From: an uncultured Candidatus Saccharibacteria bacterium
Lineage (GTDB): Bacteria > Patescibacteriota > Minisyncoccia > Sungbacterales > JACQCQ01
Direction: 5' to 3'
NCBI GenBank assembly: GCA_964494945.1
Contig: CAZBTX010000003.1
Coordinates: forward strand, 47,897 to 111,896
Length of the DNA stretch: 64,000 nt
Every line of letters begins with the position of its first letter. Position 1 is the first letter of the stretch. Shown one piece after another: positions 1-64,000 of the stretch. The position numbers and the translations under genes were made by a program. The notes under the pieces were generated by a model. It saw only the letters and a program-made list of their open reading frames with translations, searched no databases and was not told the DNA's origin.

Positions 1-495
1 GTGGTCGCGGCGCGCAATCAGGCGGCACGAGCCGTCGGGGAATGCGAGATAGATTCCCTCGCGGATATCCCATACGGTCGTACCGGTGGCGAGAAAATCA
101 GGCACCGGCAGGGCCAGTGCCCACGTGCCACGCGAGAACCATCCGTCGGCGTGGTACGTCCACTCCTCGCCCTCGGCCGGGGTTCCGAAACCCGGAACCT
201 CGATCATCGGGGTGAGGCGCTCCGGGCGGAGCGCATCCGCGGCGCGCTTGAGCCAGCCGCGCACATAGTGCGCCTCGCCCTGTTGCCCCACGTTCCGAAG
301 CGTCCCGGCGTGGAGCCATGAGCCGATGGCGACGTCGCCGTTCGGCTCGTAGTGCGCGAGGAGTGTGATCCCCGCGTTGGCGCCGAACGCAACGTAGTAC
401 GTACGCTGGTCGGCCGAGACCGCGAAAGTCCGGGGATGCCCCCCGGGGAACTCCCCGATGGGAGCGTCGAACAGGTAACTCTCTCTCGTTTCCAT
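1..495 (-). CDS. Hypothetical protein, high-GC (about 64%), 3' end beyond window edge. Hand-translated; absent from ORF track because its stop codon lies off-window. Begins METRESYLFDAPIGEFPGGHPRTFAVSADQRTYYVAFGAN...
   Basis: Open minus-strand frame from ATG at 495 down to position 1 with no stops; upstream in-frame TAG at 595-597. AGGGGAAAAGCA then ATG gives an SD-like site. Diverse, non-repetitive amino-acid composition, unlike the Arg-rich alternative frames 98..541 and 204..569. Confidence 0.55.
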   Translation of the reverse strand, partial: METRESYLFDAPIGEFPGGHPRTFAVSADQRTYYVAFGANAGITLLAHYEPNGDVAIGSWLHAGTLRNVGQQGEAHYVRGWLKRAADALRPERLTPMIEVPGFGTPAEGEEWTYHADGWFSRGTWALALPVPDFLATGTTVWDIREGIYLAFPDGSCRLIARRDH

Positions 496-926
496 TGCTT
501 TTCCCCTCGCCGCGCTTTGCGCGGCTCCGATCGTTTCGCACCCTGCACCATGCGGGATGCGTACCCCAATCCCCTCTATGCGGGGAAATTTGTTCTAAAC
601 GTACCTCTTAGAACCTCCGAACTTTCATTCCGAGATTCAGTTGAAGCACGAGGTGCGTTCCAGCGGACTTCGCAGGTCCGCACCTCGTTTCGCGTGCCCC
701 GTACGGAGCTGCCGGCCGCGAAAGCCGTTCGGTTCTGATTTGGCGTAGATTGTGGCAGGGCTCTACGCTCACCTTACCGAAAAAGGAATTGCCGGCCCAT
801 GGAAAGTCCCGTTGTCTTGATCTTGGCGATTCATCGGCTTCCCCGCGATGGGCCAAGTTTTTCTCATGCCATGCCTGTCGCCAACATGGGCTTCCCTCCT
901 TTCTTGCGCCTTTGGCTCGGCGCTAG

Positions 927-1247
927 TTACTGCTTCTTCTTGCCGGTGCCCATGCCGGCCGCCATCTGCCGATTCTCCTCGGCGCGACGGTCGCGGTTTT
1001 TGAGCTGACGCTTCTTCCGCGCCGCCTCGCACGAGTGCGAGGCCGTCCGCTCGGAGGCCTGCCGGTTGGCGAGCATACGCCTCGCGCAGGCGAGCCGCGG
1101 CCGCCAGAAGTCGGTGTATCCGAGCTCGTGCGACACGAGCTGGATGTCGGCCGCGACCGTCGAGGTCGCGATCTGACCCGGCAGGGTGCCGGCGAGAAAC
1201 TGGTGCAACCGCCGAATAGAAATGTTCAGGTCGTTCATCACGGTCAT
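927..1247 (-). CDS. Hypothetical 106-aa protein, high-GC, basic Lys/Arg-rich C-terminus
   Basis: ORF with GAGAGGAACAACG then ATG as RBS; coding-like composition. No family confidently recognised. Confidence 0.5.
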   Translation of the reverse strand: MTVMNDLNISIRRLHQFLAGTLPGQIATSTVAADIQLVSHELGYTDFWRPRLACARRMLANRQASERTASHSCEAARKKRQLKNRDRRAEENRQMAAGMGTGKKKQ

Positions 1248-1350
1248 CGTTGTTCCTCTCGTCGCGGTTCGCGGCTTCTGGTTTTCTTACGGAACTTTTA
1301 CTCCTTTGAATCCGCCAGCCAATCTGGTGGACTCGGTTAGAGTGGAGAGT

Positions 1351-1427
1351 TCCGTCCGTGCTTCGGACGGAGCTCTCCAAGGGATTGCTACCTGTGAGTT
1401 TCCCGAGCTCCGTCCGCTATCGGACGG
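1351..1427 (-). terminator. Two GC-rich hairpins downstream of the 1417..1812 gene: TCCGTCCG/CGGACGGA at 1351-1371 and CCGTCCG/CGGACGG at 1410-1427. They also pair with each other through GAGCTC extensions.
   Basis: Perfect 8-bp and 7-bp stems seen directly; the second loop contains the gene's stop codon. No clean T-run follows, so intrinsic-terminator function is tentative. Confidence 0.4.
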
Positions 1428-1812
1428 CGTTGCCTGGGTGACTCTTCTTCTCGGCGCGACGGCTCATCTCGGTTCCCACGGTCACGAGGCCGTAGGCAGC
1501 GAGGACGAGGTACGCTGGGGTAGCGCTTGCCCACATGTTGCGTTGCATGTTATCGATGACCCCCGCGAATCCGAAGAGCATCGGGATTACCGCGATGAAT
1601 GCCACTCCGCCCCAGCCCGAGTGGTAGCAGGAGCGCCGGCAGAACCGGAGCGCGAACCCGATGAACCCGATCGTCACCATCATCATGAAGAGGATGTATG
1701 ATGGTGTGGAGAGGTTTCCGTCGTGCCACCAGAAGAGGAGGCACGCCAGGAGGCCGACCGCGATCAGAACCACTTCGAGCGCGACGCATTGCCGATGTGT
1801 CAGTTCGCTCAT
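1417..1812 (-). CDS. Small integral membrane protein, 131 aa, 3-4 predicted TM helices, high-GC
   Basis: Start MSELTHRQC... at 1812 preceded by GGAGGGTCAC; the longer track ORF 1417..1926 extends upstream of this RBS. Hydrophobic segments visible in the translation. Confidence 0.55.
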   Translation of the reverse strand: MSELTHRQCVALEVVLIAVGLLACLLFWWHDGNLSTPSYILFMMMVTIGFIGFALRFCRRSCYHSGWGGVAFIAVIPMLFGFAGVIDNMQRNMWASATPAYLVLAAYGLVTVGTEMSRRAEKKSHPGNAVR

Positions 1813-1875
1813 GTGACCCTCCGCTGTTGTATAGCATTGCGGTTTTTGAACGGAAGTCGCGATTCTCCCTATCGG

Positions 1876-1933
1876 GAGAAAGATGACGAGAGAAATTATG
1901 TGAAGAACAATCGTAGCTCTCGTCATCTTTCTC
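1876..1933. repeat. Perfect 17-bp inverted repeat GAGAAAGATGACGAGAG ... CTCTCGTCATCTTTCTC with a 24-nt spacer, at the boundary between the high-GC block (1-1.85 kb) and normal-GC DNA
   Basis: Read directly; a smaller CTCCC/GGGAG hairpin lies immediately upstream (1864-1880). Confidence 0.6.
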
Positions 1934-2271
1934 CTTCCGTTTTGCTTTTGTCTCTATAGAAAAAACAAAACGGCCGGGAGATATTTTTTCACCCGCCTTC
2001 GCATAAAGCTTTAGCGGGCAAAGAAGAAGCATCTCCTGGCCGTTCAGAATGGGTTAAGGCATAAAGCCGTTTATTTTGAATACACCATTTGATAGCAATG
2101 AGAAAACCTCTCCTCAATTTTCCTTTGCTTTATGTGCCCTCCGAACCCTTTCAAGGTAGGGAGGCGTTATTTTTCAAATTGCGGGCCTTTCTTGCGGAAT
2201 CTTGAGTACTGAAATCTTACGTTTGCACCCTAGCATAGATTATTGACTTTGTCAAGTGCTTTGACATGAAA

Positions 2272-2311
2272 AGACACCAAAAACGGCTTATTTGCTGGGA
2301 AATAAGTCGTT
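2272..2311 (-). terminator. Rho-independent terminator of hppA
   Basis: On the minus strand, stem AAACGACTTATTT / AAATAAGCCGTTT (one G-U) then TTTTTGGTG; located 25 nt past the hppA stop. Confidence 0.55.
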
Positions 2312-2336
2312 TTGGGGTGGGTTGTTTTTTAGGGTT

Positions 2337-4334
2337 TTAGAGCAAACGCACCAAAAGCAAAGCCACTATATTCACTATTTTTATCATGGGGTTTATAGCG
2401 GGGCCTGCTGTGTCTTTATAGGGGTCGCCGACGGTGTCCCCAGTAACGGCCGCTTGATGGGCGGGGGATTTCTTGCCGCCGTAATTGCCTTCTTCAATAT
2501 ATTTTTTGGCGTTGTCCCAAGCGGCTCCTCCGGCCGTCATGGAGAGCGCCACAAAAAGCCCCGTAAGTAGCGAACCGATTAGAACTCCGCCCAGCGCTTC
2601 AGCGGCGTGCCCGCGGAAAATTATAACTATCAATATGGGAATTACGACGGGTATGAGCGCGGGAATTATCATTTCGCGAATGGCGGCTTTAGTCACGATG
2701 TCCACAGCCCTTCTGTAATCGGGCTTGGCCGTACCCTCCAGAATGCCTTTTATCTCGCGAAACTGGGCCCTGACTTCTTCCACGACTTCACCCGCGGCTT
2801 TGCCGACAGCCCGCATGGCGATGGAAGCAAAAAGATAGGGCATCATGCCTCCGACAAAAAGCCCCGCCAGCAAATACGGATTGGAAAGATCAAAGACCGC
2901 GAAGTTGCCGAAACTTTTTAACTCTTCGGCGTATGAGGCAAAAAGCACAAGTGCCGCAAGTCCGGCGGAGGCAATGGCATAACCTTTGGTAATGGCTTTA
3001 GTGGTATTGCCGACGGCGTCCAGCGGGTCGGTAACGGCGCGTACCGAATCAGAAAGGCCGGCCATTTCGGCAATCCCACCGGCGTTATCCGTAATGGGGC
3101 CGAAAGAATCAATCGCGACAATAATGCCGGCGAGCGATAACATGGCGACTCCCGCAACGGCAATGCCGTAAAGTCCGAAAATAAGGTAAGCCGTTATCAT
3201 GCCTCCCGCGATCACCAGTACCGGGAAGGCCGTGGCCTCCATGGACATGGCAAGTCCCATTATCATATTGGTTCCGTGCCCCGTGGTAGATGAACGCGCG
3301 ATATTTTTAACCGGCCTGAATTTTTTAGAAGTGTAATATTCGGTGGCCAACATCATAAGCGCTGTTACAAAAAATCCGACAAGCCCCGCAAAAAACGCGC
3401 GAGTCGCGTCTCCGCCCATGAAAAATGATTTTGTTATGGGATAGAGAAATATGGCCGCGAGCGCCGAAGAAGCTATCAAACCACGATACATACCTCCCAT
3501 GATTGAGCCGCCCTCTTTAACTCTCACGGCGAAATTTCCGAGAATGGAAGCGACAATGGAGGCGGCACCGATTGATAGCGGGAAAAGTATCATTTTTTCA
3601 TTGCCGGGGAATATAAGAGACCCAAGAAGCATCGCGGCAATCGTGGTAACGGCATAGGTCTCAAAAAGGTCCGCCGCCATGCCTGAAACGTCGCCCACAT
3701 TGTCGCCCGTCGCATCAGCAATAACAGCCGGATTTCGGGGGTCGTCCTCCGGAATACCCGCTTCAATTTTTCCCACGAGGTCCGCGCCCACATCCGCTCC
3801 TTTGGTGAAAATCCCGCCCCCGAGGCGCGCAAATACCGAGATCAGTGAGCCGCCGAAGCCAAGACCTATAAGAGCTGAAATATCATTGAAAATAAAATAA
3901 AAAAGCGAAACGGAAAGAAGTGCCAGTCCCACCACTAAAAATCCCGTAACCGAGCCGCCTTGATAAGCAACCTTAAATGCCCTAGACAGTCCGTTTTTCG
4001 CCGCTTCGGCTACTCGCGTATTGGCATCAACCGCCGTCATCATGCCGAGATACCCGGCGAGGCCCGAAGCAAAAGCGCCGATCAAGAATCCGAGCGCGGT
4101 TTTCCCGCCAATGGCGTACCAAATGATGACGGCGAGGACGATGGCAACCCAGAGCACCGTGATATTTTGGCGTTTCAAATAGGCCTTGGAGCCCTCGCGG
4201 ATGGCATTAGCGATCTCTATCATTTTGGCCTCGCCCCTGGGATACTTCTTCAATCGGTACATGGTGGATATCGCAAAAGCGATTGAACCAAAAGCGACAA
4301 TAATTGGAGCAAACAAAGAAAATGAAGCGAACAT
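2337..4334 (-). CDS. hppA: Membrane-bound proton-translocating pyrophosphatase (H+-PPase)
   Basis: 665-aa polytopic protein with characteristic H+-PPase motifs (GGG(I/L)FTK, DNVGDNVGD-like '[20 protein letters not shown]', C-terminal [11 protein letters not shown]). Confidence 0.9.
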
Positions 4335-4353
4335 ATTTATTCTTATTTTTTAT

Positions 4354-4427
4354 CCCCCACACCAGAACGTGGGCTTATAGTATTTGCTTGATTGCTTTCG
4401 GCAATCTGCCCACGTTTGGTGTGGGGG
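4354..4427. mobile_element. MITE-like inverted-repeat element, copy 1. Arms CCCCCACACCAGAACGTGGGC (4354-4374) and GCCCACGTTTGGTGTGGGGG (4408-4427) with a 33-bp interior. The right arm lies inside the last codons of nusA and the interior contains the nusA stop.
   Basis: Near-perfect 20-bp inverted repeat seen directly. Same terminal motif as elements at 11835-11931, 20336-20651 and 59998-60095. Confidence 0.6.
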
Positions 4428-5766
4428 CGAGCTGATTTTTAGTTGTCTTTCTCGTCTTTTTCTTCGGTACTTCTTCGGTTGACGCCGCGGGCGTTTTTTC
4501 GGACGCTTTTAATTCTTCGATTTTTTCTGCCGATACTTCCGGAGTTACTTCTTCAGGAGCCGTTGCTTCTTCTCTGGGTTTATCGGACCTTACGTCAATT
4601 TTCCAGCCGGTCAGTTTGGCGGCCAGCCGCACGTTTTGCCCGCCCTTGCCGATAGCCAGCGACAACTGATCATCAGGGACGGTAACGCGCGCTTCTCGGG
4701 TTTCCGGGTTGACTTCCGCGTCAATGACTTTGGCGGGGGAAAGAGCATGCGATATGAAAGTCGCGGGGTCTTCGGCCCATTCAATAATGTCAATTTTTTC
4801 TCCGGCCAGTTCATGTATGACCGTAGAAACCCGTACGCCTTTTTGGCCGACCATGGAGCCAACCGGGTCAATACCTTCTTGATTGGATGCCACCGCCACC
4901 TTGGAGCGAGAGCCGGCTTCTCTGGCTATCACTTTAATTTCCACGCTAGCGGCCGCAATTTCCGGCACTTCCAATTCAAAAAGTTTTTTTACAAGCCGCG
5001 GATGCGAACGGGAAACGATGATACCCGGGCCTCTCGGATTTTTTTCAACCGAGACGATCAAAACCTTGATGCGTTCTCCCATGCGGTATCTCTCAAAGGA
5101 AACCTGTTCTTCGGCGGGGAGAAGTGCGGTAGTGCGGCCAAAATCAATGAAAACATTCCGGCCCTCCACGCGCTGGACCATGCCCGAAATAAGTTCGCCC
5201 TCATGGTCTTTGTATTCGTTATAAATGGCGTCTCGCTCCGCTTCACGAATTCTTTGTATAATTACTTGCTTGGCGGTTTGCGCGGCAATACGGCCGAAGT
5301 CCTCTTTGAATTCAAGCGGGAATTCCAGTTCGTCGCCGGGTAGGGCGTCTTTTTTTATTTTTTTGGCCTCGTCCGCCATCAAATGCTTTTCCGGATTGAA
5401 GCGCACCTTTCTTTCGGTCTCGGTGGGGATTCCTTCCATTTCATCCTCATCTCGCAATGGGCCGCGGCTATTTGTCGCGCGCCTAACGCTCTCGGCAAAT
5501 CGCTCGGTTCTTTCGCGCTCTTCGGCTTCAATTTCTTCCTCGGATTTCAGCATGGATTCGTCCACCACTATCTTTATTTGCTTCATTTTTACGTCCCCCG
5601 TGGCGGGATTAAAAACGGCGCGTATGATCTGCCCCTTTTTGCCGTAGTCCTTTTTATAAGCCGCGGCTAAAGCCATCTCAATCGTTTCAATGACCTTTTC
5701 CACCGCGATGCCTTTTTCTTCGGCAATTTGCTGAATAGCCGATCCGAATTGTTTTAAGTCAAACAT
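4375..5766 (-). CDS. nusA: Transcription termination/antitermination factor NusA, with a roughly 90-aa acidic insertion in the N-terminal domain
   Basis: N-terminal RNAP-binding domain, S1 domain and KH domains recognisable (IKVIAREAGSRSKVAV..., VGQKGVRV...). The insertion is an interpretation from alignment memory. Confidence 0.85.
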   Translation of the reverse strand: MFDLKQFGSAIQQIAEEKGIAVEKVIETIEMALAAAYKKDYGKKGQIIRAVFNPATGDVKMKQIKIVVDESMLKSEEEIEAEERERTERFAESVRRATNSRGPLRDEDEMEGIPTETERKVRFNPEKHLMADEAKKIKKDALPGDELEFPLEFKEDFGRIAAQTAKQVIIQRIREAERDAIYNEYKDHEGELISGMVQRVEGRNVFIDFGRTTALLPAEEQVSFERYRMGERIKVLIVSVEKNPRGPGIIVSRSHPRLVKKLFELEVPEIAAASVEIKVIAREAGSRSKVAVASNQEGIDPVGSMVGQKGVRVSTVIHELAGEKIDIIEWAEDPATFISHALSPAKVIDAEVNPETREARVTVPDDQLSLAIGKGGQNVRLAAKLTGWKIDVRSDKPREEATAPEEVTPEVSAEKIEELKASEKTPAASTEEVPKKKTRKTTKNQLAPTPNVGRLPKAIKQIL

Positions 5767-5773
5767 TTTCTTT

Positions 5774-5854
5774 AGCCACTAGCGACTAGAAACTAGTCAC
5801 TAGGAATTTTTATCTTCCGCTGCGGCTAGTCGCTAGGAACTAGTGGCTAGTCGC
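5774..5854. repeat. CTAG-rich palindromic repeats (AGCCACTAGCGACTAG, ACTAGTCACTAGG, GGCTAGTCGCTAGG, ACTAGTGGCTAGTCGC) in the nusA upstream region. The same 12-mer CTAGTGGCTAGT recurs at 21014-21025.
   Basis: Seen directly; motifs are reverse complements of one another (CTAGCGACTAG / CTAGTCGCTAG). Confidence 0.6.
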
Positions 5855-6120
5855 TTATTAAGAGCAAAGACCCGTTCTCACGGGTCCTACTTGGTTGCCA
5901 TATTGGCAGTACAATTTTCATTGTAGCACGTGGCTTGACCTCGTCAAGTGCGACTCCGGGGAATACCATGGAGTTTAGCCGTATCCCCAAGTTGGGGAGC
6001 GTAAGATCAGCGCTTTTTGTGATATTATTTAGACAAACACTATTAAATTCAAAAATCAAAGGTCAAAAGTCAAAATGATTGTAGCGCTGAAAGCGCTTCC
6101 TAAATTTTGACTTTTGCATT

Positions 6121-7896
6121 TTGAATTTTGATTTATCCACTGTGCCCCTCATTCACGATAATCAGCTAAAGGCCCTTCTCAAAGATACCAACGCCGTATC
6201 CAAAGATTTGCTTACAGAAGCCGAAGCCGAAGCCAAGACCGGGGGGAAGCGCTTAAGGGATGTATTGCTGAACAAGGGGATCATAAAAGAAGAAGAGCTT
6301 CATCAACTGGAGGCGTATATTTTGGGTATTCCTTACGTGGACTTGGAAAAAGAAAACATCAGTCCCGAAGTTTTACACATCATTCCCGAGCCCATCGCCA
6401 AAAAAAATAATATTGTGGCCTACAAAAAAGAGGGGAAGGATTTACATGTTGCCATGCTGGACCCCGAAGATATCCAGACCATTGAATTTATAAAGAAAAA
6501 GGCGGGGTTACGGATACTCCCGCGGCTAACCAACACGGCTTCTATCAAGAACGTATTGAGGCAATACCAAAAATCGCTGGCGGCGGAGTTTTCCGAGCTG
6601 ATCTCCAAAGATGCCGCTGAAGCGCTGGTGGTTAGAGCCGAGTCGGGGGAACCGGCTGACGAGAAGGACTTGAAAAAGATGGCTGAGGACCTGCCGGTGA
6701 TTCGCATAGTTGATTCCATCATTCGCCAGGCCATAATTTCCACCGCTTCCGACATACATATTGAACCGCTGGAAAAAGAAGTCATCGTGCGTTACAGGAT
6801 TGACGGGATCCTTCATGACCAGCTCAAACTGCCAAAAGAAATAGCACCTGGAGTGGTGGCCAGGATCAAGGTTCTGGCGAGTCTTAAATTGGACGAACAC
6901 CGCCTGCCGCAAGACGGGCGCTTCAAGATAGAAACCCCGGAATATAAATTTTCTTTCCGCGTTTCCATATTGCCGGTCTTTGACGGAGAAAAGATCGTAA
7001 TGCGGCTTCTACCCGAGGGCTCGCACACATTCTCCTTGGAGCAACTCGGATTTTTTGGCGAGATGCTGGAGCGGGTGCACCGCGCCATAAAAAAACCTAC
7101 AGGCATATTGCTTGCCACCGGCCCCACGGGTTCCGGCAAAACCACGACCCTTTACACAATCTTAGACATGTTGAATGTCCCGGGCGTGAATATTTCCACC
7201 GTTGAAGATCCAGTGGAATACCGCATGCAGCGCGTCAATCAAACGCAGGTAAGGGCCGATATCGGCCTCACTTTCGCCTCGGGACTTCGCACCCTTCTTC
7301 GGCAGGACCCCAACATCATCATGGTGGGCGAGATCCGCGACAACGAAACGGCGGGGCTCGCCATTAACGCGGCCCTAACAGGGCATTTAGTGCTCTCAAC
7401 CCTGCATACCAATTCCGCCGCCGGTTCTCTGCCGCGGTTATTAGACATGAAGATTGAGCCATTTTTGATCGCCTCCACCGTGAACGCCGTCATTGCCCAG
7501 CGGCTGGTGCGTACCCTTTGTGAAGAAAAAGAGATGCGTATTTTGACCGCGGCCGAGATAAGCTCGTTTTCCAAGCAGGTGGATTTGAAACACGTGGTGG
7601 AAAAGTTGAAACAAGAAAAGATCGTGGAACCGAAAGCCGATGTGGGAAACATCAAATGGGGTTTTCCCCGAAAAACCGAAAGTTGCCCGGACGGCTATAA
7701 GGGCAGGATCGGCATACACGAAGTTCTGGAAATGACATCCACCATCAAAGAGCTGATATTAAAGAACGCCACCACCGACCAAATCCATGACGAGGCCCGG
7801 AAAGAAGGCATGCTCACTATGCTGGAAGACGGTTTTGTCAAAGCGGCGCAGGGCGTCACGTCGCTGGAGGAGGTATTGCGCGTAACCAGCGAGTAA
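6121..7896 (+). CDS. pilB: Type IV pilus assembly ATPase PilB (GspE family). Start probably TTG at 6121.
   Basis: N-terminal GSPII_E_N-like domain, Walker A GPTGSGKTTT, Asp box, Walker B, His box, tetracysteine-like region. Confidence 0.85.
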   Translation: MNFDLSTVPLIHDNQLKALLKDTNAVSKDLLTEAEAEAKTGGKRLRDVLLNKGIIKEEELHQLEAYILGIPYVDLEKENISPEVLHIIPEPIAKKNNIVAYKKEGKDLHVAMLDPEDIQTIEFIKKKAGLRILPRLTNTASIKNVLRQYQKSLAAEFSELISKDAAEALVVRAESGEPADEKDLKKMAEDLPVIRIVDSIIRQAIISTASDIHIEPLEKEVIVRYRIDGILHDQLKLPKEIAPGVVARIKVLASLKLDEHRLPQDGRFKIETPEYKFSFRVSILPVFDGEKIVMRLLPEGSHTFSLEQLGFFGEMLERVHRAIKKPTGILLATGPTGSGKTTTLYTILDMLNVPGVNISTVEDPVEYRMQRVNQTQVRADIGLTFASGLRTLLRQDPNIIMVGEIRDNETAGLAINAALTGHLVLSTLHTNSAAGSLPRLLDMKIEPFLIASTVNAVIAQRLVRTLCEEKEMRILTAAEISSFSKQVDLKHVVEKLKQEKIVEPKADVGNIKWGFPRKTESCPDGYKGRIGIHEVLEMTSTIKELILKNATTDQIHDEARKEGMLTMLEDGFVKAAQGVTSLEEVLRVTSE

Positions 7897-7977
7897 AAAC
7901 AAGCGACATGAAACAAGCGACAAGCGACAAGTATTCATATCAGCCATGTCACATGTCCCTTGTTGCATGCTACTAAT

Positions 7978-9192
7978 ATGAGATTCCACTACACCGCGAT
8001 TGACAGGGCGGGGGCCGTCCAAAAGGGCGAGCGCGAGGCCGTTGACGAGAAGGAACTTTCTCGGACACTGCGCCAAGAGGGTTTACTTTTGACGCTCGCG
8101 CGTCCGGCGGGCAAGGACGCCGGCATTTCATATCTGCTGACTTTTTCCATCGGCGGCGTCTCGCTGGTGGATCGCATGGTGTTTGCCAGGAACTTAGGAG
8201 TTATGGTGGGAGCGGGAATTTCCGTGACGAGGGCGCTGGAAGCGCTTGAAGAGCAATCCAAGAACAAGAAATTCAAGCTGGTGATCGGCGACGTTAAAAA
8301 GAGGATCAGGGAGGGCATTTCGTTATCCGCGGCTCTTAACGCCCACCGGCAGGTTTTCGGAGATTTTTTCGTTCACATGATAGAGGCCGGCGAGGTTTCC
8401 GGTAAATTTGAGGGAGCGCTACGGCTTTTGGCGCGCCAAATGAAGCGCGACCATGATCTTCGCGCCAAAGTCAGGGGTGCTATGATGTATCCAGCGATTG
8501 TTTTTACGGCGCTTGTCGGCATCGGGATTCTCATGCTGGTTTATGTGGTGCCTACGCTCACCCAAACCTTCAAAGAGCTTGAAATTCAATTGCCGCCTAC
8601 GACCCAATTCATAATTTCCGCGAGCGATTTCGTGCAGAATTACGCGATATATACCTTGGGGGGATCAATCATGCTTGCCTATGTTGCGTATCGCGCTCTA
8701 AGATCATCCGCGGGCAGGGCGGCTTTTGACCAGGTAATCCTTAGAGTCCCCGTTCTAGGGCCTCTTACGCAGAAACTGAATGCCGCGCGCATGTCCCGAA
8801 CCCTGGCTTCTTTGATAGCGGCGGGGCTTTCCATCACCAAGGCCTTAGATATCACCTCCAGAGTGCTTGGCAACAGCCGATTCCGTGACGCCATGAAAAA
8901 TTCCGCAGTTGAAATTGAAAAAGGCAGGCCTTTCTCGGAGATCTTGAAGAATTCACCTGACCTATTTCCGCCGCTGGTCATACAAATGATCTCCGTCGGC
9001 GAAGAAACGGGGACGCTCTCTCGAATGCTTCTCCGCATCGCCCTTTTTTATGAGGAAGACATCAATAACACCACTAAAAACCTTTCTTCCATCATCGAGC
9101 CGATTATGATGATTTTCATCGGCGCCATCGTGGGGTTTTTCGCGATTTCCATGATTCAGCCGCTTTACTCGTCCTTATCCGGCATTCAATAA
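7978..9192 (+). CDS. pilC: Type IV pilus platform protein PilC (GspF family)
   Basis: Two T2SSF repeats, three TM segments; begins MRFHYTAIDRAGAV... as PilC proteins typically do. Confidence 0.85.
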   Translation: MRFHYTAIDRAGAVQKGEREAVDEKELSRTLRQEGLLLTLARPAGKDAGISYLLTFSIGGVSLVDRMVFARNLGVMVGAGISVTRALEALEEQSKNKKFKLVIGDVKKRIREGISLSAALNAHRQVFGDFFVHMIEAGEVSGKFEGALRLLARQMKRDHDLRAKVRGAMMYPAIVFTALVGIGILMLVYVVPTLTQTFKELEIQLPPTTQFIISASDFVQNYAIYTLGGSIMLAYVAYRALRSSAGRAAFDQVILRVPVLGPLTQKLNAARMSRTLASLIAAGLSITKALDITSRVLGNSRFRDAMKNSAVEIEKGRPFSEILKNSPDLFPPLVIQMISVGEETGTLSRMLLRIALFYEEDINNTTKNLSSIIEPIMMIFIGAIVGFFAISMIQPLYSSLSGIQ

Positions 9193-9198
9193 TAAGTC

Positions 9199-10299
9199 AT
9201 GCTCTTTGCTCCCGTGAGAACATTAGCCAAACGCCTGTTGTCGGTTCCGATAGTGGGGCTGGATATTTCCGACCGCACCGTAAAATTTATACGTTTTAGC
9301 CGGCACCGTCTGCGTGTCAAGGTTGAGAGCTATGGCAGTGTCGCGATTGAAGAAGGAGTAGTGGTGGGCGGCGAGATAAAAAAACCGGAAATTCTCGTAC
9401 CCCAATTGGCCGCGCTTAAACTGCAAAGCGGCGGAATCTTCCGGGGCAGGTTTGTAGTCGCCTCACTCCCCGAAGAAAAAAGTTTTCTGCGCATCATTCA
9501 AGTGCCGCGGGTAAAAGTGGAAAAGCTCCAGAACGCCGTGCGCTGGGAATTAGAGGGGAATATTCCCATCGCCCCGGAAGAAATTTACTTTGATTACGAG
9601 GCGGTGCCGTCATTGGATGAGAAGCCGGATCACTTTGATGTTCTGACGATAGCTTTCCCGCGGACGATCGTTGACACTTACGTTTCCGTTTTGCGCCAGG
9701 CAGGATTTATACCCCTAGCTCTTGAATTGGAGTCCCAGTCCATCGCGAGAGCCCTTGTTGACAGAAAAGACCTTAGTACGCCGAGGGTCTTTGTGGACAT
9801 CGGGGCTTCTCGCACGAGTTTTGTTTTAGTGGGTGGCGGAACCATCATTCTTACTTCCACCATTCAGCTTTCCGGCGTGGAGTTTAACAAAGCCATTATG
9901 CGGGCCCTCAATGTGTCCTATGAAGAAGCTGAAGAGATCAAAAAGAAAGATGGGCTTCGTGAAGATGTCAATGGCGGAAAAGTGGCGGTTGTCCTAAAGC
10001 CGTTTCTTGAGACACTGTCGGATGAGATTGAAAAGCAAATAGAATTCTATCGCGATCATTTATCGGAGCATCACGGCACGTCCCGCGACATAGAATCCAT
10101 AGTTCTTACGGGCGGGGATTCCAGCTTAATAGGACTTGATGCTTATTTGGCCCGGGCGCTTAAAAAACCGGTACTGATGGCGAATTCATTCGCCTCGCTC
10201 GGAACGGCCTTCGGCGATTATATGCCGCCCATTACCCAAAAAGACGCCATGCAATTCACGACTGCCATCGGTCTTGCGCTTCGCGATATGGATATATAA
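9199..10299 (+). CDS. pilM: Type IV pilus assembly protein PilM (actin-like ATPase fold)
   Basis: Begins ...IVGLDISDRTVKFI; length and order (pilM-pilN-pilO) are typical. Confidence 0.8.
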   Translation: MLFAPVRTLAKRLLSVPIVGLDISDRTVKFIRFSRHRLRVKVESYGSVAIEEGVVVGGEIKKPEILVPQLAALKLQSGGIFRGRFVVASLPEEKSFLRIIQVPRVKVEKLQNAVRWELEGNIPIAPEEIYFDYEAVPSLDEKPDHFDVLTIAFPRTIVDTYVSVLRQAGFIPLALELESQSIARALVDRKDLSTPRVFVDIGASRTSFVLVGGGTIILTSTIQLSGVEFNKAIMRALNVSYEEAEEIKKKDGLREDVNGGKVAVVLKPFLETLSDEIEKQIEFYRDHLSEHHGTSRDIESIVLTGGDSSLIGLDAYLARALKKPVLMANSFASLGTAFGDYMPPITQKDAMQFTTAIGLALRDMDI

Positions 10300-10346
10300 C
10301 CCCTCAATAACAAATTCCTAATTCCTAATTTCTAAATAATTACGCC

Positions 10347-10892
10347 GTGATCTTATTCCAGCCCAATTTGCTGCCGCCCCAAGTTCGCGACGAAACGCGA
10401 TACGCGGTGATGTCGCGCGTGGTCGCGCGTCTCGGCGTGATATTCGCGGTTCTTGCCGTATTCTTTGCCGTTTTGCTTTTGCCTTCGTTCATCTTAGTCA
10501 GTTTGCAGAAGAACGAAATTTTGCGACAAGTGGAATTTGAAGAGGCCAATCCGTTAACGCATCGCGTCAACGAAGTTGACGGCAGGGTGGACAAGGCCAA
10601 TAAGCAAATCCTCGGCTTGAAAAATAACCTTTTGGGTCAAGATACGCTTTTTTCAATGCTCTCGGCAGTGCTTGCCGACTCGCCTGAGGGCGTCAGTTTC
10701 CAGCATTTTATTTTTGACAGGGGAGAGAAAACGCTAAGTTTGGCGGGCAAGGCCAAAACCCGGGCGAGCGTTTTGGAATTGGATACGCGGCTTAAAAAAC
10801 TGCCGTTGGCGGAGAAAGTTGAACTGCCGCTTGCGAGCCTAGTGCGCGAAACCGATACTGATTTTACCATACGGATTTTATTGAAATTATGA
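10347..10892 (+). CDS. pilN: PilN-like pilus assembly protein; GTG start, single N-terminal TM
   Basis: N-terminal '...NLLPPQVR' motif characteristic of PilN, then a TM helix; stop overlaps the pilO start (ATGA). Confidence 0.7.
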   Translation: MILFQPNLLPPQVRDETRYAVMSRVVARLGVIFAVLAVFFAVLLLPSFILVSLQKNEILRQVEFEEANPLTHRVNEVDGRVDKANKQILGLKNNLLGQDTLFSMLSAVLADSPEGVSFQHFIFDRGEKTLSLAGKAKTRASVLELDTRLKKLPLAEKVELPLASLVRETDTDFTIRILLKL

Positions 10893-11449
10893 CACATTCC
10901 AGCGGACTTCTTGGTTTTATAAAGACCCTGCTAATTACACTCATAGCTCTTGTGGCTTTGGGGTATTTGCTGCCATATCGGATATTTTCTGCGATTGGGT
11001 CGTCATCAGGCCAAATTCTGGAGGCATATACCAAGCTTGCCCGCATTGATATGGCCAAGCTTTCCGCGCGCCGGAACCAGCAAATGCTTGCAGAAAACGA
11101 GCAGAAAATCGCGCGCGTGAACACGACTTTTTTCTCACCCGAAAATCCCTTGCCGCTCATAGAGCATTTGGAAGCGTTGGCGAAATCCGCTCAAGTGGAA
11201 CTGAAAATCAATTTAGTGCAAATTCCCGGGTCGGAATTTCCCGACTTTCAGCTTTTGGTTTCCGGCGTCACCCCACAAATTTTCTCGTTTCTCCGCATGC
11301 TGGAAAACGGGGATAAGGTAATTGTTGTGAGTACTGCTTCATTTGATAAATTGGGTCCGCAAGAGCTTGCCTCCGCGGGCGGCAAGAGCGGCGTCAGGCC
11401 TCCTCCGGAACGCTTAACGATAACGGTGCGTGGATTGCTCACGAAATAA
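10889..11449 (+). CDS. pilO: PilO-like pilus assembly protein
   Basis: Position after pilN, single TM, coiled-coil region; translational coupling to pilN. Confidence 0.65.
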   Translation: MTHSSGLLGFIKTLLITLIALVALGYLLPYRIFSAIGSSSGQILEAYTKLARIDMAKLSARRNQQMLAENEQKIARVNTTFFSPENPLPLIEHLEALAKSAQVELKINLVQIPGSEFPDFQLLVSGVTPQIFSFLRMLENGDKVIVVSTASFDKLGPQELASAGGKSGVRPPPERLTITVRGLLTK

Positions 11450-11486
11450 ACTTATGCTTTTGCCTTTCTCACAATACTTAAATAAT

Positions 11487-11753
11487 ATGAAGCGCCCCTC
11501 ACTTACTTTAAGTACCGCGCTTGAGATTGTTATTGTCGCAGTAGGACTTCTTTTTGCAACGGCGATAGTGTGGGCGGCACTCGTCTATTACCGTAATACG
11601 CTGCCTTTGGTGGAAAATATGCCTCTCGCGAATTTCAAGCCGCGTGAGCTGAACATTCCCGACCTTGATCGGGTAATAAAATTGCTGGATGCGCGCCGGT
11701 CTCAATTTACCGGCTCTTCCACCCCACCCGATGTCTTGAACGTGTTTCGTTGA
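11487..11753 (+). CDS. Small membrane protein, 88 aa, last gene of the pilMNO unit (PilP-like position)
   Basis: ATG at 11487 (MKRPSLTL...), one TM helix; the longer track ORF starts upstream. Confidence 0.5.
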   Translation: MKRPSLTLSTALEIVIVAVGLLFATAIVWAALVYYRNTLPLVENMPLANFKPRELNIPDLDRVIKLLDARRSQFTGSSTPPDVLNVFR

Positions 11754-11834
11754 TTTTAAAAGTCAAATTGATTTTCTCCGCGGTTCCCGATACAATTCCG
11801 TCTGCATTTGTATCCCTCCCCGTAGTTCAACTTG

Positions 11835-11931
11835 CCCCCACACCAATCCCCTCGTAGCTCAATGGACAGAGCAGCGCTCTTCTAAGGCGTTGATGAGGGT
11901 TCGATTCCTTCCGAGGGGATTGGTGTGGGGG
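11835..11931. mobile_element. MITE-like inverted-repeat element, copy 2, enclosing tRNA-Arg(TCT). Arms CCCCCACACCAATCCCCTCG / CGAGGGGATTGGTGTGGGGG are a perfect 20-bp pair whose innermost 7 bp form the tRNA acceptor stem.
   Basis: Seen directly; same CCCCCACACCA terminus as the other copies. Confidence 0.6.
11848..11919 (+). tRNA. tRNA-Arg (anticodon TCT); begins with a C1-G72 pair; no encoded CCA
   Basis: Manual cloverleaf: acceptor CCCCTCG/CGAGGGG, U8, D-arm GCTC-AATGGACA-GAGC, anticodon loop CTTCTAA, T-arm GAGGG-TTCGATT-CCTTC. Confidence 0.7.
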
Positions 11932-11946
11932 TGAAGACAGAACTCC

Positions 11947-11990
11947 GGACTTCTAAGCTCTTGATCGAGGTTCGATTCCTCGCGAGGGGA
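11947..11990 (+). pseudogene. Partial duplicate of a tRNA 3' half (anticodon loop TTCTAAG, T-arm CGAGGTTCGATTCCTCG, acceptor CGAGGGGA)
   Basis: Aligns with the 3' half of the tRNA at 11848-11919, with substitutions; no matching 5' half. Confidence 0.5.
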
Positions 11991-12063
11991 CACTTTAGAA
12001 AAATTATGGAATTGCACCGATAAAAACCGCAAAAGAACCCAAATTCTAAATCATAATTTTTTC

Positions 12064-12312
12064 ATGCTTTATACACTCAAACCGCACGCGCGAATGCGTA
12101 TGCGAGAGAGAAAAATTACTGAACGTATCATTAAAGACGTACTCGACAATCCCACTAAGATCGAATATGATACAAAAGGTAGAGTGTTATTCAAGAAACT
12201 TTATCAGAATAAAGGAAAAGAACGCCTTGTACTTATTGTAGGCGAAAGACGAGGAAATTTAACGGAAATTATTACGATAATAGACACAACTAAGGTTAAA
12301 AAATATCTATGA
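12064..12312 (+). CDS. DUF4258-family protein (putative toxin of a two-gene toxin-antitoxin-like pair)
   Basis: 82 aa; '...HARMRMRERKITERIIKDVLDNP' matches the DUF4258 N-terminal signature; about 33% GC; overlaps the next gene by 4 nt. Confidence 0.55.
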   Translation: MLYTLKPHARMRMRERKITERIIKDVLDNPTKIEYDTKGRVLFKKLYQNKGKERLVLIVGERRGNLTEIITIIDTTKVKKYL

Positions 12313-12545
12313 ACAAAAAAAACATAAAAATCTTATATGATAAAAATAGTCAAGTTCTTTCTTTAGAAATTAGGAGGGGGGAAAGTGTTGACTCTGATAT
12401 TCAGGACAACGTGGTACTTGATTATGATAAAAGGGGCAAAATCGTCAGAATCAATCTCTACGATTTTAGTTTTGATCAATTTCGATCTAAACGTTCGGCG
12501 CTCAAAAAGTTCTCTCGCCAGCTCCTTTTATCGCCACGGCGATAA
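12309..12545 (+). CDS. DUF2283-family protein (putative antitoxin partner of DUF4258)
   Basis: 78 aa; 'LSLEIRRGE...VVLDYDKRGKIVRINLYD' matches DUF2283; ATGA overlap with the upstream gene. Confidence 0.55.
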   Translation: MNKKNIKILYDKNSQVLSLEIRRGESVDSDIQDNVVLDYDKRGKIVRINLYDFSFDQFRSKRSALKKFSRQLLLSPRR

Positions 12546-12774
12546 AAACCGCCAAAGAACCCGTGAAAAACATCGGCGGGAACTATATTTTGAATTTGCT
12601 TGCACTTGAGTATAGTCGAAGTGGGGGACGGAAAAATTTTCATAAGGATCTTATACGAGAGGTAATAGAAGTGCTGATTTTTTGTTGCTATTGACTTTTG
12701 CGAATGTTTATTCTATACCGTAAACAGTAGTTCAATCCCCTAAATAGCCGTCAACAGACGGCAAGGAGGAGCTC

Positions 12775-13311
12775 ATGATCAGCCGACACACTCTCGAAGG
12801 ACACATGGATGTTCGGGAAGTAAAGGTGAGGCCGGCCATATATCACCTGGTCGGTCCAACCACCGAACGGATGCCGGTGATGACGGGCGAACGTCCGATG
12901 AACTGGGGCTGGGAGAAGCTCTCGGAGCTTTCCGAGATCGCCGGGACCCGAGGCACCGATCTGGTGATGGAGTTTATCTGCATCAGGCCCTGGCGCCTCG
13001 GAAGCAGAGAAGGTGGTAGTATCACACTCGCTATCCCCGACTCCCCAGATGGGTTCGTCATGTATGGCAGAGGCGAGAAGTTTCTAACTCGGGGCTGCTG
13101 GGGGAGCGGGCCCCTCTACACTGTCGCGATCGAGGAAGCCGAGTTTCGGTCGTACCTAGACAAGATGATCGCCAGTCATGAGGTTTTTGTGCCGGCCGGA
13201 TGGGCGATCGCGGTCCTTGAGGACATGATGAAGATCCGCCGCCGCAGGGATGATCAGCGACACAATGACGAGGAGCGGCGGCGACGTGAAGAGGCTTCTC
13301 AGTTCGGCTAA
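12775..13311 (+). CDS. Hypothetical 178-aa protein, high-GC (about 60%), family unknown
   Basis: AAGGAGGAGCTC then ATG; candidate promoter TTGACT-N17-TATACC about 100 nt upstream; own GC-rich terminator. Confidence 0.6.
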   Translation: MISRHTLEGHMDVREVKVRPAIYHLVGPTTERMPVMTGERPMNWGWEKLSELSEIAGTRGTDLVMEFICIRPWRLGSREGGSITLAIPDSPDGFVMYGRGEKFLTRGCWGSGPLYTVAIEEAEFRSYLDKMIASHEVFVPAGWAIAVLEDMMKIRRRRDDQRHNDEERRRREEASQFG

Positions 13312-13345
13312 AGGAAAGGCGTGCCAGCGCCGAGCAACAACTTCT

Positions 13346-13380
13346 GACGAAGTACCTGGCAGTACTTCGTCTTTATTTTT
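13346..13380 (+). terminator. Rho-independent terminator (GACGAAGTAC-CTGGCA-GTACTTCGTC then TTTATTTTT)
   Basis: Perfect 10-bp stem followed by T-run, 35 nt after the stop of 12775..13311. Confidence 0.75.
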
Positions 13381-13543
13381 ACGCGAATTTGCCGCCACAT
13401 CCTTTGTTAAAGCTACGGAAGGGCAAAGCAAAGAAAAACTTGCCTGTCCGTCTCGGGCGGAAAAATTTGATGGTTCGTTCGCCTGGGGCGGGCGAACCAA
13501 CCCAGGACTTAATCAAATTTCTACTACCTGGCATACTTAATAC

Positions 13544-14437
13544 GTGGCGCGGTTTTTCGTTTTTAAAAAAACGCCGAGCAGCACTAAACCCGGATTTACG
13601 TTAATTGAAGTGCTGATAGTTATTGGCGTCTTAGCCATTATCGGCTCAATTTCGTTAGGGGCTCTTTCGCGTTTCCGGGGCGGAAGCCAAATAGATACGG
13701 CGGTTAGATCGGTTCTGGGGACATTAAGACTTGCGCAATCAAAGACCCTGGCCTCCGAGGGTGACGCATCGTATGGCGTGCATTTCGAATCAGATCGCGT
13801 AGTGCTTTTTCAGGGGCCTGTGTATTCTTCAGGCGCCAGCGGCAATCAGATAGTGCTATTACAATCTCCGGTAAGGGTTGCCGTTATCTCGCTGACCGGG
13901 GGCGCGGCAGATACACTTTTTGGGCGCGTAACGGGCACCTCCAGCGTTTCTGGGGCCGTTACTCTTTCTGACGGGACAAGAACCAGAGTCGTAACACTTG
14001 AATCGTCCGGGCAAGCCCGGGCAGAAGCGGCCGCGCTGGCAGCAGGCAATACGCGCATTACTGATACTCGCCACGTAAATTTTTTGCTTGGCTGGAGCAT
14101 TCAAAACGCCACCGCCCTGAAACTTATATTTTCCAATCCGCCTAATCCCGATACGGTGCAGTCAATCGGCATGAGTCCGTATTTCAACGCCGACAAATCC
14201 TCCTTTGACTGGAGCGGTACAGTGAACGTCAACGGAGACAGCCAGACGCTCCGCGTCCACACCGTTTCGCTGGATGCGGTCAATACCCATCTCTCAATTC
14301 ACCGCGATCGCGGCCTTAACGATAAGGCAGTCGCAATCTTTATTACCGACGGCGGCTTTGATAAGGAGATTGTGAGCTACACTGCCGCCGGTACGTCCAC
14401 CGCCGGCATTTATGGCGGGACCATGACGGTGCAGTAA
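13544..14437 (+). CDS. Type IV pilin-like protein (prepilin class III signal: ...KPG|FTLIEVLIVIGVLAII); GTG start
   Basis: N-methylation/prepilin-peptidase motif G-FTLIE plus hydrophobic helix; Ser/Thr/Gly-rich globular domain. Confidence 0.75.
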   Translation: MARFFVFKKTPSSTKPGFTLIEVLIVIGVLAIIGSISLGALSRFRGGSQIDTAVRSVLGTLRLAQSKTLASEGDASYGVHFESDRVVLFQGPVYSSGASGNQIVLLQSPVRVAVISLTGGAADTLFGRVTGTSSVSGAVTLSDGTRTRVVTLESSGQARAEAAALAAGNTRITDTRHVNFLLGWSIQNATALKLIFSNPPNPDTVQSIGMSPYFNADKSSFDWSGTVNVNGDSQTLRVHTVSLDAVNTHLSIHRDRGLNDKAVAIFITDGGFDKEIVSYTAAGTSTAGIYGGTMTVQ

Positions 14438-14477
14438 AAATCCTAATTTCTAATATCTAATTTCTAGGCAAATCCCA

Positions 14478-15041
14478 ATGATTAAAATTACAAACTCAAA
14501 ACACAGATTTAAGAAATTTGAATTTAGAATTTTGAATTTGTTTAGGATTTCGGATTTAGGATTTAGAGTTTCCGCATATGGGGGTTTCGGTTTGATTGAG
14601 GTTATTATCACCTCGGCCTTGATCTCGCTGGTGCTGGGCGCCTTTATTCAAGTGGCCAATGTTTCGCTTAAACTCCTGCAAAACGAAAAATATACTCTGG
14701 AAGCGTCTTATCTTTTGGAAGAAGGCATAGAGGGGTTGCGGGTGATCCGCGACAGCGGCTGGGACGCCAATATTGCGCCTTTGGCCAACGGTACCAGCTA
14801 CTATCTGCTTGCGGCTTCAACCTATTCCTTAACCGCCGTGCCCCCGCCGTTTATCAACGGGCGCTATATGCGCACGATTGTCTGGGGCGCGGTAAATCGC
14901 GATGCCAACGACCGCATCGCGTCTGCTGGGACGCTTGACCCCGGTACGCGGCAAGCAACCGTTACCGTCGCCTGGTCAAATCGCCAGGCCACCACATCGG
15001 TCCAGTCGGTTATTTATCTTACGAATTTTAGGCAGGACTAG
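14478..15041 (+). CDS. Pseudopilin/minor pilin (motif ...GG|FGLIEVIITSALISL). Start uncertain; possibly an internal TTG giving a shorter leader.
   Basis: Prepilin-type N-terminal cleavage/methylation motif; 5' part of the ORF overlaps AT-rich repeats. Confidence 0.65.
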   Translation: MIKITNSKHRFKKFEFRILNLFRISDLGFRVSAYGGFGLIEVIITSALISLVLGAFIQVANVSLKLLQNEKYTLEASYLLEEGIEGLRVIRDSGWDANIAPLANGTSYYLLAASTYSLTAVPPPFINGRYMRTIVWGAVNRDANDRIASAGTLDPGTRQATVTVAWSNRQATTSVQSVIYLTNFRQD

Positions 15042-15114
15042 CTATGTTCAAGCATTATTTCCGCCCATTGGGTTTCACCCCGTTAGAAATTTCTAAAATG
15101 TGCTGTTTAGTATC

Positions 15115-15681
15115 ATGAGGTTTTATCCCAGGAAAGAAAACCACATTTCCTCACCAGCTCTTGCGGGATTTCTAACGGGGTTCACGCTTATTGAGATCAT
15201 GGTCTATGTTGCCATCTTGGCGGTAATTTCGGCGTTCCTTTTGCAGACGCTCATTTCTTTTTCGGCGGTCTACCGCAAAGTCCAGGCGGAACGCGATGTG
15301 CTGGCCAATGCCCGCGGCGCCATGGAAACGCTGGGTCTGGAAATCCGCGGCGCTAAGAATGTTTATACTCCCACATCCGCTCTCTCGGCGACCACAAGCC
15401 AACTGTCGCTCGCAACTTCACTAAGTTCTAATGTGAACGAGGCGTTAACGTACGTTGATTTCTACGTTGATAATAAGCGCTTGTATTCAAAGCGCGAAGG
15501 CGCCGCAGCTTCTCCCATAACTTCGGAGAACGTGGAAGTCGCTGAATTTTTAGTGGAGCGCGTAACGGCTGGAACACGCGAATCAGCGCGGATAACGCTG
15601 ACACTCACTTCCGCGCTTCGCGGCCCGTTCCAGGCCTCCTCAACCATTACCGCCGCTTTTACGCCCAGAGGCAATTACTAA
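15115..15681 (+). CDS. Pseudopilin/minor pilin (motif ...LTG|FTLIEIMVYVAILAVI)
   Basis: ATG at 15115 in frame; prepilin motif G-FTLIE. Confidence 0.7.
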   Translation: MRFYPRKENHISSPALAGFLTGFTLIEIMVYVAILAVISAFLLQTLISFSAVYRKVQAERDVLANARGAMETLGLEIRGAKNVYTPTSALSATTSQLSLATSLSSNVNEALTYVDFYVDNKRLYSKREGAAASPITSENVEVAEFLVERVTAGTRESARITLTLTSALRGPFQASSTITAAFTPRGNY

Positions 15682-15724
15682 CAAAATTTTCAATTATCAA
15701 TTTACAATTTTCAATCAAATCAAA

Positions 15725-17032
15725 ATGTACCAATATTCCAAACATTTGAAAATTGAATCATTGAAAATTCATTGGAAATTAGGAATTGAAAATTGGAAAT
15801 TTCAGAAGGGGTTCGCCGCCTTGACCTCGTTAATATTTGTTCTGGGCATTTCGCTGGCGTTGATTTCGGGTTTCGTGTTTGTAACACTTCGCGAGGTAAA
15901 AACTGCCAGGAACTTCTCGCAGTCGATGAGGAGTTATTACGCCGCGGAGAGCGGTGTGGAAGACGCGATATATCGCTTCATTACGGGGAAGCAAATTACG
16001 TCCGGCGAAACTTTGGCTACCGGCACTGCCACCGGAACCATCTCCATCGCCACTCTTGGCGCGGAGAAAACCATCACTGTTTCCGGCGTCGCCCCCAACC
16101 AGTACTATCGCAAAGTGGAAGCCAAGATCGCTTCCCAGGTTATGGATGTCGGGTTTCATTACGGAGTGCAAGTGGGGTACGGCGGTCTGACTTTGGGCGA
16201 TGGTTCGGAAATCGTGGGCGACGTCTTTTCTAACGGCAAGATTAAAGGCGCCGGCAAGGCAAAAAGCACGGTAACGGGTACAGCGGAAGTTGCCGGCACC
16301 AGCACTATAGAAGATATTAAAATAAACCAAAACGCCTACGCCTATAGCTTTGAAGATTGCGCTATCGGCGGCGTGGCGAATTATTTCAATTCCTTTTCCG
16401 AATGCACCGCCGGCGGAGGCGCGGTAGTAATGAGCCAGCAAATACCGGCGCAGAATTTTCCCATCTCGCAGGACGACATTACCGCGTGGGAGAACGATGC
16501 TTCCGCCGGCGGCTATACGTCAAGCTACTCGCTTGGCAATAACACTTCCGGTTCGCTCGGCCCCAAGCATATTACCGGGGACGTTACCCTGGGCAATAGT
16601 TCCACACTGACTCTTGGCGGAACGGTTTGGATAAGCGGCACGCTAACATTCGGCAACACGGATAAAATAAAACTTGATTCGTCGTATGGAGCAAACGGCG
16701 GGATAATTATCGTGGACGGTGCGGTTGATATGAGCAATAAACCCATCCTAGAGGGTTCGGGACAAGCCGGGAGCTATTTGCTGCTTATCTCAAATTATAG
16801 AGGCGCGGGGTACGCTATCAATGTGGGGAACAGCGCCTCAAGTTCCGTGTATTTCGCGCCCAACGGTACGATCAATTTAGGCAACGGCATAGATTTGCTG
16901 GAGGCAACGGCATACAAGATTATCATCGGCAATAATGCCTCGGTCACGTATCAGCAGGGGCTTCTGGATACAAATTTCACTTCCGGTCCCACCGCAAACT
17001 GGTCAGTAAAAAGTTGGAAGGAGGTTCAGTAA
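15725..17032 (+). CDS. Large pilus-associated protein, 435 aa: prepilin-like N-terminus (QKG|FAALTSLIFVLG...) then Gly/Thr/Ser/Asn-rich repetitive, beta-helix-like domain. Candidate tip/minor pilin (PilX/PilY-like role).
   Basis: N-terminal hydrophobic helix after a KG motif but lacking Glu5; repetitive G-x-x-T/S segments. Confidence 0.55.
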   Translation: MYQYSKHLKIESLKIHWKLGIENWKFQKGFAALTSLIFVLGISLALISGFVFVTLREVKTARNFSQSMRSYYAAESGVEDAIYRFITGKQITSGETLATGTATGTISIATLGAEKTITVSGVAPNQYYRKVEAKIASQVMDVGFHYGVQVGYGGLTLGDGSEIVGDVFSNGKIKGAGKAKSTVTGTAEVAGTSTIEDIKINQNAYAYSFEDCAIGGVANYFNSFSECTAGGGAVVMSQQIPAQNFPISQDDITAWENDASAGGYTSSYSLGNNTSGSLGPKHITGDVTLGNSSTLTLGGTVWISGTLTFGNTDKIKLDSSYGANGGIIIVDGAVDMSNKPILEGSGQAGSYLLLISNYRGAGYAINVGNSASSSVYFAPNGTINLGNGIDLLEATAYKIIIGNNASVTYQQGLLDTNFTSGPTANWSVKSWKEVQ

Positions 17033-17118
17033 TCCCGCCAGAAGTCACGATCGCAAAATATAGATTAGAAACATATTAACTTCTTCAATTTAAGATTCTA
17101 TAAGGCATGAACGCGTTT

Positions 17119-17141
17119 GATCGCGATCTGCTTCTAACGGG
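17119..17141 (+). promoter_or_regulatory. 23-nt leader motif GATCGCGATCTGCTTCTAACGGG (contains palindrome GATCGCGATC) immediately before an ATG. A second copy at 22479-22501 precedes the DUF457 gene; an inverted variant lies at 22392-22414.
   Basis: Exact 23-nt repeat seen at two loci, each ending 0 nt before an ATG. Confidence 0.5.
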
Positions 17142-17189
17142 ATGAATTTCTACCAAGAGGTCTATAAGTGGGTAAGAAAAATTCTTTGA
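17142..17189 (+). pseudogene. Truncated paralog of the alkyltransferase-like gene (MNFYQEVYKWVRKIL*), a 15-codon remnant
   Basis: Its first 12 residues are near-identical to the N-terminus of the 18673..19008 product (MNFYEEVYKWVCKV...), then a stop. Confidence 0.6.
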
Positions 17190-17220
17190 GAAAACGCAGA
17201 TGCAAATAGAAAAGAAGTAT

Positions 17221-17247
17221 ACCAAGGGCCGCGATTGAATCGCGGCC
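17221..17247. terminator. Bidirectional hairpin AGGGCCGCGAT-TGA-ATCGCGGCCCT (11-bp stem)
   Basis: Perfect stem; T-rich on both flanks; lies 3' of the minus-strand gene 17267..17527. Confidence 0.55.
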
Positions 17248-17266
17248 CTTTCGTGATTTATGGAAA

Positions 17267-17527
17267 CTACCCCCTGGGATAGGCAGCCGTCCACTCAGTG
17301 AGCTTTCCCATAGCCTCCTCGACATTGTGTGTAGGGCGAAGCTCCTCGTAGTATTTCTCATCGAGCTTCGTGAGGAAGATGTTCATTTCTTCAACCTCGA
17401 TCTCGAAAGCCCGCCCGATGGAGATACCATCCTCCCGTTGGCGCTTCAGCGCTTGCTCATATAAACCCTGTGCGAACATCGTGAGTCCTTTCAGCATCTT
17501 GGGGTTGAATCCACAAAGTGGCATCAT
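17267..17527 (-). CDS. Hypothetical 86-aa protein (MMPLCGFNPKMLKGL...)
   Basis: AGGAGAAA then ATGATG; followed by the hairpin terminator above. Confidence 0.5.
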   Translation of the reverse strand: MMPLCGFNPKMLKGLTMFAQGLYEQALKRQREDGISIGRAFEIEVEEMNIFLTKLDEKYYEELRPTHNVEEAMGKLTEWTAAYPRG

Positions 17528-17618
17528 TTTCTCCTTTTCTGTTTCTGTTCTTGATTCCATTCCGTCATGCTTTTCAGGGTTTCCTCGACTGTCTGCGTCT
17601 CTCTGAATTTTTTGAACA
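17523..17618 (-). CDS. Possible 31-aa upstream ORF (MFKKFRETQTVEETLKSMTEWNQEQKQKRRK) translationally coupled (ATGA overlap) to 17267..17527
   Basis: Hand-translated; below the ORF-track size cutoff; stop overlaps the downstream start. Confidence 0.3.
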
Positions 17619-17857
17619 TCTTATCTCGGGTAATCCAGAGAGCATCCTGTTTCTCCCAATCCCCGTCGCTCTCCCCAAGCTAATCAGCGTTGAACACCAT
17701 GGGTAGTGTCTCCTTATAGGTAGTGTCTCCTTGCTGGGAATGAACTGTCTGTGCCTATCTCACAGCAAATAAGTATTATGGTCAAAAAATGCCTTATTTT
17801 AATATAGTAAGTAAACACTCTGTTTACTTTTGAGTACTTCTTTGCTATTCTCCAAGT

Positions 17858-18676
17858 ATGGCTATTTCAGTCGAGGAATCAGTACTCGAGGCTATTCGGC
17901 GGGGTAGTATGGCTACTTCAGGTCTCGTTCATAGTTTAAGACCTATTACAAAGCAGGGTGTCTATCGGGTTTTGAGAAAATTGAAAGAGGAGGGGAAAAT
18001 CGTAATCCATGGAAAAGAAGTATCGCTGAATCTTCAGTGGATCAAGAAGATGAGTGAGTTTTTTTCACTTGCAGAGTATTATTACTCGCCCAAAGCCGGG
18101 GCTGATAGTTTCTTGAATCTTTCTGATTTGGACAAAGTCGTATATTTTTTCAAAAATCTGAATTTACTTGACTCATTTGCGAGCCATATATTGCATATGC
18201 TTAACGAAGTTGTGGATTCAAAGGAACCGATTTACGCATACAATCCACATGAATGGTTTTTTTATGCGCGGCAAGAGGCAGAAGAAATGTTGGTTGATGC
18301 CTTCAATCAAAGCAAAAGGCAAATCTTAATTACCTCAATTCACCATGATCCTCTCGATAAAGAATTAAAGAAACACTATAACAACGACCTCGTCCAGTAC
18401 GATATTTCTGGCCGACAAATCAGAGACGATACCTATTATTTTGTTGTCATTGGTAACTACTTGATAGAGCTCTTCCTGGATGAAAAAATAGCGAAGGAGA
18501 TTGACACATTCTATAAACGGACGAAGCTGTTTGATGAAAAAGCGAAAGCCGAACTTCATGAAATCGTGTTTACGCCTAGCCGAAACAAGTTAGTCATCTC
18601 ACGGAATCGGAGTAAAATTGAGAAATATAAAAAAGTTTTATCGAGAAACTTTTTTATCTCAAGCCATATCATATGA
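17858..18676 (+). CDS. Hypothetical 272-aa protein, low-GC (about 34%), possible N-terminal winged-helix
   Basis: Clean ORF overlapping the next gene's start (ATGA); no confident family assignment. Confidence 0.5.
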   Translation: MAISVEESVLEAIRRGSMATSGLVHSLRPITKQGVYRVLRKLKEEGKIVIHGKEVSLNLQWIKKMSEFFSLAEYYYSPKAGADSFLNLSDLDKVVYFFKNLNLLDSFASHILHMLNEVVDSKEPIYAYNPHEWFFYARQEAEEMLVDAFNQSKRQILITSIHHDPLDKELKKHYNNDLVQYDISGRQIRDDTYYFVVIGNYLIELFLDEKIAKEIDTFYKRTKLFDEKAKAELHEIVFTPSRNKLVISRNRSKIEKYKKVLSRNFFISSHII

Positions 18677-19008
18677 ATTTTTACGAAGAAGTTTACAAAT
18701 GGGTGTGCAAAGTCCCGCGCGGAAAAGTTGCCACCTACGGCCAAATCGCCTCTATTATTTCAACACCGCGCTCGGCCCAAGTGGTGGGGTTTGCGCTCCG
18801 GGCTCTCCCGAAAGATAACGATGTCCCGTGGCAGAGGGTGATAAATTCCCAGGGCCGCATTTCCATACAAAATCCCAGATGGCCGCAATCGGAACAAGCG
18901 CGATTATTAAAAAAAGAAGGCGTTAAAGTCATTTATAAAGAGAATGCCTATTGGGTAGATTTGGATAAATATTTATACGAGTTCCGAAGACCAAAAACCG
19001 CCTTATAG
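18673..19008 (+). CDS. Alkyltransferase-like protein (ATL; MGMT/Ogt DNA-binding-domain family lacking the catalytic Cys: has PWQRV instead of PCHRV)
   Basis: '...KVATYGQIASIISTPRSAQVVGFALRA...VPWQRVINSQGRIS' matches the MGMT C-terminal domain with Trp replacing the nucleophilic Cys, as in ATL proteins. Confidence 0.7.
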   Translation: MNFYEEVYKWVCKVPRGKVATYGQIASIISTPRSAQVVGFALRALPKDNDVPWQRVINSQGRISIQNPRWPQSEQARLLKKEGVKVIYKENAYWVDLDKYLYEFRRPKTAL

Positions 19009-20328
19009 GCGGTTTTTGATGTATTCCGCAAGTTTTTCTTTGGCGACGGCTTCCTGGGTTTCTTTCCGCAGGTCTTTTATTTGCGGATTTCCCGATAATT
19101 TTTCTTTTTCTCCGTAAATTAGGACGAAAGGAATTTCTTTTTTAACGGCGTAAGCGAGCTGGTTTTGAAATGACATATCATCGCCGATATACAACATTGA
19201 GCGAATTTTTTCTATTCTCAAGTTCTTAAGAACTTGAGAATAGTCGGAAGCCAGCTCTGGCGAAAGATTAAGCACTAAAACCTGAACGAGCGTTGCTTGC
19301 TTTTTGATCTTCCCCAGTTTTTCCAAAGCCGCCAAAAGCCGGTCTACGCCGACGGAAGCCCCCACCGCCGGCCAGGATTCACGGGAAAATCGCGAGGTCA
19401 GACCGTCAAACCGTCCGCCGGAAAATACTGAGCCGATTTCGGGAATGTCCGTCAGTACCGTTTCAAAAACCGAGCCGGTATAATATCCAAACCCTCTTAC
19501 GAGCGAGGTGTCATAGATAAGATATTTTTGCGGCACGCCGAGTTTCTCAACTTTTTCGCGCAGCGCCTTGATTTTGGTGGTTTCCAGCATATTTTCTCCG
19601 GAAATTTTCCAAAGATATTTCTCGGCGGCTTCGGGTGAAATCCCCGAGGCGCGGATTACTTCATTTTTCCATTTGTCGGGACTTAACTTATCTTTTTTAT
19701 CTACGGCGATAAGTAGCACTTTTCGATTATTTTCTGGGATACCGAATTCATCCAGGAGTTTCAGCATTTCTTCTTTGTCATTAAGCCGTATCTTGAAATT
19801 ATCAATGCCAAGCGTTTTCATGGCCTCGTACATCACTTGTATGACTTCAGCATCGGCATCCGCGGATTTAACACCCAAGATATCAATATCCATTTGCGTG
19901 AATTCTTTGTAGCGGCCGAATTGAGAGCGCTCGCCTCTCCATACATTCCCGATTTGGTAGCGCTTGAAGGGTTTGGGAATATCAGGATTAGCGGCAAGCA
20001 CTCGCGCTAAGGGTACGGTTAGATCAAAACGGAGAGATGCTTCATCTCGGTCAGTATCTTTTACTTCACCACGCACAGCCGGAGCAACACGAAAAATAAT
20101 TTTGTCAGATTCTTTATCCCCCGTGATTAGTACGTCAGTTCGCTCCACGGCCGGTGTTTCCATGGGGTCAAAACCAAACTTCTCAAAAACGCCGCGGATC
20201 GCCTCCATCATTTTTTGTTTAGCTATCATTTGGCTTGGTAGAACATCGCGAAAACCGCCGGGGAGTTCCGGTTTTATAAGTTTTTTCCTGTCTTTATCTG
20301 CCGGTTTAGGCATATATTCTCTCACCAT
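19003..20328 (-). CDS. hisS: Histidine--tRNA ligase. Start at ATG 20328 or 20313; the track's GTG 20343 lies inside the inverted-repeat arm.
   Basis: Class II aaRS motifs and HisRS-specific regions (…RGERSQFGRYKEF…, GGRFD…, anticodon-binding C-terminus). Confidence 0.85.
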   Translation of the reverse strand: MVREYMPKPADKDRKKLIKPELPGGFRDVLPSQMIAKQKMMEAIRGVFEKFGFDPMETPAVERTDVLITGDKESDKIIFRVAPAVRGEVKDTDRDEASLRFDLTVPLARVLAANPDIPKPFKRYQIGNVWRGERSQFGRYKEFTQMDIDILGVKSADADAEVIQVMYEAMKTLGIDNFKIRLNDKEEMLKLLDEFGIPENNRKVLLIAVDKKDKLSPDKWKNEVIRASGISPEAAEKYLWKISGENMLETTKIKALREKVEKLGVPQKYLIYDTSLVRGFGYYTGSVFETVLTDIPEIGSVFSGGRFDGLTSRFSRESWPAVGASVGVDRLLAALEKLGKIKKQATLVQVLVLNLSPELASDYSQVLKNLRIEKIRSMLYIGDDMSFQNQLAYAVKKEIPFVLIYGEKEKLSGNPQIKDLRKETQEAVAKEKLAEYIKNRL

Positions 20329-20335
20329 GCCATTT

Positions 20336-20651
20336 ACCCCCACACCAAAACGCTTAGGCGGAGATAGATTCTTTTATCCTTTTTAATAATTGCTGTAAAG
20401 CGTGAGCGCGGAGTTTTAAGTTTTTCTCTCTGTACCTTGCCTCTTTCTCACTAGAGTACGCTTCGTAGTATACCAGTTTTAGTGGTTTCCGAAATTTAGT
20501 GGAAAATACCGCCCCAGAATTATGTAAAAGGATTCTTTTCTTTAGGTTATTCGTTGAGCCTATATAAAGCTTTTTGTCTTTTAGGCTTTTTAGGATGTAA
20601 ACAAAGAACATAGATAAATTTTAGCATATTTAAGCGTCTTGGTGTGGGGGT
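20336..20651. mobile_element. Inverted-repeat-bounded element enclosing a GIY-YIG nuclease gene. Arms ACCCCCACACCAAAACGC (20336-20353) and GCGTCTTGGTGTGGGGGT (20634-20651), 17/18 complementary. Same terminus family as 4354-4427, 11835-11931 and 59998-60095.
   Basis: Seen directly; the gene occupies the interior exactly (stop 1 nt from the left arm, start 22 nt from the right arm). Confidence 0.6.
20354..20611 (-). CDS. GIY-YIG nuclease family protein (COG2827 / YhbQ-like, 85 aa)
   Basis: 'FFVYILKSLKDKKLYIGSTNNLKKRILLHNSG...LVYYEAYSSEKEARYREKNLK' shows the GIY-(10)-YIG, Arg, His/Asn and Glu core motifs. Confidence 0.8.
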   Translation of the reverse strand: MFFVYILKSLKDKKLYIGSTNNLKKRILLHNSGAVFSTKFRKPLKLVYYEAYSSEKEARYREKNLKLRAHALQQLLKRIKESISA

Positions 20652-20678
20652 AAACTTGCTTTTTTCAACTTTTGCGTT

Positions 20679-20942
20679 ATGCTCCAAATACTTATGGAAG
20701 TGCCGATAGGAAAGGTGACGCACTATTACGGCAAGGCGGGAGTGGCCGTGGTGGCGCTCTCCGCGCCGCTTAAAATCGGCGACAGGGTAAAGGTCAAAGA
20801 CGGCGATCGCGAATGGGAGCAGGAAGTTGCTTCCATGCAAATAGACCACAAGCCGGTGCAGGCATCCGATACCGGGGACGAGGTCGCGATCAAGGTCAAC
20901 GACAAAGCCCGCGAGGGAGCGCTCGTGATAGTGGAGAGATAA
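20679..20942 (+). CDS. Small 87-aa beta-rich protein (possibly EF-Tu domain-2-like barrel); function unknown
   Basis: ORF with Gly/Val/Lys-rich composition; weak resemblance only. Confidence 0.4.
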   Translation: MLQILMEVPIGKVTHYYGKAGVAVVALSAPLKIGDRVKVKDGDREWEQEVASMQIDHKPVQASDTGDEVAIKVNDKAREGALVIVER

Positions 20943-21002
20943 GATAGAGCCGGAAAGAATTACAATTCTTTCCAAGATTCTTTGGTTGTGTAAAAATTAT
21001 TT

Positions 21003-21030
21003 AGCGACTAGCGACTAGTGGCTAGTTACT
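21003..21030. repeat. Second locus of the CTAG-rich repeat (AGCGACTAGCGACTAGTGGCTAGTTACT), about 25 bp upstream of tRNA-His
   Basis: Shares exact 12-mer CTAGTGGCTAGT and AGCGACTAG units with 5774-5854. Confidence 0.6.
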
Positions 21031-21051
21031 AATTCCTATGAACTAGAATAT

Positions 21052-21126
21052 GGCGGCTATGGTGTAGAGGTAACACAGGAGCTTGTGGAGCTCTTATCAC
21101 GGGTTCGATTCCCGTTAGCCGCCCCA
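21052..21126 (+). tRNA. tRNA-His (anticodon GTG) with G-1 and encoded CCA
   Basis: Acceptor GCGGCTA/TAGCCGC with extra 5' G opposite discriminator C73; anticodon loop TTGTGGA; T-arm ACGGG-TTCGATT-CCCGT. Confidence 0.8.
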
Positions 21127-21129
21127 GGC

Positions 21130-21534
21130 ATGGAAAAAGTAGTGTATCTAGATCCAATAAAAGTTGTTTACACGAATTCTTTTGGTGACCCGAGTCATTC
21201 AAATGCCTTTGTTAAATTAGAAGCAGTTGTTCCGTTAAGAGGCAATAAGTTTTATGCAACCTACAACTCTGAAACTGGTGAGTATTGTGCTTGCGCAAAG
21301 ATAGAAAATGAGGAACAGGCAAAGGTATTTAATCTCCCTGTCAAAACTTTGGAAGGTGGCTGGTATGCAGCCGCAGAATTAGAGGGCTCATTTAGAGATA
21401 TCGTGAGGAATATAGCTCCAACTTTCGCTGATTTAGCGAAGAACTATAAGACAGATCCTGCTAGACTGCCGATCGAGTTCTATAAACGGCATACACACGT
21501 CATTTTATACATGCCGATTATAAAAGAAAGCTAA
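21130..21534 (+). CDS. Hypothetical 134-aa protein, possibly GyrI-like/SRPBCC small-molecule-binding fold
   Basis: ATG 4 nt after the tRNA CCA end; weak similarity to effector-binding-domain proteins; low confidence on family. Confidence 0.4.
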   Translation: MEKVVYLDPIKVVYTNSFGDPSHSNAFVKLEAVVPLRGNKFYATYNSETGEYCACAKIENEEQAKVFNLPVKTLEGGWYAAAELEGSFRDIVRNIAPTFADLAKNYKTDPARLPIEFYKRHTHVILYMPIIKES

Positions 21535-21650
21535 ACCCCCCTCACCGCCGTCTGAAGCACCACTCAATAAGTTCAGGACAAGGTAACCCTTTGACGGGCT
21601 CAGATCAAGCCGCTAGGTGATTCCAGAAAGTCCAAAAGTGAGACACAAGA

Positions 21651-21690
21651 AATCGAGAAATTGAAAATCGTCGGGGGCATCCCCGACGAT
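21651..21690 (-). terminator. Rho-independent terminator of the high-GC gene (ATCGTCGGGG-GCAT-CCCCGACGAT, then a T-run on the minus strand)
   Basis: Perfect 10-bp GC-rich stem then TTTTCAATTTC on the transcribed strand. Confidence 0.7.
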
Positions 21691-21734
21691 TGCGAGCCTT
21701 TGTGGCCGCTCGCCTCACCGACTTCGTCCGAGTG

Positions 21735-22205
21735 CTACCGGTGCGTATGGCCGAGCATCTTCATGAGGCCGGTCACGTCGATGATCGCCCCGTGGGTATG
21801 CTCCTCGATCGTGACGATCTGGCCGCCCCTGCGGATGGCGACGTCGGTCGTCAGCGTCGCCGGGAAGTCCGCCTTGACCTCCCCCCAGAAGAGCTGTTTG
21901 GTGGTCTTCAGCCGGTTCTGGATCTCAGCGTCCTCGGACATCAGCGGCCGAACCCTCTCCTCGAGCGCCACCGCGTTCATCTGCTTGGGATCGATGTCGG
22001 CGATCACGTGAAGGATCCGCCGAAGGAACGCCTCGTACTCGGCGCCGATTTGCTTCACAACGCCCCAGAGGCGCAGGAGCTCATCCGAAGCCGTGCCCAC
22101 GACCGTTTCGTCGGGCTGGGGTTTCGACTCGGCTAGACCCGCCAGCACCTGCTGGGGGTCCACCTTCGCCATCGCGTCCGCGATCTTTCGCATCAGGTTC
22201 GTCAT
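21735..22205 (-). CDS. Hypothetical 156-aa protein, high-GC (about 63%)
   Basis: AAGGAGGCGGCAG then ATG; candidate promoter TTGACA-N17 about 60 nt upstream; own terminator. Confidence 0.6.
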   Translation of the reverse strand: MTNLMRKIADAMAKVDPQQVLAGLAESKPQPDETVVGTASDELLRLWGVVKQIGAEYEAFLRRILHVIADIDPKQMNAVALEERVRPLMSEDAEIQNRLKTTKQLFWGEVKADFPATLTTDVAIRRGGQIVTIEEHTHGAIIDVTGLMKMLGHTHR

Positions 22206-22501
22206 CTGCCGCCTCCTTGTGGGTGGGGTAGCTGCGTCAGTAAAATAACAATAGATTCAGTTATTGTCAACTCAAGGATTTTTCTGATAGCATTGATTAG
22301 TATGCCGAAGCATTCCGTAGTGGGATTTAAAAATGAAATCTATAATTGGCATTTTCCGCCGCTTCCTTAGTCCTTAATTCTTACTGAATGGATCCCGTTA
22401 GAAGCCGCGATCGCGAAAGAAATTTAAAGAATAAATTATGGCATTATTAAGAGATTATTATAAGCAGAAAGCGACTCTGATCGCGATCTGCTTCTAACGG
22501 G

Positions 22502-23059
22502 ATGGATATTTTCGCGCACGCGCTCTGGTCGGGCGCTGTCTACAACAAAAAACGAGTGGGCTGGGCGATTTTTTTCGGCATAGCGCCGGATTTATTTTCT
22601 TTCGGCATTCTGATAGTCCTGCATCTTGCCGTAAACGGTTTTGTACCCATCGCCTTCAATCACGGCGACATCCCGCGACCGGAATTTGTGCCGCCGTTTG
22701 TATATTCTCTTTATAACTTCTCACACAGCTTGGTCGTCTGGGCAGTACTATTTGCCATCGGCTGGCTTTATTTCAAGCGACTGCCGTGGGAATTCACGGC
22801 TTGGGCCGTCCACATTTTAATTGATGTCCCCACGCATTCAGCCGCCTTTTTCCCCACTCCGTTCCTTTGGCCCCTGCCCCAACCCTTTTTCATAAACGGC
22901 ATTTCCTGGGCCACGCCCTGGTTCATGGCGGTCAATTACGGCGCCATAATCCTGATTTACGGTTATCTTTACTCCGTACACCGGAGGCGAATCAAAAATC
23001 TCGGCGGAGTCCCGCCTGGCCGGCAGGCAGGCGACACTTTGCGGAACACAACGCCCTGA
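22502..23059 (+). CDS. Membrane-bound metal-dependent hydrolase-like protein (DUF457/YdjM-like)
   Basis: 'MDIFAHALWSGAV...' N-terminus and His-rich TM core typical of the YdjM/DUF457 family. Confidence 0.55.
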   Translation: MDIFAHALWSGAVYNKKRVGWAIFFGIAPDLFSFGILIVLHLAVNGFVPIAFNHGDIPRPEFVPPFVYSLYNFSHSLVVWAVLFAIGWLYFKRLPWEFTAWAVHILIDVPTHSAAFFPTPFLWPLPQPFFINGISWATPWFMAVNYGAIILIYGYLYSVHRRRIKNLGGVPPGRQAGDTLRNTTP

Positions 23060-23152
23060 TGCCTCGGAGCTTATGCGCGAGGACGTTTTATTGCCGCTGG
23101 CGGGCGGCTTTACGCGTAAAGCAATAATGAGTTTGGGATTCTTGGAAAAGCG

Positions 23153-23187
23153 AAAAGCCGCCCCGCGTTTAACGCGGGGCGGCTTTT
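23153..23187. terminator. Bidirectional terminator AAAAGCCGCCCCGCG-TTTAA-CGCGGGGCGGCTTTT
   Basis: Perfect 15-bp stem (including 4 A-T pairs at the base) with T-runs on both strands, between convergent genes. Confidence 0.75.
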
Positions 23188-23240
23188 AACGGCTTAATCC
23201 CTACTTACTTCTGAATTCTTAATCCTTAATTCTAATCTTA

Positions 23241-24308
23241 TTACGGCGCCACTTCTCTAAAGTTCTGGATGGGACCGAATTGAGTAGTAACCGTTGCCTG
23301 TCCGGTCCCGCCCGCCCCCGTTACGGTGCAGGTCTGTGTTTGTAGTGGATTTACTTGAATGCTCCCGTTGATGGAGCCCGACCCGATATTTCCCGTGCAT
23401 GAGTAAGTGCCTGCGCCGCAAGATGACGCGGAAAGCGTCGTAGTTGCGCTTGGATTCACTGTTGAGGGAGTGAACGTAACCGTGCAGGAGGGGAGTCCGC
23501 ACGTACCGCTATTGCAGGAGCCGCTCTGGCACTGACTACCCGCGTTGCAGCTATACCCGTTGGGATTGGCGGGGCTTGATTCATTGTTATCACTACTGCC
23601 ACTGCACCCGGGGTCGGAGAGGTCTATTAAACCGTCACCGTCATTGTCGCTTCCATCCGCGCATTGTGTCGTCGGCGGAGCGCAGTTTGGGGTGCTGAAA
23701 GAGCCGCTTGAGATAAGATGGCCGTTTCCGGTGGAATAAGTGATGGGCGGCCCACTTCCGTACACAACCCCGACGCAAGCGCATTCTCCTTTCGGGTTGC
23801 AGACCGTTTCTCTGCAGGGGTTTGTGACAATGGTGGTGTTAACAGTTTTATACCGGACGTTGTATGAGTAATTGGTGTTGGAAGACGCGCCGCTCCAAGC
23901 ATAACTGCCGGAGCAGGCAAGACCGGTACCCGCGACAGCGCTATTGGCGGTAATCTCCGTGGTGGCGCAGGTTATGCTTATGGTAGTGCCATACGTATTT
24001 GCCGCGCACGCCGCTTGTTCTTCCGGCAACGGAGCCGCGCAATTCACGCCCATATTCCCGCTGTCAGCCCAAGTGAACGTCACACTGGTTTGCCCCCCAG
24101 AACAAGTGGCGACGGCGCTGGATGAACCGCAAGCGGGTGTGGCCAGCCCAAGACCCGTTTGGCTTGTCCACTGTAACGTAGAGGGCGACGGCAAATTGCC
24201 GCCGGGTGTTAACCCCAATGCGACCATCAGAATAAATAAAACCAGCGCAATCAGCACCGGTGGATGCGGGAGCAGATTATCCTTGAGAAAATGAGCGGCG
24301 TTCGTCAT
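23241..24308 (-). CDS. Cys/Gly/Ser/Thr-rich cell-surface protein with N-terminal signal-anchor and a DGSDNDGDGLIDLSDPGC calcium-binding-like (DxDxDG) motif
   Basis: About 30 Cys in 355 aa, low-complexity T/S/G stretches, hydrophobic N-terminus; ATG at 24308 preferred over the track's GTG. Confidence 0.6.
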   Translation of the reverse strand: MTNAAHFLKDNLLPHPPVLIALVLFILMVALGLTPGGNLPSPSTLQWTSQTGLGLATPACGSSSAVATCSGGQTSVTFTWADSGNMGVNCAAPLPEEQAACAANTYGTTISITCATTEITANSAVAGTGLACSGSYAWSGASSNTNYSYNVRYKTVNTTIVTNPCRETVCNPKGECACVGVVYGSGPPITYSTGNGHLISSGSFSTPNCAPPTTQCADGSDNDGDGLIDLSDPGCSGSSDNNESSPANPNGYSCNAGSQCQSGSCNSGTCGLPSCTVTFTPSTVNPSATTTLSASSCGAGTYSCTGNIGSGSINGSIQVNPLQTQTCTVTGAGGTGQATVTTQFGPIQNFREVAP

Positions 24309-24501
24309 GTCCTTATTATATGGCAGCCAGAATTTTTTTATCTCCCGGTTTATCCCCACACTTTCCCAGAGTACCCCGCGGGAAGGTGCGGGGATTTATT
24401 CACCGTGTTTATAAGTTGGGGTCAGTATACTTGTTAGCTACCAAACACGCCAATGACGCGCCGGAATTGAGCGCGCTTATTACGCGTGGTAAGCTGACGC
24501 C

Positions 24502-25551
24502 ATGGCAATAACGCTCTCTATCTCACAGTTCGATAGCGCTCCGGTGTTTTACGCTCGGCGCTTGCAAACTTTTCTCATTTCCCCCTTTTTCCTTATCATC
24601 TCAATTTCACTGCTTCTCACCGCCGCATTTTATGGGCTTGTTTTTGCGTGGAAAGGAATACTCGGCGTCATCCTGGGAACAACGCTATTCGCACAAACAC
24701 ATTTTATTCTTGGCTACGCATTTGCCTTTAACCGCCTCAAGGAAAGGACTCGCTCTTCGTACACCGCACTCGGAATATATGCCCTCTTTCTTGGCGGGAC
24801 TGCGCTCCTGTATCCCGCCCTCCAGGGTTTAACTATGACATTCTGGGGCGTGATGGCGATACTGGGGTACTTCTTCCTTCACTATTATGAAAACATCCTT
24901 TATTTCTGGGATGTGAACTTCGGCCCTCCCGTCTACTCGCGGCGTCCGCTGTATTTTCTTATGAGCGCGACCGCTTTTCTCGCGCTCCTTCCGTTCGCGC
25001 GGCTTTTTGGACCGCAGTTCGCTGGCGCGGCCATTTCTTATCAGGGCGTGAATAACTTCGCTTTTCTGCTCTCGGCTTCCGCGATTATTTTTTTTGCGGC
25101 ATTGCTTTTCCGAAACAGTTCCTACCAAAAAAGCGGCGGAATGGTCATGACCGCGGCAGCTCTGGTCGGCGCTATTGTCATCACTATCCTTATCGCCTCA
25201 TATTTTCTCAACTTTCTGGGCATTGCCTATCTTATCGTTATCTGGCATTTCTTTATGTGGCATATATTCTATTTCTGGAAATTATGGCGTCGGGCACCGG
25301 GACTTTCCCTTTGGCCGTCATTTATTAGAGAGGGCCGGGGCCCGCTGAACCTGTTTCTGGCTTACGCTACAAGCGGCGTGGTTCCGTTTACCGCGGCCAC
25401 GGCGCTTGTGGCCGCGCCTATACTTACATACTTTATGTTGAGCTACGACGGGGCGCGCTCCACGTTCCTCTTTAATCCTTTCTACGGCCAATTCGCGATG
25501 TTCGTCTGGGCGGTGCCGCACATTACTCTCTCCTTCGTCATCAGAAGATAA
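24502..25551 (+). CDS. Polytopic integral membrane protein (about 10 TM), function unknown
   Basis: 349-aa ORF with many hydrophobic helices rich in F/Y/W. Confidence 0.55.
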   Translation: MAITLSISQFDSAPVFYARRLQTFLISPFFLIISISLLLTAAFYGLVFAWKGILGVILGTTLFAQTHFILGYAFAFNRLKERTRSSYTALGIYALFLGGTALLYPALQGLTMTFWGVMAILGYFFLHYYENILYFWDVNFGPPVYSRRPLYFLMSATAFLALLPFARLFGPQFAGAAISYQGVNNFAFLLSASAIIFFAALLFRNSSYQKSGGMVMTAAALVGAIVITILIASYFLNFLGIAYLIVIWHFFMWHIFYFWKLWRRAPGLSLWPSFIREGRGPLNLFLAYATSGVVPFTAATALVAAPILTYFMLSYDGARSTFLFNPFYGQFAMFVWAVPHITLSFVIRR

Positions 25552-25602
25552 TATCCGCGCGTTATTGCCGCGGGGGGTCTCTTTAGCCGAGTGCGGGTGA
25601 CT

Positions 25603-27255
25603 TTAGGCGTTCTTTTGCCCGGGCAACTTCCACCATACGGCTAAAACAATAAAAGCAAAAAACAGGAACCAATTCCGGTATCGTACTGCCGGAGTGATTA
25701 TATCATTCGTGTGTAACTCCGCCGTGATAACCCTTTCCGAAAGGTCAGGACTTTCCAGCACAATTTTTCCAAAAGGATCAAGCATGAACGACCGTTCCCC
25801 GCTTGAAACATAAGAGAGCGCCCGCCTCGTTCCTGCCGCATTTATACGCGCCATGGCGATATTTTGCGCATGCAACACCGGCGACCCCCTCAAAATCGCA
25901 TCGGATGCCGTATACATGAGAATCTCCGCGCCCGCAGCAACTGTTTTTATATTCAAATTCGGCGAAAGTATTTCCGAACAGGTTAAGAGGCCTATTTTCC
26001 CAAAAGGAGACGAAAACACGCCAGCCCCGCTCCCCGACTCATACCATCTTAATTGCCGGTTTCTTTCAAGCCACGCGCCGCCATCAATGACTTTAGCCAT
26101 CCATTGAATAGCGTACGGCAGATATTCGCCATAAGGCATCAAGAACTGCTTTTCATAGAGTCCGATGACACCGCGCTGGTTATCAAATACCGCGGTGGTA
26201 TTTCTAGGTTTGAGAGCGTTTGGAACATGTTCCCACTTCGTCAGTAATATTTGGCGCTTAACGGGAGATAGAAACTCACCTAATTTATCATGACGGGATT
26301 TCTCGTCGGTAAGCGGTATTTGTGGGAACAGAACGGCGCTTTCCGGCACGGCAATAATATCGGCGGGCGGGTCAAGGGCGGCTGTTTCCCGCATCAGGCG
26401 TTTGTAGGTTGCTTCCGCACGGGCGATATAACCGGGTTTGACCCATTCTTCGGGGAAAAATGCGGCTTGTACGAGCGCAATGCGAACCATACTCTTCGGT
26501 TCATAAAAACGTGTACCGATTAGGCGCCCCAGAAATGTAAGCGCGATGAATACGAGCAGCAACAGCGCGCTGAAGAAAAGAACTGGTCTTATTCGTCGCT
26601 CTAGGCGATGCTGAAAGAAATCACGGATTATAACGAAGATAAACATATTCGGCAGGGCAACCAAAAAGCTCAAAAAATACACGCCGCCGATGGCTGAAAA
26701 CTGACGGAGCGCGTCATTGTCGGCCAGTCCGTATCCCAGAAGGGCAAACGCCATATTGTCCCCGACAATCGTTCCTTCCCCGTATCCCAGCGGATGAAAT
26801 GAAAAAAGAAATGTCCGCAAATATTCAAGAAGCGTCCAAAGCAGGGCCAAAGAGACGGTGTCAAAAAGAGTGCCCCTTACAACGCGGCGCGCGAGAACAA
26901 GGAAAATACCGAACGCGATGGCGAAATAACCGACCGGCAGAAACCAGCCGAACACCGCAAGCCACACGCTTCCCCAATAACTGTTGATTCCTATCCATGT
27001 CAGCGGCACGGCATCAAAAAACCACCGAAGATATGTTCCTACTGCCGCGACTCCCGCCAGCCAACCAAGTAAAAACAGCTCCTTTCCACTTTTAGTCGGG
27101 AAAGTAAGTATCAGAAGAAACGGCACCAGGGAAATCCAATACATGCCGGGCGCGATTTTTGGAGGCAAAGAAAAAGCAATAAAAAAACCGGCGCCAACCG
27201 CATACAACCCGTGCCACCAATGACTACGGCAATATCGCCCAAATACCCTTTGCAT
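25603..27255 (-). CDS. lnt: Apolipoprotein N-acyltransferase
   Basis: N-terminal multi-TM region plus C-terminal carbon-nitrogen hydrolase domain with catalytic Glu/Lys/Cys context (…LLTCSEIL…). Confidence 0.75.
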   Translation of the reverse strand: MQRVFGRYCRSHWWHGLYAVGAGFFIAFSLPPKIAPGMYWISLVPFLLILTFPTKSGKELFLLGWLAGVAAVGTYLRWFFDAVPLTWIGINSYWGSVWLAVFGWFLPVGYFAIAFGIFLVLARRVVRGTLFDTVSLALLWTLLEYLRTFLFSFHPLGYGEGTIVGDNMAFALLGYGLADNDALRQFSAIGGVYFLSFLVALPNMFIFVIIRDFFQHRLERRIRPVLFFSALLLLVFIALTFLGRLIGTRFYEPKSMVRIALVQAAFFPEEWVKPGYIARAEATYKRLMRETAALDPPADIIAVPESAVLFPQIPLTDEKSRHDKLGEFLSPVKRQILLTKWEHVPNALKPRNTTAVFDNQRGVIGLYEKQFLMPYGEYLPYAIQWMAKVIDGGAWLERNRQLRWYESGSGAGVFSSPFGKIGLLTCSEILSPNLNIKTVAAGAEILMYTASDAILRGSPVLHAQNIAMARINAAGTRRALSYVSSGERSFMLDPFGKIVLESPDLSERVITAELHTNDIITPAVRYRNWFLFFAFIVLAVWWKLPGQKNA

Positions 27256-27261
27256 TATTTG

Positions 27262-28062
27262 TTAGAACGATCTATTTGCGTTTTCTGCTTGTCTCAAATT
27301 AGTTGTGATAGCGTCTTTAAACGCCCCAAGCCCGTTTTCGGCGGCCTCGGGATTATTCCCGGGATATGCTGCTTGCCAGTCAGCCAACGACAACCCATCA
27401 GCCAATTTTTGGGCGCTCTCAAAGGCCTTTTTTGCTTCTTCAAATTTGCCTAAATTAAGTTCGGCTACGCCGAGGCCGTTCCAAAGCCACGGATTTTTTT
27501 CGGCATTCAGTGCTTCTTTAAAGGCCGAGTTTAAAATTTTTTCCGCTTTTTCGTATTTTGCTTCTTTTTGCAAAATCCAGGCCAGGTCATTGTATCCCGC
27601 CCATTCCTTGGGCGCCCATTCTGTGAATCGGCGGAAGTCATCTTCGGCGGCCGCCAGATTGCCACCATATCCGTAAATCAGCCCGCGGACGTACAAAGAG
27701 CGTAGATTTTCCGGATTAGCTTCCAGTTCTTTGTTGATTTCCGCAAGCGCTTCAGCATATTTGCCTTTTACAAAAATAATTCGCGCCAGCTGGTAATGCC
27801 CCCATAGGATTTTAGGGTCGGCTACCACGGCCTTCCGGTACGCCCGCTCGGCTTTCGCCAAATCGTAAGCCCCGCCGTTAAAATAATAGTTGCCGAGTTG
27901 CATAGAAAGTCCGGCGTCTCGTCCCACAAGAGCCAGCGCGGCGGCAGGGGAGCGGTATTTTTGCCAGGCGGCATCCGCCAAAGAATCCCGCCAAAATAAA
28001 AAACCTAGGAGAAAGATCAAACAAACGGCGACAATAATTTCCCAGTGCTTCGCAAAGAACAT
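27262..28062 (-). CDS. Membrane-anchored TPR-repeat protein
   Basis: N-terminal TM helix then tetratricopeptide-like repeats (A/L/Y-rich 34-aa periodicity). Confidence 0.6.
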   Translation of the reverse strand: MFFAKHWEIIVAVCLIFLLGFLFWRDSLADAAWQKYRSPAAALALVGRDAGLSMQLGNYYFNGGAYDLAKAERAYRKAVVADPKILWGHYQLARIIFVKGKYAEALAEINKELEANPENLRSLYVRGLIYGYGGNLAAAEDDFRRFTEWAPKEWAGYNDLAWILQKEAKYEKAEKILNSAFKEALNAEKNPWLWNGLGVAELNLGKFEEAKKAFESAQKLADGLSLADWQAAYPGNNPEAAENGLGAFKDAITTNLRQAENANRSF

Positions 28063-28065
28063 TTA

Positions 28066-28350
28066 TTAGTGTGGTTTTATTCTCTTCTGCAAAAGGCCGT
28101 GTTCTGATTGTTTTTTTCTTCCTCTATTTCCGTCTTGCTCTATAGACCACTCCAGTAAGTTGATGTACCAATTTAGGTATCCAACAAGCGCTTGGGCTTG
28201 GCAATTCGCGCAGTCAAAACAAAGCTCGGTACACACTCTTTTCCCGAATCCCTTTTGAACGTCCTTTTTTAATTGTTTTGCGATTCGCAAAGAAACTTTA
28301 TCGTTCATGCACGTTTTTATCATTCCCAATAACACTTCGGACATTCCCAA
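28066..28350 (-). CDS. Small Cys-rich protein, 94 aa (CTELCFDCANCQ cluster); start uncertain
   Basis: ORF overlapping the preceding ORF by 31 nt in another frame. Confidence 0.35.
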   Translation of the reverse strand: MGMSEVLLGMIKTCMNDKVSLRIAKQLKKDVQKGFGKRVCTELCFDCANCQAQALVGYLNWYINLLEWSIEQDGNRGRKKQSEHGLLQKRIKPH

Positions 28351-28595
28351 TACTCGACATGAGCATAGGATTTCGGATCCTTTTTCAAAACATCAACAAC
28401 CATGTCGCCTATACGGCGCTTAACAATGCCGGCTCGATAGGCCTTGTCCCACTCTTTTTTCTTAAATAGCGGAATCTTGCCGAAATAGTGTCCGCCCCGA
28501 TATCGGCCACCCCGATACTGTATAAGCCGGATGTTTCTCGCGCATATCGAACATTTCTTGAAGGATCGTTTCTTGATTTCTTTATGCACCACCAT
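28320..28595 (-). CDS. Small zinc-ribbon protein, 91 aa (CSIC ... CPKC, with an RGGRYRGG segment)
   Basis: Two CxxC pairs at N- and C-terminal ends. Confidence 0.4.
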   Translation of the reverse strand: MVVHKEIKKRSFKKCSICARNIRLIQYRGGRYRGGHYFGKIPLFKKKEWDKAYRAGIVKRRIGDMVVDVLKKDPKSYAHVEYWECPKCYWE

Positions 28596-28613
28596 GGAGA
28601 AGATAGCACTGAC

Positions 28614-28874
28614 TCAAGAATACAAGTTGCTATGCGTATCGATAATGGCAAATTCAACAGAGGTATCGTTCAATGGTTTATAGAAAGCACGGAAATCGCC
28701 GGTTACATTGATACTGCGAAAATCTCGCCACTCACCATGGAGGGCATGATTATTAAGTAATGGGTTAAAAGGATTGGTAATAAATAGCCGGAGCCTCTTT
28801 TTGAACTTATCTCTTACCGACTTCGGAAGTTTTTGATAATTTTTATCAAAATTCTTGTGAAAGAGAACTTTCAT
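28614..28874 (-). CDS. Type II toxin RelE/YafQ family
   Basis: 86 aa; '...NNHALHGEWRDFRSINVTGDFRAFYK...' matches the YafQ/RelE core; overlaps the antitoxin by ATGA. Confidence 0.75.
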   Translation of the reverse strand: MKVLFHKNFDKNYQKLPKSVRDKFKKRLRLFITNPFNPLLNNHALHGEWRDFRSINVTGDFRAFYKPLNDTSVEFAIIDTHSNLYS

Positions 28875-29146
28875 AGCCGATCAAGGTGCCGGAGCGCTTC
28901 TTCATAGGCAAACGGCCTGCGGGCATTCTTGTCGCTTTTGATATCCTTAATAATTTGCCGGAGCAGTTTTTGAGTACGCTTGTTCGGCATCGGAGGCACC
29001 GAGAAAATAACCCGCTTTTCACGTATAAATTCTTTAAGATACGCGTTGATGATAGTTCCCAGTGGAAGTCCAAGCTCCCGTGCCGCCATCTGCGCTTCTT
29101 GTTTGAGCTTTTTATCAGTTTTTACATTAAGCAACGTTTTTTCCAT
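28871..29146 (-). CDS. Type II antitoxin RelB/DinJ family
   Basis: 91 aa; ribbon-helix-helix N-terminus '...LNVKTDKKLKQEAQMAARELGLPLGTIINAYL'. Confidence 0.75.
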   Translation of the reverse strand: MEKTLLNVKTDKKLKQEAQMAARELGLPLGTIINAYLKEFIREKRVIFSVPPMPNKRTQKLLRQIIKDIKSDKNARRPFAYEEALRHLDRL

Positions 29147-29252
29147 ATATCCATAGTATATACTTTAGTTGTATATATCGTCAATTCTCCAATAAATAAA
29201 TTAGCGCCAACTGATAATGCCCTCAAAGAATCTTAGGGGCAATTATATTTCT

Positions 29253-29405
29253 TTATTTCCCCACAGCCAGCCCGTAAACTACGGATTCCGTAACTCCATC
29301 AATATCAACCAGCGTCTCCAAGTTATGGTCCCGCGTGCCGCCCAGAGCACAGCATTTAAGACCAAGCGCCTCCGAAACCAAATATATGTTTTGGCCACGC
29401 GATAA
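29253..29405 (-). pseudogene. Remnant of a SagB-type (nitroreductase-fold) dehydrogenase paralog: ...GQNIYLVSEALGLKCCALGGTRDHNLETLVDIDGVTESVVYGLAVGK*
   Basis: Hand-translated 50-codon segment aligns with the C-terminus of the 32248..32967 product (GQNIYLVGTALGLGVLAIGRMTDHAAVERELDLDAEEETVFYQLAIGYPKK); in-frame stops lie upstream. Confidence 0.6.
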
Positions 29406-29526
29406 CGACAAGGTTGTCCTTATAACTAATTATTGCCAGTAGTGCGATTATTCCAATACTGGCAAAGATATACCCCTGTCTCATCAACAGGTTTTTGTTA
29501 CACTGCTCTGCTATGCGGGATCCCCG

Positions 29527-30645
29527 CTATAAATCCTGTAGTGCTTTCCCAAACTCTTCTCTGTTTCGGAATACGAAGATGTTCTTTTCCTTGAACTCGG
29601 CCGTGACCGCAAGGTAGCGCTCAAGATATTGTTTGGCCATTGCTTTATCGCGCTTTGCCATGTACGTGCGAGCAAGGGTTTCCAGACAGATTGATTTAGG
29701 GTAGTCAAATTGAGTAACTCCAGCTATTTTCCCACTAGCAGTTGTAATTGCTTGACTATAATCTCCAGTATAGTAATATATTTTCCCCAAAATACATTGG
29801 TGAATATTTTTCTTACTAAAGGTTTTTTCAGCGAGTGCGTCGGCTTTCTGGTACTCATCAAGGGCTTGTTTCAAGTTTTTTTCTGCTGCAAATTGTTGAG
29901 CCAAAATGAGGTGAGCGATTTGGACATCGACATTGGCATTGTCTCCGGCGGCACTAATGGCGGCCGAGGCGAAGGATTTGGTACTTGAAGTATCACTCGA
30001 ATACGAAAATAATCTGGCGGTGAGCACCTGCAGGCGGTAAACGCTCTTCTCATAGATAGTTCTGCCATTGACGCTCAGGTTCGCCGTATTTAAGCCGAAA
30101 ACGGGCAAGAGTATTTGCAGGGCCTCTGCGGGTTTGTTAGAGCGGTCAAAGTAATCTAGCGCCACGTAATACCTCGCAACGAATGAAGTGTCCGGTGCCA
30201 ATTCTATAAGTTCTAGATATTGAGCTGTCGCCTCGGGGTATTGCTTTAGCATCCAATGCGCAAATCCAGCGTCATTCAGGGCCTCTTTAAAATTGTTATA
30301 ATTTTTATTTTTTAAATTAAGAGCTATAGCCGCCTCGTACTTGTCTACAGCTTCCGGATAGTTCGCATTGGGGTATAGTAACGGGCCACCGACATCGGGT
30401 TTACCCAAAGCCAACTTCCCAAGATAGAAGTGGGGTTCCGGATTTTTTGAATCGAATTTTAAGGCTTTCTCAAAAAGCGGTTTGGCCTTAGTGATATTTC
30501 CACCTTGGAATTCCTGAATACCGCGTTTAAAATAGTAGCCAGCAATGGCTTTGGAACCATACAAAAAACCGCCAACGGCAAGCAAAAGCACGATAATGCC
30601 GGAGATAACCCAAAACGGCTTTAAGTTGCGCGGCGTCTCATCCAT
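29527..30645 (-). CDS. Membrane-anchored TPR-repeat protein
   Basis: N-terminal TM then TPR-like repeats. Confidence 0.6.
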   Translation of the reverse strand: MDETPRNLKPFWVISGIIVLLLAVGGFLYGSKAIAGYYFKRGIQEFQGGNITKAKPLFEKALKFDSKNPEPHFYLGKLALGKPDVGGPLLYPNANYPEAVDKYEAAIALNLKNKNYNNFKEALNDAGFAHWMLKQYPEATAQYLELIELAPDTSFVARYYVALDYFDRSNKPAEALQILLPVFGLNTANLSVNGRTIYEKSVYRLQVLTARLFSYSSDTSSTKSFASAAISAAGDNANVDVQIAHLILAQQFAAEKNLKQALDEYQKADALAEKTFSKKNIHQCILGKIYYYTGDYSQAITTASGKIAGVTQFDYPKSICLETLARTYMAKRDKAMAKQYLERYLAVTAEFKEKNIFVFRNREEFGKALQDL

Positions 30646-30648
30646 GAA

Positions 30649-32151
30649 TTACTTTGTGTATTTCTCAAGAGGTATAAGTGATTTAAGGCGCGTTCTTGCT
30701 TCTTCCGAAATTCGTTCCTCCCAATTTCCGGCGAGCGCCTTAGATTCTTTTCTAATCGCCGAATAAAAACCGAATGATTTCATAAGATAAGTTTCCCCTT
30801 CTTGCTGGCCGCAGTTCAATTCGGGACTTCTGAACTCAACATCTACAGTATCGCCGGGAATGAGATGGAGGTATTCGGCAGCTGAAGTTTCCGAAAGCGT
30901 TGACGTCACATCCCCAGCTCTAGAACTCTCCGCATGTTCGACCGTCAATTCCTCAATTCGATACCGGCGCTCTTCCATGTCTTGGAGCGCGCCGAGGAAT
31001 CCTAAAGCATGGCGCTTGGTAAAATCTGCGCGAATTTCCAAAGAGCCGTCTTCGCGAACCGCCCCTTTAGGAAGTGTGATAATTTCAGCTCCGTAGTTCC
31101 AGGCCCGGGGCTTATTAATCGCGGCCTGCTTCCACTTTCCCGAAGGGTCTTTGTAGGAAAAGTAGATTGATTTGCCACCGCACATTGACCCACCATCACC
31201 TCCACCCCCACCCCCACCTCCACCGCCACTCCCAACTATAAAAGGAGTAAACGCTAAAGCCCCCGAAAGTCCTTTTCTGCCCAAGAAAAAATAGACCGTG
31301 GCAATAGCGAGAATCGCCATACGCGCAGCCGTGTTGGTAAATATTTGAGGGATAAATTCTCGCATACTCCGCTTACTCACTCTTTTCCCCGGCATCCAAT
31401 CGCGGAATACCGATTTCACAAAAAGATTAACCGCTTTTTCTGTAGAAAGGCTTTGAAAAGTGAATTCAATGAAGTCCCCCCTTTGCAGGATAGACGCGCC
31501 GCTGGGGTTTGATTCCCAAAGCGCTTGTTTATCGCCGTAACGACCGCTGATTTCTAAAGTGCCGTTTAAAAGCACGTTTTGGGGTAGCTGTAGATTCTTT
31601 TCGGTTGAGGATTTATCCAGTACCCATATTTTCTCAAACGAGGAATCAACAAAAACCTCTGATGTTTTAGGATGGATTACGCGAATTAGTTTTACCCAAT
31701 CAACAAATGATTCTTCAAGTTCATTCTCTTGAAGCTGTATTATAAGTTTCCCATCTTTTTTCCGTGGTGGTGCGCTAAATTTTAACAAATCAGGAATAGT
31801 GAAACGACGCTTCAGTGATTGAAACGATTTTATGTTCGCGTAATCTGTAATAAAATATTCCGGCCTCCCGCCAAGGAAATCGTTCTCTATCTTAAATTTC
31901 GTCCCGTCAAAGTAGGCCACATGCGGGCACCCAAAGCCGCAGTCACCGCCAGAGCAGTTGCTACAACTGGGCGCAGGCGCATCCGCCTTGGCTTTGTCTG
32001 AGCCGAAGAGGTTTGCATCCTTATTTCCGTTAGATGGAGAGTTACTCTTGATCAGGTTGGAAACATTGATGAATACCCAACCCAGGAATAAAAGAAGAAT
32101 TAAAAACAGGGCTTTGAAAATAAACAAAGACGAATTGATAATTTTTTTCAT
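30649..32151 (-). CDS. Unusual 500-aa membrane protein: N-terminal signal-anchor, Cys cluster CSNCSGGDCGFGCPH, internal TM, and a poly-Gly/Cys segment GSGGGGGGGGGGDGGSMCGG
   Basis: Features read from the translation; no family recognised; lies immediately downstream of the YcaO/dehydrogenase pair. Confidence 0.6.
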   Translation of the reverse strand: MKKIINSSLFIFKALFLILLLFLGWVFINVSNLIKSNSPSNGNKDANLFGSDKAKADAPAPSCSNCSGGDCGFGCPHVAYFDGTKFKIENDFLGGRPEYFITDYANIKSFQSLKRRFTIPDLLKFSAPPRKKDGKLIIQLQENELEESFVDWVKLIRVIHPKTSEVFVDSSFEKIWVLDKSSTEKNLQLPQNVLLNGTLEISGRYGDKQALWESNPSGASILQRGDFIEFTFQSLSTEKAVNLFVKSVFRDWMPGKRVSKRSMREFIPQIFTNTAARMAILAIATVYFFLGRKGLSGALAFTPFIVGSGGGGGGGGGGDGGSMCGGKSIYFSYKDPSGKWKQAAINKPRAWNYGAEIITLPKGAVREDGSLEIRADFTKRHALGFLGALQDMEERRYRIEELTVEHAESSRAGDVTSTLSETSAAEYLHLIPGDTVDVEFRSPELNCGQQEGETYLMKSFGFYSAIRKESKALAGNWEERISEEARTRLKSLIPLEKYTK

Positions 32152-32247
32152 AAATGCTTCTTAGTGATGCGTTGGAATTGTACTTACTATAAACCTAGTT
32201 ATTTTTTCATCAACACTAAGTTTATTCACAGTAATTCTATCATTTTT

Positions 32248-32967
32248 CTATTTTTTAGGGTAGCCGATGGCTAACTGGTAAAATACGGTCTCTTCTTCCG
32301 CATCTAAATCAAGTTCGCGCTCAACCGCGGCGTGATCAGTCATCCTGCCAATAGCTAGAACTCCCAATCCCAAAGCCGTCCCCACAAGGTAAATATTCTG
32401 CCCGATATGACCGCCCTCAAGGATTCCAAGTTTATATCCAAGATTGCCGTATTTTCCCGCGGTTCGTTCGCCGACAAACGACAGCAAAATCAGCGCCGGA
32501 GCTGTTTTGTAGAAATCATAAGTCGTGGCTTGTCGAATTTTCTCAGCGTCTGCGCCGTGAATCAGTTCTAGCGAATGTTCCAGAAAGTTGTAGTGATACG
32601 CGCCCTTCTTAACACCTTTTCCATTAAATAACGCGACATAAATTTCAACTGGGAATCTTGCGCCGCCGGAGGGATAGGGCCGGCGGAACGAATTTCCCGT
32701 TGCGCTTAATTTGTGGATTGGGCCCGCGCTCCAAAAAAGCAATCTGCCCAATACGTTTTGAGATATGGGTTGGTTAGAAAAATTTCTTTCCGTTCTCCTC
32801 TTCAATAAGGCCTCGGCCAAGTTTAAACTGGGGAATGATTTGAATTTGGACAAAAAAATGCGCGGCGAGCGCGGATATTCTTTAAAGGAAATATTTTTCC
32901 ATTCCGTCGCTTCAGGGTCAATAGCCGGCCTGTCTTTGTAAAAAAAATCAAAAAATGGATCTGGCAT
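32248..32967 (-). CDS. SagB-type dehydrogenase (nitroreductase superfamily; McbC-like oxidase of azoline-forming RiPP pathways)
   Basis: Nitroreductase-fold motifs and the '...RPYPSGGARFP...' signature of SagB/ThcOx dehydrogenases. Confidence 0.7.
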   Translation of the reverse strand: MPDPFFDFFYKDRPAIDPEATEWKNISFKEYPRSPRIFLSKFKSFPSLNLAEALLKRRTERNFSNQPISQNVLGRLLFWSAGPIHKLSATGNSFRRPYPSGGARFPVEIYVALFNGKGVKKGAYHYNFLEHSLELIHGADAEKIRQATTYDFYKTAPALILLSFVGERTAGKYGNLGYKLGILEGGHIGQNIYLVGTALGLGVLAIGRMTDHAAVERELDLDAEEETVFYQLAIGYPKK

Positions 32968-32990
32968 AAGACTTCCGGTGTTACCTTTTA

Positions 32991-34481
32991 TTATAAAAAT
33001 GGGTGAGGTATGACATTAAACTCCTCTTCTTTTTTAGGTCGTTGAAATATCCCCATCTTTATCGGCGCTTCATGAAGGCGCTGCGAGCCGAGACACTTAA
33101 AATGTTCGTTAAGATACAACGGGTAAAGACCGGCAACCAGCGCCATTACCACACGGAGTCCGGCTTGACTTGCGAGCGAACCGGTAATATCGGTAATGTA
33201 AGCACTAAGTCCATAATTAGTCAGGATCTTCTTAAGTTCTTTCAGTTTAGCGGCATCGTCTTTCCCCTCATGGCCATTTCTCTCCAGTATCTCAGTTTGC
33301 CCCAAAAACATAAATTCGGCGTCCCGGTCGCGTCTTTCGTCGCACCAATAAATTCTGCGCTCGTTAAGGTTTTCTATAGCCGGCGCTTTTTGCTCAACTC
33401 GTTTAATTTCTTCCACGGTTGTTGTTGAAAGAAATCCCGCGCGAAAGCCGTCAGTCAGCGCGGCAACCAGCGCTTTCTCTTTATCAAGATCACAACGCGG
33501 GGATAGATAAAGTCGCGGCAACCCCGGCGCATGAGGCCTAATCACCGCCATAAATACCGGCACCCTTAGATCAGTCGTGATATCAAGCAGGGATACGTTG
33601 ATAGCATATTTTTCATAAAGGTTTAAAAGCGCGTTGATTTCCAGATGGCCGAGTTTGCGGAGGGCTGTCAATTCTACTTGGGGAGGAGAAATCTGATTAA
33701 GCCAGTGAACCATCAGAGCGTCGCGTTCTATGACCTCGCATAGGGCGTGATATGCGGCCCCGTCCCAGGAAATTCCGGCGGCCCCGCCGTTGGAAATGGT
33801 CTGGCGGATACGTGGCTCTTCCGATAAAAAATCATATTTGATATGAGCCAGCTGTGCTGGGACCAGATATATCCCATTTCCTTCCAGAGAAACCGATTTT
33901 ACCCAGCGGAAGGTGGAATCACTTTTAATTCGATGCGGCGCATATTCCGGCCTTTCGAGCTGGGCGGAGGAAAAATGATTGAACAGCCGCGGGTCAATGG
34001 CTTTATTGTGACCGAGCTTTTCAAAAGAACCGGTGACAAATCTTTGATAATCCGGGGTAGCAAGCGTATGCCATTCAATAAGTTCGGCAACCGCCTTAGT
34101 AGCCGCAATTTCCGGATCCAGAGCGTAACCGGAAGCATGAACTTCGTTGCTTGAAAGAATGGAGAAAGCCGGGATATGCGGCCATCCGGCTATTGGTTGA
34201 GGAAAAAAGATTTTCTCAATCACTCCTTTGCGGGCAAGTTCACGCAGTATGCGCTGGAAACGAGCGGGAATATTATCCCACGGGGACAAGGAGCTTTTAA
34301 CATATATTTCTCCGCCCATAAGCACTTCTAGGGAAAGGAAGAAATTTTTGGTCAAGCGTTCAAGAAAATTATTGGAGGATTGAGGCCGACCAAACGGCCG
34401 TTTGGACCAAACAGCCACTCTTTCTTTCGCGTAATCAGCTAGCCGCTTGCCGCGAATGAATTGGATTTTGTTTTCGGTCAT
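32991..34481 (-). CDS. YcaO-domain protein (ATP-dependent cyclodehydratase/amide-activating enzyme) with a roughly 110-aa N-terminal extension
   Basis: YcaO core ('HASGYALDPEIAATKAVAELIEWH...', 'GGAAGISWDGAAYHALCEVIERD'); 23 bp upstream of the SagB-type gene. Confidence 0.7.
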   Translation of the reverse strand: MTENKIQFIRGKRLADYAKERVAVWSKRPFGRPQSSNNFLERLTKNFFLSLEVLMGGEIYVKSSLSPWDNIPARFQRILRELARKGVIEKIFFPQPIAGWPHIPAFSILSSNEVHASGYALDPEIAATKAVAELIEWHTLATPDYQRFVTGSFEKLGHNKAIDPRLFNHFSSAQLERPEYAPHRIKSDSTFRWVKSVSLEGNGIYLVPAQLAHIKYDFLSEEPRIRQTISNGGAAGISWDGAAYHALCEVIERDALMVHWLNQISPPQVELTALRKLGHLEINALLNLYEKYAINVSLLDITTDLRVPVFMAVIRPHAPGLPRLYLSPRCDLDKEKALVAALTDGFRAGFLSTTTVEEIKRVEQKAPAIENLNERRIYWCDERRDRDAEFMFLGQTEILERNGHEGKDDAAKLKELKKILTNYGLSAYITDITGSLASQAGLRVVMALVAGLYPLYLNEHFKCLGSQRLHEAPIKMGIFQRPKKEEEFNVIPHPFL

Positions 34482-34742
34482 ATATCTTAGTGGATGCTGG
34501 CTTTTAACAGAAAAAGTTGGTTAGTTACAAGATACGAATCATTTATTTTAAGTTAATACACCCGTAGCTTACTGCGGATAATGCCCGCCGGTAAGCATCC
34601 TCAATTAAAAGAATTCAATCTTCAGCGGTGCTTCTTCTACGTAAGAATAATATTTAGTGATTTCTTGTCTTTTACGGCATCGGATAGTACGGTGGGGATA
34701 CAGAAACCATTTTTACCCTATCTCTTTGGACGAAAAAACACA

Positions 34743-35600
34743 ATGCAAAAAGTTCTCATTATAGGCGGCTCGCGTTTTATCGGCCCATTTTTGGTGGAGG
34801 AGTTGCTTTTCAGGGGTCATGAAGTCACTGTGTTTAATCGGGGACGGATTCAAAAACAATATCCCGACAGAGTGCGATTTATACCAGGAGACCGAAATGA
34901 CGGCTTTGGCGTCAAAGAGCGGTTTGATGCGGTAATAGATATGTGCGCTATGTATGGCGCACATACGGCAAAAGCCATTAACGAATTAGTTTTTGATTTT
35001 TTTGTCAATTTGGGGACAGCCGCGGTTTATGAGAAATCCGAACTTTTTCCCCTTACCGAAGAATCTAATTTGGGTAATTGGTCCTTGTGGGGCGACTACA
35101 ATCGCGGCAAGGTAGAGTGTGAACGTGTTCTCGCAAAAAGCGGAGTCAGCTACGCTTCTCTCCGTCCGGTTTACATACTCGGACCCAGGAACTATTTACT
35201 GCGCGAAGCATTTATTTATGCAAAACTAAAGCGTGGCGAGCCGTTGATTCTTCCCGGCAACGGTCAAGCGCTTTTACAATTCATTCATGCGCGTGAGGTC
35301 GCGGCGTCACTTGCCCTTATTATGGAAAAACGAATTGAGGGAGTTTTTAACTGTGCTGGCGATAAAATAGTTACATTAAGAGGTTTAATTGAGGAGATGG
35401 CTGGAATTGTTCACAAAGAACCGCACATTGAATATAATCCCAAGGCCGATGGCTGGAGATTTAACGCACGGGAGTTTCCATTTGCTAATGAAAATTTTGT
35501 TGTCGCTAATGATAAAATAAAGGGTCTGGGCGCGCGCTTCGCGCCCATTTCCGAGTTCCTCCGAAGCGATTATGATAACTATTATGAAAAAATCATCTAG
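34743..35600 (+). CDS. NAD-dependent epimerase/dehydratase family protein
   Basis: Rossmann GGSRFIG motif and YxxxK-type catalytic context; start at ATG 34743. Confidence 0.7.
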   Translation: MQKVLIIGGSRFIGPFLVEELLFRGHEVTVFNRGRIQKQYPDRVRFIPGDRNDGFGVKERFDAVIDMCAMYGAHTAKAINELVFDFFVNLGTAAVYEKSELFPLTEESNLGNWSLWGDYNRGKVECERVLAKSGVSYASLRPVYILGPRNYLLREAFIYAKLKRGEPLILPGNGQALLQFIHAREVAASLALIMEKRIEGVFNCAGDKIVTLRGLIEEMAGIVHKEPHIEYNPKADGWRFNAREFPFANENFVVANDKIKGLGARFAPISEFLRSDYDNYYEKII

Positions 35601-36327
35601 CCCCATTGCTGTTATTCTCGCCGCCGGCCGGGGAAAACGTCTTGGAGAATTTACGCGTTTAAAGCCCAAGTGTCTCATTGAGGTAGGCGGCTTACCCATT
35701 TTGCATCGTCAACTTACGGCGCTGGAGACGTACGGAGTAAAAAAAGTTGCTATAACGGTGGGGTTTTTGGCGGAAATGGTGAAAACGTACGCTGTTACGC
35801 ATTTCTCAAATATGGACTTTATCTTCGTGCATAATCCGGATTTTGAAAACACCAACACGCTTTATTCCCTGGCGCTCGCTGCCGAAGAAATAGATTATCG
35901 CGGGGTCGTTTTGCAATTAAACGGCGATGTGGTTTTTGACCCGGGGGTTATTGAGCGTCTGCTGAATACAGATGAAAATGAGTGCTATGTTGGCGTAAAG
36001 ATCGCATTGTGCGGGAAAGAAGAAGTAAAAGTTGTGCTTGCCCCCGGTAACACCGTGAGCGCGATAAGCAAGCAATGCGACCCGAACCGGGCCGCCGGGG
36101 AGGCCGTGGGGATCAATAAATTCTCCCACGTTTTCTGGGGGGCACTATCACGCAATTTACAATCCTTGAAAATGAAGCTCCCGCACGAATATTTTGAATA
36201 CGCCGTAGAGCGAACAATAGGGGAAGGAGCAAAAATTCAAGCGTTCAATATAGCGCCTCATCGGGCTATGGAAATAGACTTTCCCGCCGACCTCGCGGCC
36301 GCTAGAAAAAAATTTAAGAACGAATAA
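35584..36327 (+). CDS. Sugar-phosphate nucleotidyltransferase (NTP_transferase fold; LicC/cytidylyltransferase-like)
   Basis: 'AVILAAGRGKRLGE' G-rich loop. Confidence 0.7.
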   Translation: MKKSSSPIAVILAAGRGKRLGEFTRLKPKCLIEVGGLPILHRQLTALETYGVKKVAITVGFLAEMVKTYAVTHFSNMDFIFVHNPDFENTNTLYSLALAAEEIDYRGVVLQLNGDVVFDPGVIERLLNTDENECYVGVKIALCGKEEVKVVLAPGNTVSAISKQCDPNRAAGEAVGINKFSHVFWGALSRNLQSLKMKLPHEYFEYAVERTIGEGAKIQAFNIAPHRAMEIDFPADLAAARKKFKNE

Positions 36328-38789
36328 TGAATTTAGCCAGGGCTTTTAAACTCATCACAACTGTCCAAAATAAGCGAACCACCTATCAAGAATTGGCGGA
36401 ATTTTTGTTTAGTGAAGCTCCGCCTCAAGACCATAATTTCTTGCGGAGAATCAACGACTCGGTCATTTCAGAAAATATAAAATCTAGATCGTATGACGAG
36501 ATATTGGAACTTAGCGAGTCGCCAAGGGCTGGTGCGACCATTGCGTTTCTTATCAACTATCCATTTCAATATTATATTTACAAAAATATATATCGTTATC
36601 TGCCGGAGGCGGAATTCGTAATTGACGCCGCATGGATTCGGCGCAATGTGGATAACTGGCAAGAACTTTTGGAGTCATTCGCATCATTTTTGCAAGCCGA
36701 GAAAGCATATTTCAGAATATTTACACCTGCCTCCAAACCGGAAGAATTTTTTGCGGGTTATGAAGTTTTAATTTCCTATAGCCGCACGCCGCCCATTGAT
36801 TTTCCGTGCAATGTTCACAAAAAGAAAATCAGGGTGATGTATGGGCACAGCAAGGATTTATGGAATTTCGGCGCTTGGTCGCGCGTTTTCGATTTGGCTT
36901 TGACATACGGACCCTATAGCCACGAACGCATGAGTCCGTACGTGAAAAGCGTTGTAGTCGGTAATCCGCGATTTGATGACTGGTTTAATCGGAGCACCAA
37001 ATCATCAAGCGCCTCGTACATTGAGAAAAGAATTGACAGCAGCAAAAAAACTGTATTTTATGTTCCAACCCATGGCAGTCTTTCCTCGCTCGAAAAAATG
37101 CCCGGCGCGTTGTTTGATCTCAACAAACTTTATAATGTTATTATCCGACCGCATCCGTTAACGCTCTATACGGAGCGTGAAAGGTTTATGCGATTTAAAG
37201 AGGCGGTAGAAAAGCAGGACAGGACCGGCAAAATTGTCTGGCTTGATGATACCGTGGATCTTATTGATATATTGTTTGTTTCTGACATCGTTATTTCCGA
37301 CAACAGCGGCGCAATCTTTGACGCGGTACTTGTTGATAAGCCACTGGTATTGCTTGATTTTCTGAAAGAAGATTTTTTTGAGAGCGAACTTAAAAATATT
37401 AAGCAATGGAAACCGGATTTATCCACTAGGCCGCTCACTTATTCTCAAAGCATTGAACAGCGCATAAAAAAAGAGGATGAGCTTAAGCCGGGAGAGATCG
37501 TTTCCCGCAAAGAAGAAATATGCTCTGCCGTCGCTAAGGCGTTGGCCAACGAGCATTATTACAGGCCGCGGAGGCGAAGAGTCAGGAAAATGCTTTTTTC
37601 ATTTTGCGACGGCAGTTCCGGTAAACGCGCCGCAGATGCTGTACACGCGCTTTTAGAGAGTTCGCCGCAAGAGAAGACTCTAATTGCGATACAAACGGAC
37701 ATCGAGATTCGTTGGTATGCCGCGCATATCCACAAAATCTTTAACATACTGTATAAAGCCATTCGCGATTATCTTAATATTTCACCCACCCTGATAAGGG
37801 AAGCTGGCCTTTTTTCTCCGGGGGAAGAAGACTTGCGCGACATTCTTTTTAGTGTAGTAATACCGACGCGCAATCAATGCCAATCTTTAGATAGAACACT
37901 AGCATCGCTTATCTCACAGGACGGCATCGCAAAAAACCGCTTTGAAATATTGATTGTGGACAATAATTCCGATGACCAAACAAAAAGAACGACCGAATGT
38001 TTTATAAAAGACCACCCGGATTACAGAATTCGCTACCTTGCCTTAAGAGAAAACAAGGGTCTGGCGTTTGCGAAGAATGTTGGGATTAATTGTGCTCGCG
38101 GGTACGTTGTTGCATTTACAGACGATAATTCTGTACTGCCGCGGCAATGGCTTGCCGATTTTCGGAATGATTTTGAAAATAATCCGGAGATTGCCGGGAG
38201 CGGAGGATGGTTGGAACCGGGAGCGCCGATGGATAGCGAAGAATCAAGTGTTTATAACAAGCATGTGTATTTGCAGAGGACAGTGCCCCTGAAGCATCCG
38301 TATAAATCTATTGCGGCAGATTCCGATATCAGTTGCGTAAGCACAAGCAATATCTGCTATAAGAAATCGGTTTTGTATAAAATTGGTGGATTTAATCACT
38401 ATTTTGGGTCTGCCGCTATGAATGATTACGAATTTAAGATCCGTTTGCATGAATTAAAGTTTCCATTTTTTTACAATGCAAGGCCGGTCATGCGTTTAAA
38501 AAGTGTTTCGCTGTCCGATTTTACGCGTTATTGGCTTCTGCAGGGATGGGGCTATTTTTTGGCGCACAAAGTTCATCCCGCTCAAGCGCATCTAAACTGC
38601 TCTTTGTGGTATTGCATTTTTAATGCTGTTCGCGGAATTTTGCGTGTTGTAAAAGAGAAAAATTTTGCGGTATTAAAGCTGTCAATGCTGGATAAGTTAA
38701 AACTATCTCTTCTTGTTGTATTAGAAAACTTATGTCTGTGGTTTGGGAAATACTGGGTGCCGTTATTCTTGAATGAGGATTTTGGCTAA
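36327..38789 (+). CDS. Fusion protein: CDP-glycerol glycerophosphotransferase (TagF/TagB-like) N-terminal part plus family-2 glycosyltransferase C-terminal part
   Basis: TagF-like '...IIRPHP...SDNSGAIFDAVLVDKP' region; GT2 'FSVVIPTRNQ...ILIVDNNSDD...' region. Confidence 0.65.
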   Translation: MNLARAFKLITTVQNKRTTYQELAEFLFSEAPPQDHNFLRRINDSVISENIKSRSYDEILELSESPRAGATIAFLINYPFQYYIYKNIYRYLPEAEFVIDAAWIRRNVDNWQELLESFASFLQAEKAYFRIFTPASKPEEFFAGYEVLISYSRTPPIDFPCNVHKKKIRVMYGHSKDLWNFGAWSRVFDLALTYGPYSHERMSPYVKSVVVGNPRFDDWFNRSTKSSSASYIEKRIDSSKKTVFYVPTHGSLSSLEKMPGALFDLNKLYNVIIRPHPLTLYTERERFMRFKEAVEKQDRTGKIVWLDDTVDLIDILFVSDIVISDNSGAIFDAVLVDKPLVLLDFLKEDFFESELKNIKQWKPDLSTRPLTYSQSIEQRIKKEDELKPGEIVSRKEEICSAVAKALANEHYYRPRRRRVRKMLFSFCDGSSGKRAADAVHALLESSPQEKTLIAIQTDIEIRWYAAHIHKIFNILYKAIRDYLNISPTLIREAGLFSPGEEDLRDILFSVVIPTRNQCQSLDRTLASLISQDGIAKNRFEILIVDNNSDDQTKRTTECFIKDHPDYRIRYLALRENKGLAFAKNVGINCARGYVVAFTDDNSVLPRQWLADFRNDFENNPEIAGSGGWLEPGAPMDSEESSVYNKHVYLQRTVPLKHPYKSIAADSDISCVSTSNICYKKSVLYKIGGFNHYFGSAAMNDYEFKIRLHELKFPFFYNARPVMRLKSVSLSDFTRYWLLQGWGYFLAHKVHPAQAHLNCSLWYCIFNAVRGILRVVKEKNFAVLKLSMLDKLKLSLLVVLENLCLWFGKYWVPLFLNEDFG

Positions 38790-38854
38790 CCTGAAAACCA
38801 CAAGCCTAAATACGGGCCAGTTGCTCTTTTGGGTCGGTATGACAGCAGCCATTT

Positions 38855-39946
38855 TTACGATGATTCAAAGAACCTTTTAATTAGGTTGATTGTTCGCATA
38901 GTTTCTTTTTCCGGGATCTTGCTATCGGTAGGCAGAACTAAAGATTCTTCGGAGATTTTTTCGGCAATCGGGAAATCGCCCCTTTTGTATCCTAGATGTT
39001 CAAACGCGCCGAAATACGGCAGAAGAACTCCGTACTCTATGCGCGCCGTAACCCCACCTCTCTTCAAAAATCTATGCAGTTCACCTCTTTCCTTAGTGAG
39101 AACGACGTATCTGTAGCCGTTGATAAAATAATCGGATTGATGCGCGATTTCGGGGAGCACTAGTTCGTCCATTCCGCGAAGCAATTTCGCATACAAGAAA
39201 TAATTTTTTCGCCATGCATAAACGGTTTTATCCAAATTCTTAAGATTTTCACTCAATATCGCAGCGTGAAATTGGCTTAAACGGCTCGCTACACCAATTA
39301 TGGGATGACGGGTACTTATGTCCCCAGGCCTCGCGCCGTACATCTTCATAAAAAAAATTTTTTCTGCCAGCACGGCGATATTGGTAGCTATCGCGCCGCC
39401 ATCGCCGTAACTGGAAAGAATTTTGGTGGGATTAAAACTGAAGCAGGCCAAGTCGCTGTAATATCCGGGCGATTTCCCTTTATATTTTGAGCCGATGGCT
39501 TGCGCGGCATCTTCAATCAGAAATAGATTATGCTTTTTCGCTATGGCCGAAATTCTTTCCATATCGGCCATCCTGCCGTTTAGATGGACAGCAATTATAG
39601 CTTTCGTTTTTGAAGTAATCGCTTGCTCAATTTTTGTCGGGTCAATATTTAAACTTTCTTTTTCAATATCCACAAAAACCGGTTTCGCGTTAATCCAGGC
39701 AACCGCGCCAGCAGTTGAGAAAAAACTAAGCGCGGGCACAATAACTTCGTCGCCGGGGCCTATCCCTAGCGCTTTTAAGGCAATAATAAGAGCATCCGTC
39801 CCGCTCGCCACACTTATGACGCTATTGATGTCGAGATAATGCGCCAATTTTCTTTCAAAATCAAAGGTTGTACCCCGTGTGACGTTCCCATTCTTAAGAG
39901 TTTTAAAAAAGGACAGCAGGATTTTAATTTTAGAGAGGAGATTCAT
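38855..39946 (-). CDS. DegT/DnrJ/EryC1/StrS-family PLP-dependent sugar aminotransferase
   Basis: Family-typical length and motifs (…SGTDALIIALKALGIGPGDEVIVPALSF…, Lys-containing PLP region). Confidence 0.75.
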   Translation of the reverse strand: MNLLSKIKILLSFFKTLKNGNVTRGTTFDFERKLAHYLDINSVISVASGTDALIIALKALGIGPGDEVIVPALSFFSTAGAVAWINAKPVFVDIEKESLNIDPTKIEQAITSKTKAIIAVHLNGRMADMERISAIAKKHNLFLIEDAAQAIGSKYKGKSPGYYSDLACFSFNPTKILSSYGDGGAIATNIAVLAEKIFFMKMYGARPGDISTRHPIIGVASRLSQFHAAILSENLKNLDKTVYAWRKNYFLYAKLLRGMDELVLPEIAHQSDYFINGYRYVVLTKERGELHRFLKRGGVTARIEYGVLLPYFGAFEHLGYKRGDFPIAEKISEESLVLPTDSKIPEKETMRTINLIKRFFESS

Positions 39947-41247
39947 TTAAAATTTTTGATGAATGGGGGGGTTTTGCCGTCCTTGTTCGGCATAATAAAC
40001 GGTACTTTCTCAATAGTGCATGAAACCTCATTGTGGAAAATGTCTTTTAGAGATGCCAATAATCTGGTATCTGAATTCTCTACGTAATATTCTGATGGTG
40101 CAAAACGGAATATAAATTTATCTTGGCTAACCTGTTCCAATTGAAATTTCTTGATTTCTCTATGGAAATATTTCGCAATTAGTGAATTTATTCCAATAAA
40201 TGAGACAAATTTGCCACTTGGGGTTTCAATGCTGGTCGCGGATCGCCCGGTGAATGTAATGGTTTTTGTTTGTTTTCCGCACGGACACGGCTCCGTGCGG
40301 ATAACCCCTCGGTCTCCGATGTCGTAACGTATAAATGGCATGACAAAATTATGAAAATAAGTCACCACAATTCTCCCATTAACTTCTTCCGGTAAGGTAT
40401 TCCCATCATCATCTATTATTTCAGCATAATTTACCCACGGGGTGAGATGGAAATTGCCCCTTTTACACTCAAGTGCTATGGAAGAACATTCGCGTGTGCC
40501 GTAGTTGGAGAATATTTTACCTTGATAAATATTGCGTAGATAATCTCGATCGGTTGGTGTAAGCTGTTCTCCAACAGTACGGATGATTTTTGCACTACAG
40601 AAAAATCCGTCCAACTTAAGGAAATGCGCAAGTCGTTTTAGGTTGGTTGGTGTTCCTATAATTGCTGAAGGATTCGCGTTATTTATAAAACGATAGAGTT
40701 GGTTTTTCCGCGTTTTATCATTTTCTATGTCTGTCTCCGAGAAGCGTGTTCCAAAACTGTTCAATTGTTGATGTGTTTTAAGTCCAAGAATGAGCGCGGG
40801 CTTATCCAATGTGAATCCGAACTCAGAAAATTCATAGATAACACCGGCCTCACGCCATACAAACTCTCGTGAATCCCGGAAAAACTCCAGCGGTTCAGCT
40901 GTGGATCCTGATGTCGTGGTTCGAACACGGTGTTTTAGATTAGAAGTTTTAACTTGGAATGCCTCTCTGCATTTTTTAAGATCGGAGCGCGTAATAATTG
41001 GAAGTTGATAAAATTTTTTATCGGAGATTAGTCTTGGCTCAAAGTGTAATTTCTCAAAAACTGATTCCCAATATGGGGTGCCGCGCGCAGTTCTGAGTAT
41101 GTTTTTCAATCTTGCTTTTTGGATCTTATGCCACGAAGTAGCGGGGAGTGTATTTGCTAGTTCTAGTATATAAGCAAGATACTTTGGGTTTCGATACATC
41201 CAACTCGGGGTACATCCAAGAATAAATTCAAGAAAGAAGTTTTTCAT
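39943..41247 (-). CDS. CapK-like adenylate-forming enzyme (phenylacetate-CoA ligase / F390 synthetase family), copy 1
   Basis: AMP-binding motif TTSGSTAEP and PaaK-family architecture. Confidence 0.65.
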   Translation of the reverse strand: MKNFFLEFILGCTPSWMYRNPKYLAYILELANTLPATSWHKIQKARLKNILRTARGTPYWESVFEKLHFEPRLISDKKFYQLPIITRSDLKKCREAFQVKTSNLKHRVRTTTSGSTAEPLEFFRDSREFVWREAGVIYEFSEFGFTLDKPALILGLKTHQQLNSFGTRFSETDIENDKTRKNQLYRFINNANPSAIIGTPTNLKRLAHFLKLDGFFCSAKIIRTVGEQLTPTDRDYLRNIYQGKIFSNYGTRECSSIALECKRGNFHLTPWVNYAEIIDDDGNTLPEEVNGRIVVTYFHNFVMPFIRYDIGDRGVIRTEPCPCGKQTKTITFTGRSATSIETPSGKFVSFIGINSLIAKYFHREIKKFQLEQVSQDKFIFRFAPSEYYVENSDTRLLASLKDIFHNEVSCTIEKVPFIMPNKDGKTPPFIKNFK

Positions 41248-41297
41248 TATGTATTGCTAGCGAGAGGGCTTATATCTATGCCTCGCCAGATATACTA

Positions 41298-42569
41298 TCA
41301 TCGTATGTTGACTATTGTTTTTCGTTTGCCGTTAGCCATTGGTTCTATGTAATCTACCAACCTGATTACGAACCGCGATGTGTTATTTGTAAGTTTTTTG
41401 ATATCCAACTTTAATCGTGATACAAGGTCATATCGAATGGGTTCGAACGGAACTATACGGATTTCAAATATCCCCGAAGATCGTGATACGATTTGATATT
41501 GCATCACATAAGCGCTGTAGTGGTTCATGATATCAGCAAATTCAAAATGATGAATTTTGCCTACGCGGGTATTTATGAATGAAGCTACTCTCCCCGCCAA
41601 GTGTAGACGGGGAGATGCTACCCCGCAGGGGCAAGGGGTATTATCTAAGCGTCCATAATCTCCCGTATGGTATCTTATGAACGGCATATTGAAATTGTAT
41701 AGATCTGTAATGATAATATTTCCCGCTACACCGGGTGGTGTAGGAAAACCATTATCATCAACTATTTCTATAAGTAGCGTTTCTTCATTGATGTGAAACC
41801 CCGTTTGATAACCGCACTCTTGCCCAATAGCTCCAAATTCTTCCATACCATATCTATCGTAGACAGTGCATTGGAATAGTTTCTCAATATAGCGTCTAGT
41901 GGCGGGAAATAACTTTTCTCCATAAGAAATTATAAATTTTGGATTGAGCACATTTATCTCACGACTACTCATATACTTAGCTAATTCTAGGAGCACGGAA
42001 GGAAAAGATTCAATAACTTCGGGACTGAAGTTAGATATTTTAGAAAAAGCAACAGCTTTATTTCTAATAATATCTTGTACAGGAATAAAAAGACGGTAAG
42101 AGTGCTTGAATGGCGTCAGACGAATATGGACCATTCTGAGTCCTAGCATTATTTTCTGGAGACTGATCCCCTGCCATATCAAGGACCGGTATCCAAGAAA
42201 ATCGTGATAGTAATTGGGCAATGGGAAGTTGTGGATCACAAATTCAAAAGGTGCGCCAGTGGAGCCTGAAGTTTGTTTGCGCACAAGATGTTCTTGGGAT
42301 AAGGCATTGATGTAATCCGAAGCGCTTCTTTTTCTGAAAGTATTTTTATCAATAATAGGAAGATGGGTGAGTTCTACAATACCTTTGAATTTCTTGGGAG
42401 GGATGTCTATTTCGCGCATAATTCTGCTGTAAAGTGGAACTTTTTCAGCAAAATGCCGTACTAGTTTCTTTAAGCGATGATTTTGCCAGATTTTAACGAA
42501 TCTTCTTGGCATAGTATGAATACTTTTCCACACTTCGAACTCAATTCTATTTGTATACAGAAGTGCCAT
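41298..42569 (-). CDS. CapK-like adenylate-forming enzyme, copy 2 (tandem paralog)
   Basis: Motif QTSGSTGAPFEF; similar length. Confidence 0.65.
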   Translation of the reverse strand: MALLYTNRIEFEVWKSIHTMPRRFVKIWQNHRLKKLVRHFAEKVPLYSRIMREIDIPPKKFKGIVELTHLPIIDKNTFRKRSASDYINALSQEHLVRKQTSGSTGAPFEFVIHNFPLPNYYHDFLGYRSLIWQGISLQKIMLGLRMVHIRLTPFKHSYRLFIPVQDIIRNKAVAFSKISNFSPEVIESFPSVLLELAKYMSSREINVLNPKFIISYGEKLFPATRRYIEKLFQCTVYDRYGMEEFGAIGQECGYQTGFHINEETLLIEIVDDNGFPTPPGVAGNIIITDLYNFNMPFIRYHTGDYGRLDNTPCPCGVASPRLHLAGRVASFINTRVGKIHHFEFADIMNHYSAYVMQYQIVSRSSGIFEIRIVPFEPIRYDLVSRLKLDIKKLTNNTSRFVIRLVDYIEPMANGKRKTIVNIR

Positions 42570-42615
42570 GTTTATTTTTCTAAAACCAGGTGCGCTTACT
42601 GGGTTATTACTGAGA

Positions 42616-43020
42616 TTACTTTATTTGGCGCACTTCACCAATGTGCCAAGAGCCGTTTTTGATCAAAGTAATGATGCGGTTATCTATTTTTTTGTTCGTA
42701 TTTATTATAGATGATGACAGTTGTAGTGAATAATATACCTTAGCTAAGTTCTGCCCATAAATGCGAATTAATACATCTTTATATATTGAAACCCCAATAA
42801 CATTAATGTGCTTTTGTATATTTTCTATGAATTGCTCTCTATTAATAAACCTACCATTTATTTCTATAGATGCTTTTAGAGAATAAAACTCTTTAAGTTT
42901 CTCCCAGTTCCTCGTTTTTATCGCGCTCTGTAGTGTAGTTAATAAATTGGCGATTTCTTTTTCCGGGCGAGTCACGGGCTTTTCTAAATAATAGATAGCT
43001 GTGTGCATATTTGTTAACAT
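42616..43020 (-). CDS. Hypothetical 134-aa protein (NTF2/SnoaL-like?), low-GC
   Basis: ORF only; weak fold guess. Confidence 0.4.
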   Translation of the reverse strand: MLTNMHTAIYYLEKPVTRPEKEIANLLTTLQSAIKTRNWEKLKEFYSLKASIEINGRFINREQFIENIQKHINVIGVSIYKDVLIRIYGQNLAKVYYSLQLSSSIINTNKKIDNRIITLIKNGSWHIGEVRQIK

Positions 43021-43026
43021 GAAGAT

Positions 43027-43707
43027 TTATTTAACTATTTCCCATATGTCAATATCGCTTCTATAAGGCACTCTAATGCGGCGCGTTACAATAGATACTA
43101 TAACATGCGCAACATCTTTAGCTGGCCTGCCAACGAAGCTTGTCATTGAAGTTGCTGTTGCGTCCGGATTTACAAGATAAATATCCAGGTGAGGATATTC
43201 TGCCGCTAAGGATTTAGTGAAACCACGAATGCCGAACTTTGAGGCACAATACGTTGCAAGATTTGCACTTCCGAATTTACTAAAACGGCTACCAATATTT
43301 ATAACCATTTCCTCAACATACGGTAAATACCTTTGTGTTAGTAATATTGGTCCCCAAAGATTGATTTGCAGTATTTTTTGTATTTCATTGTCAGTTCGTT
43401 TCAACAGAGAGCCATAGAAATTTATCCCAGCGTTATTAATTAAGATAGATATTGAGCCGTACCATTTAATGACTTGTTTTAGTGTTATATTGATACTTGC
43501 GGGATTTTGTAAATCTAGTTTAAGCAAGTGCACGTTAGGAGAACCGAGCCTAAGACATTCTTTAGCTATGCGCGTTGCGGTATGGTGCTTTCTGTGATAC
43601 CCAAGTATAAGAATTGCTCGCTCTTTTGCTAACTCTAGCGCGGTTGCTTCACCAATTCCTCCTGTAGCTCCTGTTAGTAATATGACCTTATTCTCTAAAC
43701 TTTTCAT
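43027..43707 (-). CDS. Short-chain dehydrogenase/reductase (SDR)
   Basis: TGATGGIG Rossmann motif, NNAG, YxxxK (YCASKFG). Confidence 0.8.
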   Translation of the reverse strand: MKSLENKVILLTGATGGIGEATALELAKERAILILGYHRKHHTATRIAKECLRLGSPNVHLLKLDLQNPASINITLKQVIKWYGSISILINNAGINFYGSLLKRTDNEIQKILQINLWGPILLTQRYLPYVEEMVINIGSRFSKFGSANLATYCASKFGIRGFTKSLAAEYPHLDIYLVNPDATATSMTSFVGRPAKDVAHVIVSIVTRRIRVPYRSDIDIWEIVK

Positions 43708-44185
43708 ATATTGACCAATGTATTTATTGAACGCCCTTACTTACTTTAATTAATAATAGACTGCGTTTCCCTGTGCGTATAAGAAATCAAAATAACCAAT
43801 CTCTTAAATCATGACCCGCTGGCTTAATTAATTCGGTATGCATCGTTGAATCTTCAGATAACTGCAGTGAACTTACTTAATTGTATTCAGCCTCTTTAGG
43901 GATTGATATCCTCGGCCAGGGAAGCTTATAGATAGTATAACCCCCGCACACTTCTCGTGCGGGGTCTGTGCTTGATACCGGGGGTTACATTTGAGGATTT
44001 ACCCCCCGTAGAGAAAGAAATCCCAGTTGTGCTTCTTCAACCCAAACGCTACTTTTTGAGTGTTTAGCCATCTGAAATAGGCGTTAAGAAAATAATATTA
44101 GTTTTATCCATTTGTAATTTGCGAGCATCTTTTAGTTAAAATGAGATAAAGATTAGAAAGATTAGTAAAACTATTAAGATCAAGA

Positions 44186-44226
44186 TAAAGAAGAAAAAGC
44201 CGACCCCCTTTATCTTGGAGTCGGCT
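44186..44226 (-). terminator. Terminator of the secreted-protein operon (AGCCGAC ... GTCGGCT then TTTTTCTTCTTT on the minus strand)
   Basis: 7-bp GC stem, 15-nt loop, T-run. Confidence 0.5.
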
Positions 44227-44248
44227 CTGTTGCGGCCGCGTAGCGGTC

Positions 44249-44716
44249 TTACTTCACCTTGTAGAACTTCCCCTCCCACGTCACCTTCCGGAGCTCGCCG
44301 GTTCCTCGCAGCATGCCGCCGAAAGTGGGAGAGTACTCCAAATCCCACTTGATCGTGCTCTCCGTTCCACCCTCGAGCTTGAGCTTGAGCTTCTTGTAGT
44401 CGGCGTCGAGGAACGCGGTACCGCTCATGGGGATGTTTCTGTTGCGGTTTGTGTACTGCAGATCGACGTTACCGGCGTCGTCGATCCTCTCCACCACGAA
44501 GATGGTGGGATTCATGCCGTCGTCGTACTTCCACTTGCCGAGGAGCGGCCGGAACTTCTCCGGGGTCTCGGAGGTGGACGCCTTCACAGCATCCTTGGGG
44601 GCACCCTCCTGCGCGACGACCGGGGCCTGCTGGGCCGCGGTGATGGTCGTGAACGTGAACACGTTCACGAGCGCGAACAGCGCGATGATGGGAGTGATAG
44701 CGGTGAGGTTCTTCAT
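44249..44716 (-). CDS. Secreted protein A, 155 aa, high-GC (about 64%), signal peptide MKNLTAITPIIALFALVNVFTFTTITAAQQAPVVAQ
   Basis: GGGAGAAGACC then ATG; classic n-h-c signal peptide; unknown mature domain. Confidence 0.6.
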   Translation of the reverse strand: MKNLTAITPIIALFALVNVFTFTTITAAQQAPVVAQEGAPKDAVKASTSETPEKFRPLLGKWKYDDGMNPTIFVVERIDDAGNVDLQYTNRNRNIPMSGTAFLDADYKKLKLKLEGGTESTIKWDLEYSPTFGGMLRGTGELRKVTWEGKFYKVK

Positions 44717-44741
44717 GGTCTTCTCCCTGTGTTGTGGCGGC

Positions 44742-45089
44742 CTATGTCCCACCACCCTTGACGATCTTGCGGGTCATCTCGTCAACCCCATCGGTTGAAT
44801 CCGGGCTGACGGCGACGCATCTGTGAGTTGCCCAGTCGTACTTCCCGTCCTCCGTGCCGCAGAGGGCGTCCAGGGCCCAGTCGATCCACGTCTCTTCCGG
44901 CTTGGCGCTGTCAAAGCGCGGCCAGTTGGCTGGTGCTGGCGCGAGCACACTGCCGCTACGAGACGTTTCTCCCCCCTGCGCGACGACCGGGGCCTGCTGG
45001 GCCACGGCGGGACTCGTGAACGTGAACACGTTCACGAAGACGAGCGCGAGAACCGTGATGATGGGAAAGAGCGGACGCTTCGTGGTCAT
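44742..45089 (-). CDS. Secreted protein B, 115 aa, high-GC, signal peptide nearly identical to protein A (…VLALVFVNVFTFTSPAVAQQAPVVAQ); unrelated mature domain
   Basis: GGGAGGTTCCGCA then ATG; about 60 nt of near-identical DNA shared with gene A across the signal-peptide region. Confidence 0.6.
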   Translation of the reverse strand: MTTKRPLFPIITVLALVFVNVFTFTSPAVAQQAPVVAQGGETSRSGSVLAPAPANWPRFDSAKPEETWIDWALDALCGTEDGKYDWATHRCVAVSPDSTDGVDEMTRKIVKGGGT

Positions 45090-45144
45090 TGCGGAACCTC
45101 CCATGGTTCGGGCTGGACCTAGAAGTCGTTTGTTGAGTATATTC

Positions 45145-45173
45145 TATATACTCTATTCCATTAAAAATGTCAA
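45145..45173 (-). promoter_or_regulatory. Sigma-70-like promoter for the secreted-protein operon (minus strand: TTGACA-N17-TATATA)
   Basis: Hexamers read directly as reverse complement of 45168-45173 and 45145-45150; about 55 nt upstream of ATG 45089. Confidence 0.55.
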
Positions 45174-45283
45174 GTTTAGCTTAAAAATACGGCTTTTCTA
45201 TAAAAACCCCTCAAACACCACACGAAACATCAAAAACTCCCAATAACTCTTACTCCCCGTGTACTGTTCTCTAATACTATTCT

Positions 45284-45301
45284 CTAATTCGTGCGAATTA
45301 G
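45284..45301. promoter_or_regulatory. Palindromic site CTAATTCG-TG-CGAATTAG, copy 1
   Basis: 8-2-8 inverted repeat; second copy at 45531-45552. Confidence 0.5.
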
Positions 45302-45530
45302 CGCATAAGGAGAAAAACCAAGCCACCTAGATTGTGTCAGATCTAAATTGTATCAGCTAAAGCCACCAATTATTTAGCCATTTCATACCCACGAGAATTC
45401 GCATAAATTTAACCCCCATTAGCAAATACCATTCTGGCACGATTACACTCTCTCCGACAAGCAAGGGATTAAATGGAGCTGGCAGAAACCAAGCAAACCC
45501 AACTCCCACCCATATACTTAATTCATATAT

Positions 45531-45552
45531 CCCTAATTCGCACGAATTAGGG
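45531..45552. promoter_or_regulatory. Palindromic site CCCTAATTCG-CA-CGAATTAGGG, copy 2 (10-2-10)
   Basis: Reverse complement of copy 1's core; about 250 bp apart, upstream of the promoter above. Confidence 0.5.
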
Positions 45553-45619
45553 ATATAGTTAATTACCTATGGAGGGGTTTTCTCCGGATGATTGATGATT
45601 TTTTAGGAGATTTTAACTA

Positions 45620-46309
45620 CTACACCCGCGAGGAGGGGCAAATGTTTTTTAGGGGGCACTGGGCGCATTTGGGATTTTGGGCAATACACGTTCCGCGCCC
45701 AAGGTCTACCAAAAGCGTATTGACCTTGGGCCAGAGTTTTTTATTCGGCACCAGCGCCATTAAATCCTTTTCTATCTTTTTGGGGTCGTCATGCTCGGTA
45801 AATCCCAAACGCTGGGCCAGGCGCGCGGCGTGAGTATCAATAGCAATGCCGGAAATGACGCCATGTACGTTCCAAAGTACGATATTCGCGGTTTTTCTGG
45901 CTACTCCCCGGAGCCGCAAAATTTCCGGCATGGTTTTCGGGATTTTGCCGCCGAACTCGTTGCGGAGCATTTTGGCTGATGTCAAAATAGATTTGGCTTT
46001 GGAGTGGAAAAGTCCTACTTGCGATATCTCTTTTTCAAATGTTTTGGGGTCGGCATTCGCAAAATCATTCACGGTCTTGTATTTTTTGAAAAGATGGTTT
46101 TGCGTTATTTCATTGACTTTTTTATCGGTGGATTGCGCCGACATTATAACAGTAGCCAGCATCTGCATCGGTGTTTTAAAGAGCAATGCGGTTTTGGAAC
46201 GAGGATTTAGTTTATTAAGAATTGCCAAAACCCTAGCCGCCCGCTTTTTCTTGGCGGCTACGGACTCTTTTTTAATCCAAGATTTCTTGTATTCGTTATA
46301 TTCGCCCAC
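45620..46309 (-). CDS. nth: Endonuclease III
   Basis: HhH-GPD motif and C-terminal 4Fe-4S loop CIAQNPKCAQCPLKNIC. Confidence 0.85.
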   Translation of the reverse strand: MGEYNEYKKSWIKKESVAAKKKRAARVLAILNKLNPRSKTALLFKTPMQMLATVIMSAQSTDKKVNEITQNHLFKKYKTVNDFANADPKTFEKEISQVGLFHSKAKSILTSAKMLRNEFGGKIPKTMPEILRLRGVARKTANIVLWNVHGVISGIAIDTHAARLAQRLGFTEHDDPKKIEKDLMALVPNKKLWPKVNTLLVDLGRGTCIAQNPKCAQCPLKNICPSSRV

Positions 46310-46312
46310 AAT

Positions 46313-47386
46313 CTATTTCCTTTCTTCAAGGATTACAGAGATTTCTATTTCTTTCGCGTCGCGCAGGATTTTCAATTTTATTTCATCGCCGATTTTGGCG
46401 TTTTCCAGGATATCTTCAAGCACGTTGGTTTCCGAAAGCTCTTTGCCGTTAACTTCCAGAACAATGTCGCCCTCGCGAACGCCGGCTTTATCCGCGGGAC
46501 TTCCCCGCATGATCGCCGGGCGGCCGGGCAATTCCTCGCCACGCACCAAAACGCCTTTTTCCACCGGCAATTTTAATTTTTCTTTTAGTCCCTGACTTAT
46601 AGGAATGTAACGTACGCCGAGATACGGCTTTTTTAGATAGCCGAATTTTTTTATGTCAGCTAAGTCCTTTTTGGCTTTGTTTACGGGAATAGCGAACCCA
46701 ATGTTGGAAGCTCCAAAAACCATGGCCGAGTTAATACCTATAACCTCGCCCGTCAAATTAACCAAGGGGCCGCCGGAGTTCCCGGGATTTATGGCGGCAT
46801 CGGTCTGGATTAGTCCCCGCAAATGTTCGGGCGCGCCGTCACCGTCAGAAAAGGCCGTGATAAATCGCGAAAGTCCGGAAATAATCCCGGCTGACGCCGA
46901 ATTTTTAAATTCACCCAGAGCGTTCCCCAGCGCTATCACGCTCTGACCCAATAAAATTTTTCCGGAGTCACCCAGTTCGGCAGTCGGCAGATTGTTTTCT
47001 TCAATTTTTAGTATAGCCACGTCGTTCAAAGGGTCGCGCGCGAGGACTTTTGCTGTGTAGCGATCTTCAGCAGCGGTGGTGATAGTGTATTCGGCATCCG
47101 CGTCAATCACCACGTGCTTATTAGTCAAAATTAATCCGTCAGACGAAATAATAAACCCGGAGCCGTAGCCAACTCTCACCTTGCCCGATTCGGTTTTCGG
47201 CATATGACTTACGATCTCCTTTCTATCAACATCTTCATTTTCTTCTCGCGCCGAACTTTCAATTTCCTGCCACACGGCCTCTGGTATGGAACGCTGAACA
47301 GCGCCGGCCTCTTTGCCTATCATGATGGAGACCACCGCCGGCAAGGTCTTTTTAATGGCGGAAATGATTTGTTCTTCGTGGGTCAT
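46313..47386 (-). CDS. htrA: HtrA/DegP-family serine protease with C-terminal PDZ domain
   Basis: Catalytic triad context (…TNKHVV…, …GNSGGPLVN…) and PDZ. Confidence 0.8.
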   Translation of the reverse strand: MTHEEQIISAIKKTLPAVVSIMIGKEAGAVQRSIPEAVWQEIESSAREENEDVDRKEIVSHMPKTESGKVRVGYGSGFIISSDGLILTNKHVVIDADAEYTITTAAEDRYTAKVLARDPLNDVAILKIEENNLPTAELGDSGKILLGQSVIALGNALGEFKNSASAGIISGLSRFITAFSDGDGAPEHLRGLIQTDAAINPGNSGGPLVNLTGEVIGINSAMVFGASNIGFAIPVNKAKKDLADIKKFGYLKKPYLGVRYIPISQGLKEKLKLPVEKGVLVRGEELPGRPAIMRGSPADKAGVREGDIVLEVNGKELSETNVLEDILENAKIGDEIKLKILRDAKEIEISVILEERK

Positions 47387-47547
47387 GTAGACATTATATA
47401 GTGAATAAGGTATAGGGAATAGGTAAGGTAAGCACAAATATCAAAGCTCAAAATCCAAAACAAATCTAAAGTTCAAATGTTTAAAAACTTTTGGAATTAG
47501 GATTTATGAATTGATTTGGATTTTGTACTTTGGATTTATTAGTATAG

Positions 47548-47622
47548 GCCCTCGTAGTTCAACGGATAGAACTGCACACTCCTAACGTGCCGATTGAGGT
47601 TCGACTCCTCACGAGGGCGCCA
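47548..47622 (+). tRNA. tRNA-Arg (anticodon CCT) with encoded CCA
   Basis: Acceptor GCCCTCG/CGAGGGC, D-arm GTTC-AACGGATA-GAAC, anticodon loop CTCCTAA, T-arm TGAGG-TTCGACT-CCTCA; one A-C mismatch in the anticodon stem. Confidence 0.75.
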
Positions 47623-47676
47623 GTGGATCGTTAACAACCAGAATATAATTCAACGTCAAACAAGATGGAGGTTGAC

Positions 47677-48222
47677 ATGCCGAAGCTCGCGGATGTCCTG
47701 CCGGCAGAAGCCAAGACCATTTTTGACGCCAACCCGCTGGACTGGAGTTTCTGCTACGCTAAGGAACGGCTGGCGCGTCTCTATCCGTTCGCTGTAGCGG
47801 ATGTTATCTGGGACGACGGGAGCGGTCTTTATTTGGTCAACGTGGCGCGCTGTCTCGAGGAGTACCCGCGTTTTCAGCACGGGGTCCCGGTAACGATGGC
47901 CAAGCTCTACTGGAAAGAGCCGCCGTCTTTTAAGCATCGCCATTCTTTCCGCGCGCCAGCCACGGCTGGCGTCACAACGCTTCGGGTGACAACAGTGCTA
48001 ACGCCCGCAGAGCTCGCGCACAGTTTCGAGATGGTCGTCCCGGATTTGCTTTGGGGCTGGCTGGAGCGTCGCCGCCGGGCGATCTTCGGTGATGCCGAAA
48101 GCAAGTCAAAGGTATCCTTCACCTTCTTCGCGGAGCACATCCGCGTTGAGGTTGAGGGAGCCGAGAATAGGCCCGATCTTTTCGTCGTCTCACTCGCGCT
48201 GGGCGACTGGGACGACTATTAG
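47677..48222 (+). CDS. Hypothetical 181-aa protein, high-GC (about 62%), 55 nt downstream of tRNA-Arg(CCT)
   Basis: GGAGGTTGAC then ATG; own terminator. Confidence 0.6.
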   Translation: MPKLADVLPAEAKTIFDANPLDWSFCYAKERLARLYPFAVADVIWDDGSGLYLVNVARCLEEYPRFQHGVPVTMAKLYWKEPPSFKHRHSFRAPATAGVTTLRVTTVLTPAELAHSFEMVVPDLLWGWLERRRRAIFGDAESKSKVSFTFFAEHIRVEVEGAENRPDLFVVSLALGDWDDY

Positions 48223-48236
48223 GCAGATTCTATCTG

Positions 48237-48280
48237 CACCCCACCCCGGCGTAGACACGCCGGGATGGGGCAACTTTTTC
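48237..48280 (+). terminator. Rho-independent terminator (CCCGGCG-TAGACA-CGCCGGG, extended CCCC/GGGG, then CAACTTTTTC)
   Basis: GC stem plus T-run after the high-GC gene. Confidence 0.6.
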
Positions 48281-48369
48281 TTGACACAACTTGTCGCTAG
48301 GTTTACTTTTAATCATGATTTCATACTTTTCATATTTTCACTCAGTTAGAGATTTAAGATGCATTGTCT

Positions 48370-48627
48370 ATGAAAAAATCCAAGTCAATATTCCCCGGCA
48401 ATCACACCTTCTACGGTTCTACGGTCGTGGGTGCTAGGGGACAAATGGTAATTCCTATTAAGGCCCGGCGGGACCTTAAACTAAAGACCGGCGAGGAGCT
48501 TTTGGTTTCGGGAATGCACGGCCGGTTTTTAATGATAATGAAGATTTCCGAGATAAAAGGTGTCATGGAAGAGCTTTCCGCCAAGGTTAAAGAATTTCAG
48601 AAGATTTTGACGAAAGTAAAAAAATGA
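48370..48627 (+). CDS. AbrB/MazE/SpoVT-family DNA-binding protein
   Basis: Swapped-hairpin motif '...TVVGARGQMVIPIKARRDLKLKTGEEL'. Confidence 0.7.
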   Translation: MKKSKSIFPGNHTFYGSTVVGARGQMVIPIKARRDLKLKTGEELLVSGMHGRFLMIMKISEIKGVMEELSAKVKEFQKILTKVKK

Positions 48628-50168
48628 GAAATATTTTGTCTCGCATAACGAAATTAAGCCGCCGCGCTAAAATTATTTACGGTGTAATTCTTATTGCCGT
48701 TCTTGTGGGCGGGTATTTTTTATTTTTCCGTCCCAGTCCCGCGCCGGAAGTCGTAAAAGTTGAACGCCGCAATTTGACGCAAGTAGTGGCGGTAACGGGC
48801 ACGGTAAAACCTGTATCCATCATTGACTTGGAATTTCTTTCAAGCAATCGTGTGGTCTGGCGTCCCGTGGCGGTGGGAGACAAAGTCCGGCGCGGCCAGG
48901 TCTTGATGGCGCTGGACGCCAGAGACGCGGATATTCAAATTGCCAAAGCCGAAGCGGCTCTCGCCGGGAATCGCGCGAAGTTGGAACAATTGAAAATGGG
49001 CTCAACGCCGGAAAGCATTCGCCAGGCGGAAAACGCGGTAGACGCAAGTTATAGAAGCGCCTTATCTTCGCTTGATACGGCTCTTACTAAAGCCGATAAG
49101 GCGCTTACCGTACTGCGAACGGAAATATTTACTTCCGCCAACACCGTACGCACTGATTTTTTGCTTCCCCATGACAGTTACTTAAGCAGAGCCGAGCAGG
49201 AAAAATCAGCGGCGGATGCCGACTTGGCGAAAGCCAGGGCTGCCCGAGAGGAAGCCGCGCGCAATTTTTCTCAAGTGCCCGTGCCGGCGGAAGTAGACAC
49301 CCTATTCAATCAAGCGCCAGAACTGCTTAATTCCACGCGTGCGGTCATGGTAACCACTATTGAACTCCTTAGACGCGTAGTTTCCTCGGCTATATCGCAA
49401 TCAACCGTAAACGGCTACATTACGGATGTTGCGACCGCCCAGGGTGAATTTGAAAGCGCCATGACTTCTTTAACGACCAGTATTGCTTCCATTCAAGCCG
49501 CCAAAGACACCTTGAGAGTCAAACGAGAACCCCCGCGCTCGGTGGACATTGAAGTATTGGAGGCCAACGTAAAATCAACGGAGGCGGACTTAGCACTTCT
49601 TAAGAAACAAAAGAGCGATTTGGCATTAACAGCACCCGCGGATGGAGTTATTACCGACCTTAAATATGAGGTTGGGGAAGTAGCGCGCACGGGAGCCACG
49701 GCGGTCTCCATGATAAGCGGCGCTAATGCCGAAATTGAAGCGAACGTGCCGGAAGTGGACATAGCAAAACTTGCGATAGCAGAAAATGTTTCCATAACAC
49801 TGGACTCGCTTCCCGGAGAAAAGTTTTCCGGCAAAGTCGTTCATATTGATCCGGCCGAAACGCTGGTGGACGGCGTTACCAATTACAAGGTAAAAATTTC
49901 TTTTGACGCCAACGACCCGCGCGTAAAACCTGGCTCCACGGCTAATTTAGACATTGAAACATTGAAAAAAGAAAATGTGCTGTCTCTGCCGCAATTCGGC
50001 ATCGTGGAAAAAGACGAAGGGACCTTTGTCCGCAAATTGGTTAGCGGCAATTCCCAGGAATTACCCGTTAAGATCGGCATCCGCTCCTCCGATGGCTATA
50101 TCGAGATATTAGATGGACTTTCCGAAGGCGAAGAAGTGCTGAACGCCGGATTAAAAATCGTAGAATAA
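48624..50168 (+). CDS. HlyD/MacA-like periplasmic adaptor (membrane fusion protein)
   Basis: N-terminal TM, long coiled-coil, beta-barrel/lipoyl-like segments; precedes MacB-type ABC components. Confidence 0.75.
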   Translation: MRNILSRITKLSRRAKIIYGVILIAVLVGGYFLFFRPSPAPEVVKVERRNLTQVVAVTGTVKPVSIIDLEFLSSNRVVWRPVAVGDKVRRGQVLMALDARDADIQIAKAEAALAGNRAKLEQLKMGSTPESIRQAENAVDASYRSALSSLDTALTKADKALTVLRTEIFTSANTVRTDFLLPHDSYLSRAEQEKSAADADLAKARAAREEAARNFSQVPVPAEVDTLFNQAPELLNSTRAVMVTTIELLRRVVSSAISQSTVNGYITDVATAQGEFESAMTSLTTSIASIQAAKDTLRVKREPPRSVDIEVLEANVKSTEADLALLKKQKSDLALTAPADGVITDLKYEVGEVARTGATAVSMISGANAEIEANVPEVDIAKLAIAENVSITLDSLPGEKFSGKVVHIDPAETLVDGVTNYKVKISFDANDPRVKPGSTANLDIETLKKENVLSLPQFGIVEKDEGTFVRKLVSGNSQELPVKIGIRSSDGYIEILDGLSEGEEVLNAGLKIVE

Positions 50169-50170
50169 AA

Positions 50171-50893
50171 ATGATCTCGGTGCGAGATCTAAAAAAAGAA
50201 TACGAGACCGATGGTACTAGTACCGTGGCGCTTGACGGCGTTTCTTTTGAAATTAAGGAAGGTGAGTTTGTGGCGATCATGGGGCCTTCGGGTTCCGGCA
50301 AATCCACGCTTCTCCATATTTTAAGTTTTCTAGACCGTCCCACGGGCGGCTCGTATACTTTTCTCGGCAAAAGTATCAATGACTTAACGGATGCGGAGTT
50401 AGCTAGGATCCGCAATCAGGAAATGGGGTTCGTATTTCAAGCATTTAATTTGCTGTCGCGCGCTTCGGTCTACGAAAATGTGGAGTTGCCGCTTTTGTAT
50501 TCGGATGTGTCAATTTCCGAAAGAAAAGAAAGGGTGGAAAAGGCGATTTCAGCCGTCGGTATTCAAGAAAAACTTTGGTCCGAGGCGGGGCGGCTTTCCG
50601 GCGGCCAAAAACAAAGAGTTGCGATTGCGCGGGCCCTGGTCAATGAGCCCTCGGTGATATTCGCCGACGAGCCGACGGGGAATTTGGATTCCAAATCCGG
50701 CGGGCAGGTGATGGAAATACTGGAGGGTCTCCATAAAGCCGGCCGTACTATTGTTCTTGTAACGCATGAAACCTATACTTCGGAGTTCGCCAATCGTCTC
50801 ATCCGTTTGAAAGACGGCCTTGTGGAAATTGATGAACCGATGAAAAAGAAGCATCGTCATACAGAAGACAGCGAAAACGATTTTTTCAAATAA
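50171..50893 (+). CDS. ABC transporter ATP-binding protein (MacB/LolD type)
   Basis: Walker [10 protein letters not shown], signature LSGGQKQR, Walker [12 protein letters not shown]. Confidence 0.85.
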
Positions 50894-50894
50894 T

Positions 50895-52139
50895 ATGCGC
50901 TTTCAAGACACATTCAAAACTTCCAAAGAGGCCCTAAAGCGCAACCGCACGCGCTCCATATTAACCATGCTTGGTATTGTCATCGGTATCGGGTCGGTTA
51001 TCCTTTTGATGTCCATCGGCAGCTCGGCGCAGAAATTAATTTTAGACCAAGTGCAGGGCACGGGGTCTAATTTGGTATTCGTTATCCCGGGAGCGACTAA
51101 GGGCTCCAGATTTGCTTCGCCGCCGTCAGTGCAGGGAGTGGTCATTAAAACGCTGGTGAAAAACGACGTGGATATTTTGCGCCGTGAGCCCACGATCGTT
51201 CGCGTAGCTCCCGAAGTTAGGGGGCAAGCCAAGGCCGTTTCTGATATCAATGACACTACTGTGACTTACGAAGGCACTACCGCGGATTTTTTTGAGATAA
51301 GGAACTTTACTATCGCGAATGGCGCGGCTTTCACCAATTCCGATGTGGATTCTTTCAACCGCGTGGCGGTTTTGGGGCCGGAAATCGCCAAAACGCTTTT
51401 TAGCGAAATTGATCCTGTGGGCAAAACCATACGTTTGAAGGACATAACGTTCCGAGTTGTTGGTGTTCTAGATAAAAAAGGATTGGGGCCCTTTGGTGTT
51501 GACCAGGATAACTTGGTCATCATTCCCATCACTATCGCGCAAAAACAAATGCTGGGTATTAATCACTACAATGTGATTACCATTCAAGCGGGGGATTCTT
51601 ACAATATTGAGTTTACCAAGGCCAGAATTATTTCCGTGCTCCGCCAAAATCACCACATCACCGATCCCGACAAAGACGATTTCACCATAAGAACGCAGGA
51701 AGACGCGCTGTCGCTTCTCGGCAATATCACGTCTATTCTGACTCTATTCCTGACTTCCATCGCTTTTATTTCTCTGATAGTCGGCGGTATCGGCATTATG
51801 AATATAATGCTGGTTTCAGTAGTGGAAAGGACGCGGGAAATTGGCCTGCGAAAAGCCGTAGGGGCTACCAACCGCGATATTCTTCAGCAATTCTTGACGG
51901 AAGCCGTTATCCTTACTTTTGTCGGCGGACTTGTCGGAATTATTCTCGGCTCTGGTCTCACTGTGGTACTTTATTTCGTTCTCATCAATCTTCTACCGAC
52001 GGGCTGGGCTTTTGCTCTGCCGCCGTCCGCCATCGGACTTGCCGTTCTCGTCTCATCCGTTACGGGGATTGTTTTCGGCATTTATCCCGCGCGAAAAGCG
52101 TCTTTAGCGAGTCCCATAGATTCGTTGCGGTATGAATGA
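50895..52139 (+). CDS. ABC transporter permease (MacB/FtsX family)
   Basis: MacB periplasmic core domain plus 4 TM FtsX domain. Confidence 0.8.
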   Translation: MRFQDTFKTSKEALKRNRTRSILTMLGIVIGIGSVILLMSIGSSAQKLILDQVQGTGSNLVFVIPGATKGSRFASPPSVQGVVIKTLVKNDVDILRREPTIVRVAPEVRGQAKAVSDINDTTVTYEGTTADFFEIRNFTIANGAAFTNSDVDSFNRVAVLGPEIAKTLFSEIDPVGKTIRLKDITFRVVGVLDKKGLGPFGVDQDNLVIIPITIAQKQMLGINHYNVITIQAGDSYNIEFTKARIISVLRQNHHITDPDKDDFTIRTQEDALSLLGNITSILTLFLTSIAFISLIVGGIGIMNIMLVSVVERTREIGLRKAVGATNRDILQQFLTEAVILTFVGGLVGIILGSGLTVVLYFVLINLLPTGWAFALPPSAIGLAVLVSSVTGIVFGIYPARKASLASPIDSLRYE

Positions 52140-52143
52140 GAGC

Positions 52144-52181
52144 GGCCTCGCTTGAACTTTGCAAAGTTCAAGCGAGGCCGG
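52144..52181. terminator. 38-bp perfect palindrome CGGCCTCGCTTGAACTTTG|CAAAGTTCAAGCGAGGCCG between convergent genes
   Basis: Seen directly; 17-bp stem with 4-nt loop. Confidence 0.6.
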
Positions 52182-52183
52182 CG

Positions 52184-52456
52184 TTACAAGGTGAACGGGA
52201 CTTCCACCCACTCGTGTGTCTCGGAAGTTTCTTCTTCCGTTTGCGTTACCGTCGTCGTAAGGATCAAAATCCTCGGCGTTCCGACAAAAGGAGGGTCGGC
52301 TAGCTTTTGTCGTTTCACCATCGTTCTTGCGGCTTCCTCCACTTGAGTCGGGTCGAGGTCTTTGCCGATAAAGATGGCCCGCGAGACGGGGACGGCGGCG
52401 GGGGCTCGCGCAGGAACCCGAAGAGCCACCAAAAATACATGCCTCGTTGTTTTCAT
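52184..52456 (-). CDS. Hypothetical 90-aa protein, moderately high-GC
   Basis: GGAGGCGCTA then ATG. Confidence 0.5.
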   Translation of the reverse strand: MKTTRHVFLVALRVPARAPAAVPVSRAIFIGKDLDPTQVEEAARTMVKRQKLADPPFVGTPRILILTTTVTQTEEETSETHEWVEVPFTL

Positions 52457-52529
52457 TAGCGCCTCCGGTTGAAAGTTGCCGCCAGGATTGTTACTCTTTA
52501 GAACACGTTTTGTTCATAAATAAGTTTCG

Positions 52530-52603
52530 GGGCCTATAGTAAAATGGCATTACGCATCCATGGCATGGATGAGTCCGGGGTCCGATTCCCCGTAGGTCCA
52601 CCA
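52530..52603 (+). tRNA. tRNA-Ala (anticodon GGC) with G3·U70 and encoded CCA
   Basis: Acceptor GGGCCTA/TAGGTCC containing the Ala identity wobble pair; anticodon loop ATGGCAT; T-arm CGGGG-TCCGATT-CCCCG (unusual T-loop). Confidence 0.7.
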
Positions 52604-52661
52604 CGTACCAACTTATGCCAAGTTATACCAACTTGTTCCACAGTTTAGTTTAAATGTCTCT

Positions 52662-53210
52662 ATGAAGCGAATTTGCATCTTTCTTTCAGGGTATGTTACA
52701 GATGAAAAATATGCCGGGCCGGCAAAGGAATTCGCTCGGCTTATGTGCCAACATGATTATGGTCTAGTATGGGGCGGCACAAATCTTGGGTTAATGCAAA
52801 TTGTTTGTGAGACGGTCCAGGAAAATGGTGGGAATTTGTGCGGAGTTACGATGGAAATGTTAAAAGATACTCGTAAGCTGGATGCTGATGAGATGATTAT
52901 CGCCAAAGACCTTTCGGAGCGAAAAAAGCTTCTTTTAGAGAAATCCGACGCAATTGTGGTGATGGTTGGAGGAATTGGGACGTTAGATGAAGCGACCGAA
53001 GTTCTTGAACTAAAAAAGCATGGTGCTCACAATAAGCCCATTGTATTTTTAAATACTGATAACTTCTACGGCGGTTTAAAGTCGCAATTAGAAAAAATGG
53101 AGCGAGAAGGATTTTTACCAAAAAGGTTATCAGAACTCACTTATTTCGCAGCGGCGCCTTACGATGCGATAAGCTTTATAGAAAAAGAGCTAAGCTTGAA
53201 CAAAGTATAA
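52662..53210 (+). CDS. LOG-family protein (TIGR00730 Rossmann-fold nucleotide-binding / cytokinin riboside 5'-monophosphate phosphoribohydrolase-like)
   Basis: '...VVMVGGIGTLDE...' PGGxGTxxE motif. Confidence 0.75.
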   Translation: MKRICIFLSGYVTDEKYAGPAKEFARLMCQHDYGLVWGGTNLGLMQIVCETVQENGGNLCGVTMEMLKDTRKLDADEMIIAKDLSERKKLLLEKSDAIVVMVGGIGTLDEATEVLELKKHGAHNKPIVFLNTDNFYGGLKSQLEKMEREGFLPKRLSELTYFAAAPYDAISFIEKELSLNKV

Positions 53211-53264
53211 ATGCCCGAAAACGAACGTCCTAAAATTGGAATAGGTATAATCGTCGTTCGAATA

Positions 53265-53286
53265 GGACAATTCCATAGAATTGTCC
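53265..53286. promoter_or_regulatory. Palindromic operator-like site GGACAATTC-CATAG-GAATTGTCC, copy 1 of a 4-member family. Just downstream of a TATAAT box and upstream of the high-GC gene 53435..54148.
   Basis: 9-5-9 perfect inverted repeat. It and about 30 bp to its right are about 90% identical to copy 2 at 54267-54288. Confidence 0.55.
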
Positions 53287-53328
53287 TATGTTCGTGCTTT
53301 TTCCAAAATTAGCCACCGCGAAAACTTT

Positions 53329-53366
53329 GAAAAATCAGCCAGTGATTGGCTGATTTTTCGTTTGGC
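53329..53366 (+). other. Strong hairpin GAAAAATCAGCCA-GTGAT-TGGCTGATTTTTC followed by GTTT, in the 5' leader of the high-GC gene
   Basis: Perfect 13-bp stem; absent from the otherwise similar copy-2 region. Confidence 0.5.
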
Positions 53367-53434
53367 TGAACTTGTTTTTTCTCTTGCAAAGCGCTACATT
53401 CCCACCACGCGGTCATACACGAAAGGAGAAGGTC

Positions 53435-54148
53435 ATGAGGGAAGAAGATCTCAGTGCGGTGGTTTCCCATGGGGAAAGCTCGCTTCTGAAGACCGATCTC
53501 AACCAAGCGGTAATGGCACTCGCGGCCGCACACGAGTCGCACTTCCGGCCGCACGTTTGCCTGAACGGCGAAGACGGTGTGAGGGTCATCGGCGAAATCA
53601 TGCCAACCTCGAACACGGCGTTCCACCTCTGGCACCACATGATCGCTTCCGGGGACGACGTGTGGCTGAACATCATCCTCTGCGTCTACCTCAACGACTT
53701 CTGCATACCGACCAATCTCGCGCGGTTAAGTCCTCGGCAGTCGGCCTATGTCATCGCGAACCTGCCGGCCGAGTCGCGGACGGCTGTTCTCGCCAAGGCC
53801 AAGCGCTGGTACCTCGAGAGGTTCCTCGCCGACATCAAGAAGGGCCTCGACACCATCACCAAGCAGTTCGAGCACGGTGATCCGCTCCTCGAGAGCGACC
53901 ATCGGAATCGGATCCTCGATCTCCACGGCGAGCGCTTCTCTATGGGCATCCCGTACACCGAGACGTGGGTCGTCGGTGAGCAGCTCTTCTGGGCCACGTG
54001 CTACGGCGGGACGATGTTCGAGCACGAGGAGGACGGGTTCCTCCGCGCGGATGAACTCATCACCGCGAGGCGCGAACGGCAGAAAGGCACTGTCGAAGCT
54101 GTCGTAGGCGTATTCCGGGGGCTGGAGCGGATCAAACGAGGAATTTGA
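53435..54148 (+). CDS. Hypothetical 237-aa protein, high-GC (about 62%)
   Basis: AAGGAGAAGGTC then ATG; the track's longer ORF 53372.. extends through the leader. No family recognised. Confidence 0.6.
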   Translation: MREEDLSAVVSHGESSLLKTDLNQAVMALAAAHESHFRPHVCLNGEDGVRVIGEIMPTSNTAFHLWHHMIASGDDVWLNIILCVYLNDFCIPTNLARLSPRQSAYVIANLPAESRTAVLAKAKRWYLERFLADIKKGLDTITKQFEHGDPLLESDHRNRILDLHGERFSMGIPYTETWVVGEQLFWATCYGGTMFEHEEDGFLRADELITARRERQKGTVEAVVGVFRGLERIKRGI

Positions 54149-54266
54149 CCGTAACGACTTCGGAGATGGAGAGCCATCTCGTCTTACCACAGCCACCCTC
54201 GCCGATGGCAACAGTGCCAACGGCGAGGGTCTCCCATCCCAAAAATCTCCGGTACATGTTCCCATA

Positions 54267-54288
54267 GAACAATTCCATAGAATTGTCC
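54267..54288. promoter_or_regulatory. Palindromic site GAACAATTC-CATAG-GAATTGTCC, copy 2, about 35 bp upstream of the GNAT start
   Basis: Core ACAATTC-CATAG-GAATTGT identical to the other copies. Confidence 0.55.
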
Positions 54289-54321
54289 TATGTTCGCACT
54301 TTTTTCAAAATTGGCCACCAT

Positions 54322-54801
54322 ATGGCAAATCCGGGAAAATCATCAGGAAAAGAGCTGAAAATATCTTTCCGAAAATCTACTAATGAAGATTTTGATTTTG
54401 TCTTTAAGCTTAATAAAACCAACATGCAAAAGTATGTTGAAAAGATAAGAGGATGGGACGAGGAAGCTGAACGCAAAGATATGAAAGACAAGTTTACAGC
54501 TGACATTGATTTGATAATTCAAATAAATGGAGAGGACGCGGGGGTTCTCCGCGTGCTGGAAAAAGAAGGTTCGATAAATCTCGGCCACATTGAGTTACTC
54601 CCCAAGTTTCAGAATCAAGATGTCGGCAGCAAAATTATTGAAGGCGTGATACGTAAAAATAAACCAGTGACCTTACAAGTTCTAAAATCAAATCCCGCCG
54701 TAGAATTATATAAAAGACTTGGATTTGAGATAATGGGAGAAACAGACCTAAAATATAAAATGTCGATTCAAGTAAGCCCAAAATCGACCGTTAATCGATA
54801 A
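54322..54801 (+). CDS. GNAT-family N-acetyltransferase
   Basis: Acetyl-CoA-binding motif region '...QNQDVGSKIIEGVI...LKSNPAVELYKRLGFE'. Confidence 0.7.
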   Translation: MANPGKSSGKELKISFRKSTNEDFDFVFKLNKTNMQKYVEKIRGWDEEAERKDMKDKFTADIDLIIQINGEDAGVLRVLEKEGSINLGHIELLPKFQNQDVGSKIIEGVIRKNKPVTLQVLKSNPAVELYKRLGFEIMGETDLKYKMSIQVSPKSTVNR

Positions 54802-54811
54802 AAGGAGCACT

Positions 54812-54855
54812 AATAAATAAAAAAGCTGCGCCCGCTTGGGAAACCAAGCGGGCGC
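54812..54855 (-). terminator. Rho-independent terminator for 54863..55093 (GCGCCCGCTTGG-GAAA-CCAAGCGGGCGC, then a T-run on the minus strand)
   Basis: Perfect 12-bp stem with GNRA-like loop and AGCTTTTTTATTTATT on the transcribed strand. Confidence 0.7.
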
Positions 54856-54862
54856 CGGTGTT

Positions 54863-55093
54863 CTAGAACTCGAAACGCTGGGGGAGTAACTCCGCTGTTT
54901 CCGGGATCTCCGGGTAGGGGATGTACCCCTCAACCCCCGCTCGCACGCCCTTGATGAACATATCGAGATGTTCACGGGTAGGACAAGTTTCCTCCCAGAC
55001 GCCCCCGTCGCGTTCCACTTCTACGTGGAAGATGTCGATTTCCGGGTCGAGATTGACCCGGTACCGCCTGATGCGGATGGTAATTTCCCTCAC
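54863..55093 (-). CDS. Hypothetical 76-aa protein, high-GC (about 57%); GTG start
   Basis: GGGAGAACTCCGCC then GTG; 13 bp downstream of 55107..55772; followed by a strong terminator. Confidence 0.5.
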   Translation of the reverse strand: MREITIRIRRYRVNLDPEIDIFHVEVERDGGVWEETCPTREHLDMFIKGVRAGVEGYIPYPEIPETAELLPQRFEF

Positions 55094-55106
55094 GGCGGAG
55101 TTCTCC

Positions 55107-55772
55107 CTAGTCCGCCAAGGTGGGGTCGTGAAGATAGGCCGTCTGCTCGAGGAGATGCACGCCCTTCAGCTCAAGATCGGCATGATCGGGGGCACGCAGG
55201 ATTCCCTCGGCGAACATGTGGGTCTGCCCCTCGCTTATCCTGATGCGCGTCCCGTGGCCATTCAGTTGATGGCGCGTTCCAAAGACTGACTGATCCTTTA
55301 CTTCGTCCGGGTCCTTAAACTCCGGCAGGTTGGAAAGAATGACGCTCATGCGGGCCACTTCTTTCCACGAAGACGAAACCGGGAAAGCAAAGATATCTCC
55401 CTGCCGTTTTGCTTTCTTGCCGAGAAGGTTCTCGAGGCGGCGGATGTGAGGAGGGCGCAGGGCTTCAAAAAATCCCTTTTCGCCGCCCTTATTGAAGGCA
55501 TCCCGCACGCTGCCGTTCAGACGCACGAGAAAGGGTTCCTCGTCGGTCCCGCCAAAAAACGTCAAGTCATCGTCGTAGCTGTTTCTCGTTCTCGCGGCGA
55601 AGAGAAACTGCGTCCCTCGGGCAAGCTGCACGATCCGGGCTTCCGGATAGAGCGGAAGTGTAATGATATCTTTTTGTCGCGCGGGAGCCAACCGCTTTTC
55701 ATACGGGACCCATTCGATGCGCGCTTTTCCTGCCCGAGTTGGGAGCTTGGGATTCGACACCATAACGTTCAT
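55107..55772 (-). CDS. Hypothetical 222-aa protein, high-GC (about 55%)
   Basis: GAGGAGGACGAC then ATG (MNVMVSNPKLP...). Confidence 0.55.
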   Translation of the reverse strand: MNVMVSNPKLPTRAGKARIEWVPYEKRLAPARQKDIITLPLYPEARIVQLARGTQFLFAARTRNSYDDDLTFFGGTDEEPFLVRLNGSVRDAFNKGGEKGFFEALRPPHIRRLENLLGKKAKRQGDIFAFPVSSSWKEVARMSVILSNLPEFKDPDEVKDQSVFGTRHQLNGHGTRIRISEGQTHMFAEGILRAPDHADLELKGVHLLEQTAYLHDPTLAD

Positions 55773-55861
55773 GTCGTCCTCCTCTGAAGTTTTAGCTTCT
55801 ATACTTTCAAAGACCCGATTGCATCGTCGCATTTGCGTTGAGATTATCTAGACAATCGGGA

Positions 55862-55888
55862 ATTGACTCAAATTTGATTTGAGTCAAT
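55862..55888. promoter_or_regulatory. Palindrome ATTGACTCAAAT-TTG-ATTTGAGTCAAT, 22 bp upstream of the wHTH-Nudix gene (candidate autoregulatory operator, overlapping a TTGACT -35-like hexamer)
   Basis: Perfect 12-bp arms. Confidence 0.5.
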
Positions 55889-55909
55889 CATTGCTGCGAG
55901 AATAGCATC

Positions 55910-56566
55910 ATGCATTTCATCCAGCAGCACATCCTGAAATTGCTCACCTACGGGGGAGCCAAGCGGTACTCCGATTTGAAACCGTCCGGAGTAGAAGGCA
56001 ACCGGTTTATGTATCATCTGAACCGGCTGATCGCCGGCGGGTACATCCGAAAAACAAAGTCGGGCTATTTTCTCGCGGCATTCGGCAATCGGTATGTTGA
56101 TAAATTGAGTTTGAAAACATTCACGCCCCGCATACAGCCCAAAATCGTCACGGTCCTTCTTTGCCGGAATAAGGCGGGAGAATATCTTACGTACACAAGG
56201 AACCACGAGCCATTTAAGAACTTACTGGCTTTTCCGTACGGCAAGCTGCATCTTACGGAAACCATATATGAAGCGGCGGCGCGCGAACTAAAGGAAAAAA
56301 CCGGCCTTGCCGGTAAACTTTCTCATCGGGGTGATGTGTATCTGAAGATCTTTTTGGAAAAAGAATTTATCACCCACATGCTTTGTCACGTGTTTGAGGG
56401 AAAAGATCTAAAAGGCACGTTGGTCAAGGAGTCCGACTACGGATCATGCCGATGGCAAGCGCTGGATGCCGCCAAATCAAAAGAATGGATACCGGGATTT
56501 TTGGAAATTGAGAAATTATGCCGGAAAGGACCTGCTCGTTTCTTTGACGAGTTGACGCTCTTGTGA
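55910..56566 (+). CDS. NUDIX hydrolase with N-terminal winged-helix DNA-binding domain
   Basis: Nudix box GKLHLTETIYEAAARELKEKTGL; N-terminal '...LLTYGGAKRYSDL...' wHTH-like segment. Confidence 0.7.
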   Translation: MHFIQQHILKLLTYGGAKRYSDLKPSGVEGNRFMYHLNRLIAGGYIRKTKSGYFLAAFGNRYVDKLSLKTFTPRIQPKIVTVLLCRNKAGEYLTYTRNHEPFKNLLAFPYGKLHLTETIYEAAARELKEKTGLAGKLSHRGDVYLKIFLEKEFITHMLCHVFEGKDLKGTLVKESDYGSCRWQALDAAKSKEWIPGFLEIEKLCRKGPARFFDELTLL

Positions 56567-56677
56567 GCCGCATCCATCCCCGGACCAAGTCCCGCGGGGC
56601 TGGGGTTTGAAACACTGCTCCCCGAAAACTGTTTATATACAATATTAATAATTAATAGGGCGTGCCGGCGAAGAAAT

Positions 56678-56710
56678 AGTCATTGAACAATTCCATAGAA
56701 TTGTCCTATG
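56678..56710. promoter_or_regulatory. Palindromic site copy 3 (TAGTCATTGAACAATTC-CATAG-GAATTGTCCTATGA) upstream of the ArsR-family gene, near a TATAAT box
   Basis: Shares left arm with copy 4 and right arm with copies 1/2. Confidence 0.55.
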
Positions 56711-56794
56711 ATACAATGATATACAGATACCTATAATAATAGAAGAGACCTCCTGGTTACTAGATTACCAACAGAACAAACATACAGAACAAAC

Positions 56795-57061
56795 ATGAAA
56801 AGGTGGACAGTGGTTTTTAGAGCCCTGGCAAATATAAACCGGCTTAAGATAATTAAGATGCTCTCCAACGGCCGAAAGATGAGCGTTACCGAGATCGCGG
56901 AAGATATCGGCATTTCCTTCAAGGCAACCTCAAACCATTTGGCGTTGTTGAAGAATTTAGACGTCGTAGAGGCGCGGGGGGCCTTGGGCCATGTTTTCTA
57001 TTCTTTTAATCGGCAACTGCCCAAAGATTTCCAAAAAACAATTGAGATCGCCCTGAAATAG
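56795..57061 (+). CDS. ArsR/SmtB-family transcriptional regulator (no metal-binding Cys motifs)
   Basis: HTH '...MSVTEIAEDIGISFKATSNHLALLKNLDVVEAR...'. Confidence 0.75.
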   Translation: MKRWTVVFRALANINRLKIIKMLSNGRKMSVTEIAEDIGISFKATSNHLALLKNLDVVEARGALGHVFYSFNRQLPKDFQKTIEIALK

Positions 57062-57096
57062 TCATTGAACAATTCCATAGAATTGTTCAATGACTA
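57059..57096. promoter_or_regulatory. Palindromic site copy 4 (TAGTCATTGAACAATTC-CATAG-GAATTGTTCAATGACTA, 17-bp perfect arms). Begins with the ArsR stop codon and is followed by TTTTCTG, so it may double as a terminator hairpin.
   Basis: Contains TGAACA...TGTTCA half-sites typical of ArsR/SmtB-family operators. Confidence 0.55.
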
Positions 57097-57138
57097 TTTT
57101 CTGAAATTCTAATTTCAAAATAGTAAAAATATGAAAAA

Positions 57139-57363
57139 ATGAAAAAATCGGATTACTTTTTTAGAAGTTTAGTGAATGCCGCGGGTGTCTTTATTTATAT
57201 GTCCGGTGTAGCGTGGCTGGGTTTTAATAACCAGATGATTTTCGGCAAGCCAACTAATTTTCTTACGCCGTTATTCGTACTTCTGTTATTCGTCATATCC
57301 GCTTCCGTGACGGGCCTTTTGGTCTTCGAACCCATCTCTAAAATATCTCCAGCCGCGATATAG
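57139..57363 (+). CDS. Small membrane protein, 74 aa, 2 TM
   Basis: ORF with two hydrophobic helices; 77 bp after the ArsR gene. Confidence 0.45.
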   Translation: MKKSDYFFRSLVNAAGVFIYMSGVAWLGFNNQMIFGKPTNFLTPLFVLLLFVISASVTGLLVFEPISKISPAAI

Positions 57364-57454
57364 GCCAATTTCAGGCAATCCCAGAAGCGATGACGAAGGT
57401 GTATCCTCTGCGATACTCTGAGGAGGAGCGACGCAGGAGTGCCTGAAATTGGCC
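57363..57454. repeat. Long inverted repeat GGCCAATTTCAGGCA ... TGCCTGAAATTGGCC (15-bp perfect arms, 62-nt spacer) starting at the stop codon of 57139..57363
   Basis: Seen directly; spacer contains further short repeats (CCTCTGCG twice). Confidence 0.55.
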
Positions 57455-57744
57455 ATATCCCGCAGGGTTCTTACATTTTTCTTCCTCTGCGGCGTTACTC
57501 CTCGTCGCCGTAGTGCTGCGACTACGGCTTCCTCGTCGTGCCTTGCAGGAAAAGAAAAATTCTAAAGAACGCGACTCGGATATATTTTAGAGATGGGTTC
57601 TAGGCAAACCTATTCACTTGTATTTAGGTGGCCTTAGAAAAGAAGCATTTACCTTGCTTTTTGCCACTTTGGCGTGGCTTATTCTCTTTCTTGCCGCGGT
57701 TGTGATTGTGTTATTGGCGCGGTAGTTTTTTCAGTTTTTGTTTG

Positions 57745-57790
57745 CGTCCACTAAAAATTGAGAAGGCCCGACTCGCCGGCGAGTCGGGCC
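57745..57790 (-). terminator. Rho-independent terminator for 57793..58092 (GGCCCGACTCGCC|GGCGAGTCGGGCC palindrome, then a T-run on the minus strand)
   Basis: Perfect 13-bp arms directly after the stop; TTCTCAATTTTTAG on the transcribed strand. Confidence 0.7.
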
Positions 57791-57792
57791 TT

Positions 57793-58092
57793 TTAGGTCG
57801 CGGTCTTTACCGCGCGCGGGAGGATTACCTCAAATTCCTCACGCAGTTCCGGTTCAACGGCGGCGTAGGGCGTGATTAGCGGCAGGCCGTTCTCTGCAGA
57901 AAGCTCGAGCATCTCTTCTGCGGCGAAGCGCCGGAGAATTTCGTTCAGTGTCCAGCCGGGGCCGAACGCGGGCTTAATGCCTATTCTCCTGGTTCTTGCG
58001 AAGATCTCTATCACGAGGTCTCTCCAAGAGATTTGCCCGCCGAGATGATCCGCCAAAATACGGCGGATGAGATACACCATGAAGTCCTTCAT
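57793..58092 (-). CDS. Hypothetical protein of about 100 aa, high-GC (about 57%)
   Basis: GGGGGAGGTGA region upstream of clustered GTG/ATG starts; strong terminator. Confidence 0.5.
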   Translation of the reverse strand: MKDFMVYLIRRILADHLGGQISWRDLVIEIFARTRRIGIKPAFGPGWTLNEILRRFAAEEMLELSAENGLPLITPYAAVEPELREEFEVILPRAVKTAT

Positions 58093-58249
58093 CACGATGG
58101 TCACGTTCTCACCTCCCCCCAGCGAGTTGAATCTATATTTAATGATAACTCAAGTCCCGCGTTAATTGGAAGAAGTTTATTGACATTTTAGGCATAACTG
58201 TTAAAACGTCTATAAGTTGTAGATTCCAAAAATTCGCAAGGAGGGTCGG

Positions 58250-58648
58250 ATGCAAAGACATGAAATCATAGGGGAACTGCAGGGCCCCGAGGACGTGGGG
58301 CGAGCTATCGATATCTACAGCTTCGTGGATAAAGTTCGGTTCATTTCATGGGTCATTCGGATCTCCGGGTTCATCGGCGGCGGCGGTTTCTTTCTTCTGC
58401 TTCCGCACGGGGGCGGATGGAAGTGGGAGCTGGCGGCGTTTGCAATCTCACTTGCCACCGGCTTCGTGGCCACGGGCTGCGCCCGGGCCGCGTTTGGGAG
58501 TGCTAGGAGGAAACTGGTGGCAGAGCTCGGGGTGTTGCTGGAGAGCGGTCAGGGGTACGTCCTGGTGCTCACTGAACTAACCCCGGAGGATTTCTGGCTT
58601 AACTGTTTCCTCCAGAAATATCTTCCGAAGTATGCCGAGTACGACTAG
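58250..58648 (+). CDS. Hypothetical 132-aa membrane protein, high-GC (about 58%)
   Basis: AAGGAGGGTCGG then ATG; hydrophobic Gly-rich helices; followed by a strong terminator. Confidence 0.55.
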   Translation: MQRHEIIGELQGPEDVGRAIDIYSFVDKVRFISWVIRISGFIGGGGFFLLLPHGGGWKWELAAFAISLATGFVATGCARAAFGSARRKLVAELGVLLESGQGYVLVLTELTPEDFWLNCFLQKYLPKYAEYD

Positions 58649-58667
58649 CCAGAATCACCGCGATTTT

Positions 58668-58709
58668 GCGGCGGTCGGGCGAATTTCGCCCGACCGCCGC
58701 CTCTTTTTA
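58668..58709 (+). terminator. Rho-independent terminator (GCGGCGGTCGGGCGAA-T-TTCGCCCGACCGCCGC then CTCTTTTTA)
   Basis: Perfect 16-bp stem plus T-run. Confidence 0.75.
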
Positions 58710-58875
58710 TACAGAAACCTTTGACTACTGACCTCCGTTATAGTAAACAGAGAGCGTAGTCAGTCCCAATCTACTTAGAAAAGTACACATTTCGCACATG
58801 TCTTTGGACCCACACGACTCTCTCAAAACAAAAGAAAACTCGGAAGGCCAGTCCCGGTTCGGGAAAGGGAACGGG

Positions 58876-59472
58876 ATGGCCGACGAGGTTCTTTTGGCGT
58901 CATCGGAGGATGACCCGCAACTTTTTGAAATATTGGTGCGCCGTTACCAAGAGCCGTTCTTAAGAGCGGCGGGGAGAGTGGTGCACCGCCGTGAGGATGC
59001 TGAGGATATAGTTCAAGAAGCATTTCTGAAGATCTATAGAAACGCCGGTAAATTCGTAAAGCAGGAAGGGATTGAATTTAAAAGCTGGGCGTATCGCGTA
59101 GTTCTGAACACATCTTTTACGCACTATCAGCGCCTGAAAAAACGCGGAATCTGCGAAGAAGACGACGGCGAAGAATCTTTGATAAATGTTATTTCCGAAA
59201 ATGACGACATAAAACGAACATTGGATGTCAAAATGCTGATTGAACGGGTGCTGGTTGATATGCCCGAGGACCTGGCGCGGGTGTTAAGGAGGCACTATCT
59301 GGAAGATAAGGCCTATGAGACCATTGCCGGAGAGGATAAAACAACTATTGCTTCAATAAAAATGCGGCTTTATAGAGCCAGAAAACAATTCAAGAAACTT
59401 GCCGATACCAGCCGCGGTTCTATAAAGAAGAAAGCCGACGTTAAAGTATCAAACGAGACCCAACCATTATGA
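58876..59472 (+). CDS. ECF-type RNA polymerase sigma factor (sigma-70 regions 2 and 4)
   Basis: Region 2 '...DAEDIVQEAFLKIYRN...' and region 4 HTH '...KAYETIAGEDKTTIASIKMRLYRARKQ'. Confidence 0.75.
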   Translation: MADEVLLASSEDDPQLFEILVRRYQEPFLRAAGRVVHRREDAEDIVQEAFLKIYRNAGKFVKQEGIEFKSWAYRVVLNTSFTHYQRLKKRGICEEDDGEESLINVISENDDIKRTLDVKMLIERVLVDMPEDLARVLRRHYLEDKAYETIAGEDKTTIASIKMRLYRARKQFKKLADTSRGSIKKKADVKVSNETQPL

Positions 59473-59849
59473 CCCAACTCATCAATTATTCGGAAGCATT
59501 AACCAGACGCATCATGCGCCGGGTTTATTTTACGTGGTTTGTGAAGCGCGTGGCTCCGACCATGGCTTTGCAGACGGCGTCACTGGCTCTTCTGCTTATC
59601 GGAGTTCATGAGTTTATTTCGGTGAAATTCGTTTTAGCCAATGCCGTGGATTCCATCTCTAGCGTGCCGTCGTTGGTCAGTTTCACCACGAGTGCCGTGG
59701 GTAATGCAGGATTCATCCCGCAATTATTGCTCGGCGCTTCAACGTTTCTCGGGCTCTTGATAGTTCGCGATGTTCTTAAAGTATTCCGTAGCCGCACGTT
59801 TGTTCTTCAAGGAAAGATAACACCGATGGCAGAAAGAATTTATCGTTAG
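59469..59849 (+). CDS. Putative anti-sigma factor / membrane protein co-transcribed with the ECF sigma (ATGA overlap)
   Basis: Position and overlap; 2-3 TM helices; no conserved anti-sigma domain recognised. Confidence 0.45.
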   Translation: MTQLINYSEALTRRIMRRVYFTWFVKRVAPTMALQTASLALLLIGVHEFISVKFVLANAVDSISSVPSLVSFTTSAVGNAGFIPQLLLGASTFLGLLIVRDVLKVFRSRTFVLQGKITPMAERIYR

Positions 59850-59915
59850 GCCTTCTATTTTGGAGGTCTGCCCATGCGCCTTGCCGGCGTGTTGGTAGAA
59901 AAAGGTCGTTTGTGT

Positions 59916-59957
59916 AATAAACAATCCCCGCCCTTTAAAGGGCGGGGATTGTTTATT
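59916..59957. terminator. 42-bp perfect palindrome (AATAAACAATCCCCGCCCTTT|AAAGGGCGGGGATTGTTTATT) after the sigma/anti-sigma pair
   Basis: Seen directly. Confidence 0.6.
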
Positions 59958-59997
59958 GAAAAAAGCGGTTTTTAGTGCTAGATTTGGTTTTGTTTTA

Positions 59998-60095
59998 CCC
60001 CCACACCAGAAAGCTCCACCCCTCAGGGCGGAGATGAATGGAGTTATGAAATAGGTCATTAGAAATGCCGTGTCCCTTAGGGCGTGGTGTGGGGG
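59998..60095. mobile_element. MITE-like inverted-repeat element, copy 4 (CCCCCACACCAG ... TGGTGTGGGGG, interior about 75 bp sharing GGCGGAGAT with copy 3), abutting the tRNA-Ser fragment
   Basis: Same termini as the other three copies. Confidence 0.55.
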
Positions 60096-60102
60096 TTTAC
60101 TG

Positions 60103-60263
60103 GGAGGGTTGGCTCGAGTGGGTCAAAAGCCAAGGTCTTGGCTTTTGACGGGAAATTAGCGCAGATTTATCGGAGCGTATAATTTCCCGGGGTTTCGCTG
60201 GCGAGACGCGAGAGCTTCCGCAATAGCGGAGCTCCCGTCTTAGGGAAGCGAAACAAGGCGCCG
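60103..60263 (+). pseudogene. Disrupted tRNA-Ser copy: 19-nt 5' end (GGAGGGTTGGCTCGAGTGG) and a later internal piece (AAGGCGCCGCACTCG) separated by about 125 bp of hairpin-rich insert
   Basis: Both pieces are identical to the corresponding parts of the intact tRNA at 60425-60512. Confidence 0.55.
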
Positions 60264-60424
60264 CACTCGCCCCGCACTAAAAATTTGGAAGCGTGCCAGA
60301 GTGGGCAAAATCTGAATGTTTTCAGGTTTTGCCGGAAAATAGTGTAAATTTATTGAAACGTAATTTTCCGTGGGTTTCGCCGGGGGGCGAAACAATGGGC
60401 GAGAGGTCTCGTCCCGCACTAAGC

Positions 60425-60512
60425 GGAGGGTTGGCTCGAGTGGACTAAGGCGCCGCACTCGAAATGCGGTTGGGGAGAAATCCCCTCAGAGGTTCGAATC
60501 CTCTACCCTCCG
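60425..60512 (+). tRNA. tRNA-Ser (anticodon CGA), class II with long variable arm. Flanked by a perfect 12-bp inverted repeat (CCCGCACTAAGC / GCTTAGTGCGGG) that extends the acceptor stem.
   Basis: Acceptor GGAGGGT/ACCCTCC, anticodon loop CTCGAAA, variable stem GGGGA-GAAA-TCCCC, T-arm AGAGG-TTCGAAT-CCTCT. Confidence 0.75.
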
Positions 60513-60599
60513 CTTAGTGCGGGATTGCGATTTGTTCCTGAAAATTTGCCCCGTAAATTTGTCAGACAAATCGGGAAAAAACCGTTATACCGGAAACGG

Positions 60600-60708
60600 T
60601 ATCGGAGGTTCGAATCCTCCCGCTTCCGTAGTCAAATTTTAGTGCGGGGTAAAAAATGCGGTTGGGGAGCAATCCTCTCGCAGGTTCGAATCCTGCACCC
60701 TCCGCAAG
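60600..60708 (+). pseudogene. Two further partial tRNA 3' halves: 60600-60632 (T-arm GGAGGTTCGAATCCTCC plus acceptor 3') and 60655-60708 (variable arm, T-arm GCAGGTTCGAATCCTGC, ACCCTCCG)
   Basis: The second aligns base-for-base with the 3' half of tRNA-Ser(CGA), with compensatory changes. Confidence 0.55.
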
Positions 60709-60848
60709 TCAGGATTTTGCAAATGGACAAAGGAAGCCTCGCGGCGCGAGACGCGCCGCTCGGCTAGGATTTGAAAGGGCTTTTTGTGCGAAAACGAAAA
60801 GGATTTATCGATGAAGGGCGAAAGAAATTTTTTCATATTAAAATAATC

Positions 60849-61550
60849 ATGAATAAAAAAATAATCATATCAATTATCTTCTTGGTCTTACTAAGCTCAG
60901 TTAGTTTTGTATCGGCAATTTCTTCTGGTTATAATCTTGAAATTGCAAACATTAATATTCAGAAGGGTTGGAATTTGGTTCCTTTAATTTATGATTATCA
61001 TATAATTGCTGAAGATTCAGACATAAAGCTTCAAGATATTAAGGTAGCCTACATGTACCCTCCGATTGAAAATAAATATGTTAAATATATTGAAAAGGGT
61101 AGAGTTCTTCGAGGAAATACCGGTCATTTTTGGATAAGCGAAGAAGAGATAAGAAAGATCATTGCTTCAAAACAATATTTAATTGACTCAGAAGCAGACG
61201 CAAGGAATTTAACGTTCGGTATGTCTTCTTGGGTTTATATCAATAAAACAGGGAATATAAAGATTAATATTGGTCATGATAGCGATGGGGATAAAATCCT
61301 TATAAGCGGATGGAGCTTTTTAATCATAACTCCCGAGATGATTGGAAAAAACTTGAGCCAAATTAAAGGGGGCTGCGATATTATAAAATCTTATGCATGG
61401 TGGGCCGAAAAGCAAACTTGGGACTTAATTGATTTAAATGACGCTCCATTTGACAACAACCTTATGGGTATGGGTATAATTGTAAAAGTTTCAAATGATT
61501 GTGTATTGAGTAGCGCCAGCCCCACCATTCCTCCACCACTGCCAAATTAA
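60849..61550 (+). CDS. Secreted protein, 233 aa, very AT-rich (about 31% GC), signal peptide; C-terminus ...SASPTIPPPLPN
   Basis: N-terminal MNKKIIISIIFLVLLSSVSFVSA signal; paralog of 61719..62447. Confidence 0.6.
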   Translation: MNKKIIISIIFLVLLSSVSFVSAISSGYNLEIANINIQKGWNLVPLIYDYHIIAEDSDIKLQDIKVAYMYPPIENKYVKYIEKGRVLRGNTGHFWISEEEIRKIIASKQYLIDSEADARNLTFGMSSWVYINKTGNIKINIGHDSDGDKILISGWSFLIITPEMIGKNLSQIKGGCDIIKSYAWWAEKQTWDLIDLNDAPFDNNLMGMGIIVKVSNDCVLSSASPTIPPPLPN

Positions 61551-61561
61551 AAGTTGAGAAT

Positions 61562-61708
61562 ATGAAAAAACTAATTTTAATTATCCTAATTATAGGAGTT
61601 GTAATAGGATTGGGGCTATATTTGTGGCGTTTTGGCTTGTCTATCCCAGGGACAGATACTTTTTCAACTGAAGGGACCATTCCTCAACCGCCGGCATTAC
61701 CAGAATAA
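61562..61708 (+). CDS. Small 48-aa membrane peptide (MKKLILIILIIGVVIGLGLYLWRFGLSIPGTDTFSTEGTIPQPPALPE), sharing the proline-rich C-terminal motif of its neighbours
   Basis: Hand-translated; below the ORF-track cutoff. Confidence 0.4.
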   Translation: MKKLILIILIIGVVIGLGLYLWRFGLSIPGTDTFSTEGTIPQPPALPE

Positions 61709-61718
61709 CTTTAAATTT

Positions 61719-62447
61719 ATGAAGAAACTCTTCCTTTTCACATTATTTTTATTACTTGTAGCCAGCACTGTGTATGCGGCTAGTTCTGCTTTTTACTTTG
61801 TTTCTGCCAAGGAAAATGTAGCAGTAATATTTTTTAGCTATGATCAATGGAACCTTGTTCCATTTACTTCGACGGCCTGGTCTAAAATTATCACTAAGGA
61901 TAGTTTATCCGCTGAACTTAAAGAGCGTTTTAATGCGGCCGAGGTAGATATAAAGGAATCCGATATCACCGCCGCATTTGTCTTTGATTCTAAAGATCGA
62001 AAATATGTTCAAGTTGCTGGACGCGGAACGGATCAAAGTAAATTGCAGACAATTGATTACGACGATGTATCGCGTTATCCAGCCGTGTGGATCTATGTTA
62101 AAGCGGGAAGCGATAAACAATATGCTAAAAATATGTGGTTGAAGATTAACCCCGAACGAATGCCGAAAATAACGGACTTTACAATGAAACGCGGGTGGAA
62201 TTTCGTCTGGTTAACTCCTGACATCACTATGATATCTATGGCGTCGCTGAATGAATACAAAGGAACTTGCTCGATTGACAAAGTAGCGATATGGGAAGGC
62301 AAATGGAATGTTCATAATTACACTGCCGAGGTCGCACAAGATTTAAAAAATGGAACTCCTGGACCAATTTTTCTACTGAAAGTCATGAGCGATTGCCAAT
62401 TGCGGTATGAACCAGTGGTGCCTCAAGCCCCCTCTCTTCCTGAATAA
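61719..62447 (+). CDS. Secreted protein, 242 aa, paralog of 60849..61550; C-terminus ...YEPVVPQAPSLPE
   Basis: Signal peptide MKKLFLFTLFLLLVASTVYA; shared internal motifs (KGWNLVPL/RGWNFVWL, GGCDIIKSYAWW/GTCSIDKVAIWEG, SNDCVLS/SDCQLR). Confidence 0.6.
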   Translation: MKKLFLFTLFLLLVASTVYAASSAFYFVSAKENVAVIFFSYDQWNLVPFTSTAWSKIITKDSLSAELKERFNAAEVDIKESDITAAFVFDSKDRKYVQVAGRGTDQSKLQTIDYDDVSRYPAVWIYVKAGSDKQYAKNMWLKINPERMPKITDFTMKRGWNFVWLTPDITMISMASLNEYKGTCSIDKVAIWEGKWNVHNYTAEVAQDLKNGTPGPIFLLKVMSDCQLRYEPVVPQAPSLPE

Positions 62448-62597
62448 ATTATCTCTCGCCAAAGAAAAACTTGAAATTGTTAATGTTCGCGGTGGAGCTG
62501 CGCGGATTTCTCGCCCTCCCGACCCGAGCCCGCCGCAGGCGGGCGAGGATAGAATTCCGTTCGAGCTATATTCAAGATACACCGCTAGGAAAATTTT

Positions 62598-63062
62598 ATG
62601 ACAACTGATCCCATTATTATTGCTATAGCTGTTTTAGGGGCGCTAGCCATAGCAATGTCTTATTTTCTGTATGACACAAGAAAAAAGTTTCAGTGGCTTT
62701 TCAAAAGTGATTTGCCGGAAAACTACGGCCCTGCGCTGGCTCAAGCTCTGGAACGCATTGACTTGGCAGAAAAAGAAATTAAAGTATTGTCGTCAAGAGC
62801 CGATATATTGGAAAGTATTGCTCGTATCAGTTTCCAAAAAATAGGTTTCATGCGGTTTAATCCGTTTGAAAATACGGGCGGGGACCAGAGTTTTGCTTTG
62901 TGCCTTTTGGACAAAGACAATAACGGCGTTATAATCTCGTCGCTTTACGGTCGCGAAGGCACCAGGGTTTACGCCAAAGCCGTAGACCACGGAATACCGA
63001 AGCATCCTATAAGCAATGAAGAAAAAGAAGTGCTGGAAAGAGCGACACGTAAGAATTTCTAA
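62598..63062 (+). CDS. Hypothetical 154-aa membrane protein (single N-terminal TM)
   Basis: ORF; possible DUF-type family but not confidently recognised. Confidence 0.45.
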   Translation: MTTDPIIIAIAVLGALAIAMSYFLYDTRKKFQWLFKSDLPENYGPALAQALERIDLAEKEIKVLSSRADILESIARISFQKIGFMRFNPFENTGGDQSFALCLLDKDNNGVIISSLYGREGTRVYAKAVDHGIPKHPISNEEKEVLERATRKNF

Positions 63063-63186
63063 TTTCCAATATCTAATTTCTAATCCAAATCCTAATACCC
63101 AATACCCAATACCCAATACATTTCTACATCTTAGAGCATTTCATTAGAAATTAGGAATTAGTAATTGGGCATTGTGAAGAGACAAT

Positions 63187-64000
63187 ATGGCAAAGGCAAT
63201 TGCAGAAAAAACAAAGTTAGGGATGATGACGCGACCACCTGTCGTGGTGGTATTAGGTCACGTGGACCACGGGAAAACCACTTTGCTTGATTATATCCGG
63301 AAAACCCGTGTCGCCGAAAAAGAAACCGGCGGCATTACTCAACATATCGGCGCTTATACCGTTGATATACCGCGAAAAATAACTTTTATTGATACGCCGG
63401 GCCACGAGGCCTTTGCCGCCATGCGCTCGCGGGGTGTTAAGGTGGCTGATGTCGGAATACTGGTTGTCGCGGCTGATGAAGGAGTAAAACCGCAGACCAA
63501 AGAGGCAATTGATATTTTAAAATCAGCTAAACTGCCTTTCGCGGTTGCTATAAATAAAACCGACCGCGCGGGTAAAGACATAGAGCGCGTAAAAAAAGAG
63601 CTTTCGGAGAACGGCGTTCAGGTGGAATCATGGGGGGGCAATGTGCCCGCGGTAGAGGTCTCCGCCAAAACTGGAGATAAAGTTGATGAATTACTGGAAA
63701 CCATCGTGCTCTTGGCGGATTTGGAAAATTTGGCTGGTGATACCGAAGCTCCAGCGGAAGGCGTAGTGATTGAATCCCATCGCGACCCCAAACGTGGGGC
63801 CACCGCCACCATATTGATCAGGAACGGCAAACTTTCGCGGGGTAATTGCGTGGTCATAGATGGACACGCGAGCTCAGTGAAAATCCTTGAGGATTTTAAG
63901 GGCGGGACAATTGAAACCGCAGAACCCTCCGACCCCGTTAGAATTGCCGGACTTTCTGAAGTGCCAGCGGTTGGGTCTATGGTAAAAACATGCGAGACGA
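63187..64000 (+). CDS. infB: Translation initiation factor IF-2, 5' part (continues beyond the window); short form without a long N-terminal extension
   Basis: GTPase G1 '...VVVLGHVDHGKTTLLD', G3 DTPGHEAF, G4 NKTD; hand-translated since no stop lies in the window. Confidence 0.85.
   Translation, partial: MAKAIAEKTKLGMMTRPPVVVVLGHVDHGKTTLLDYIRKTRVAEKETGGITQHIGAYTVDIPRKITFIDTPGHEAFAAMRSRGVKVADVGILVVAADEGVKPQTKEAIDILKSAKLPFAVAINKTDRAGKDIERVKKELSENGVQVESWGGNVPAVEVSAKTGDKVDELLETIVLLADLENLAGDTEAPAEGVVIESHRDPKRGATATILIRNGKLSRGNCVVIDGHASSVKILEDFKGGTIETAEPSDPVRIAGLSEVPAVGSMVKTCET

What the first reader, a model, noticed from the sequence alone, without database searches (positions are those of the whole stretch)
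29253..34481. YcaO + SagB-type dehydrogenase pair next to a Cys/poly-Gly membrane protein, with no evident precursor peptide and a decayed dehydrogenase paralog nearby
On the minus strand the order is:
- YcaO-domain protein, 32991-34481, with an N-terminal extension of about 110 aa.
- SagB-type dehydrogenase 23 bp downstream, 32248-32967.
- A 500-aa membrane protein with a CSNCSGGDCGFGCPH cluster and a GSGGGGGGGGGGDGGSMCGG segment, 30649-32151.
- A TPR protein.
- A 50-codon pseudogene fragment of a second SagB-type gene, 29253-29405.
- A RelB/RelE pair.

No small Cys/Ser/Thr-rich ORF with a leader lies beside the YcaO gene on either strand. I scanned 34482-34742 by hand. In this region the only E1-like/adenylate-forming genes are the CapK-like ligases (39943-42569), about 5 kb away in the polysaccharide cluster.

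Either the precursor is elsewhere, or this pair modifies a protein substrate. The adjacent Gly/Cys-rich membrane protein is a conceivable target for azoline or thioamide installation. That would be an unusual YcaO system for this lineage.
Basis: partly seen in the sequence, partly recalled or inferred. Interest (0 to 1): 0.65.

Follow-up and report, generated by a model that had tools for sequence, protein, structure and literature searches.

The report
Heterocycle-forming enzymes paired with membrane protein
In this tiny-genome (CPR) bacterium, an enzyme pair that normally turns cysteines of small antibiotic peptides into thiazole rings sits next to a 500-residue membrane protein with cysteine/glycine-rich tethers, and comparison with about 30 related genomes suggests, without proving it, that these tethers are the enzymes' target.

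Summary
On the minus strand lie a TOMM-type YcaO, a SagB-type dehydrogenase, a 500-aa membrane protein ("X500"), two TPR proteins, a 52-codon SagB remnant and a RelBE pair. No small precursor gene is present.

The window comes from a Candidatus Sungbacteria (CPR) genome. YcaO plus nitroreductase pairs in CPR are already published as predicted "LAP" clusters.

What appears new is the partner:
- In all 19 distinct assessable loci of this YcaO clade, an X500 gene is adjacent, in three different gene arrangements.
- These loci have no small precursor and no leader peptidase. More distant relatives have both.
- X500–TPR–TPR also occurs without YcaO (9 loci, at least 5 independent losses). Those X500s lack extra Cys in the first tether (0/9 versus 11/18, p=0.003 uncorrected). 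Six sister contrasts give only p≈0.1.
- The sister YcaO clade carries 83–133-aa membrane-anchored proteins in the same place, with the same layout: TM helix, A-x-A-D-x-P motif, Gly/Ser/Cys tract.

Weaknesses:
- One of two blind predictions failed.
- Homology of the short forms to X500 is not significant.
- Membrane topology is ambiguous.

Best reading (confidence about 0.5): azol(in)e installation in the tethers of a membrane protein. This is a new variant of a known kind.

The parts
32991..34481 (-). YcaO cyclodehydratase (496 aa), TOMM/SagD type, with an N-terminal region of about 92-116 aa that standard YcaO models do not cover
   Evidence: Pfam YcaO E=2e-51 and TIGR03604 at 225.9 bits (cutoff 219.25). 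The AF2 model has pLDDT 90.8. The best solved relatives are LynD, TruD and MusD. E133/E136, E249/E252/R253 and the C-terminal N-x-x-P-H-P are invariant in 26 relatives.
32248..32967 (-). SagB-type FMN dehydrogenase (239 aa), the azoline-to-azole oxidase partner
   Evidence: TIGR03605 at 110.2 bits (cutoff 78.4) and Pfam Nitroreductase E=3e-18. It starts 23 bp after the YcaO stop. 'GKYGNLGY' is conserved in relatives.
30649..32151 (-). X500: 500-aa membrane protein and proposed substrate. It consists of TM helix 1, tether 1, beta-sandwich domain 1, hydrophobic helices, tether 2, beta-sandwich domain 2.
   Evidence: No Pfam or NCBIfam hit. In the AF2 model, residues 77-250 and 329-466 are mostly above pLDDT 90, and residues 36-74 and 299-325 are below 50. 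No PDB fold match at E<=1e-3. The family has 1,065 representative clusters.
31978..32010 (-). Leader-like junction motif LFGSDKAKADA (residues 48-58). The family consensus is F-G-x-D-x-A-x-A-D-x-P.
   Evidence: A56 is nearly invariant and A54/D57 are conserved. A.A[DEGTN] is present in 26/29 family members. The same A-x-A-D-x-P junction occurs in the short forms of L071, L081, L098 and L054.
31927..31977 (-). Tether 1 ('seg1'), PAPSCSNCSGGDCGFGC (residues 59-75): proposed core for heterocyclisation. It ends at the anchor Cys75 of CPHVAYFDG.
   Evidence: The segment is hypervariable in length and composition. Extra Cys occurs in 11/18 YcaO+ loci and 0/9 YcaO-minus loci. It is disordered in the model.
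31171..31230 (-). Tether 2 ('seg2'), SGGGGGGGGGGDGGSMCGGK (residues 308-327): second Gly/Cys tract, between the internal hydrophobic helices and domain 2.
   Evidence: Relatives carry CGCSCAC, CGCGCEC, SSSSSSSCAC or DCGTGPDCGGGPGACGNDQC here. Seg2 of L008 and P0151 retains AHAD[SV]P.
29527..30645 (-). TPR1: membrane-anchored TPR protein (372 aa), always directly after X500
   Evidence: Multiple Pfam TPR families. It is syntenic in nearly every locus that holds a full X500, the exception being L016, where TPR1 was not detected.
29253..29411 (-). C-terminal remnant (52 codons) of a second SagB-type gene from a different clade
   Evidence: TIGR03605 at 38.8 bits, profile positions 128-173 of 173. 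It is 68% identical to the L071 SagB, 64% to L098 and 51% to the resident SagB.
28614..29146 (-). RelB-like antitoxin (28871-29146) and RelE/YafQ-like toxin (28614-28874), inserted between TPR1 and TPR2
   Evidence: This junction also holds HicAB in L001 and HicAB plus a RelE-like pair in L012.
28066..28595 (-). Two small Cys-containing ORFs: 91 aa with CxxC...CxxC, and 94 aa (80 aa as called by NCBI) with CTELCFDCANC. They belong to the inserted cassette and are not precursors.
   Evidence: No family hits. The 94-aa ORF is 76% identical to an ORF that follows a RelE-like gene in L012.
27262..28062 (-). TPR2: second membrane-anchored TPR protein (266 aa), the last conserved gene of the module
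   Evidence: Pfam TPR families. It is 36-61% identical in nearly all X500 loci. TPR2-like genes (30-33% identity) also occur in the short-form loci L054 and L093.
34581..35600 (+). NAD-dependent epimerase, divergent neighbour that marks the edge of the glycan/teichoic-acid-like cluster. The depositor's start is at about 34743.
   Evidence: Pfam Epimerase. In YcaO-minus loci it directly abuts X500.

Best explanation
The YcaO (an ATP-dependent cyclodehydratase) and the SagB-type flavin dehydrogenase act on the neighbouring 500-aa membrane protein X500 rather than on a small peptide.

X500 carries two disordered Gly/Ser/Cys-rich tethers. Each follows a hydrophobic helix and precedes a beta-sandwich domain. 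The N-terminal module consists of a TM helix, a spacer and an F-G-x-D-x-A-x-A-D-x-P motif. I propose that this module plays the part of a leader and that tether 1 (PAPSCSNCSGGDCGFGC) is the core. Tether 2 (G10-DGGSMCGG) may be a second core. The YcaO would phosphorylate the backbone amide and cyclise Cys (possibly also Ser/Thr) to azolines, and SagB would oxidise them to azoles. The result would be a rigid, protease-resistant and possibly metal-binding stalk on a cell-envelope protein that works with two TPR proteins beside a glycan biosynthesis cluster.

Shown here:
- the enzyme families and their intact catalytic motifs;
- the linkage of the genes;
- the absence of a small precursor and of a leader peptidase;
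- the disorder and composition of the tethers;
- the covariation of tether composition with YcaO presence;
- the short-form analogues in the sister clade.

Inferred only:
- that X500 is the substrate;
- which residues are modified;
- how the leader is recognised;
- what the modification does.
For: 1. **Enzymes.** TIGR03604 and TIGR03605 score above their cutoffs. The Mg/ATP glutamates and the C-terminal P-H-P motif are invariant. The closest solved structures are the azoline-forming heterocyclases LynD, TruD and MusD.

2. **Linkage.** X500 is adjacent to the YcaO in 16 distinct close-clade loci and 3 distant ones (YcaO identity 26-50%). The adjacency survives three arrangements: SagB flipped upstream (L007, L035), X500 divergent from the YcaO (L036), and extra genes inserted (L010, L052).

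3. **No alternative substrate in the cluster.** Intergenic gaps in these clusters are 23-144 bp, and no small precursor or peptidase is present. More distant CPR YcaO-SagB pairs do have a Cys-rich 63-87-aa precursor. L044 and L097 also have an M16 peptidase, and L097 has both.

4. **Asymmetric dependence.** X500-TPR1-TPR2 exists without YcaO/SagB in 9 loci. These are scattered over the X500 tree, which implies at least 5 losses.

5. **Covariation.** Extra Cys in tether 1 occurs in 11/18 YcaO+ loci and 0/9 YcaO-minus loci (Fisher p=0.003). The Cys+Ser+Thr content of both tethers differs with Mann-Whitney p=0.0008.

6. **Short forms.** In the sister YcaO clade the position of X500 is occupied by proteins of 83-133 aa with a TM helix, an A-x-A-D-x-P motif and a Gly/Ser/Cys tract (L071, L081, L093, L098; also L054). 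This architecture is found in only 4 of 3,678 distinct small ORFs in all DNA held, and all 4 lie within 1.2 kb of a SagB gene.

7. **Wider family.** Distant X500 relatives carry unmistakably TOMM-like tethers, for example GGDCSCSCSCGCG and TCACCESSCSDCCECG.

8. **Accessibility.** The tethers are disordered (pLDDT below 50), as RiPP cores are.

9. **Precedent.** YcaO enzymes acting on whole proteins are known for McrA and uL16 (PMC13063428).
Against: - **Blind test.** One of two predictions failed. P0126 has a CTCGCGG tract in tether 2 but no YcaO or SagB within 6 kb.
- **Non-independence.** The association is not phylogenetically corrected. As six sister-group contrasts it goes in the predicted direction 5 of 6 times (sign test about 0.1). 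The trees are simple NJ trees.
- **Weak cases.** Some YcaO+ X500s are poor in targets: L003 has PTTRTA|C and SMSSK|S, and L033 is similar. Some YcaO-minus X500s keep a poly-Gly run ending in Cys (L015).
- **Homology of the short forms is not significant.** An HMM of the X500 N-terminus scores L071 at E=1.9 and misses the others. hhalign gives nothing for L054. The ~370-aa neighbours match TPR1 at only 20% probability.
- **Topology is ambiguous.** If TM1 is N-in, tether 1 is extracytoplasmic and would have to be modified before insertion. Both flanks of TM1 carry 3-4 Lys.
- **No recognition element.** No RRE or E1-like partner was detected.
- **Alternative role for the Cys.** The recurrent CxxC spacing would also fit metal binding.
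- **Coverage.** Only 64 kb of the genome was searched for precursors.
Confidence: 0.5

Rival explanations
1. This is a conventional LAP/TOMM system whose small precursor peptide is encoded elsewhere in the genome. On this view the adjacency to X500 is inherited synteny in small, gene-order-conserved CPR genomes, and the Cys/Gly tracts of X500 are ordinary low-complexity linkers.
For: - Synteny around the cluster extends well beyond it in many relatives, from the epimerase and glycan genes upstream to ComF-like and ClpB genes downstream. Gene order is therefore broadly conserved in this group.
- Precursors encoded in trans are known for some RiPP systems (established knowledge).
- Poly-Gly and Cys tracts also occur in YcaO-minus X500s such as L015 and L108.
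- After collapsing to sister contrasts the covariation is only suggestive.
Against: - Adjacency survives local rearrangements that break other gene orders (L007, L035, L036, L104) and persists down to 26-31% YcaO identity in marine and other lineages (L008, L039, L052).
- No precursor-like ORF exists in the 64-kb window.
- The clusters have no leader peptidase or exporter, whereas classical CPR relatives keep a small precursor beside the YcaO, L044 and L097 keep an M16 peptidase, and L097 has both.
- The sister clade places a membrane-anchored Cys-rich short protein in the X500 slot.
Confidence: 0.22
2. The YcaO acts on X500 or on another neighbour, but performs chemistry other than azoline formation, such as thioamidation, amidine formation or ATP-dependent proteolysis. 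On this view the nitroreductase-fold protein has a different redox role.
For: - YcaO enzymes that act on whole proteins (McrA, uL16) install thioamides (PMC13063428).
- MusD, one of the top structural matches, was deposited under an entry title that reports YcaO-mediated ATP-dependent peptidase activity.
- In several relatives the SagB partner is fused to a HemK/PrmC-like glutamine methyltransferase. This is unusual for TOMM clusters.
Against: - No TfuA or sulfur-delivery gene lies within 10 kb in the window's locus or in the six related loci for which gene calls with Pfam annotation were available.
- The McrA-type model scores 59 bits against a cutoff of 365, while the SagD model passes its cutoff.
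- The dehydrogenase passes the SagB-family model and keeps the Lys-Tyr dipeptide.
- The tracts that covary are rich in Cys, Ser and Thr, the nucleophiles needed for azolines.
Confidence: 0.1
3. The pair is a decaying relic with no current function in this genome.
For: - The pair has been lost repeatedly, at least 5 times.
- The YcaO is split into two ORFs in L106.
- A SagB remnant lies nearby in the window.
Against: - Both window genes are intact and full length. All catalytic and C-terminal motifs are conserved across 26 relatives at 26-50% identity, which indicates purifying selection.
- The AF2 model is confident.
- The two genes are tightly spaced, 23 bp apart.
Confidence: 0.06

Closest known systems
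Microcin B17 synthetase (McbBCD) and its precursor McbA; TOMM/LAP systems in general
   Same: A YcaO cyclodehydratase is paired with an FMN dehydrogenase of the SagB/McbC family. The target tracts are rich in Gly, Ser and Cys, and a poly-Gly run precedes the Cys/Ser residues. From my own knowledge, the McbA core contains G10 followed by SCGG...CGGCSNGCSGG; the window has G10-DGGSMCGG and CSNCSGGDCGFGC. McbD is detected by the YcaO profile (E=1.5e-11).
   Different: - There is no E1-like scaffold or RRE protein (McbB equivalent).
- There is no small precursor, leader peptidase, exporter or immunity gene.
- The candidate substrate is a 500-aa membrane protein whose tracts are internal tethers rather than a C-terminal core.
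Cyanobactin heterocyclases LynD / TruD / PatD and MusD
   Same: These are the closest solved structures and sequences for the YcaO domain (E=4e-47 to 4e-42; Foldseek E about 1e-24, TM-score about 0.69 on the query). The C-terminal N-x-x-P-x-P-F motif is shared.
   Different: Those enzymes are about 780 aa and carry a fused N-terminal RRE plus E1-like domains of about 400 aa. The window's enzyme has only about 100 extra N-terminal residues, with no detectable RRE family.
Predicted CPR 'LAP' clusters (Sharrar et al. 2020, mBio, PMC7298704)
   Same: They come from the same radiation and contain the same enzyme pair. That paper reports 110 clusters in 93 CPR genomes, 51 of them Parcubacteria, and 89 clusters with a nitroreductase next to the YcaO.
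   Different: The published example has an 84-aa precursor and a peptidase. I found that layout in more distant loci, most completely in L097, and in part in L044 (peptidase) and L047 (precursor). In the window's clade the X500-TPR-TPR module takes the place of the precursor and peptidase. The paper does not mention a membrane-protein partner.
YcaO enzymes that modify whole proteins: McrA thioglycine (YcaO-TfuA) and E. coli YcaO acting on ribosomal protein uL16 (Rice et al. 2026, PMC13063428)
   Same: A YcaO acts on a folded or large protein, and there is no nearby small ORF.
   Different: Those enzymes install thioamides, have no dehydrogenase partner and belong to other YcaO clades. In the papers I could search, azol(in)e formation on a large protein is not described.
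NHLP/Nif11-type long, structured leader precursors recognised by azoline-forming YcaOs (Wakeel et al. 2025, PMC12455567)
   Same: An azoline-forming YcaO recognises an atypically long leader through protein-protein contacts.
   Different: Those precursors are soluble, about 100 aa, and have a C-terminal core. Here the leader-like part includes a TM helix, and the core is followed by about 425 further residues.

Membership tests
TOMM/LAP cyclodehydratase (YcaO, SagD family, TIGR03604) | YcaO domain that scores above the curated family cutoff | tested here: met
   TIGR03604 scores 225.9 bits against a cutoff of 219.25, a narrow margin. Pfam YcaO scores 175.6 bits against 25.7.
TOMM/LAP cyclodehydratase (YcaO, SagD family, TIGR03604) | Conserved acidic ATP/Mg2+-binding residues (ExxE and ExxER motifs) | tested here: met
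   E133, E136, E249, E252 and R253 are invariant in 26 relatives. Their assignment to ATP/Mg binding rests on established YcaO structures and was not measured here.
TOMM/LAP cyclodehydratase (YcaO, SagD family, TIGR03604) | Pro-rich C-terminal motif (PxPxP) typical of azoline-forming YcaOs | tested here: met
   The protein ends ...NVIPHPFL. N489, P492 and H493 are invariant and P494 is at least 90% conserved. The motif aligns with the TruD C-terminus NPTPMPF.
TOMM/LAP cyclodehydratase (YcaO, SagD family, TIGR03604) | E1-like/Ocin-ThiF partner or a fused RRE domain for leader binding | tested here: not met
   There is no ThiF, PqqD or RRE family hit in the YcaO or in any gene within 10 kb, in the window or in six annotated related loci. 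Whether the ~100-aa N-terminal region substitutes for it could not be tested.
TOMM/LAP biosynthetic gene cluster | FMN-dependent SagB/McbC-type dehydrogenase adjacent to the YcaO | tested here: met
   TIGR03605 scores 110.2 bits against 78.4. The gene lies 23 bp downstream.
TOMM/LAP biosynthetic gene cluster | Small precursor peptide gene (leader plus a Cys/Ser/Thr-rich core) in or near the cluster | tested here: not met
   None was found in the window or in the syntenic clusters, where the gaps are 23-144 bp. A leader-like module plus a Cys-rich tract exists only as the N-terminus of the 500-aa protein.
TOMM/LAP biosynthetic gene cluster | Leader peptidase and/or exporter | tested here: not met
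   None is present in the window or in close relatives. An M16 peptidase is present in the distant classical loci L044 and L097.
Thioamide-forming YcaO (YcaO-TfuA; McrA type, TIGR03266) | TfuA partner and membership of the McrA-type YcaO family | tested here: not met
   TIGR03266 scores 59 bits against a cutoff of 365. No TfuA is present in any annotated locus.
SagB-family azoline dehydrogenase | Nitroreductase fold with the conserved Lys-Tyr dipeptide near the flavin | tested here: met
   Pfam Nitroreductase E=3e-18. 'GKYGNLGY' is conserved in the three full-length relatives aligned. The functional role of the Lys-Tyr dipeptide is from the literature as I recall it and was not tested here.
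Type II toxin-antitoxin RelBE | Adjacent small antitoxin and RelE/ParE-fold toxin genes that pass the family cutoffs | tested here: inconclusive
   The toxin passes TIGR02385 (34.4 bits against 27.9). The antitoxin is below its cutoffs (TIGR02384 at 36.8 against 45.65; Pfam RelB at 19.4 against 22.4). The two genes overlap by 4 bp.

The most novel reading that the evidence does not exclude
RiPP-type azole chemistry has been taken over for the maturation of a structural protein. A dedicated YcaO/SagB clade would install thiazoles or oxazoles in the flexible tethers of a widespread CPR cell-envelope protein, and in short membrane-anchored relatives of its N-terminus. This would be the first azole-modified large or membrane protein, and a membrane-anchored class of azole peptides displayed on the cell rather than secreted as toxins.
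Probability: 0.4. Interest if true: 0.85.

Novelty: new variant of a known kind. Interest (0 to 1): 0.68.

Why it matters
Azol(in)e formation by YcaO enzymes is known only on small peptides destined to become antibiotics or toxins. YcaO action on whole proteins is known only as thioamidation, for McrA and uL16.

If this clade heterocyclises the tethers of a 500-aa envelope protein, three things follow:
- The substrate scope of TOMM chemistry extends to proteins.
- Part of the antiSMASH 'LAP' calls in CPR genomes are explained as protein maturation rather than antibiotic production.
- A chemically unusual surface structure is identified in ultra-small, host-dependent bacteria, which retain few ATP-costly accessory systems.

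The proposal is directly testable, because three genes can be co-expressed and the expected mass shift is diagnostic.

Tried and rejected
- **First look at the Cys/YcaO relationship.** With 16 loci it suggested no relationship. I revised this after segmenting the tethers properly and adding loci.
- **Blind prediction for P0126.** I predicted it would be YcaO+. That failed.
- **Homology of the short forms to X500.** The N-terminal HMM scores L071 at E=1.9 and misses the others. hhalign of the L054 93-aa and 388-aa proteins against X500 gives nothing. The ~370-aa neighbours match TPR1 at only 20% probability. I therefore claim shared architecture and a shared motif only.
- **The small ORFs 28066-28350 (CTELCFDCANC) and 28320-28595 (CxxC...CxxC) as precursors.** I rejected them. 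They travel with a RelE-like gene in L012 and are absent from the other clusters.
- **TPR proteins, Lnt and the AMP-binding-like genes as partners.** The TPR genes are conserved with X500 regardless of YcaO presence. Lnt is not conserved in relatives.
- **Promoter and terminator scans.** Counts are at chance level.
- **X500 search in viral contigs.** Nothing was found.
- **Literature.** Six full-text searches found the CPR LAP survey and the protein-thioamidation work, but nothing on a membrane-protein substrate. The library lacks most subscription-journal papers, so prior description cannot be excluded.

Full report
**1. What is in the window.**

The minus strand between 27.2 and 34.5 kb carries the following genes, in transcription order:
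- a 496-aa YcaO (32991-34481);
- 23 bp later, a 239-aa nitroreductase-fold protein (32248-32967);
- 96 bp later, a 500-aa protein I call X500 (30649-32151);
- 3 bp later, a 372-aa TPR protein, TPR1 (29527-30645);
- a 52-codon ORF (29253-29411);
- a RelB-like and a RelE-like gene (28871-29146 and 28614-28874);
- two small ORFs (28320-28595 and 28066-28350);
- a second TPR protein, TPR2 (27262-28062);
- an apolipoprotein N-acyltransferase (25603-27255).

Family assignments:
- The YcaO passes the NCBIfam model for TOMM cyclodehydratases (TIGR03604, 225.9 bits against a cutoff of 219.25).
- The nitroreductase passes the SagB-family model (TIGR03605, 110 bits against 78.4).
- The 52-codon ORF matches the last 46 positions of the same SagB model.
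- X500 matches nothing.

The stated Cys cluster and poly-Gly run are present, with Cys at positions 63, 66, 71, 75 and 324. No precursor-like small ORF lies next to the YcaO or anywhere else in the 64 kb.

**2. Source and prior knowledge.**

The YcaO is identical to a protein of a Candidatus Sungbacteria MAG, which belongs to the CPR/Parcubacteria. The depositor's gene calls agree with mine. Sharrar et al. 2020 (PMC7298704) already reported 110 antiSMASH 'LAP' clusters in 93 CPR genomes, 89 of them with a nitroreductase next to the YcaO. Their worked example has an 84-aa precursor and a peptidase. The enzyme pair in CPR is therefore not new by itself.

**3. The enzymes look functional and azoline-forming.**

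- In an alignment of 26 relatives at 26-50% identity, the two acidic motifs (E133/E136 and E249/E252/R253) and the C-terminal N-x-x-P-H-P motif are invariant.
- The AlphaFold model is confident, with pLDDT 90.8.
- The best solved relatives by sequence and by fold are the cyanobactin heterocyclases LynD and TruD, and MusD. The thioamide-forming archaeal YcaOs and E. coli YcaO follow at a distance.
- The McrA-type model scores 59 bits against a cutoff of 365.
- No TfuA, ThiF/E1-like or RRE family gene occurs within 10 kb here or in six annotated related loci.
- The region N-terminal to the Pfam YcaO match is conserved in the clade. I could not assign it to any family, so whether it recognises a leader remains open.

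**4. Gene neighbourhoods.**

I collected loci in three ways:
- by exact look-up of homologues;
- by an X500-based scan of GTDB species genomes;
- by a YcaO-based scan of metagenomes.

I then scored them with tblastn and HMMs. The results are as follows.
- **Close clade.** In the YcaO clade of the window (at least 32% identity), every locus long enough to judge has X500 next to the YcaO. That is 16 distinct loci.
- **Rearrangements.** The adjacency survives several arrangements. SagB is flipped to the other side of the YcaO in L007 and L035. X500 is divergent from the YcaO in L036. An unrelated gene is inserted in L010.
- **Distant lineages.** Three more distant lineages (L008, L039 and L052, at 26-31% identity) also have an X500-like gene after SagB.
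- **No room for a precursor.** Intergenic gaps are 23-144 bp, and none of these clusters has a peptidase or exporter.
- **Classical layout further out.** Still more distant CPR YcaO-SagB pairs have the classical layout. They encode a Cys-rich ORF of 63-87 aa next to the YcaO (for example L047, L050, L059, L064, L074, L079, L097, L103). An M16-family peptidase follows SagB in L044 and L097, and L097 has both.

**5. X500 does not need the YcaO.**

The X500-TPR1-TPR2 module, usually abutting the same divergent epimerase, occurs without YcaO and SagB in nine loci: L013, L014, L015, L016, L018, L105, L107, L108 and L109. On an NJ tree of X500 these nine are scattered among YcaO+ lineages, and the deepest branches are YcaO+. 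This implies at least five independent losses. In L106 the YcaO is split into two ORFs. The pattern 'enzyme always with X500, X500 not always with enzyme' is what one expects for an optional modifying enzyme and its substrate. Inherited synteny with repeated loss would also produce it.

**6. What X500 is.**

- **Model.** The family alignment and the AlphaFold model (pLDDT 75, pTM 0.68) show an N-terminal TM helix and a disordered tether (residues 36-74). A beta-sandwich domain follows (77-250), then two hydrophobic helices (273-305) and a second disordered tether (299-325). After these come a second beta-sandwich (329-466) and C-terminal helices.
- **Fold.** No PDB structure matches significantly. 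The weak hits are jelly-roll, CBM-like domains.
- **Tethers.** Both tethers are hypervariable in length and composition. They are bounded by conserved anchors: F-G-x-D-x-A-x-A-D-x-P before tether 1, [C/T]-P-[HF]-[VL]-A-Y-F-D-G after it, and [S/C]-[ILV]-x-F-S-Y after tether 2.
- **Internal duplication.** In L008 and P0151, tether 2 also carries A-H-A-D-[SV]-P. This suggests an internal duplication of a helix-motif-tether-domain unit.
- **Family size.** The family has 1,065 representative clusters at E<=1e-3.
- **Cys content across the family.** Among 89 members with a recognisable anchor, 42 have Cys in the 30 residues upstream. Examples include GGDCSCSCSCGCG, TCACCESSCSDCCECG and DCCGCECGSSSTDCGPGDCGCGSGGG, which look like TOMM cores. 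I could not obtain the genomic contexts of these members.

**7. Do the tethers track the enzymes?**

- **Revision.** My first comparison suggested that they do not. With proper segmentation and 27 distinct X500s of known context, the picture changed.
- **Cys in tether 1.** Extra Cys beyond the anchor occurs in 11 of 18 YcaO+ loci and in 0 of 9 YcaO-minus loci (Fisher p=0.003).
- **YcaO+ members without Cys in tether 1.** Most have multi-Cys or long Ser/Thr tracts in tether 2: CGCSCAC, NCCASC, SSSSSSSCAC, or the Ser/Thr-rich tracts of L007 and L035.
- **Overall composition.** The Cys+Ser+Thr content of both tethers differs with Mann-Whitney p=0.0008.
- **Not independent.** These tests ignore shared ancestry. 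Collapsed to six sister-group contrasts on the NJ tree, five go in the predicted direction (sign test about 0.1).
- **Blind test.** Before my last two context look-ups I wrote down predictions (note). P0143, with no extra Cys, was YcaO-minus as predicted. P0126, with CTCGCGG in tether 2, was predicted YcaO+ but has no YcaO or SagB within 6 kb.
- **The P0126 locus.** It instead has a radical-SAM/SPASM maturase directly after TPR1. Its best NCBIfam match is the thio(seleno)oxazole maturase SbtM, below cutoff. A BufB-like MNIO enzyme lies nearby, also below cutoff. This is intriguing because both enzyme types modify peptide Cys, but it is a post hoc observation and does not rescue the prediction.

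**8. Short membrane-anchored forms.**

- **Where they are.** Five loci have a long YcaO (about 512-541 aa) and no X500. In them the gene after SagB, or after the next gene, encodes a protein of 83-133 aa. Each has an N-terminal TM helix, a spacer, an A-x-A-D-x-P-type motif and then a Gly/Ser/Cys-rich tail. They are L071 (83 aa), L098 (89 aa), L081 (94 aa), L093 (133 aa) and L054 (93 aa).
- **Examples.** L093 reads ...QLFGDEISAGSTVYADSAGGTGGGGSNEGGGGTGSCCGEAGCDSGSTGTGCGCSGSG...GGGGGGGDGG.... L081 reads ...PFVPKAHADVPGGSGSVGGGGCQGGASSSCEGG....
- **Same gene order.** These genes are followed by a ~370-aa TM/helical protein. In L054 and L093 a TPR2-like protein also follows, which reproduces the window's gene order.
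- **Specificity.** A pattern search for this architecture over all 3,678 distinct small ORFs in the DNA I hold returns only four of these proteins and nothing else.
- **Phylogeny.** On a YcaO tree, all X500-linked YcaOs form one clade. Four of the five short-form YcaOs (L071, L081, L093, L098) form its sister clade. The classical-precursor YcaOs (about 415-460 aa) are separate.
- **Limits.** Global homology between the short forms and the X500 N-terminus is not significant. The ~370-aa proteins match TPR1 only weakly. I therefore claim a shared architecture, motif, position and enzyme lineage, not demonstrated homology.

**9. Interpretation.**

The most economical reading is that this YcaO/SagB lineage works on membrane-anchored substrates whose Gly/Ser/Cys tract follows a TM helix and an A-x-A-D-x-P junction. 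In the window's clade that substrate module would be the N-terminus of X500, and possibly also its internal repeat. The pair would then install azoles in the tethers of an envelope protein that functions with two TPR proteins beside a glycan or teichoic-acid-like gene cluster.

Open problems:
- how the leader is recognised without an RRE;
- membrane topology, because both flanks of TM1 carry 3-4 Lys, so tether 1 may be inside or outside;
- why some YcaO+ X500s, such as L003, have few candidate residues.

The main rival is a precursor encoded in trans, with the adjacency inherited. I give the substrate hypothesis about 0.5 and the in-trans rival about 0.2. The remainder is split between other chemistry and decay.

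**10. The other elements of the finding.**

- **SagB remnant.** It is 68% identical to the C-terminus of the L071 SagB, 64% to that of L098, and only 51% to the resident SagB. It is therefore a relic of a second SagB from the short-form clade and not a decayed duplicate of the resident gene. No more of it is recognisable.
- **Insertion site.** The remnant lies with the RelBE pair and the two small ORFs between TPR1 and TPR2. These two genes are contiguous in L003, L005 and L109. The same junction holds HicAB in L001, and HicAB plus a RelE-like pair in L012. The junction is a recurrent insertion site for toxin-antitoxin cassettes.
- **The 94-aa ORF with CTELCFDCANC.** It is conserved after the RelE-like gene of L012 (76% identity). 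It belongs to that cassette, not to the YcaO system.

**11. Novelty.**

- The enzymes, their chemistry and their presence in CPR are known.
- YcaO action on whole proteins is known for thioamidation only (PMC13063428).
- I found no description of an azoline-forming YcaO dedicated to a large membrane protein, or of membrane-anchored LAP-type precursors. No curated family covers X500 or the short forms.
- The literature library is incomplete, so earlier description cannot be ruled out.
- I class this as a new variant of a known kind, supported by comparative evidence only.

Noticed in passing
L001:9492-10994, L005:9492-10994, L010:7778-9283, L026 ~9515-11026, L028, L029; L107:1673-2368: In several relatives the SagB dehydrogenase is fused to an N-terminal HemK/PrmC-like protein-glutamine methyltransferase. 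That domain carries the NPPY/NPPYF motif, scores 168 bits on TIGR03534 (below its cutoff of 199) and passes hemK_fam. In L107 the same methyltransferase stands alone between the epimerase and X500, with no YcaO or SagB. Tether 2 of all five assessable methyltransferase-positive X500s contains a Gln, as G-x-Q in three (L001, L005, L107); so do 9 of 19 others. The window has no such gene. Whether this is the housekeeping PrmC or a tailoring enzyme for X500 is unknown.
   Followed up: partly
L108:8668-9762 (+), L108:11306-12211 (-), L108:12208-13473 (-): This is a YcaO-less X500 locus from a CPR-like contig. A radical-SAM/SPASM maturase replaces TPR2; its best hit is SbtM, the thio(seleno)oxazole maturase, at 141 bits and below cutoff. 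A BufB/HvfB-like MNIO enzyme (200 bits, below cutoff) lies next to an asparagine-synthase fusion. The X500 here has CTCGCGG in tether 2. This may be an alternative Cys-modifying system or an unrelated RiPP cluster.
   Followed up: partly
window 28066-29411; L001:13696-14176; L012:3135-5477: The TPR1|TPR2 junction is a recurrent insertion site for toxin-antitoxin cassettes. It holds RelBE in the window, HicAB in L001, and HicAB plus a RelE-like pair in L012. A small Cys-containing ORF (window 28066-28350) is 76% identical to an ORF that follows the RelE-like gene in L012. It may be a third component of that cassette.
   Followed up: partly
L106:3848-5227: The YcaO of this otherwise intact YcaO-SagB-X500 locus is called as two ORFs of 201 and 238 aa. 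This is either an assembly frameshift or a loss of the enzyme caught in progress.
   Followed up: no
L008:10348-11921: The X500-like gene of this TARA marine contig is called as 132 aa plus 389 aa. The frames switch inside the Gly-rich tract (CDSCGNCGGGSGSGGGNDFGGG / GGGNSSTPFL). This suggests slippage or a sequencing error in the low-complexity region. In the window the poly-Gly run is encoded by mixed GGN codons (31171-31230).
   Followed up: partly
L020:4109-5749: A Candidatus Hodarchaeota (Asgard archaeon) contig gives a weak match to the X500 profile (57 bits, both beta-domain regions). The X500 beta-sandwich architecture may extend beyond CPR bacteria.
   Followed up: no
window 25603-27255: An apolipoprotein N-acyltransferase (LNT_N plus CN_hydrolase) directly follows TPR2. 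This is notable in a CPR genome. It is not conserved at this position in relatives. Both X500 tethers usually end in a small residue followed by Cys ([GAS]-C), which resembles a lipobox, although there is no adjacent signal-peptide h-region for tether 1.
   Followed up: partly
L003:6556-6993, L005:3429-3887, L007:1489-1935, L010:5673-6119, L106:2437-2874: A 145-152-aa ORF recurs in the glycan gene cluster upstream of the YcaO/X500 module, next to the epimerase in L003, L010 and L106. The L010 copy has a lipoprotein-like signal sequence. I did not establish whether the copies are homologous or what they do.
   Followed up: no
window 1-2000 and 40001-44000: Base composition is uneven. GC is 0.61 in the first 2 kb and 0.37-0.40 around 40-44 kb, which covers the AMP-binding-like, SDR and neighbouring genes. 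Elsewhere it is about 0.45-0.52. This may indicate horizontally acquired segments in the glycan cluster.
   Followed up: no
window 34581-34742: The longest ORF of the epimerase starts at 34581. The depositor's call is 285 aa, starting at about 34743, and relatives are 273-300 aa. The YcaO-epimerase intergenic region is therefore probably about 260 bp rather than 99 bp. It holds the divergent promoters, and I found no conserved small ORF in it.
   Followed up: partly

What the first reader, a model, noticed from the sequence alone, without database searches (positions are those of the whole stretch)
53265..57096. Four copies of a 7-5-7 palindrome (ACAATTC-CATAG-GAATTGT) defining a small ArsR-family regulon
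The palindrome occurs in four places:
- Upstream of the high-GC gene 53435-54148, overlapping a TATAAT box.
- Upstream of a GNAT acetyltransferase (54322).
- Upstream of the ArsR-family regulator itself (56795).
- Overlapping the regulator's stop codon as a 17-bp perfect-arm hairpin.

Copies 3 and 4 carry TGAACA/TGTTCA half-sites like classical ArsR/SmtB 12-2-12 operators.

Copies 1 and 2 sit inside an about 55-bp block that is about 90% identical between the two loci. This block looks like a portable promoter/operator cassette placed in front of unrelated genes.

The regulator lacks metal-binding cysteines, so its signal is unknown. Putting a foreign high-GC gene under this control is notable.
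Basis: partly seen in the sequence, partly recalled or inferred. Interest (0 to 1): 0.55.

Follow-up and report, generated by a model that had tools for sequence, protein, structure and literature searches.

The report
Palindrome-bracketed ArsR repressor cassette in CPR
A tiny ArsR-type repressor gene in an uncultivated Sungbacteria genome sits between two copies of a near-invariant palindrome that is also its own promoter; the same ~420-bp unit recurs in unrelated places in many candidate-phyla-radiation genomes, so it is probably the repressor's binding site packaged as a relocatable cassette, not the hub of a conserved regulon.

Summary
The core is ACAATTC-CATA-GAATTGT (18 bp, 7-4-7, not 7-5-7). 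It occurs four times exactly (53267, 54269, 56687, 57069; 0.06 expected).

Comparative evidence supports a cognate operator.
- All 27 ArsR homologs with enough sequence have the palindrome upstream, and most have a second copy at the stop codon. This includes three loci chosen without using the motif.
- A 36%-identical paralog has the same layout but a different palindrome (CTAATTCGC|GCGAATTAG).
- Upstream copies supply -35 and -10 hexamers, so the palindrome is the promoter.

"Small regulon" is not supported.
- Relatives of the high-GC gene and of the GNAT lack the site.
- The high-GC gene has its own hairpin/T-run and promoter region between copy 1 and its start.
- About 60 solo copies in other genomes lie beside unrelated housekeeping genes.
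- Homology between arsR units from different MAGs stops at the outer palindrome edges, which defines a ~420-bp cassette.
- The 12-2-12 resemblance is superficial.

How the cassette moves, what the 3' copy does and what signal the repressor senses are unknown. I found no prior description. I rate it a new variant of a known kind, with moderate interest.

The parts
53262..53289 (.). Copy 1: perfect 12-4-12 palindrome ATAGGACAATTC-CATA-GAATTGTCCTAT (core 53267-53284). Promoter-like reading rightwards: AGGACA-17-TATGTT.
   Evidence: DNA hairpin dG -12.6, z -7.2. The promoter reading is inferred by analogy with arsR-upstream sites; it falls below the threshold of the scan.
53256..53317 (+). 62-nt block, copy 1 (palindrome plus 33-nt leader-like right flank), 89% identical to 54258-54319
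   Evidence: (D3)
53329..53359 (+). Terminator-like hairpin plus T-run that belongs to the high-GC gene unit and lies between copy 1 and the ORF
   Evidence: RNA fold dG -18.8, z -5.4. Conserved upstream of the homolog in L117, where homology starts at about 53320, 3 nt after the block ends. Not flagged by the simple terminator scan.
53435..54148 (+). High-GC hypothetical ORF (237 aa; GC 0.60, GC3 0.77); member of a small CPR-only family with no Pfam or NCBIfam hit
   Evidence: Homologs in L113-L117 have no palindrome.
54258..54319 (+). 62-nt block, copy 2, ending 2 nt before the GNAT start codon
54263..54292 (.). Copy 2: imperfect palindrome CATAGAACAATTC-CATA-GAATTGTCCTATG (core 54269-54286), 35 nt upstream of the GNAT ATG. 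Promoter-like reading: AGAACA-17-TATGTT.
   Evidence: The closest GNAT relative (L118, 73% identity) lacks the site.
54322..54801 (+). GNAT acetyltransferase (159 aa), the likeliest extra target of the repressor in this genome
   Evidence: Acetyltransf_7 and Acetyltransf_10 above cut-off
56676..57099 (+). arsR cassette: palindrome, leader, arsR, palindrome. This is the unit conserved between MAGs.
   Evidence: Window vs L103 homology spans 56680-57097 (80%, 429 nt). Window vs L096 spans 56676-57131. Flanks outside are unrelated, and genomic contexts are unrelated.
56681..56712 (+). Copy 3: hybrid palindrome CATTGAACAATTC-CATA-GAATTGTCCTATG (core 56687-56704), which is the arsR core promoter: -35 TTGAAC (56683-56688), 18-nt spacer, -10 TATGAT (56707-56712)
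   Evidence: Promoter scan (9/12). The gene-facing arm is CCTAT[G/A]AT in most homolog loci. A second promoter-like site lies at 56708-56737 (10/12).
56795..57061 (+). Minimal ArsR/SmtB-type wHTH repressor (88 aa), without Cys and without alpha3N or alpha5 sensing sites
57056..57099 (.). Copy 4: perfect 20-4-20 palindrome overlapping the arsR stop codon (core 57069-57086); conserved 3' site of the cassette
   Evidence: I9; DNA dG -19.8, RNA dG -26.7. A site at or after the stop codon is present in most homolog loci and in the distant paralog family.
57139..57363 (+). Small hydrophobic ORF (74 aa) 52 nt downstream of copy 4; a possible but unconserved downstream target
   Evidence: no family. 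Genes downstream of the cassette differ in other genomes.

Best explanation
The palindrome (consensus CATWGR-ACAATTC-YATR-GAATTGT-YCWATG, about 32 bp) is the cognate DNA site of a CPR-specific, sensor-less minimal ArsR-type winged-helix repressor.

In its native unit the upstream copy is the core promoter. The distal arm gives a -35-like hexamer, the conserved 18-mer is the 17-18-bp spacer, and the proximal arm gives the -10 (TATGAT or TATAAT). A bound dimer on AATTC-N4-GAATT would therefore occlude RNA polymerase and give negative autoregulation.

A second copy overlaps the stop codon. It most likely acts as a protein roadblock, a hairpin insulator or a cooperative partner site.

Palindrome, arsR and palindrome together form a discrete ~420-bp cassette (window 56676-57099) that has been relocated or transferred among CPR genomes.

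In this genome, two further promoter-type copies sit in a duplicated 62-bp promoter/operator/leader block.
- Copy 2 probably puts the GNAT gene under the repressor.
- Copy 1 is separated from the high-GC gene by that gene's own terminator-like hairpin and promoter region, so it probably does not control it.

Shown here: the copies, the association with arsR, the co-variation of protein and palindrome, the promoter hexamers and the cassette boundaries. Inferred: binding, repression, the role of the 3' copy and the mode of relocation.
For: - Four exact copies are present.
- The exact 18-mer occurs in 101 genome stretches, about 85 of them in Patescibacteria MAGs of many lineages. Chance expectation is roughly 17 by my estimate.
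- An ArsR homolog (63-88% identity) lies next to the site in 28 loci and is the only recurrent neighbour.
- All 24 motif-ascertained homologs with flank have an upstream site 12-91 nt from the start, with a CCTAT[G/A]AT arm facing the gene.
- Three homolog loci chosen without the motif all show site-arsR-site, with no other copy within +-10 kb.
- The distant paralog (36% identity, different recognition helix) is bracketed in the same way by a different palindrome that shares AATTC-N4-GAATT.
- The promoter scan calls TTGAAC-18-TATGAT across copy 3.
- Arms with a strong -10 face gene starts in 11 of 16 cases.
- Mismatch types show no strand bias, so this is a DNA-level feature.
- Cassette homology ends at the outer edges of the palindromes.
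- The 18-bp conserved core matches the size of a single ArsR-dimer site (my own knowledge of ArsR/SmtB-DNA complexes).
Against: - No binding or expression data exist; everything is comparative inference.
- Most solo copies in other genomes lack a -10 and face gene ends more often than starts.
- Solo copies lie between co-directional genes and avoid divergent spacers. That is unexpected for ordinary operators.
- The variable flank triplets covary within each site although the recognition helix is invariant. Independent binding of two half-sites by a dimer does not explain this.
- Copies 1 and 2 fall below the promoter-scan threshold.
- Near-exact conservation of about 32 bp at non-orthologous positions needs a copying mechanism that I could not identify.
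Confidence: 0.62

Rival explanations
1. The palindromes are crossover sites for a host-encoded site-specific recombinase (Xer-like). They delimit mobile gene cassettes in an array (c1|high-GC|c2|GNAT..NUDIX|c3|arsR|c4), analogous to pdif modules or integron attC arrays. On this view arsR is cargo or an accessory DNA-binding factor. This could coexist with operator function.
For: - Cassette homology ends exactly at the palindromes.
- The unit sits in unrelated contexts.
- Arrays of site-gene-site-arsR-site recur (L011, L064, L100 and the window), with accessory or unknown cargo.
- Hybrid arms exist, about 20% of sites.
- A partial tandem arsR fragment is present in L093.
- The orientation of the centre is uncoupled from the arm types.
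Against: - No recombinase is among the neighbours.
- tblastn with a CPR Xer-like probe finds nothing in the window or in about 100 loci (sensitivity is limited).
- The two sites of one cassette are each self-symmetric but of different types (L064, L079, L106). A crossover in the core would instead make the outer arms complementary to each other.
- Hybrids concentrate at arsR promoters, where a -35-type arm plus a -10-type arm has a functional explanation.
- The palindrome co-varies with the protein.
Confidence: 0.2
2. The palindromes are REP/PATE-like hairpin elements dispersed as single-stranded DNA by an HUH Y1 transposase (RAYT or IS200/IS605 type) acting in trans. On this view arsR is merely a passenger between two hairpin ends.
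For: - The gene is bracketed by dispersed intergenic palindromes, which resembles RAYT flanked by REPs.
- A Y1_Tnp gene lies next to the arsR cassette in L106.
- The copies look 'copy-pasted' and are nearly exact.
Against: - The L106 Y1_Tnp is a singleton among all loci and has its own, different flanking repeats (GGGGTCAGCCACC).
- No Y1 gene recurs.
- There is no strand or orientation bias of the kind expected for top-strand hairpin recognition.
- There are only about 3-10 copies per genome.
Confidence: 0.05
3. The palindromes act at RNA level as intrinsic terminators or processing hairpins. Their link to arsR is incidental.
For: - The hairpins are very stable (c4 RNA dG -26.7, z -10).
- Many solo copies lie within about 50 nt of a gene end.
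- Some are followed by T-runs (L001, c4).
Against: - G.T and A.C mismatches are symmetric between the strands.
- The centre is oriented 23:15 relative to transcription, which is not significant.
- Sites are depleted from convergent spacers, where terminators should be enriched.
- T-runs are inconsistent.
- An invariant apical 18-mer that changes together with a DNA-binding protein is not a property of terminators.
Confidence: 0.05
4. The repeats or the GC mosaic are an assembly artefact: a chimeric join at a shared repeat.
For: - The repeat breaks assemblies. The Logan contig L110 ends inside copy 3.
- Many homologs sit on contigs of about 1 kb.
Against: - An independent k-mer assembly reproduces window 52575-56702 at 100% identity, including copy 1, the high-GC ORF, copy 2 and GNAT.
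- The longest exact repeat shared by c1 and c2 is 28 nt.
- The same architecture is seen in dozens of unrelated assemblies.
Confidence: 0.02

Closest known systems
Autoregulated ArsR/SmtB-family repressors (SmtB, CzrA, and non-metal members such as HlyU, BigR, SdpR, NolR)
   Same: - The protein has the HTH_5 winged-helix fold family, with sequence homology to SmtB, CzrA and HlyU.
- A palindromic operator overlaps the gene's own promoter.
- The expected logic is dimer binding and negative autoregulation.
   Different: - It has no alpha3N or alpha5 sensing residues and no conserved Cys.
- The operator is AATTC-N4-GAATT within a ~32-bp palindrome, not 12-2-12 with TGAACA-N2-TGTTCA.
- The gene is bracketed by two copies, the second overlapping the stop codon.
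- The whole unit is a relocatable cassette.
- Extra copies are nearly exact rather than degenerate.
REP elements with their RAYT gene (REPINs)
   Same: - A single-copy gene is flanked by copies of a short intergenic palindrome that is also dispersed around the genome.
- The copies are nearly identical within and between genomes.
   Different: - The bracketed gene encodes an 88-aa DNA-binding protein with no catalytic (HUH/Y1) domain.
- There are 3-10 copies per genome rather than hundreds.
- The inner part is conserved and the outer part variable.
- There is no associated transposase.
pdif modules (XerC/D-site-flanked gene modules on Acinetobacter plasmids) and integron attC cassettes
   Same: - Short, partly palindromic sites delimit small gene modules with diverse cargo.
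- No recombinase is encoded in the module.
- Arrays of modules occur.
   Different: - The site is unlike dif (11-6-11) and unlike attC.
- The arm pattern is not that expected from a crossover in the core.
- No integrase was found.
- The site doubles as a promoter and co-varies with the encoded DNA-binding protein.
Global plasmid repressors with dispersed exact palindromic operators (KorA and KorB of IncP plasmids)
   Same: A small repressor recognises several nearly identical palindromes. Some are promoter-embedded and some are distal to promoters.
   Different: This module is chromosomal in CPR and absent from the plasmid and phage collections. The protein belongs to a different fold family. 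The targets are not conserved.

Membership tests
ArsR/SmtB family transcriptional repressors | HTH_5-type winged helix-turn-helix domain | tested here: met
   Pfam PF01022 scores 43 bits (cut-off 22). NCBIfam NF033788 scores 57.8 bits (cut-off 55). phmmer to SmtB 1r22 gives E 6e-7, with CzrA and HlyU also matched.
ArsR/SmtB family transcriptional repressors | Metal or metalloid sensing site (alpha3/alpha3N Cys motif, or alpha5 Asp/His/Glu site) | tested here: not met
   The window protein has no Cys, and only 4 of 101 homologs have any. The only conserved His are H48 (recognition helix) and H66 (GHVFY). The C-terminal helix has no His/Asp/Glu cluster. It is therefore a member of the fold family but not a metalloregulator.
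ArsR/SmtB family transcriptional repressors | Classical 12-2-12 operator (TGAACA-N2-TGTTCA core) | tested here: not met
   TGAACA and TGTTCA occur only in copy 4, and they are 12 bp apart. The TGA part varies across sites. Classical examples are in PMC8790569 Table 2.
ArsR/SmtB family transcriptional repressors | Palindromic operator overlapping the gene's own promoter (autoregulation) | tested here: met
   Position only. An upstream site is present in all homolog loci with enough flank, and -35/-10 hexamers lie in the arms. Binding and repression cannot be tested with these tools.
ArsR/SmtB family transcriptional repressors | Homodimer that binds DNA and is released by an effector | not testable with these tools
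   No structure prediction or biochemistry was run. The effector is unknown.
Integron gene cassettes / attC | Adjacent IntI tyrosine recombinase with attI and Pc | tested here: not met
   No recombinase is among the site neighbours. tblastn with a Xer-like probe finds nothing in the window or in about 100 loci (limited sensitivity).
Integron gene cassettes / attC | attC structure: conserved outer R''/R' (GTTRRRY) with variable inner sequence and extrahelical bases | tested here: not met
   The pattern is the opposite here. The inner 18-mer is invariant, the outer arms are variable, and the stems are perfect.
REP/RAYT (REPIN) systems | HUH Y1 transposase gene flanked by the REPs | tested here: not met
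   The bracketed gene is ArsR. The single Y1_Tnp seen (L106) has different repeats of its own and does not recur.
REP/RAYT (REPIN) systems | Tens to hundreds of intergenic copies per genome | tested here: inconclusive
   I counted about 3-10 exact copies per MAG among the loci returned. Whole genomes were not scanned, and variant centres (TATA, CATG) were not searched for in the collections.
Intrinsic terminators | Strand-specific GC-rich hairpin followed by a U-tract at gene 3' ends | tested here: not met
   There is no strand bias and no orientation bias. Sites are depleted from convergent spacers. The stems are AT-rich, and none of the four copies is called by the terminator scan.

The most novel reading that the evidence does not exclude
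The palindrome-arsR-palindrome unit is a previously undescribed kind of minimal mobile regulatory element in CPR bacteria. It would be a repressor gene that travels with its own promoter/operator palindromes, which also mark the ends of the element. It would seed solo or cargo-bracketing copies between co-directional host genes, rewiring or insulating their transcription. It would move without an element-encoded recombinase, using host recombination, replication template-switching, or cruciform processing at the palindrome.
Probability: 0.25. Interest if true: 0.8.

Novelty: new variant of a known kind. Interest (0 to 1): 0.55.

Why it matters
CPR/Patescibacteria have very small genomes and few recognisable regulators, and almost nothing is known about how they control transcription. 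This analysis gives a concrete protein-DNA pair that can be tested directly: an 88-aa repressor and a ~32-bp site that is also a promoter. The pair is conserved almost base-for-base across many uncultivated lineages, and a paralogous pair offers a natural specificity swap.

If the cassette really is mobile, it would be an example of a transcription factor spreading together with its binding sites. That would make it a mechanism for rapid regulatory rewiring and a source of assembly breaks in CPR metagenomes. It would also be a compact, orthogonal repressor/promoter part.

If it is only an autoregulated orphan repressor, it is an ordinary ArsR-family member with an unusual second site at its stop codon.

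Tried and rejected
- Rfam finds nothing in the region.
- RNA hairpin or terminator: rejected on strand symmetry, orientation and intergenic class.
- Specificity variants of the protein as an explanation for half-site types: rejected, because the recognition helix is invariant.
- Y1 transposase link: rejected as coincidence.
- Phage or plasmid carriage: no relatives found.
- Conserved regulon: rejected. Neighbours are heterogeneous, and relatives of the high-GC ORF and the GNAT lack the site.
- obg-linked orthologous full-versus-solo comparison: not clean. Two of the four genes are YchF, and synteny differs.
- Chimeric assembly: rejected.
- All-versus-all flank BLAST to define larger repeat units: the output was swamped by arsR homology and was only partly useful.
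- More distant ArsR homologs from the protein search were not retrievable, because only the top 120 were stored.
- One call failed on wrong coordinates and one on term length.
- Literature searches for the motif and for CPR palindromes or ArsR returned nothing relevant.

Full report
**1. Observation**

The region contains four exact, co-oriented copies of an 18-bp core, ACAATTCCATAGAATTGT, at 53267, 54269, 56687 and 57069.
- No other site in the 64-kb window comes within three mismatches. Chance expectation is 0.06.
The motif is 7-4-7, and the 7-5-7 pattern as written returns only chance matches.
- The palindromes extend beyond the core:
  - copy 1 is a perfect 12-4-12;
  - copies 2 and 3 are imperfect;
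  - copy 4 is a perfect 20-4-20 (57056-57099) containing the arsR stop codon.
- Copies 1 and 2 lie in a 62-nt block that is 89% identical (53256-53317 and 54258-54319).
- Gene calls:
  - the regulator (56795-57061) is an HTH_5/ArsR protein;
  - 54322-54801 is a GNAT;
  - 55910-56566 is a NUDIX protein;
  - 52662-53210 is a LOG-family protein;
  - the high-GC ORF and two minus-strand ORFs match no family.
- The window comes from a Candidatus Sungbacteria MAG.

**2. The motif is not local**

The exact 18-mer occurs in 101 stretches of the species-representative genome collection. My estimate of the chance expectation for 596 Gb is about 17.
- About 85 of the stretches are in Patescibacteria MAGs labelled Sung-, Lipton-, Taga-, Staskawicz-, Jorgensen- and Wolfebacteria, Paceibacterota and Saccharibacteria. 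They typically carry 3-10 copies per MAG.
- A dozen hits in other phyla have no palindromic flanks and look like chance.
- A few tiny contigs carry archaeal or proteobacterial labels and are probably mis-binned.
- Across 120 unique sites the context is CATWGR-core-YCWATG.
- The two arms pair far more often than shuffling predicts: at +-1, 95 observed against 47+-4.6 expected; at +-3, 89 against 49; at +-4, 107 against 78; at +-7, 68 against 49. The excess is weak at +-8 to +-11 and absent beyond.
- G.T and A.C mismatches are equally frequent on both strands, so the symmetry is a property of the DNA and not of one transcript.
- Near-miss variants are mainly centre variants, TATA and CATG, both of which make the site perfectly symmetric. 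The centre is therefore YATR.

**3. Link to the ArsR protein**

- tblastn finds an 88-aa homolog (63-88% identity, starting MKRW) in 28 of the site-bearing loci. It is the only recurrent neighbour among 169 flanking ORFs.
- Every one of 24 homologs with enough flank has a site 12-91 nt upstream. Most have a second site at or just after the stop codon.
- I then took three homologs from the protein database without reference to the motif. All three loci (L103-105, L106, L107-109) show site-arsR-site, no further copy within +-10 kb, and unrelated neighbouring genes.
- A distant paralog (about 36% identity, recognition helix LSFKSTSKHLGVL instead of ISFKATSNHLALL) in L071 and L075 has the same layout, with one palindrome upstream and one overlapping the stop codon. 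Its palindrome is different: CTAATTCGC|GCGAATTAG. The two families share AATTC-N4-GAATT and differ in the centre and the flanking dinucleotides.
- Protein and palindrome therefore change together. This is the strongest computational evidence available that the palindrome is the protein's binding site.
- Within the main family the recognition helix is invariant whatever the flank type. The variable flank triplets are therefore not specificity determinants.

**4. The upstream copy is a promoter**

- At arsR genes the arm facing the gene is nearly always CCTATGAT or CCTATAAT, which is a -10 box. The distal arm gives TTGAAC, TGAACA or AGGACA 17-18 bp upstream.
- In the window the simple promoter scan independently calls TTGAAC-18-TATGAT across copy 3. 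It also calls a second promoter-like site just downstream.
- This accounts for the 'hybrid' arms at arsR promoters: a -35-type arm on one side and a -10-type arm on the other.
- Over all sites, arms with a strong -10 face a gene start in 11 of 16 cases. Arms without a -10 (206) face 51 starts and 81 ends.

**5. There is no conserved regulon**

- Homologs of the high-GC ORF in five other contigs have no palindrome, even allowing four mismatches.
- The closest GNAT relative (73% identity) has none either.
- The high-GC gene brings its own upstream region. Homology with L117 begins at about 53320, 3 nt after the 62-nt block ends. It includes a conserved hairpin plus T-run (RNA dG -18.8, z -5.4) and a promoter-like stretch. 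A terminator-like element therefore stands between copy 1 and the ORF, and control of that gene by the palindrome is doubtful.
- Its GC content (0.60; GC3 0.77) is high but not unique in the window. The family is GC-richer than its host contig wherever I looked.
- An independent Logan assembly reproduces window 52575-56702 at 100% identity and stops inside copy 3. The arrangement is therefore real, and the repeat breaks assemblies.
- Genes next to solo sites in other genomes are a miscellany of housekeeping functions, with no recombinase or transposase among them.
- Solo sites lie between co-directional genes: 38 tandem, 3 divergent and 2 convergent, against a background of 272, 73 and 78 (chi-square p=0.004; Fisher p=0.001).
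- The orientation of the asymmetric centre relative to transcription is not significantly biased (23:15).

**6. A cassette**

- Nucleotide homology between the window and L103 runs from 56680 to 57097 (80% over 429 nt). Homology with the Liptonbacteria locus L096 runs from 56676 to 57131.
- Homology therefore starts at the outer edge of copy 3's left arm and, for L103, ends at the outer edge of copy 4's right arm. Outside these limits the sequences and gene contexts are unrelated.
- The conserved entity is therefore a ~420-bp unit whose ends are the palindromes, and it has been placed at different loci in different genomes.
- Several loci also show a second gene bracketed by sites next to the arsR unit (L011, L064, L100 and the window). 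L088 has a different GNAT bracketed by sites about 40 kb from that genome's arsR. The bracketed genes are mostly unknown or accessory.
- The unit has no relatives in the viral contig, phage or plasmid collections.

**7. Mechanism and rivals**

I commit to the following model: the palindrome is the operator of this repressor, copy 3 is an autoregulated promoter, and the unit is a relocatable cassette. Copy 2 probably extends repression to the GNAT, and copy 1 is probably a duplicated promoter/operator block without a clear target.

Rivals considered:
- **Recombination sites.** This rival is attractive because of the cassette boundaries, the arrays and the hybrid arms. Three points count against it:
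  - The two sites of one cassette are each self-symmetric yet of different types (L064, L079, L106). A crossover inside the core would not produce that pattern.
  - No recombinase was found.
  - Hybrid arms have a promoter explanation.
- **REP/RAYT-like reading.** It fails because the only Y1 transposase seen has its own, different repeats.
- **RNA terminator reading.** It fails on strand symmetry, orientation and intergenic class.

Three things remain unexplained: the self-symmetry of each site's variable flanks, the role of the stop-codon copy (conserved even in the paralog family), and the means of relocation.

**8. Comparison with known systems**

- The protein is a member of the ArsR/SmtB fold family.
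- It lacks the sensing sites that define the metalloregulators.
- Its operator is not a 12-2-12 site. Classical sites are TGAACA-N2-TGTTCA (PMC8790569). Here the hexamers are 12 bp apart and are not conserved.
- Autoregulation through a promoter-embedded palindrome is ordinary for the family.
- The unusual features are the bracketed architecture, the near-exact conservation, the dispersed copies and the cassette behaviour.
- Literature searches found no prior description.

**9. Verdict**

- Observation: confirmed with corrections.
- Interpretation: partly supported.
- Novelty: new variant of a known kind.
- Interest: moderate (0.55).
- More novel reading: the unit is a mobile repressor-plus-operator element. 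I give this about 0.25 probability; it would be considerably more interesting if true.

Noticed in passing
L071:4853-5193 and L075:455-808: A second, distant ArsR-like family (86 aa, about 36% identity) is bracketed by its own palindrome, CTAATTCGC|GCGAATTAG, with the 3' copy again overlapping the stop codon. In L075 a TspO/MBR-like membrane gene starts 12 nt after it.
   Followed up: partly
window 60103-60705: tRNA-Ser (60425-60513) has partial copies nearby. 60654-60705 is 88% identical to its 3' half, and 60103-60121 is identical to its first 19 nt. These may be att-like remnants of integration events.
   Followed up: no
window 57328-57600: A 23-nt inverted repeat (96% complementary, 227 nt apart) contains a nested inverted repeat (57363-57381 / 57436-57454) and overlaps the 3' end of the small ORF downstream of arsR. 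It is MITE-like or a structured element.
   Followed up: no
L106:8900-9900: A Y1_Tnp (PF01797) gene is flanked by inverted copies of its own GGGGTCAGCCACC-containing repeat, which is a REP/RAYT-like arrangement. It lies immediately upstream of an arsR cassette but is unrelated to the arsR palindrome.
   Followed up: partly
window 21735-22205, 44249-44755, 47665-48222, 12775-13311: Small genes with very high GC3 (0.70-0.89) are scattered through a 47.6% GC window. GC mosaicism is general here and is not specific to the palindrome locus.
   Followed up: no
L113-L117 (homologs of window 53435-54148): The uncharacterised 237-aa protein family is GC-richer than its host contig in every case (0.55 vs 0.44, 0.43 vs 0.375, 0.57 vs 0.515). 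It keeps a conserved hairpin plus promoter-like upstream region.
   Followed up: partly
L110 (equals window 52575-56702): An independent k-mer assembly terminates exactly inside the copy-3 core. Many ArsR homologs are on contigs of about 1 kb, so the palindrome is a recurrent cause of assembly breaks in CPR metagenomes.
   Followed up: partly
L092:760-1240; L050:36-513; L088:2586-3226: Some genomes have tight clusters of palindromes. Examples are three copies at about 60-bp spacing next to arsR in L092, and three copies around a GNAT in L088. Short secondary repeats lie between the copies.
   Followed up: no
window 54863-55772 (minus strand): Two adjacent high-GC ORFs (76 aa and 221 aa) with no family match lie between the GNAT terminator and the NUDIX gene. 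The NUDIX protein has an N-terminal wHTH-like hit (DUF7347, below cut-off).
   Followed up: no
L093:4753-4845: A partial arsR fragment (residues 58-88) lies directly upstream of the palindrome that precedes a full arsR copy. This is evidence of tandem duplication or decay of the cassette.
   Followed up: no
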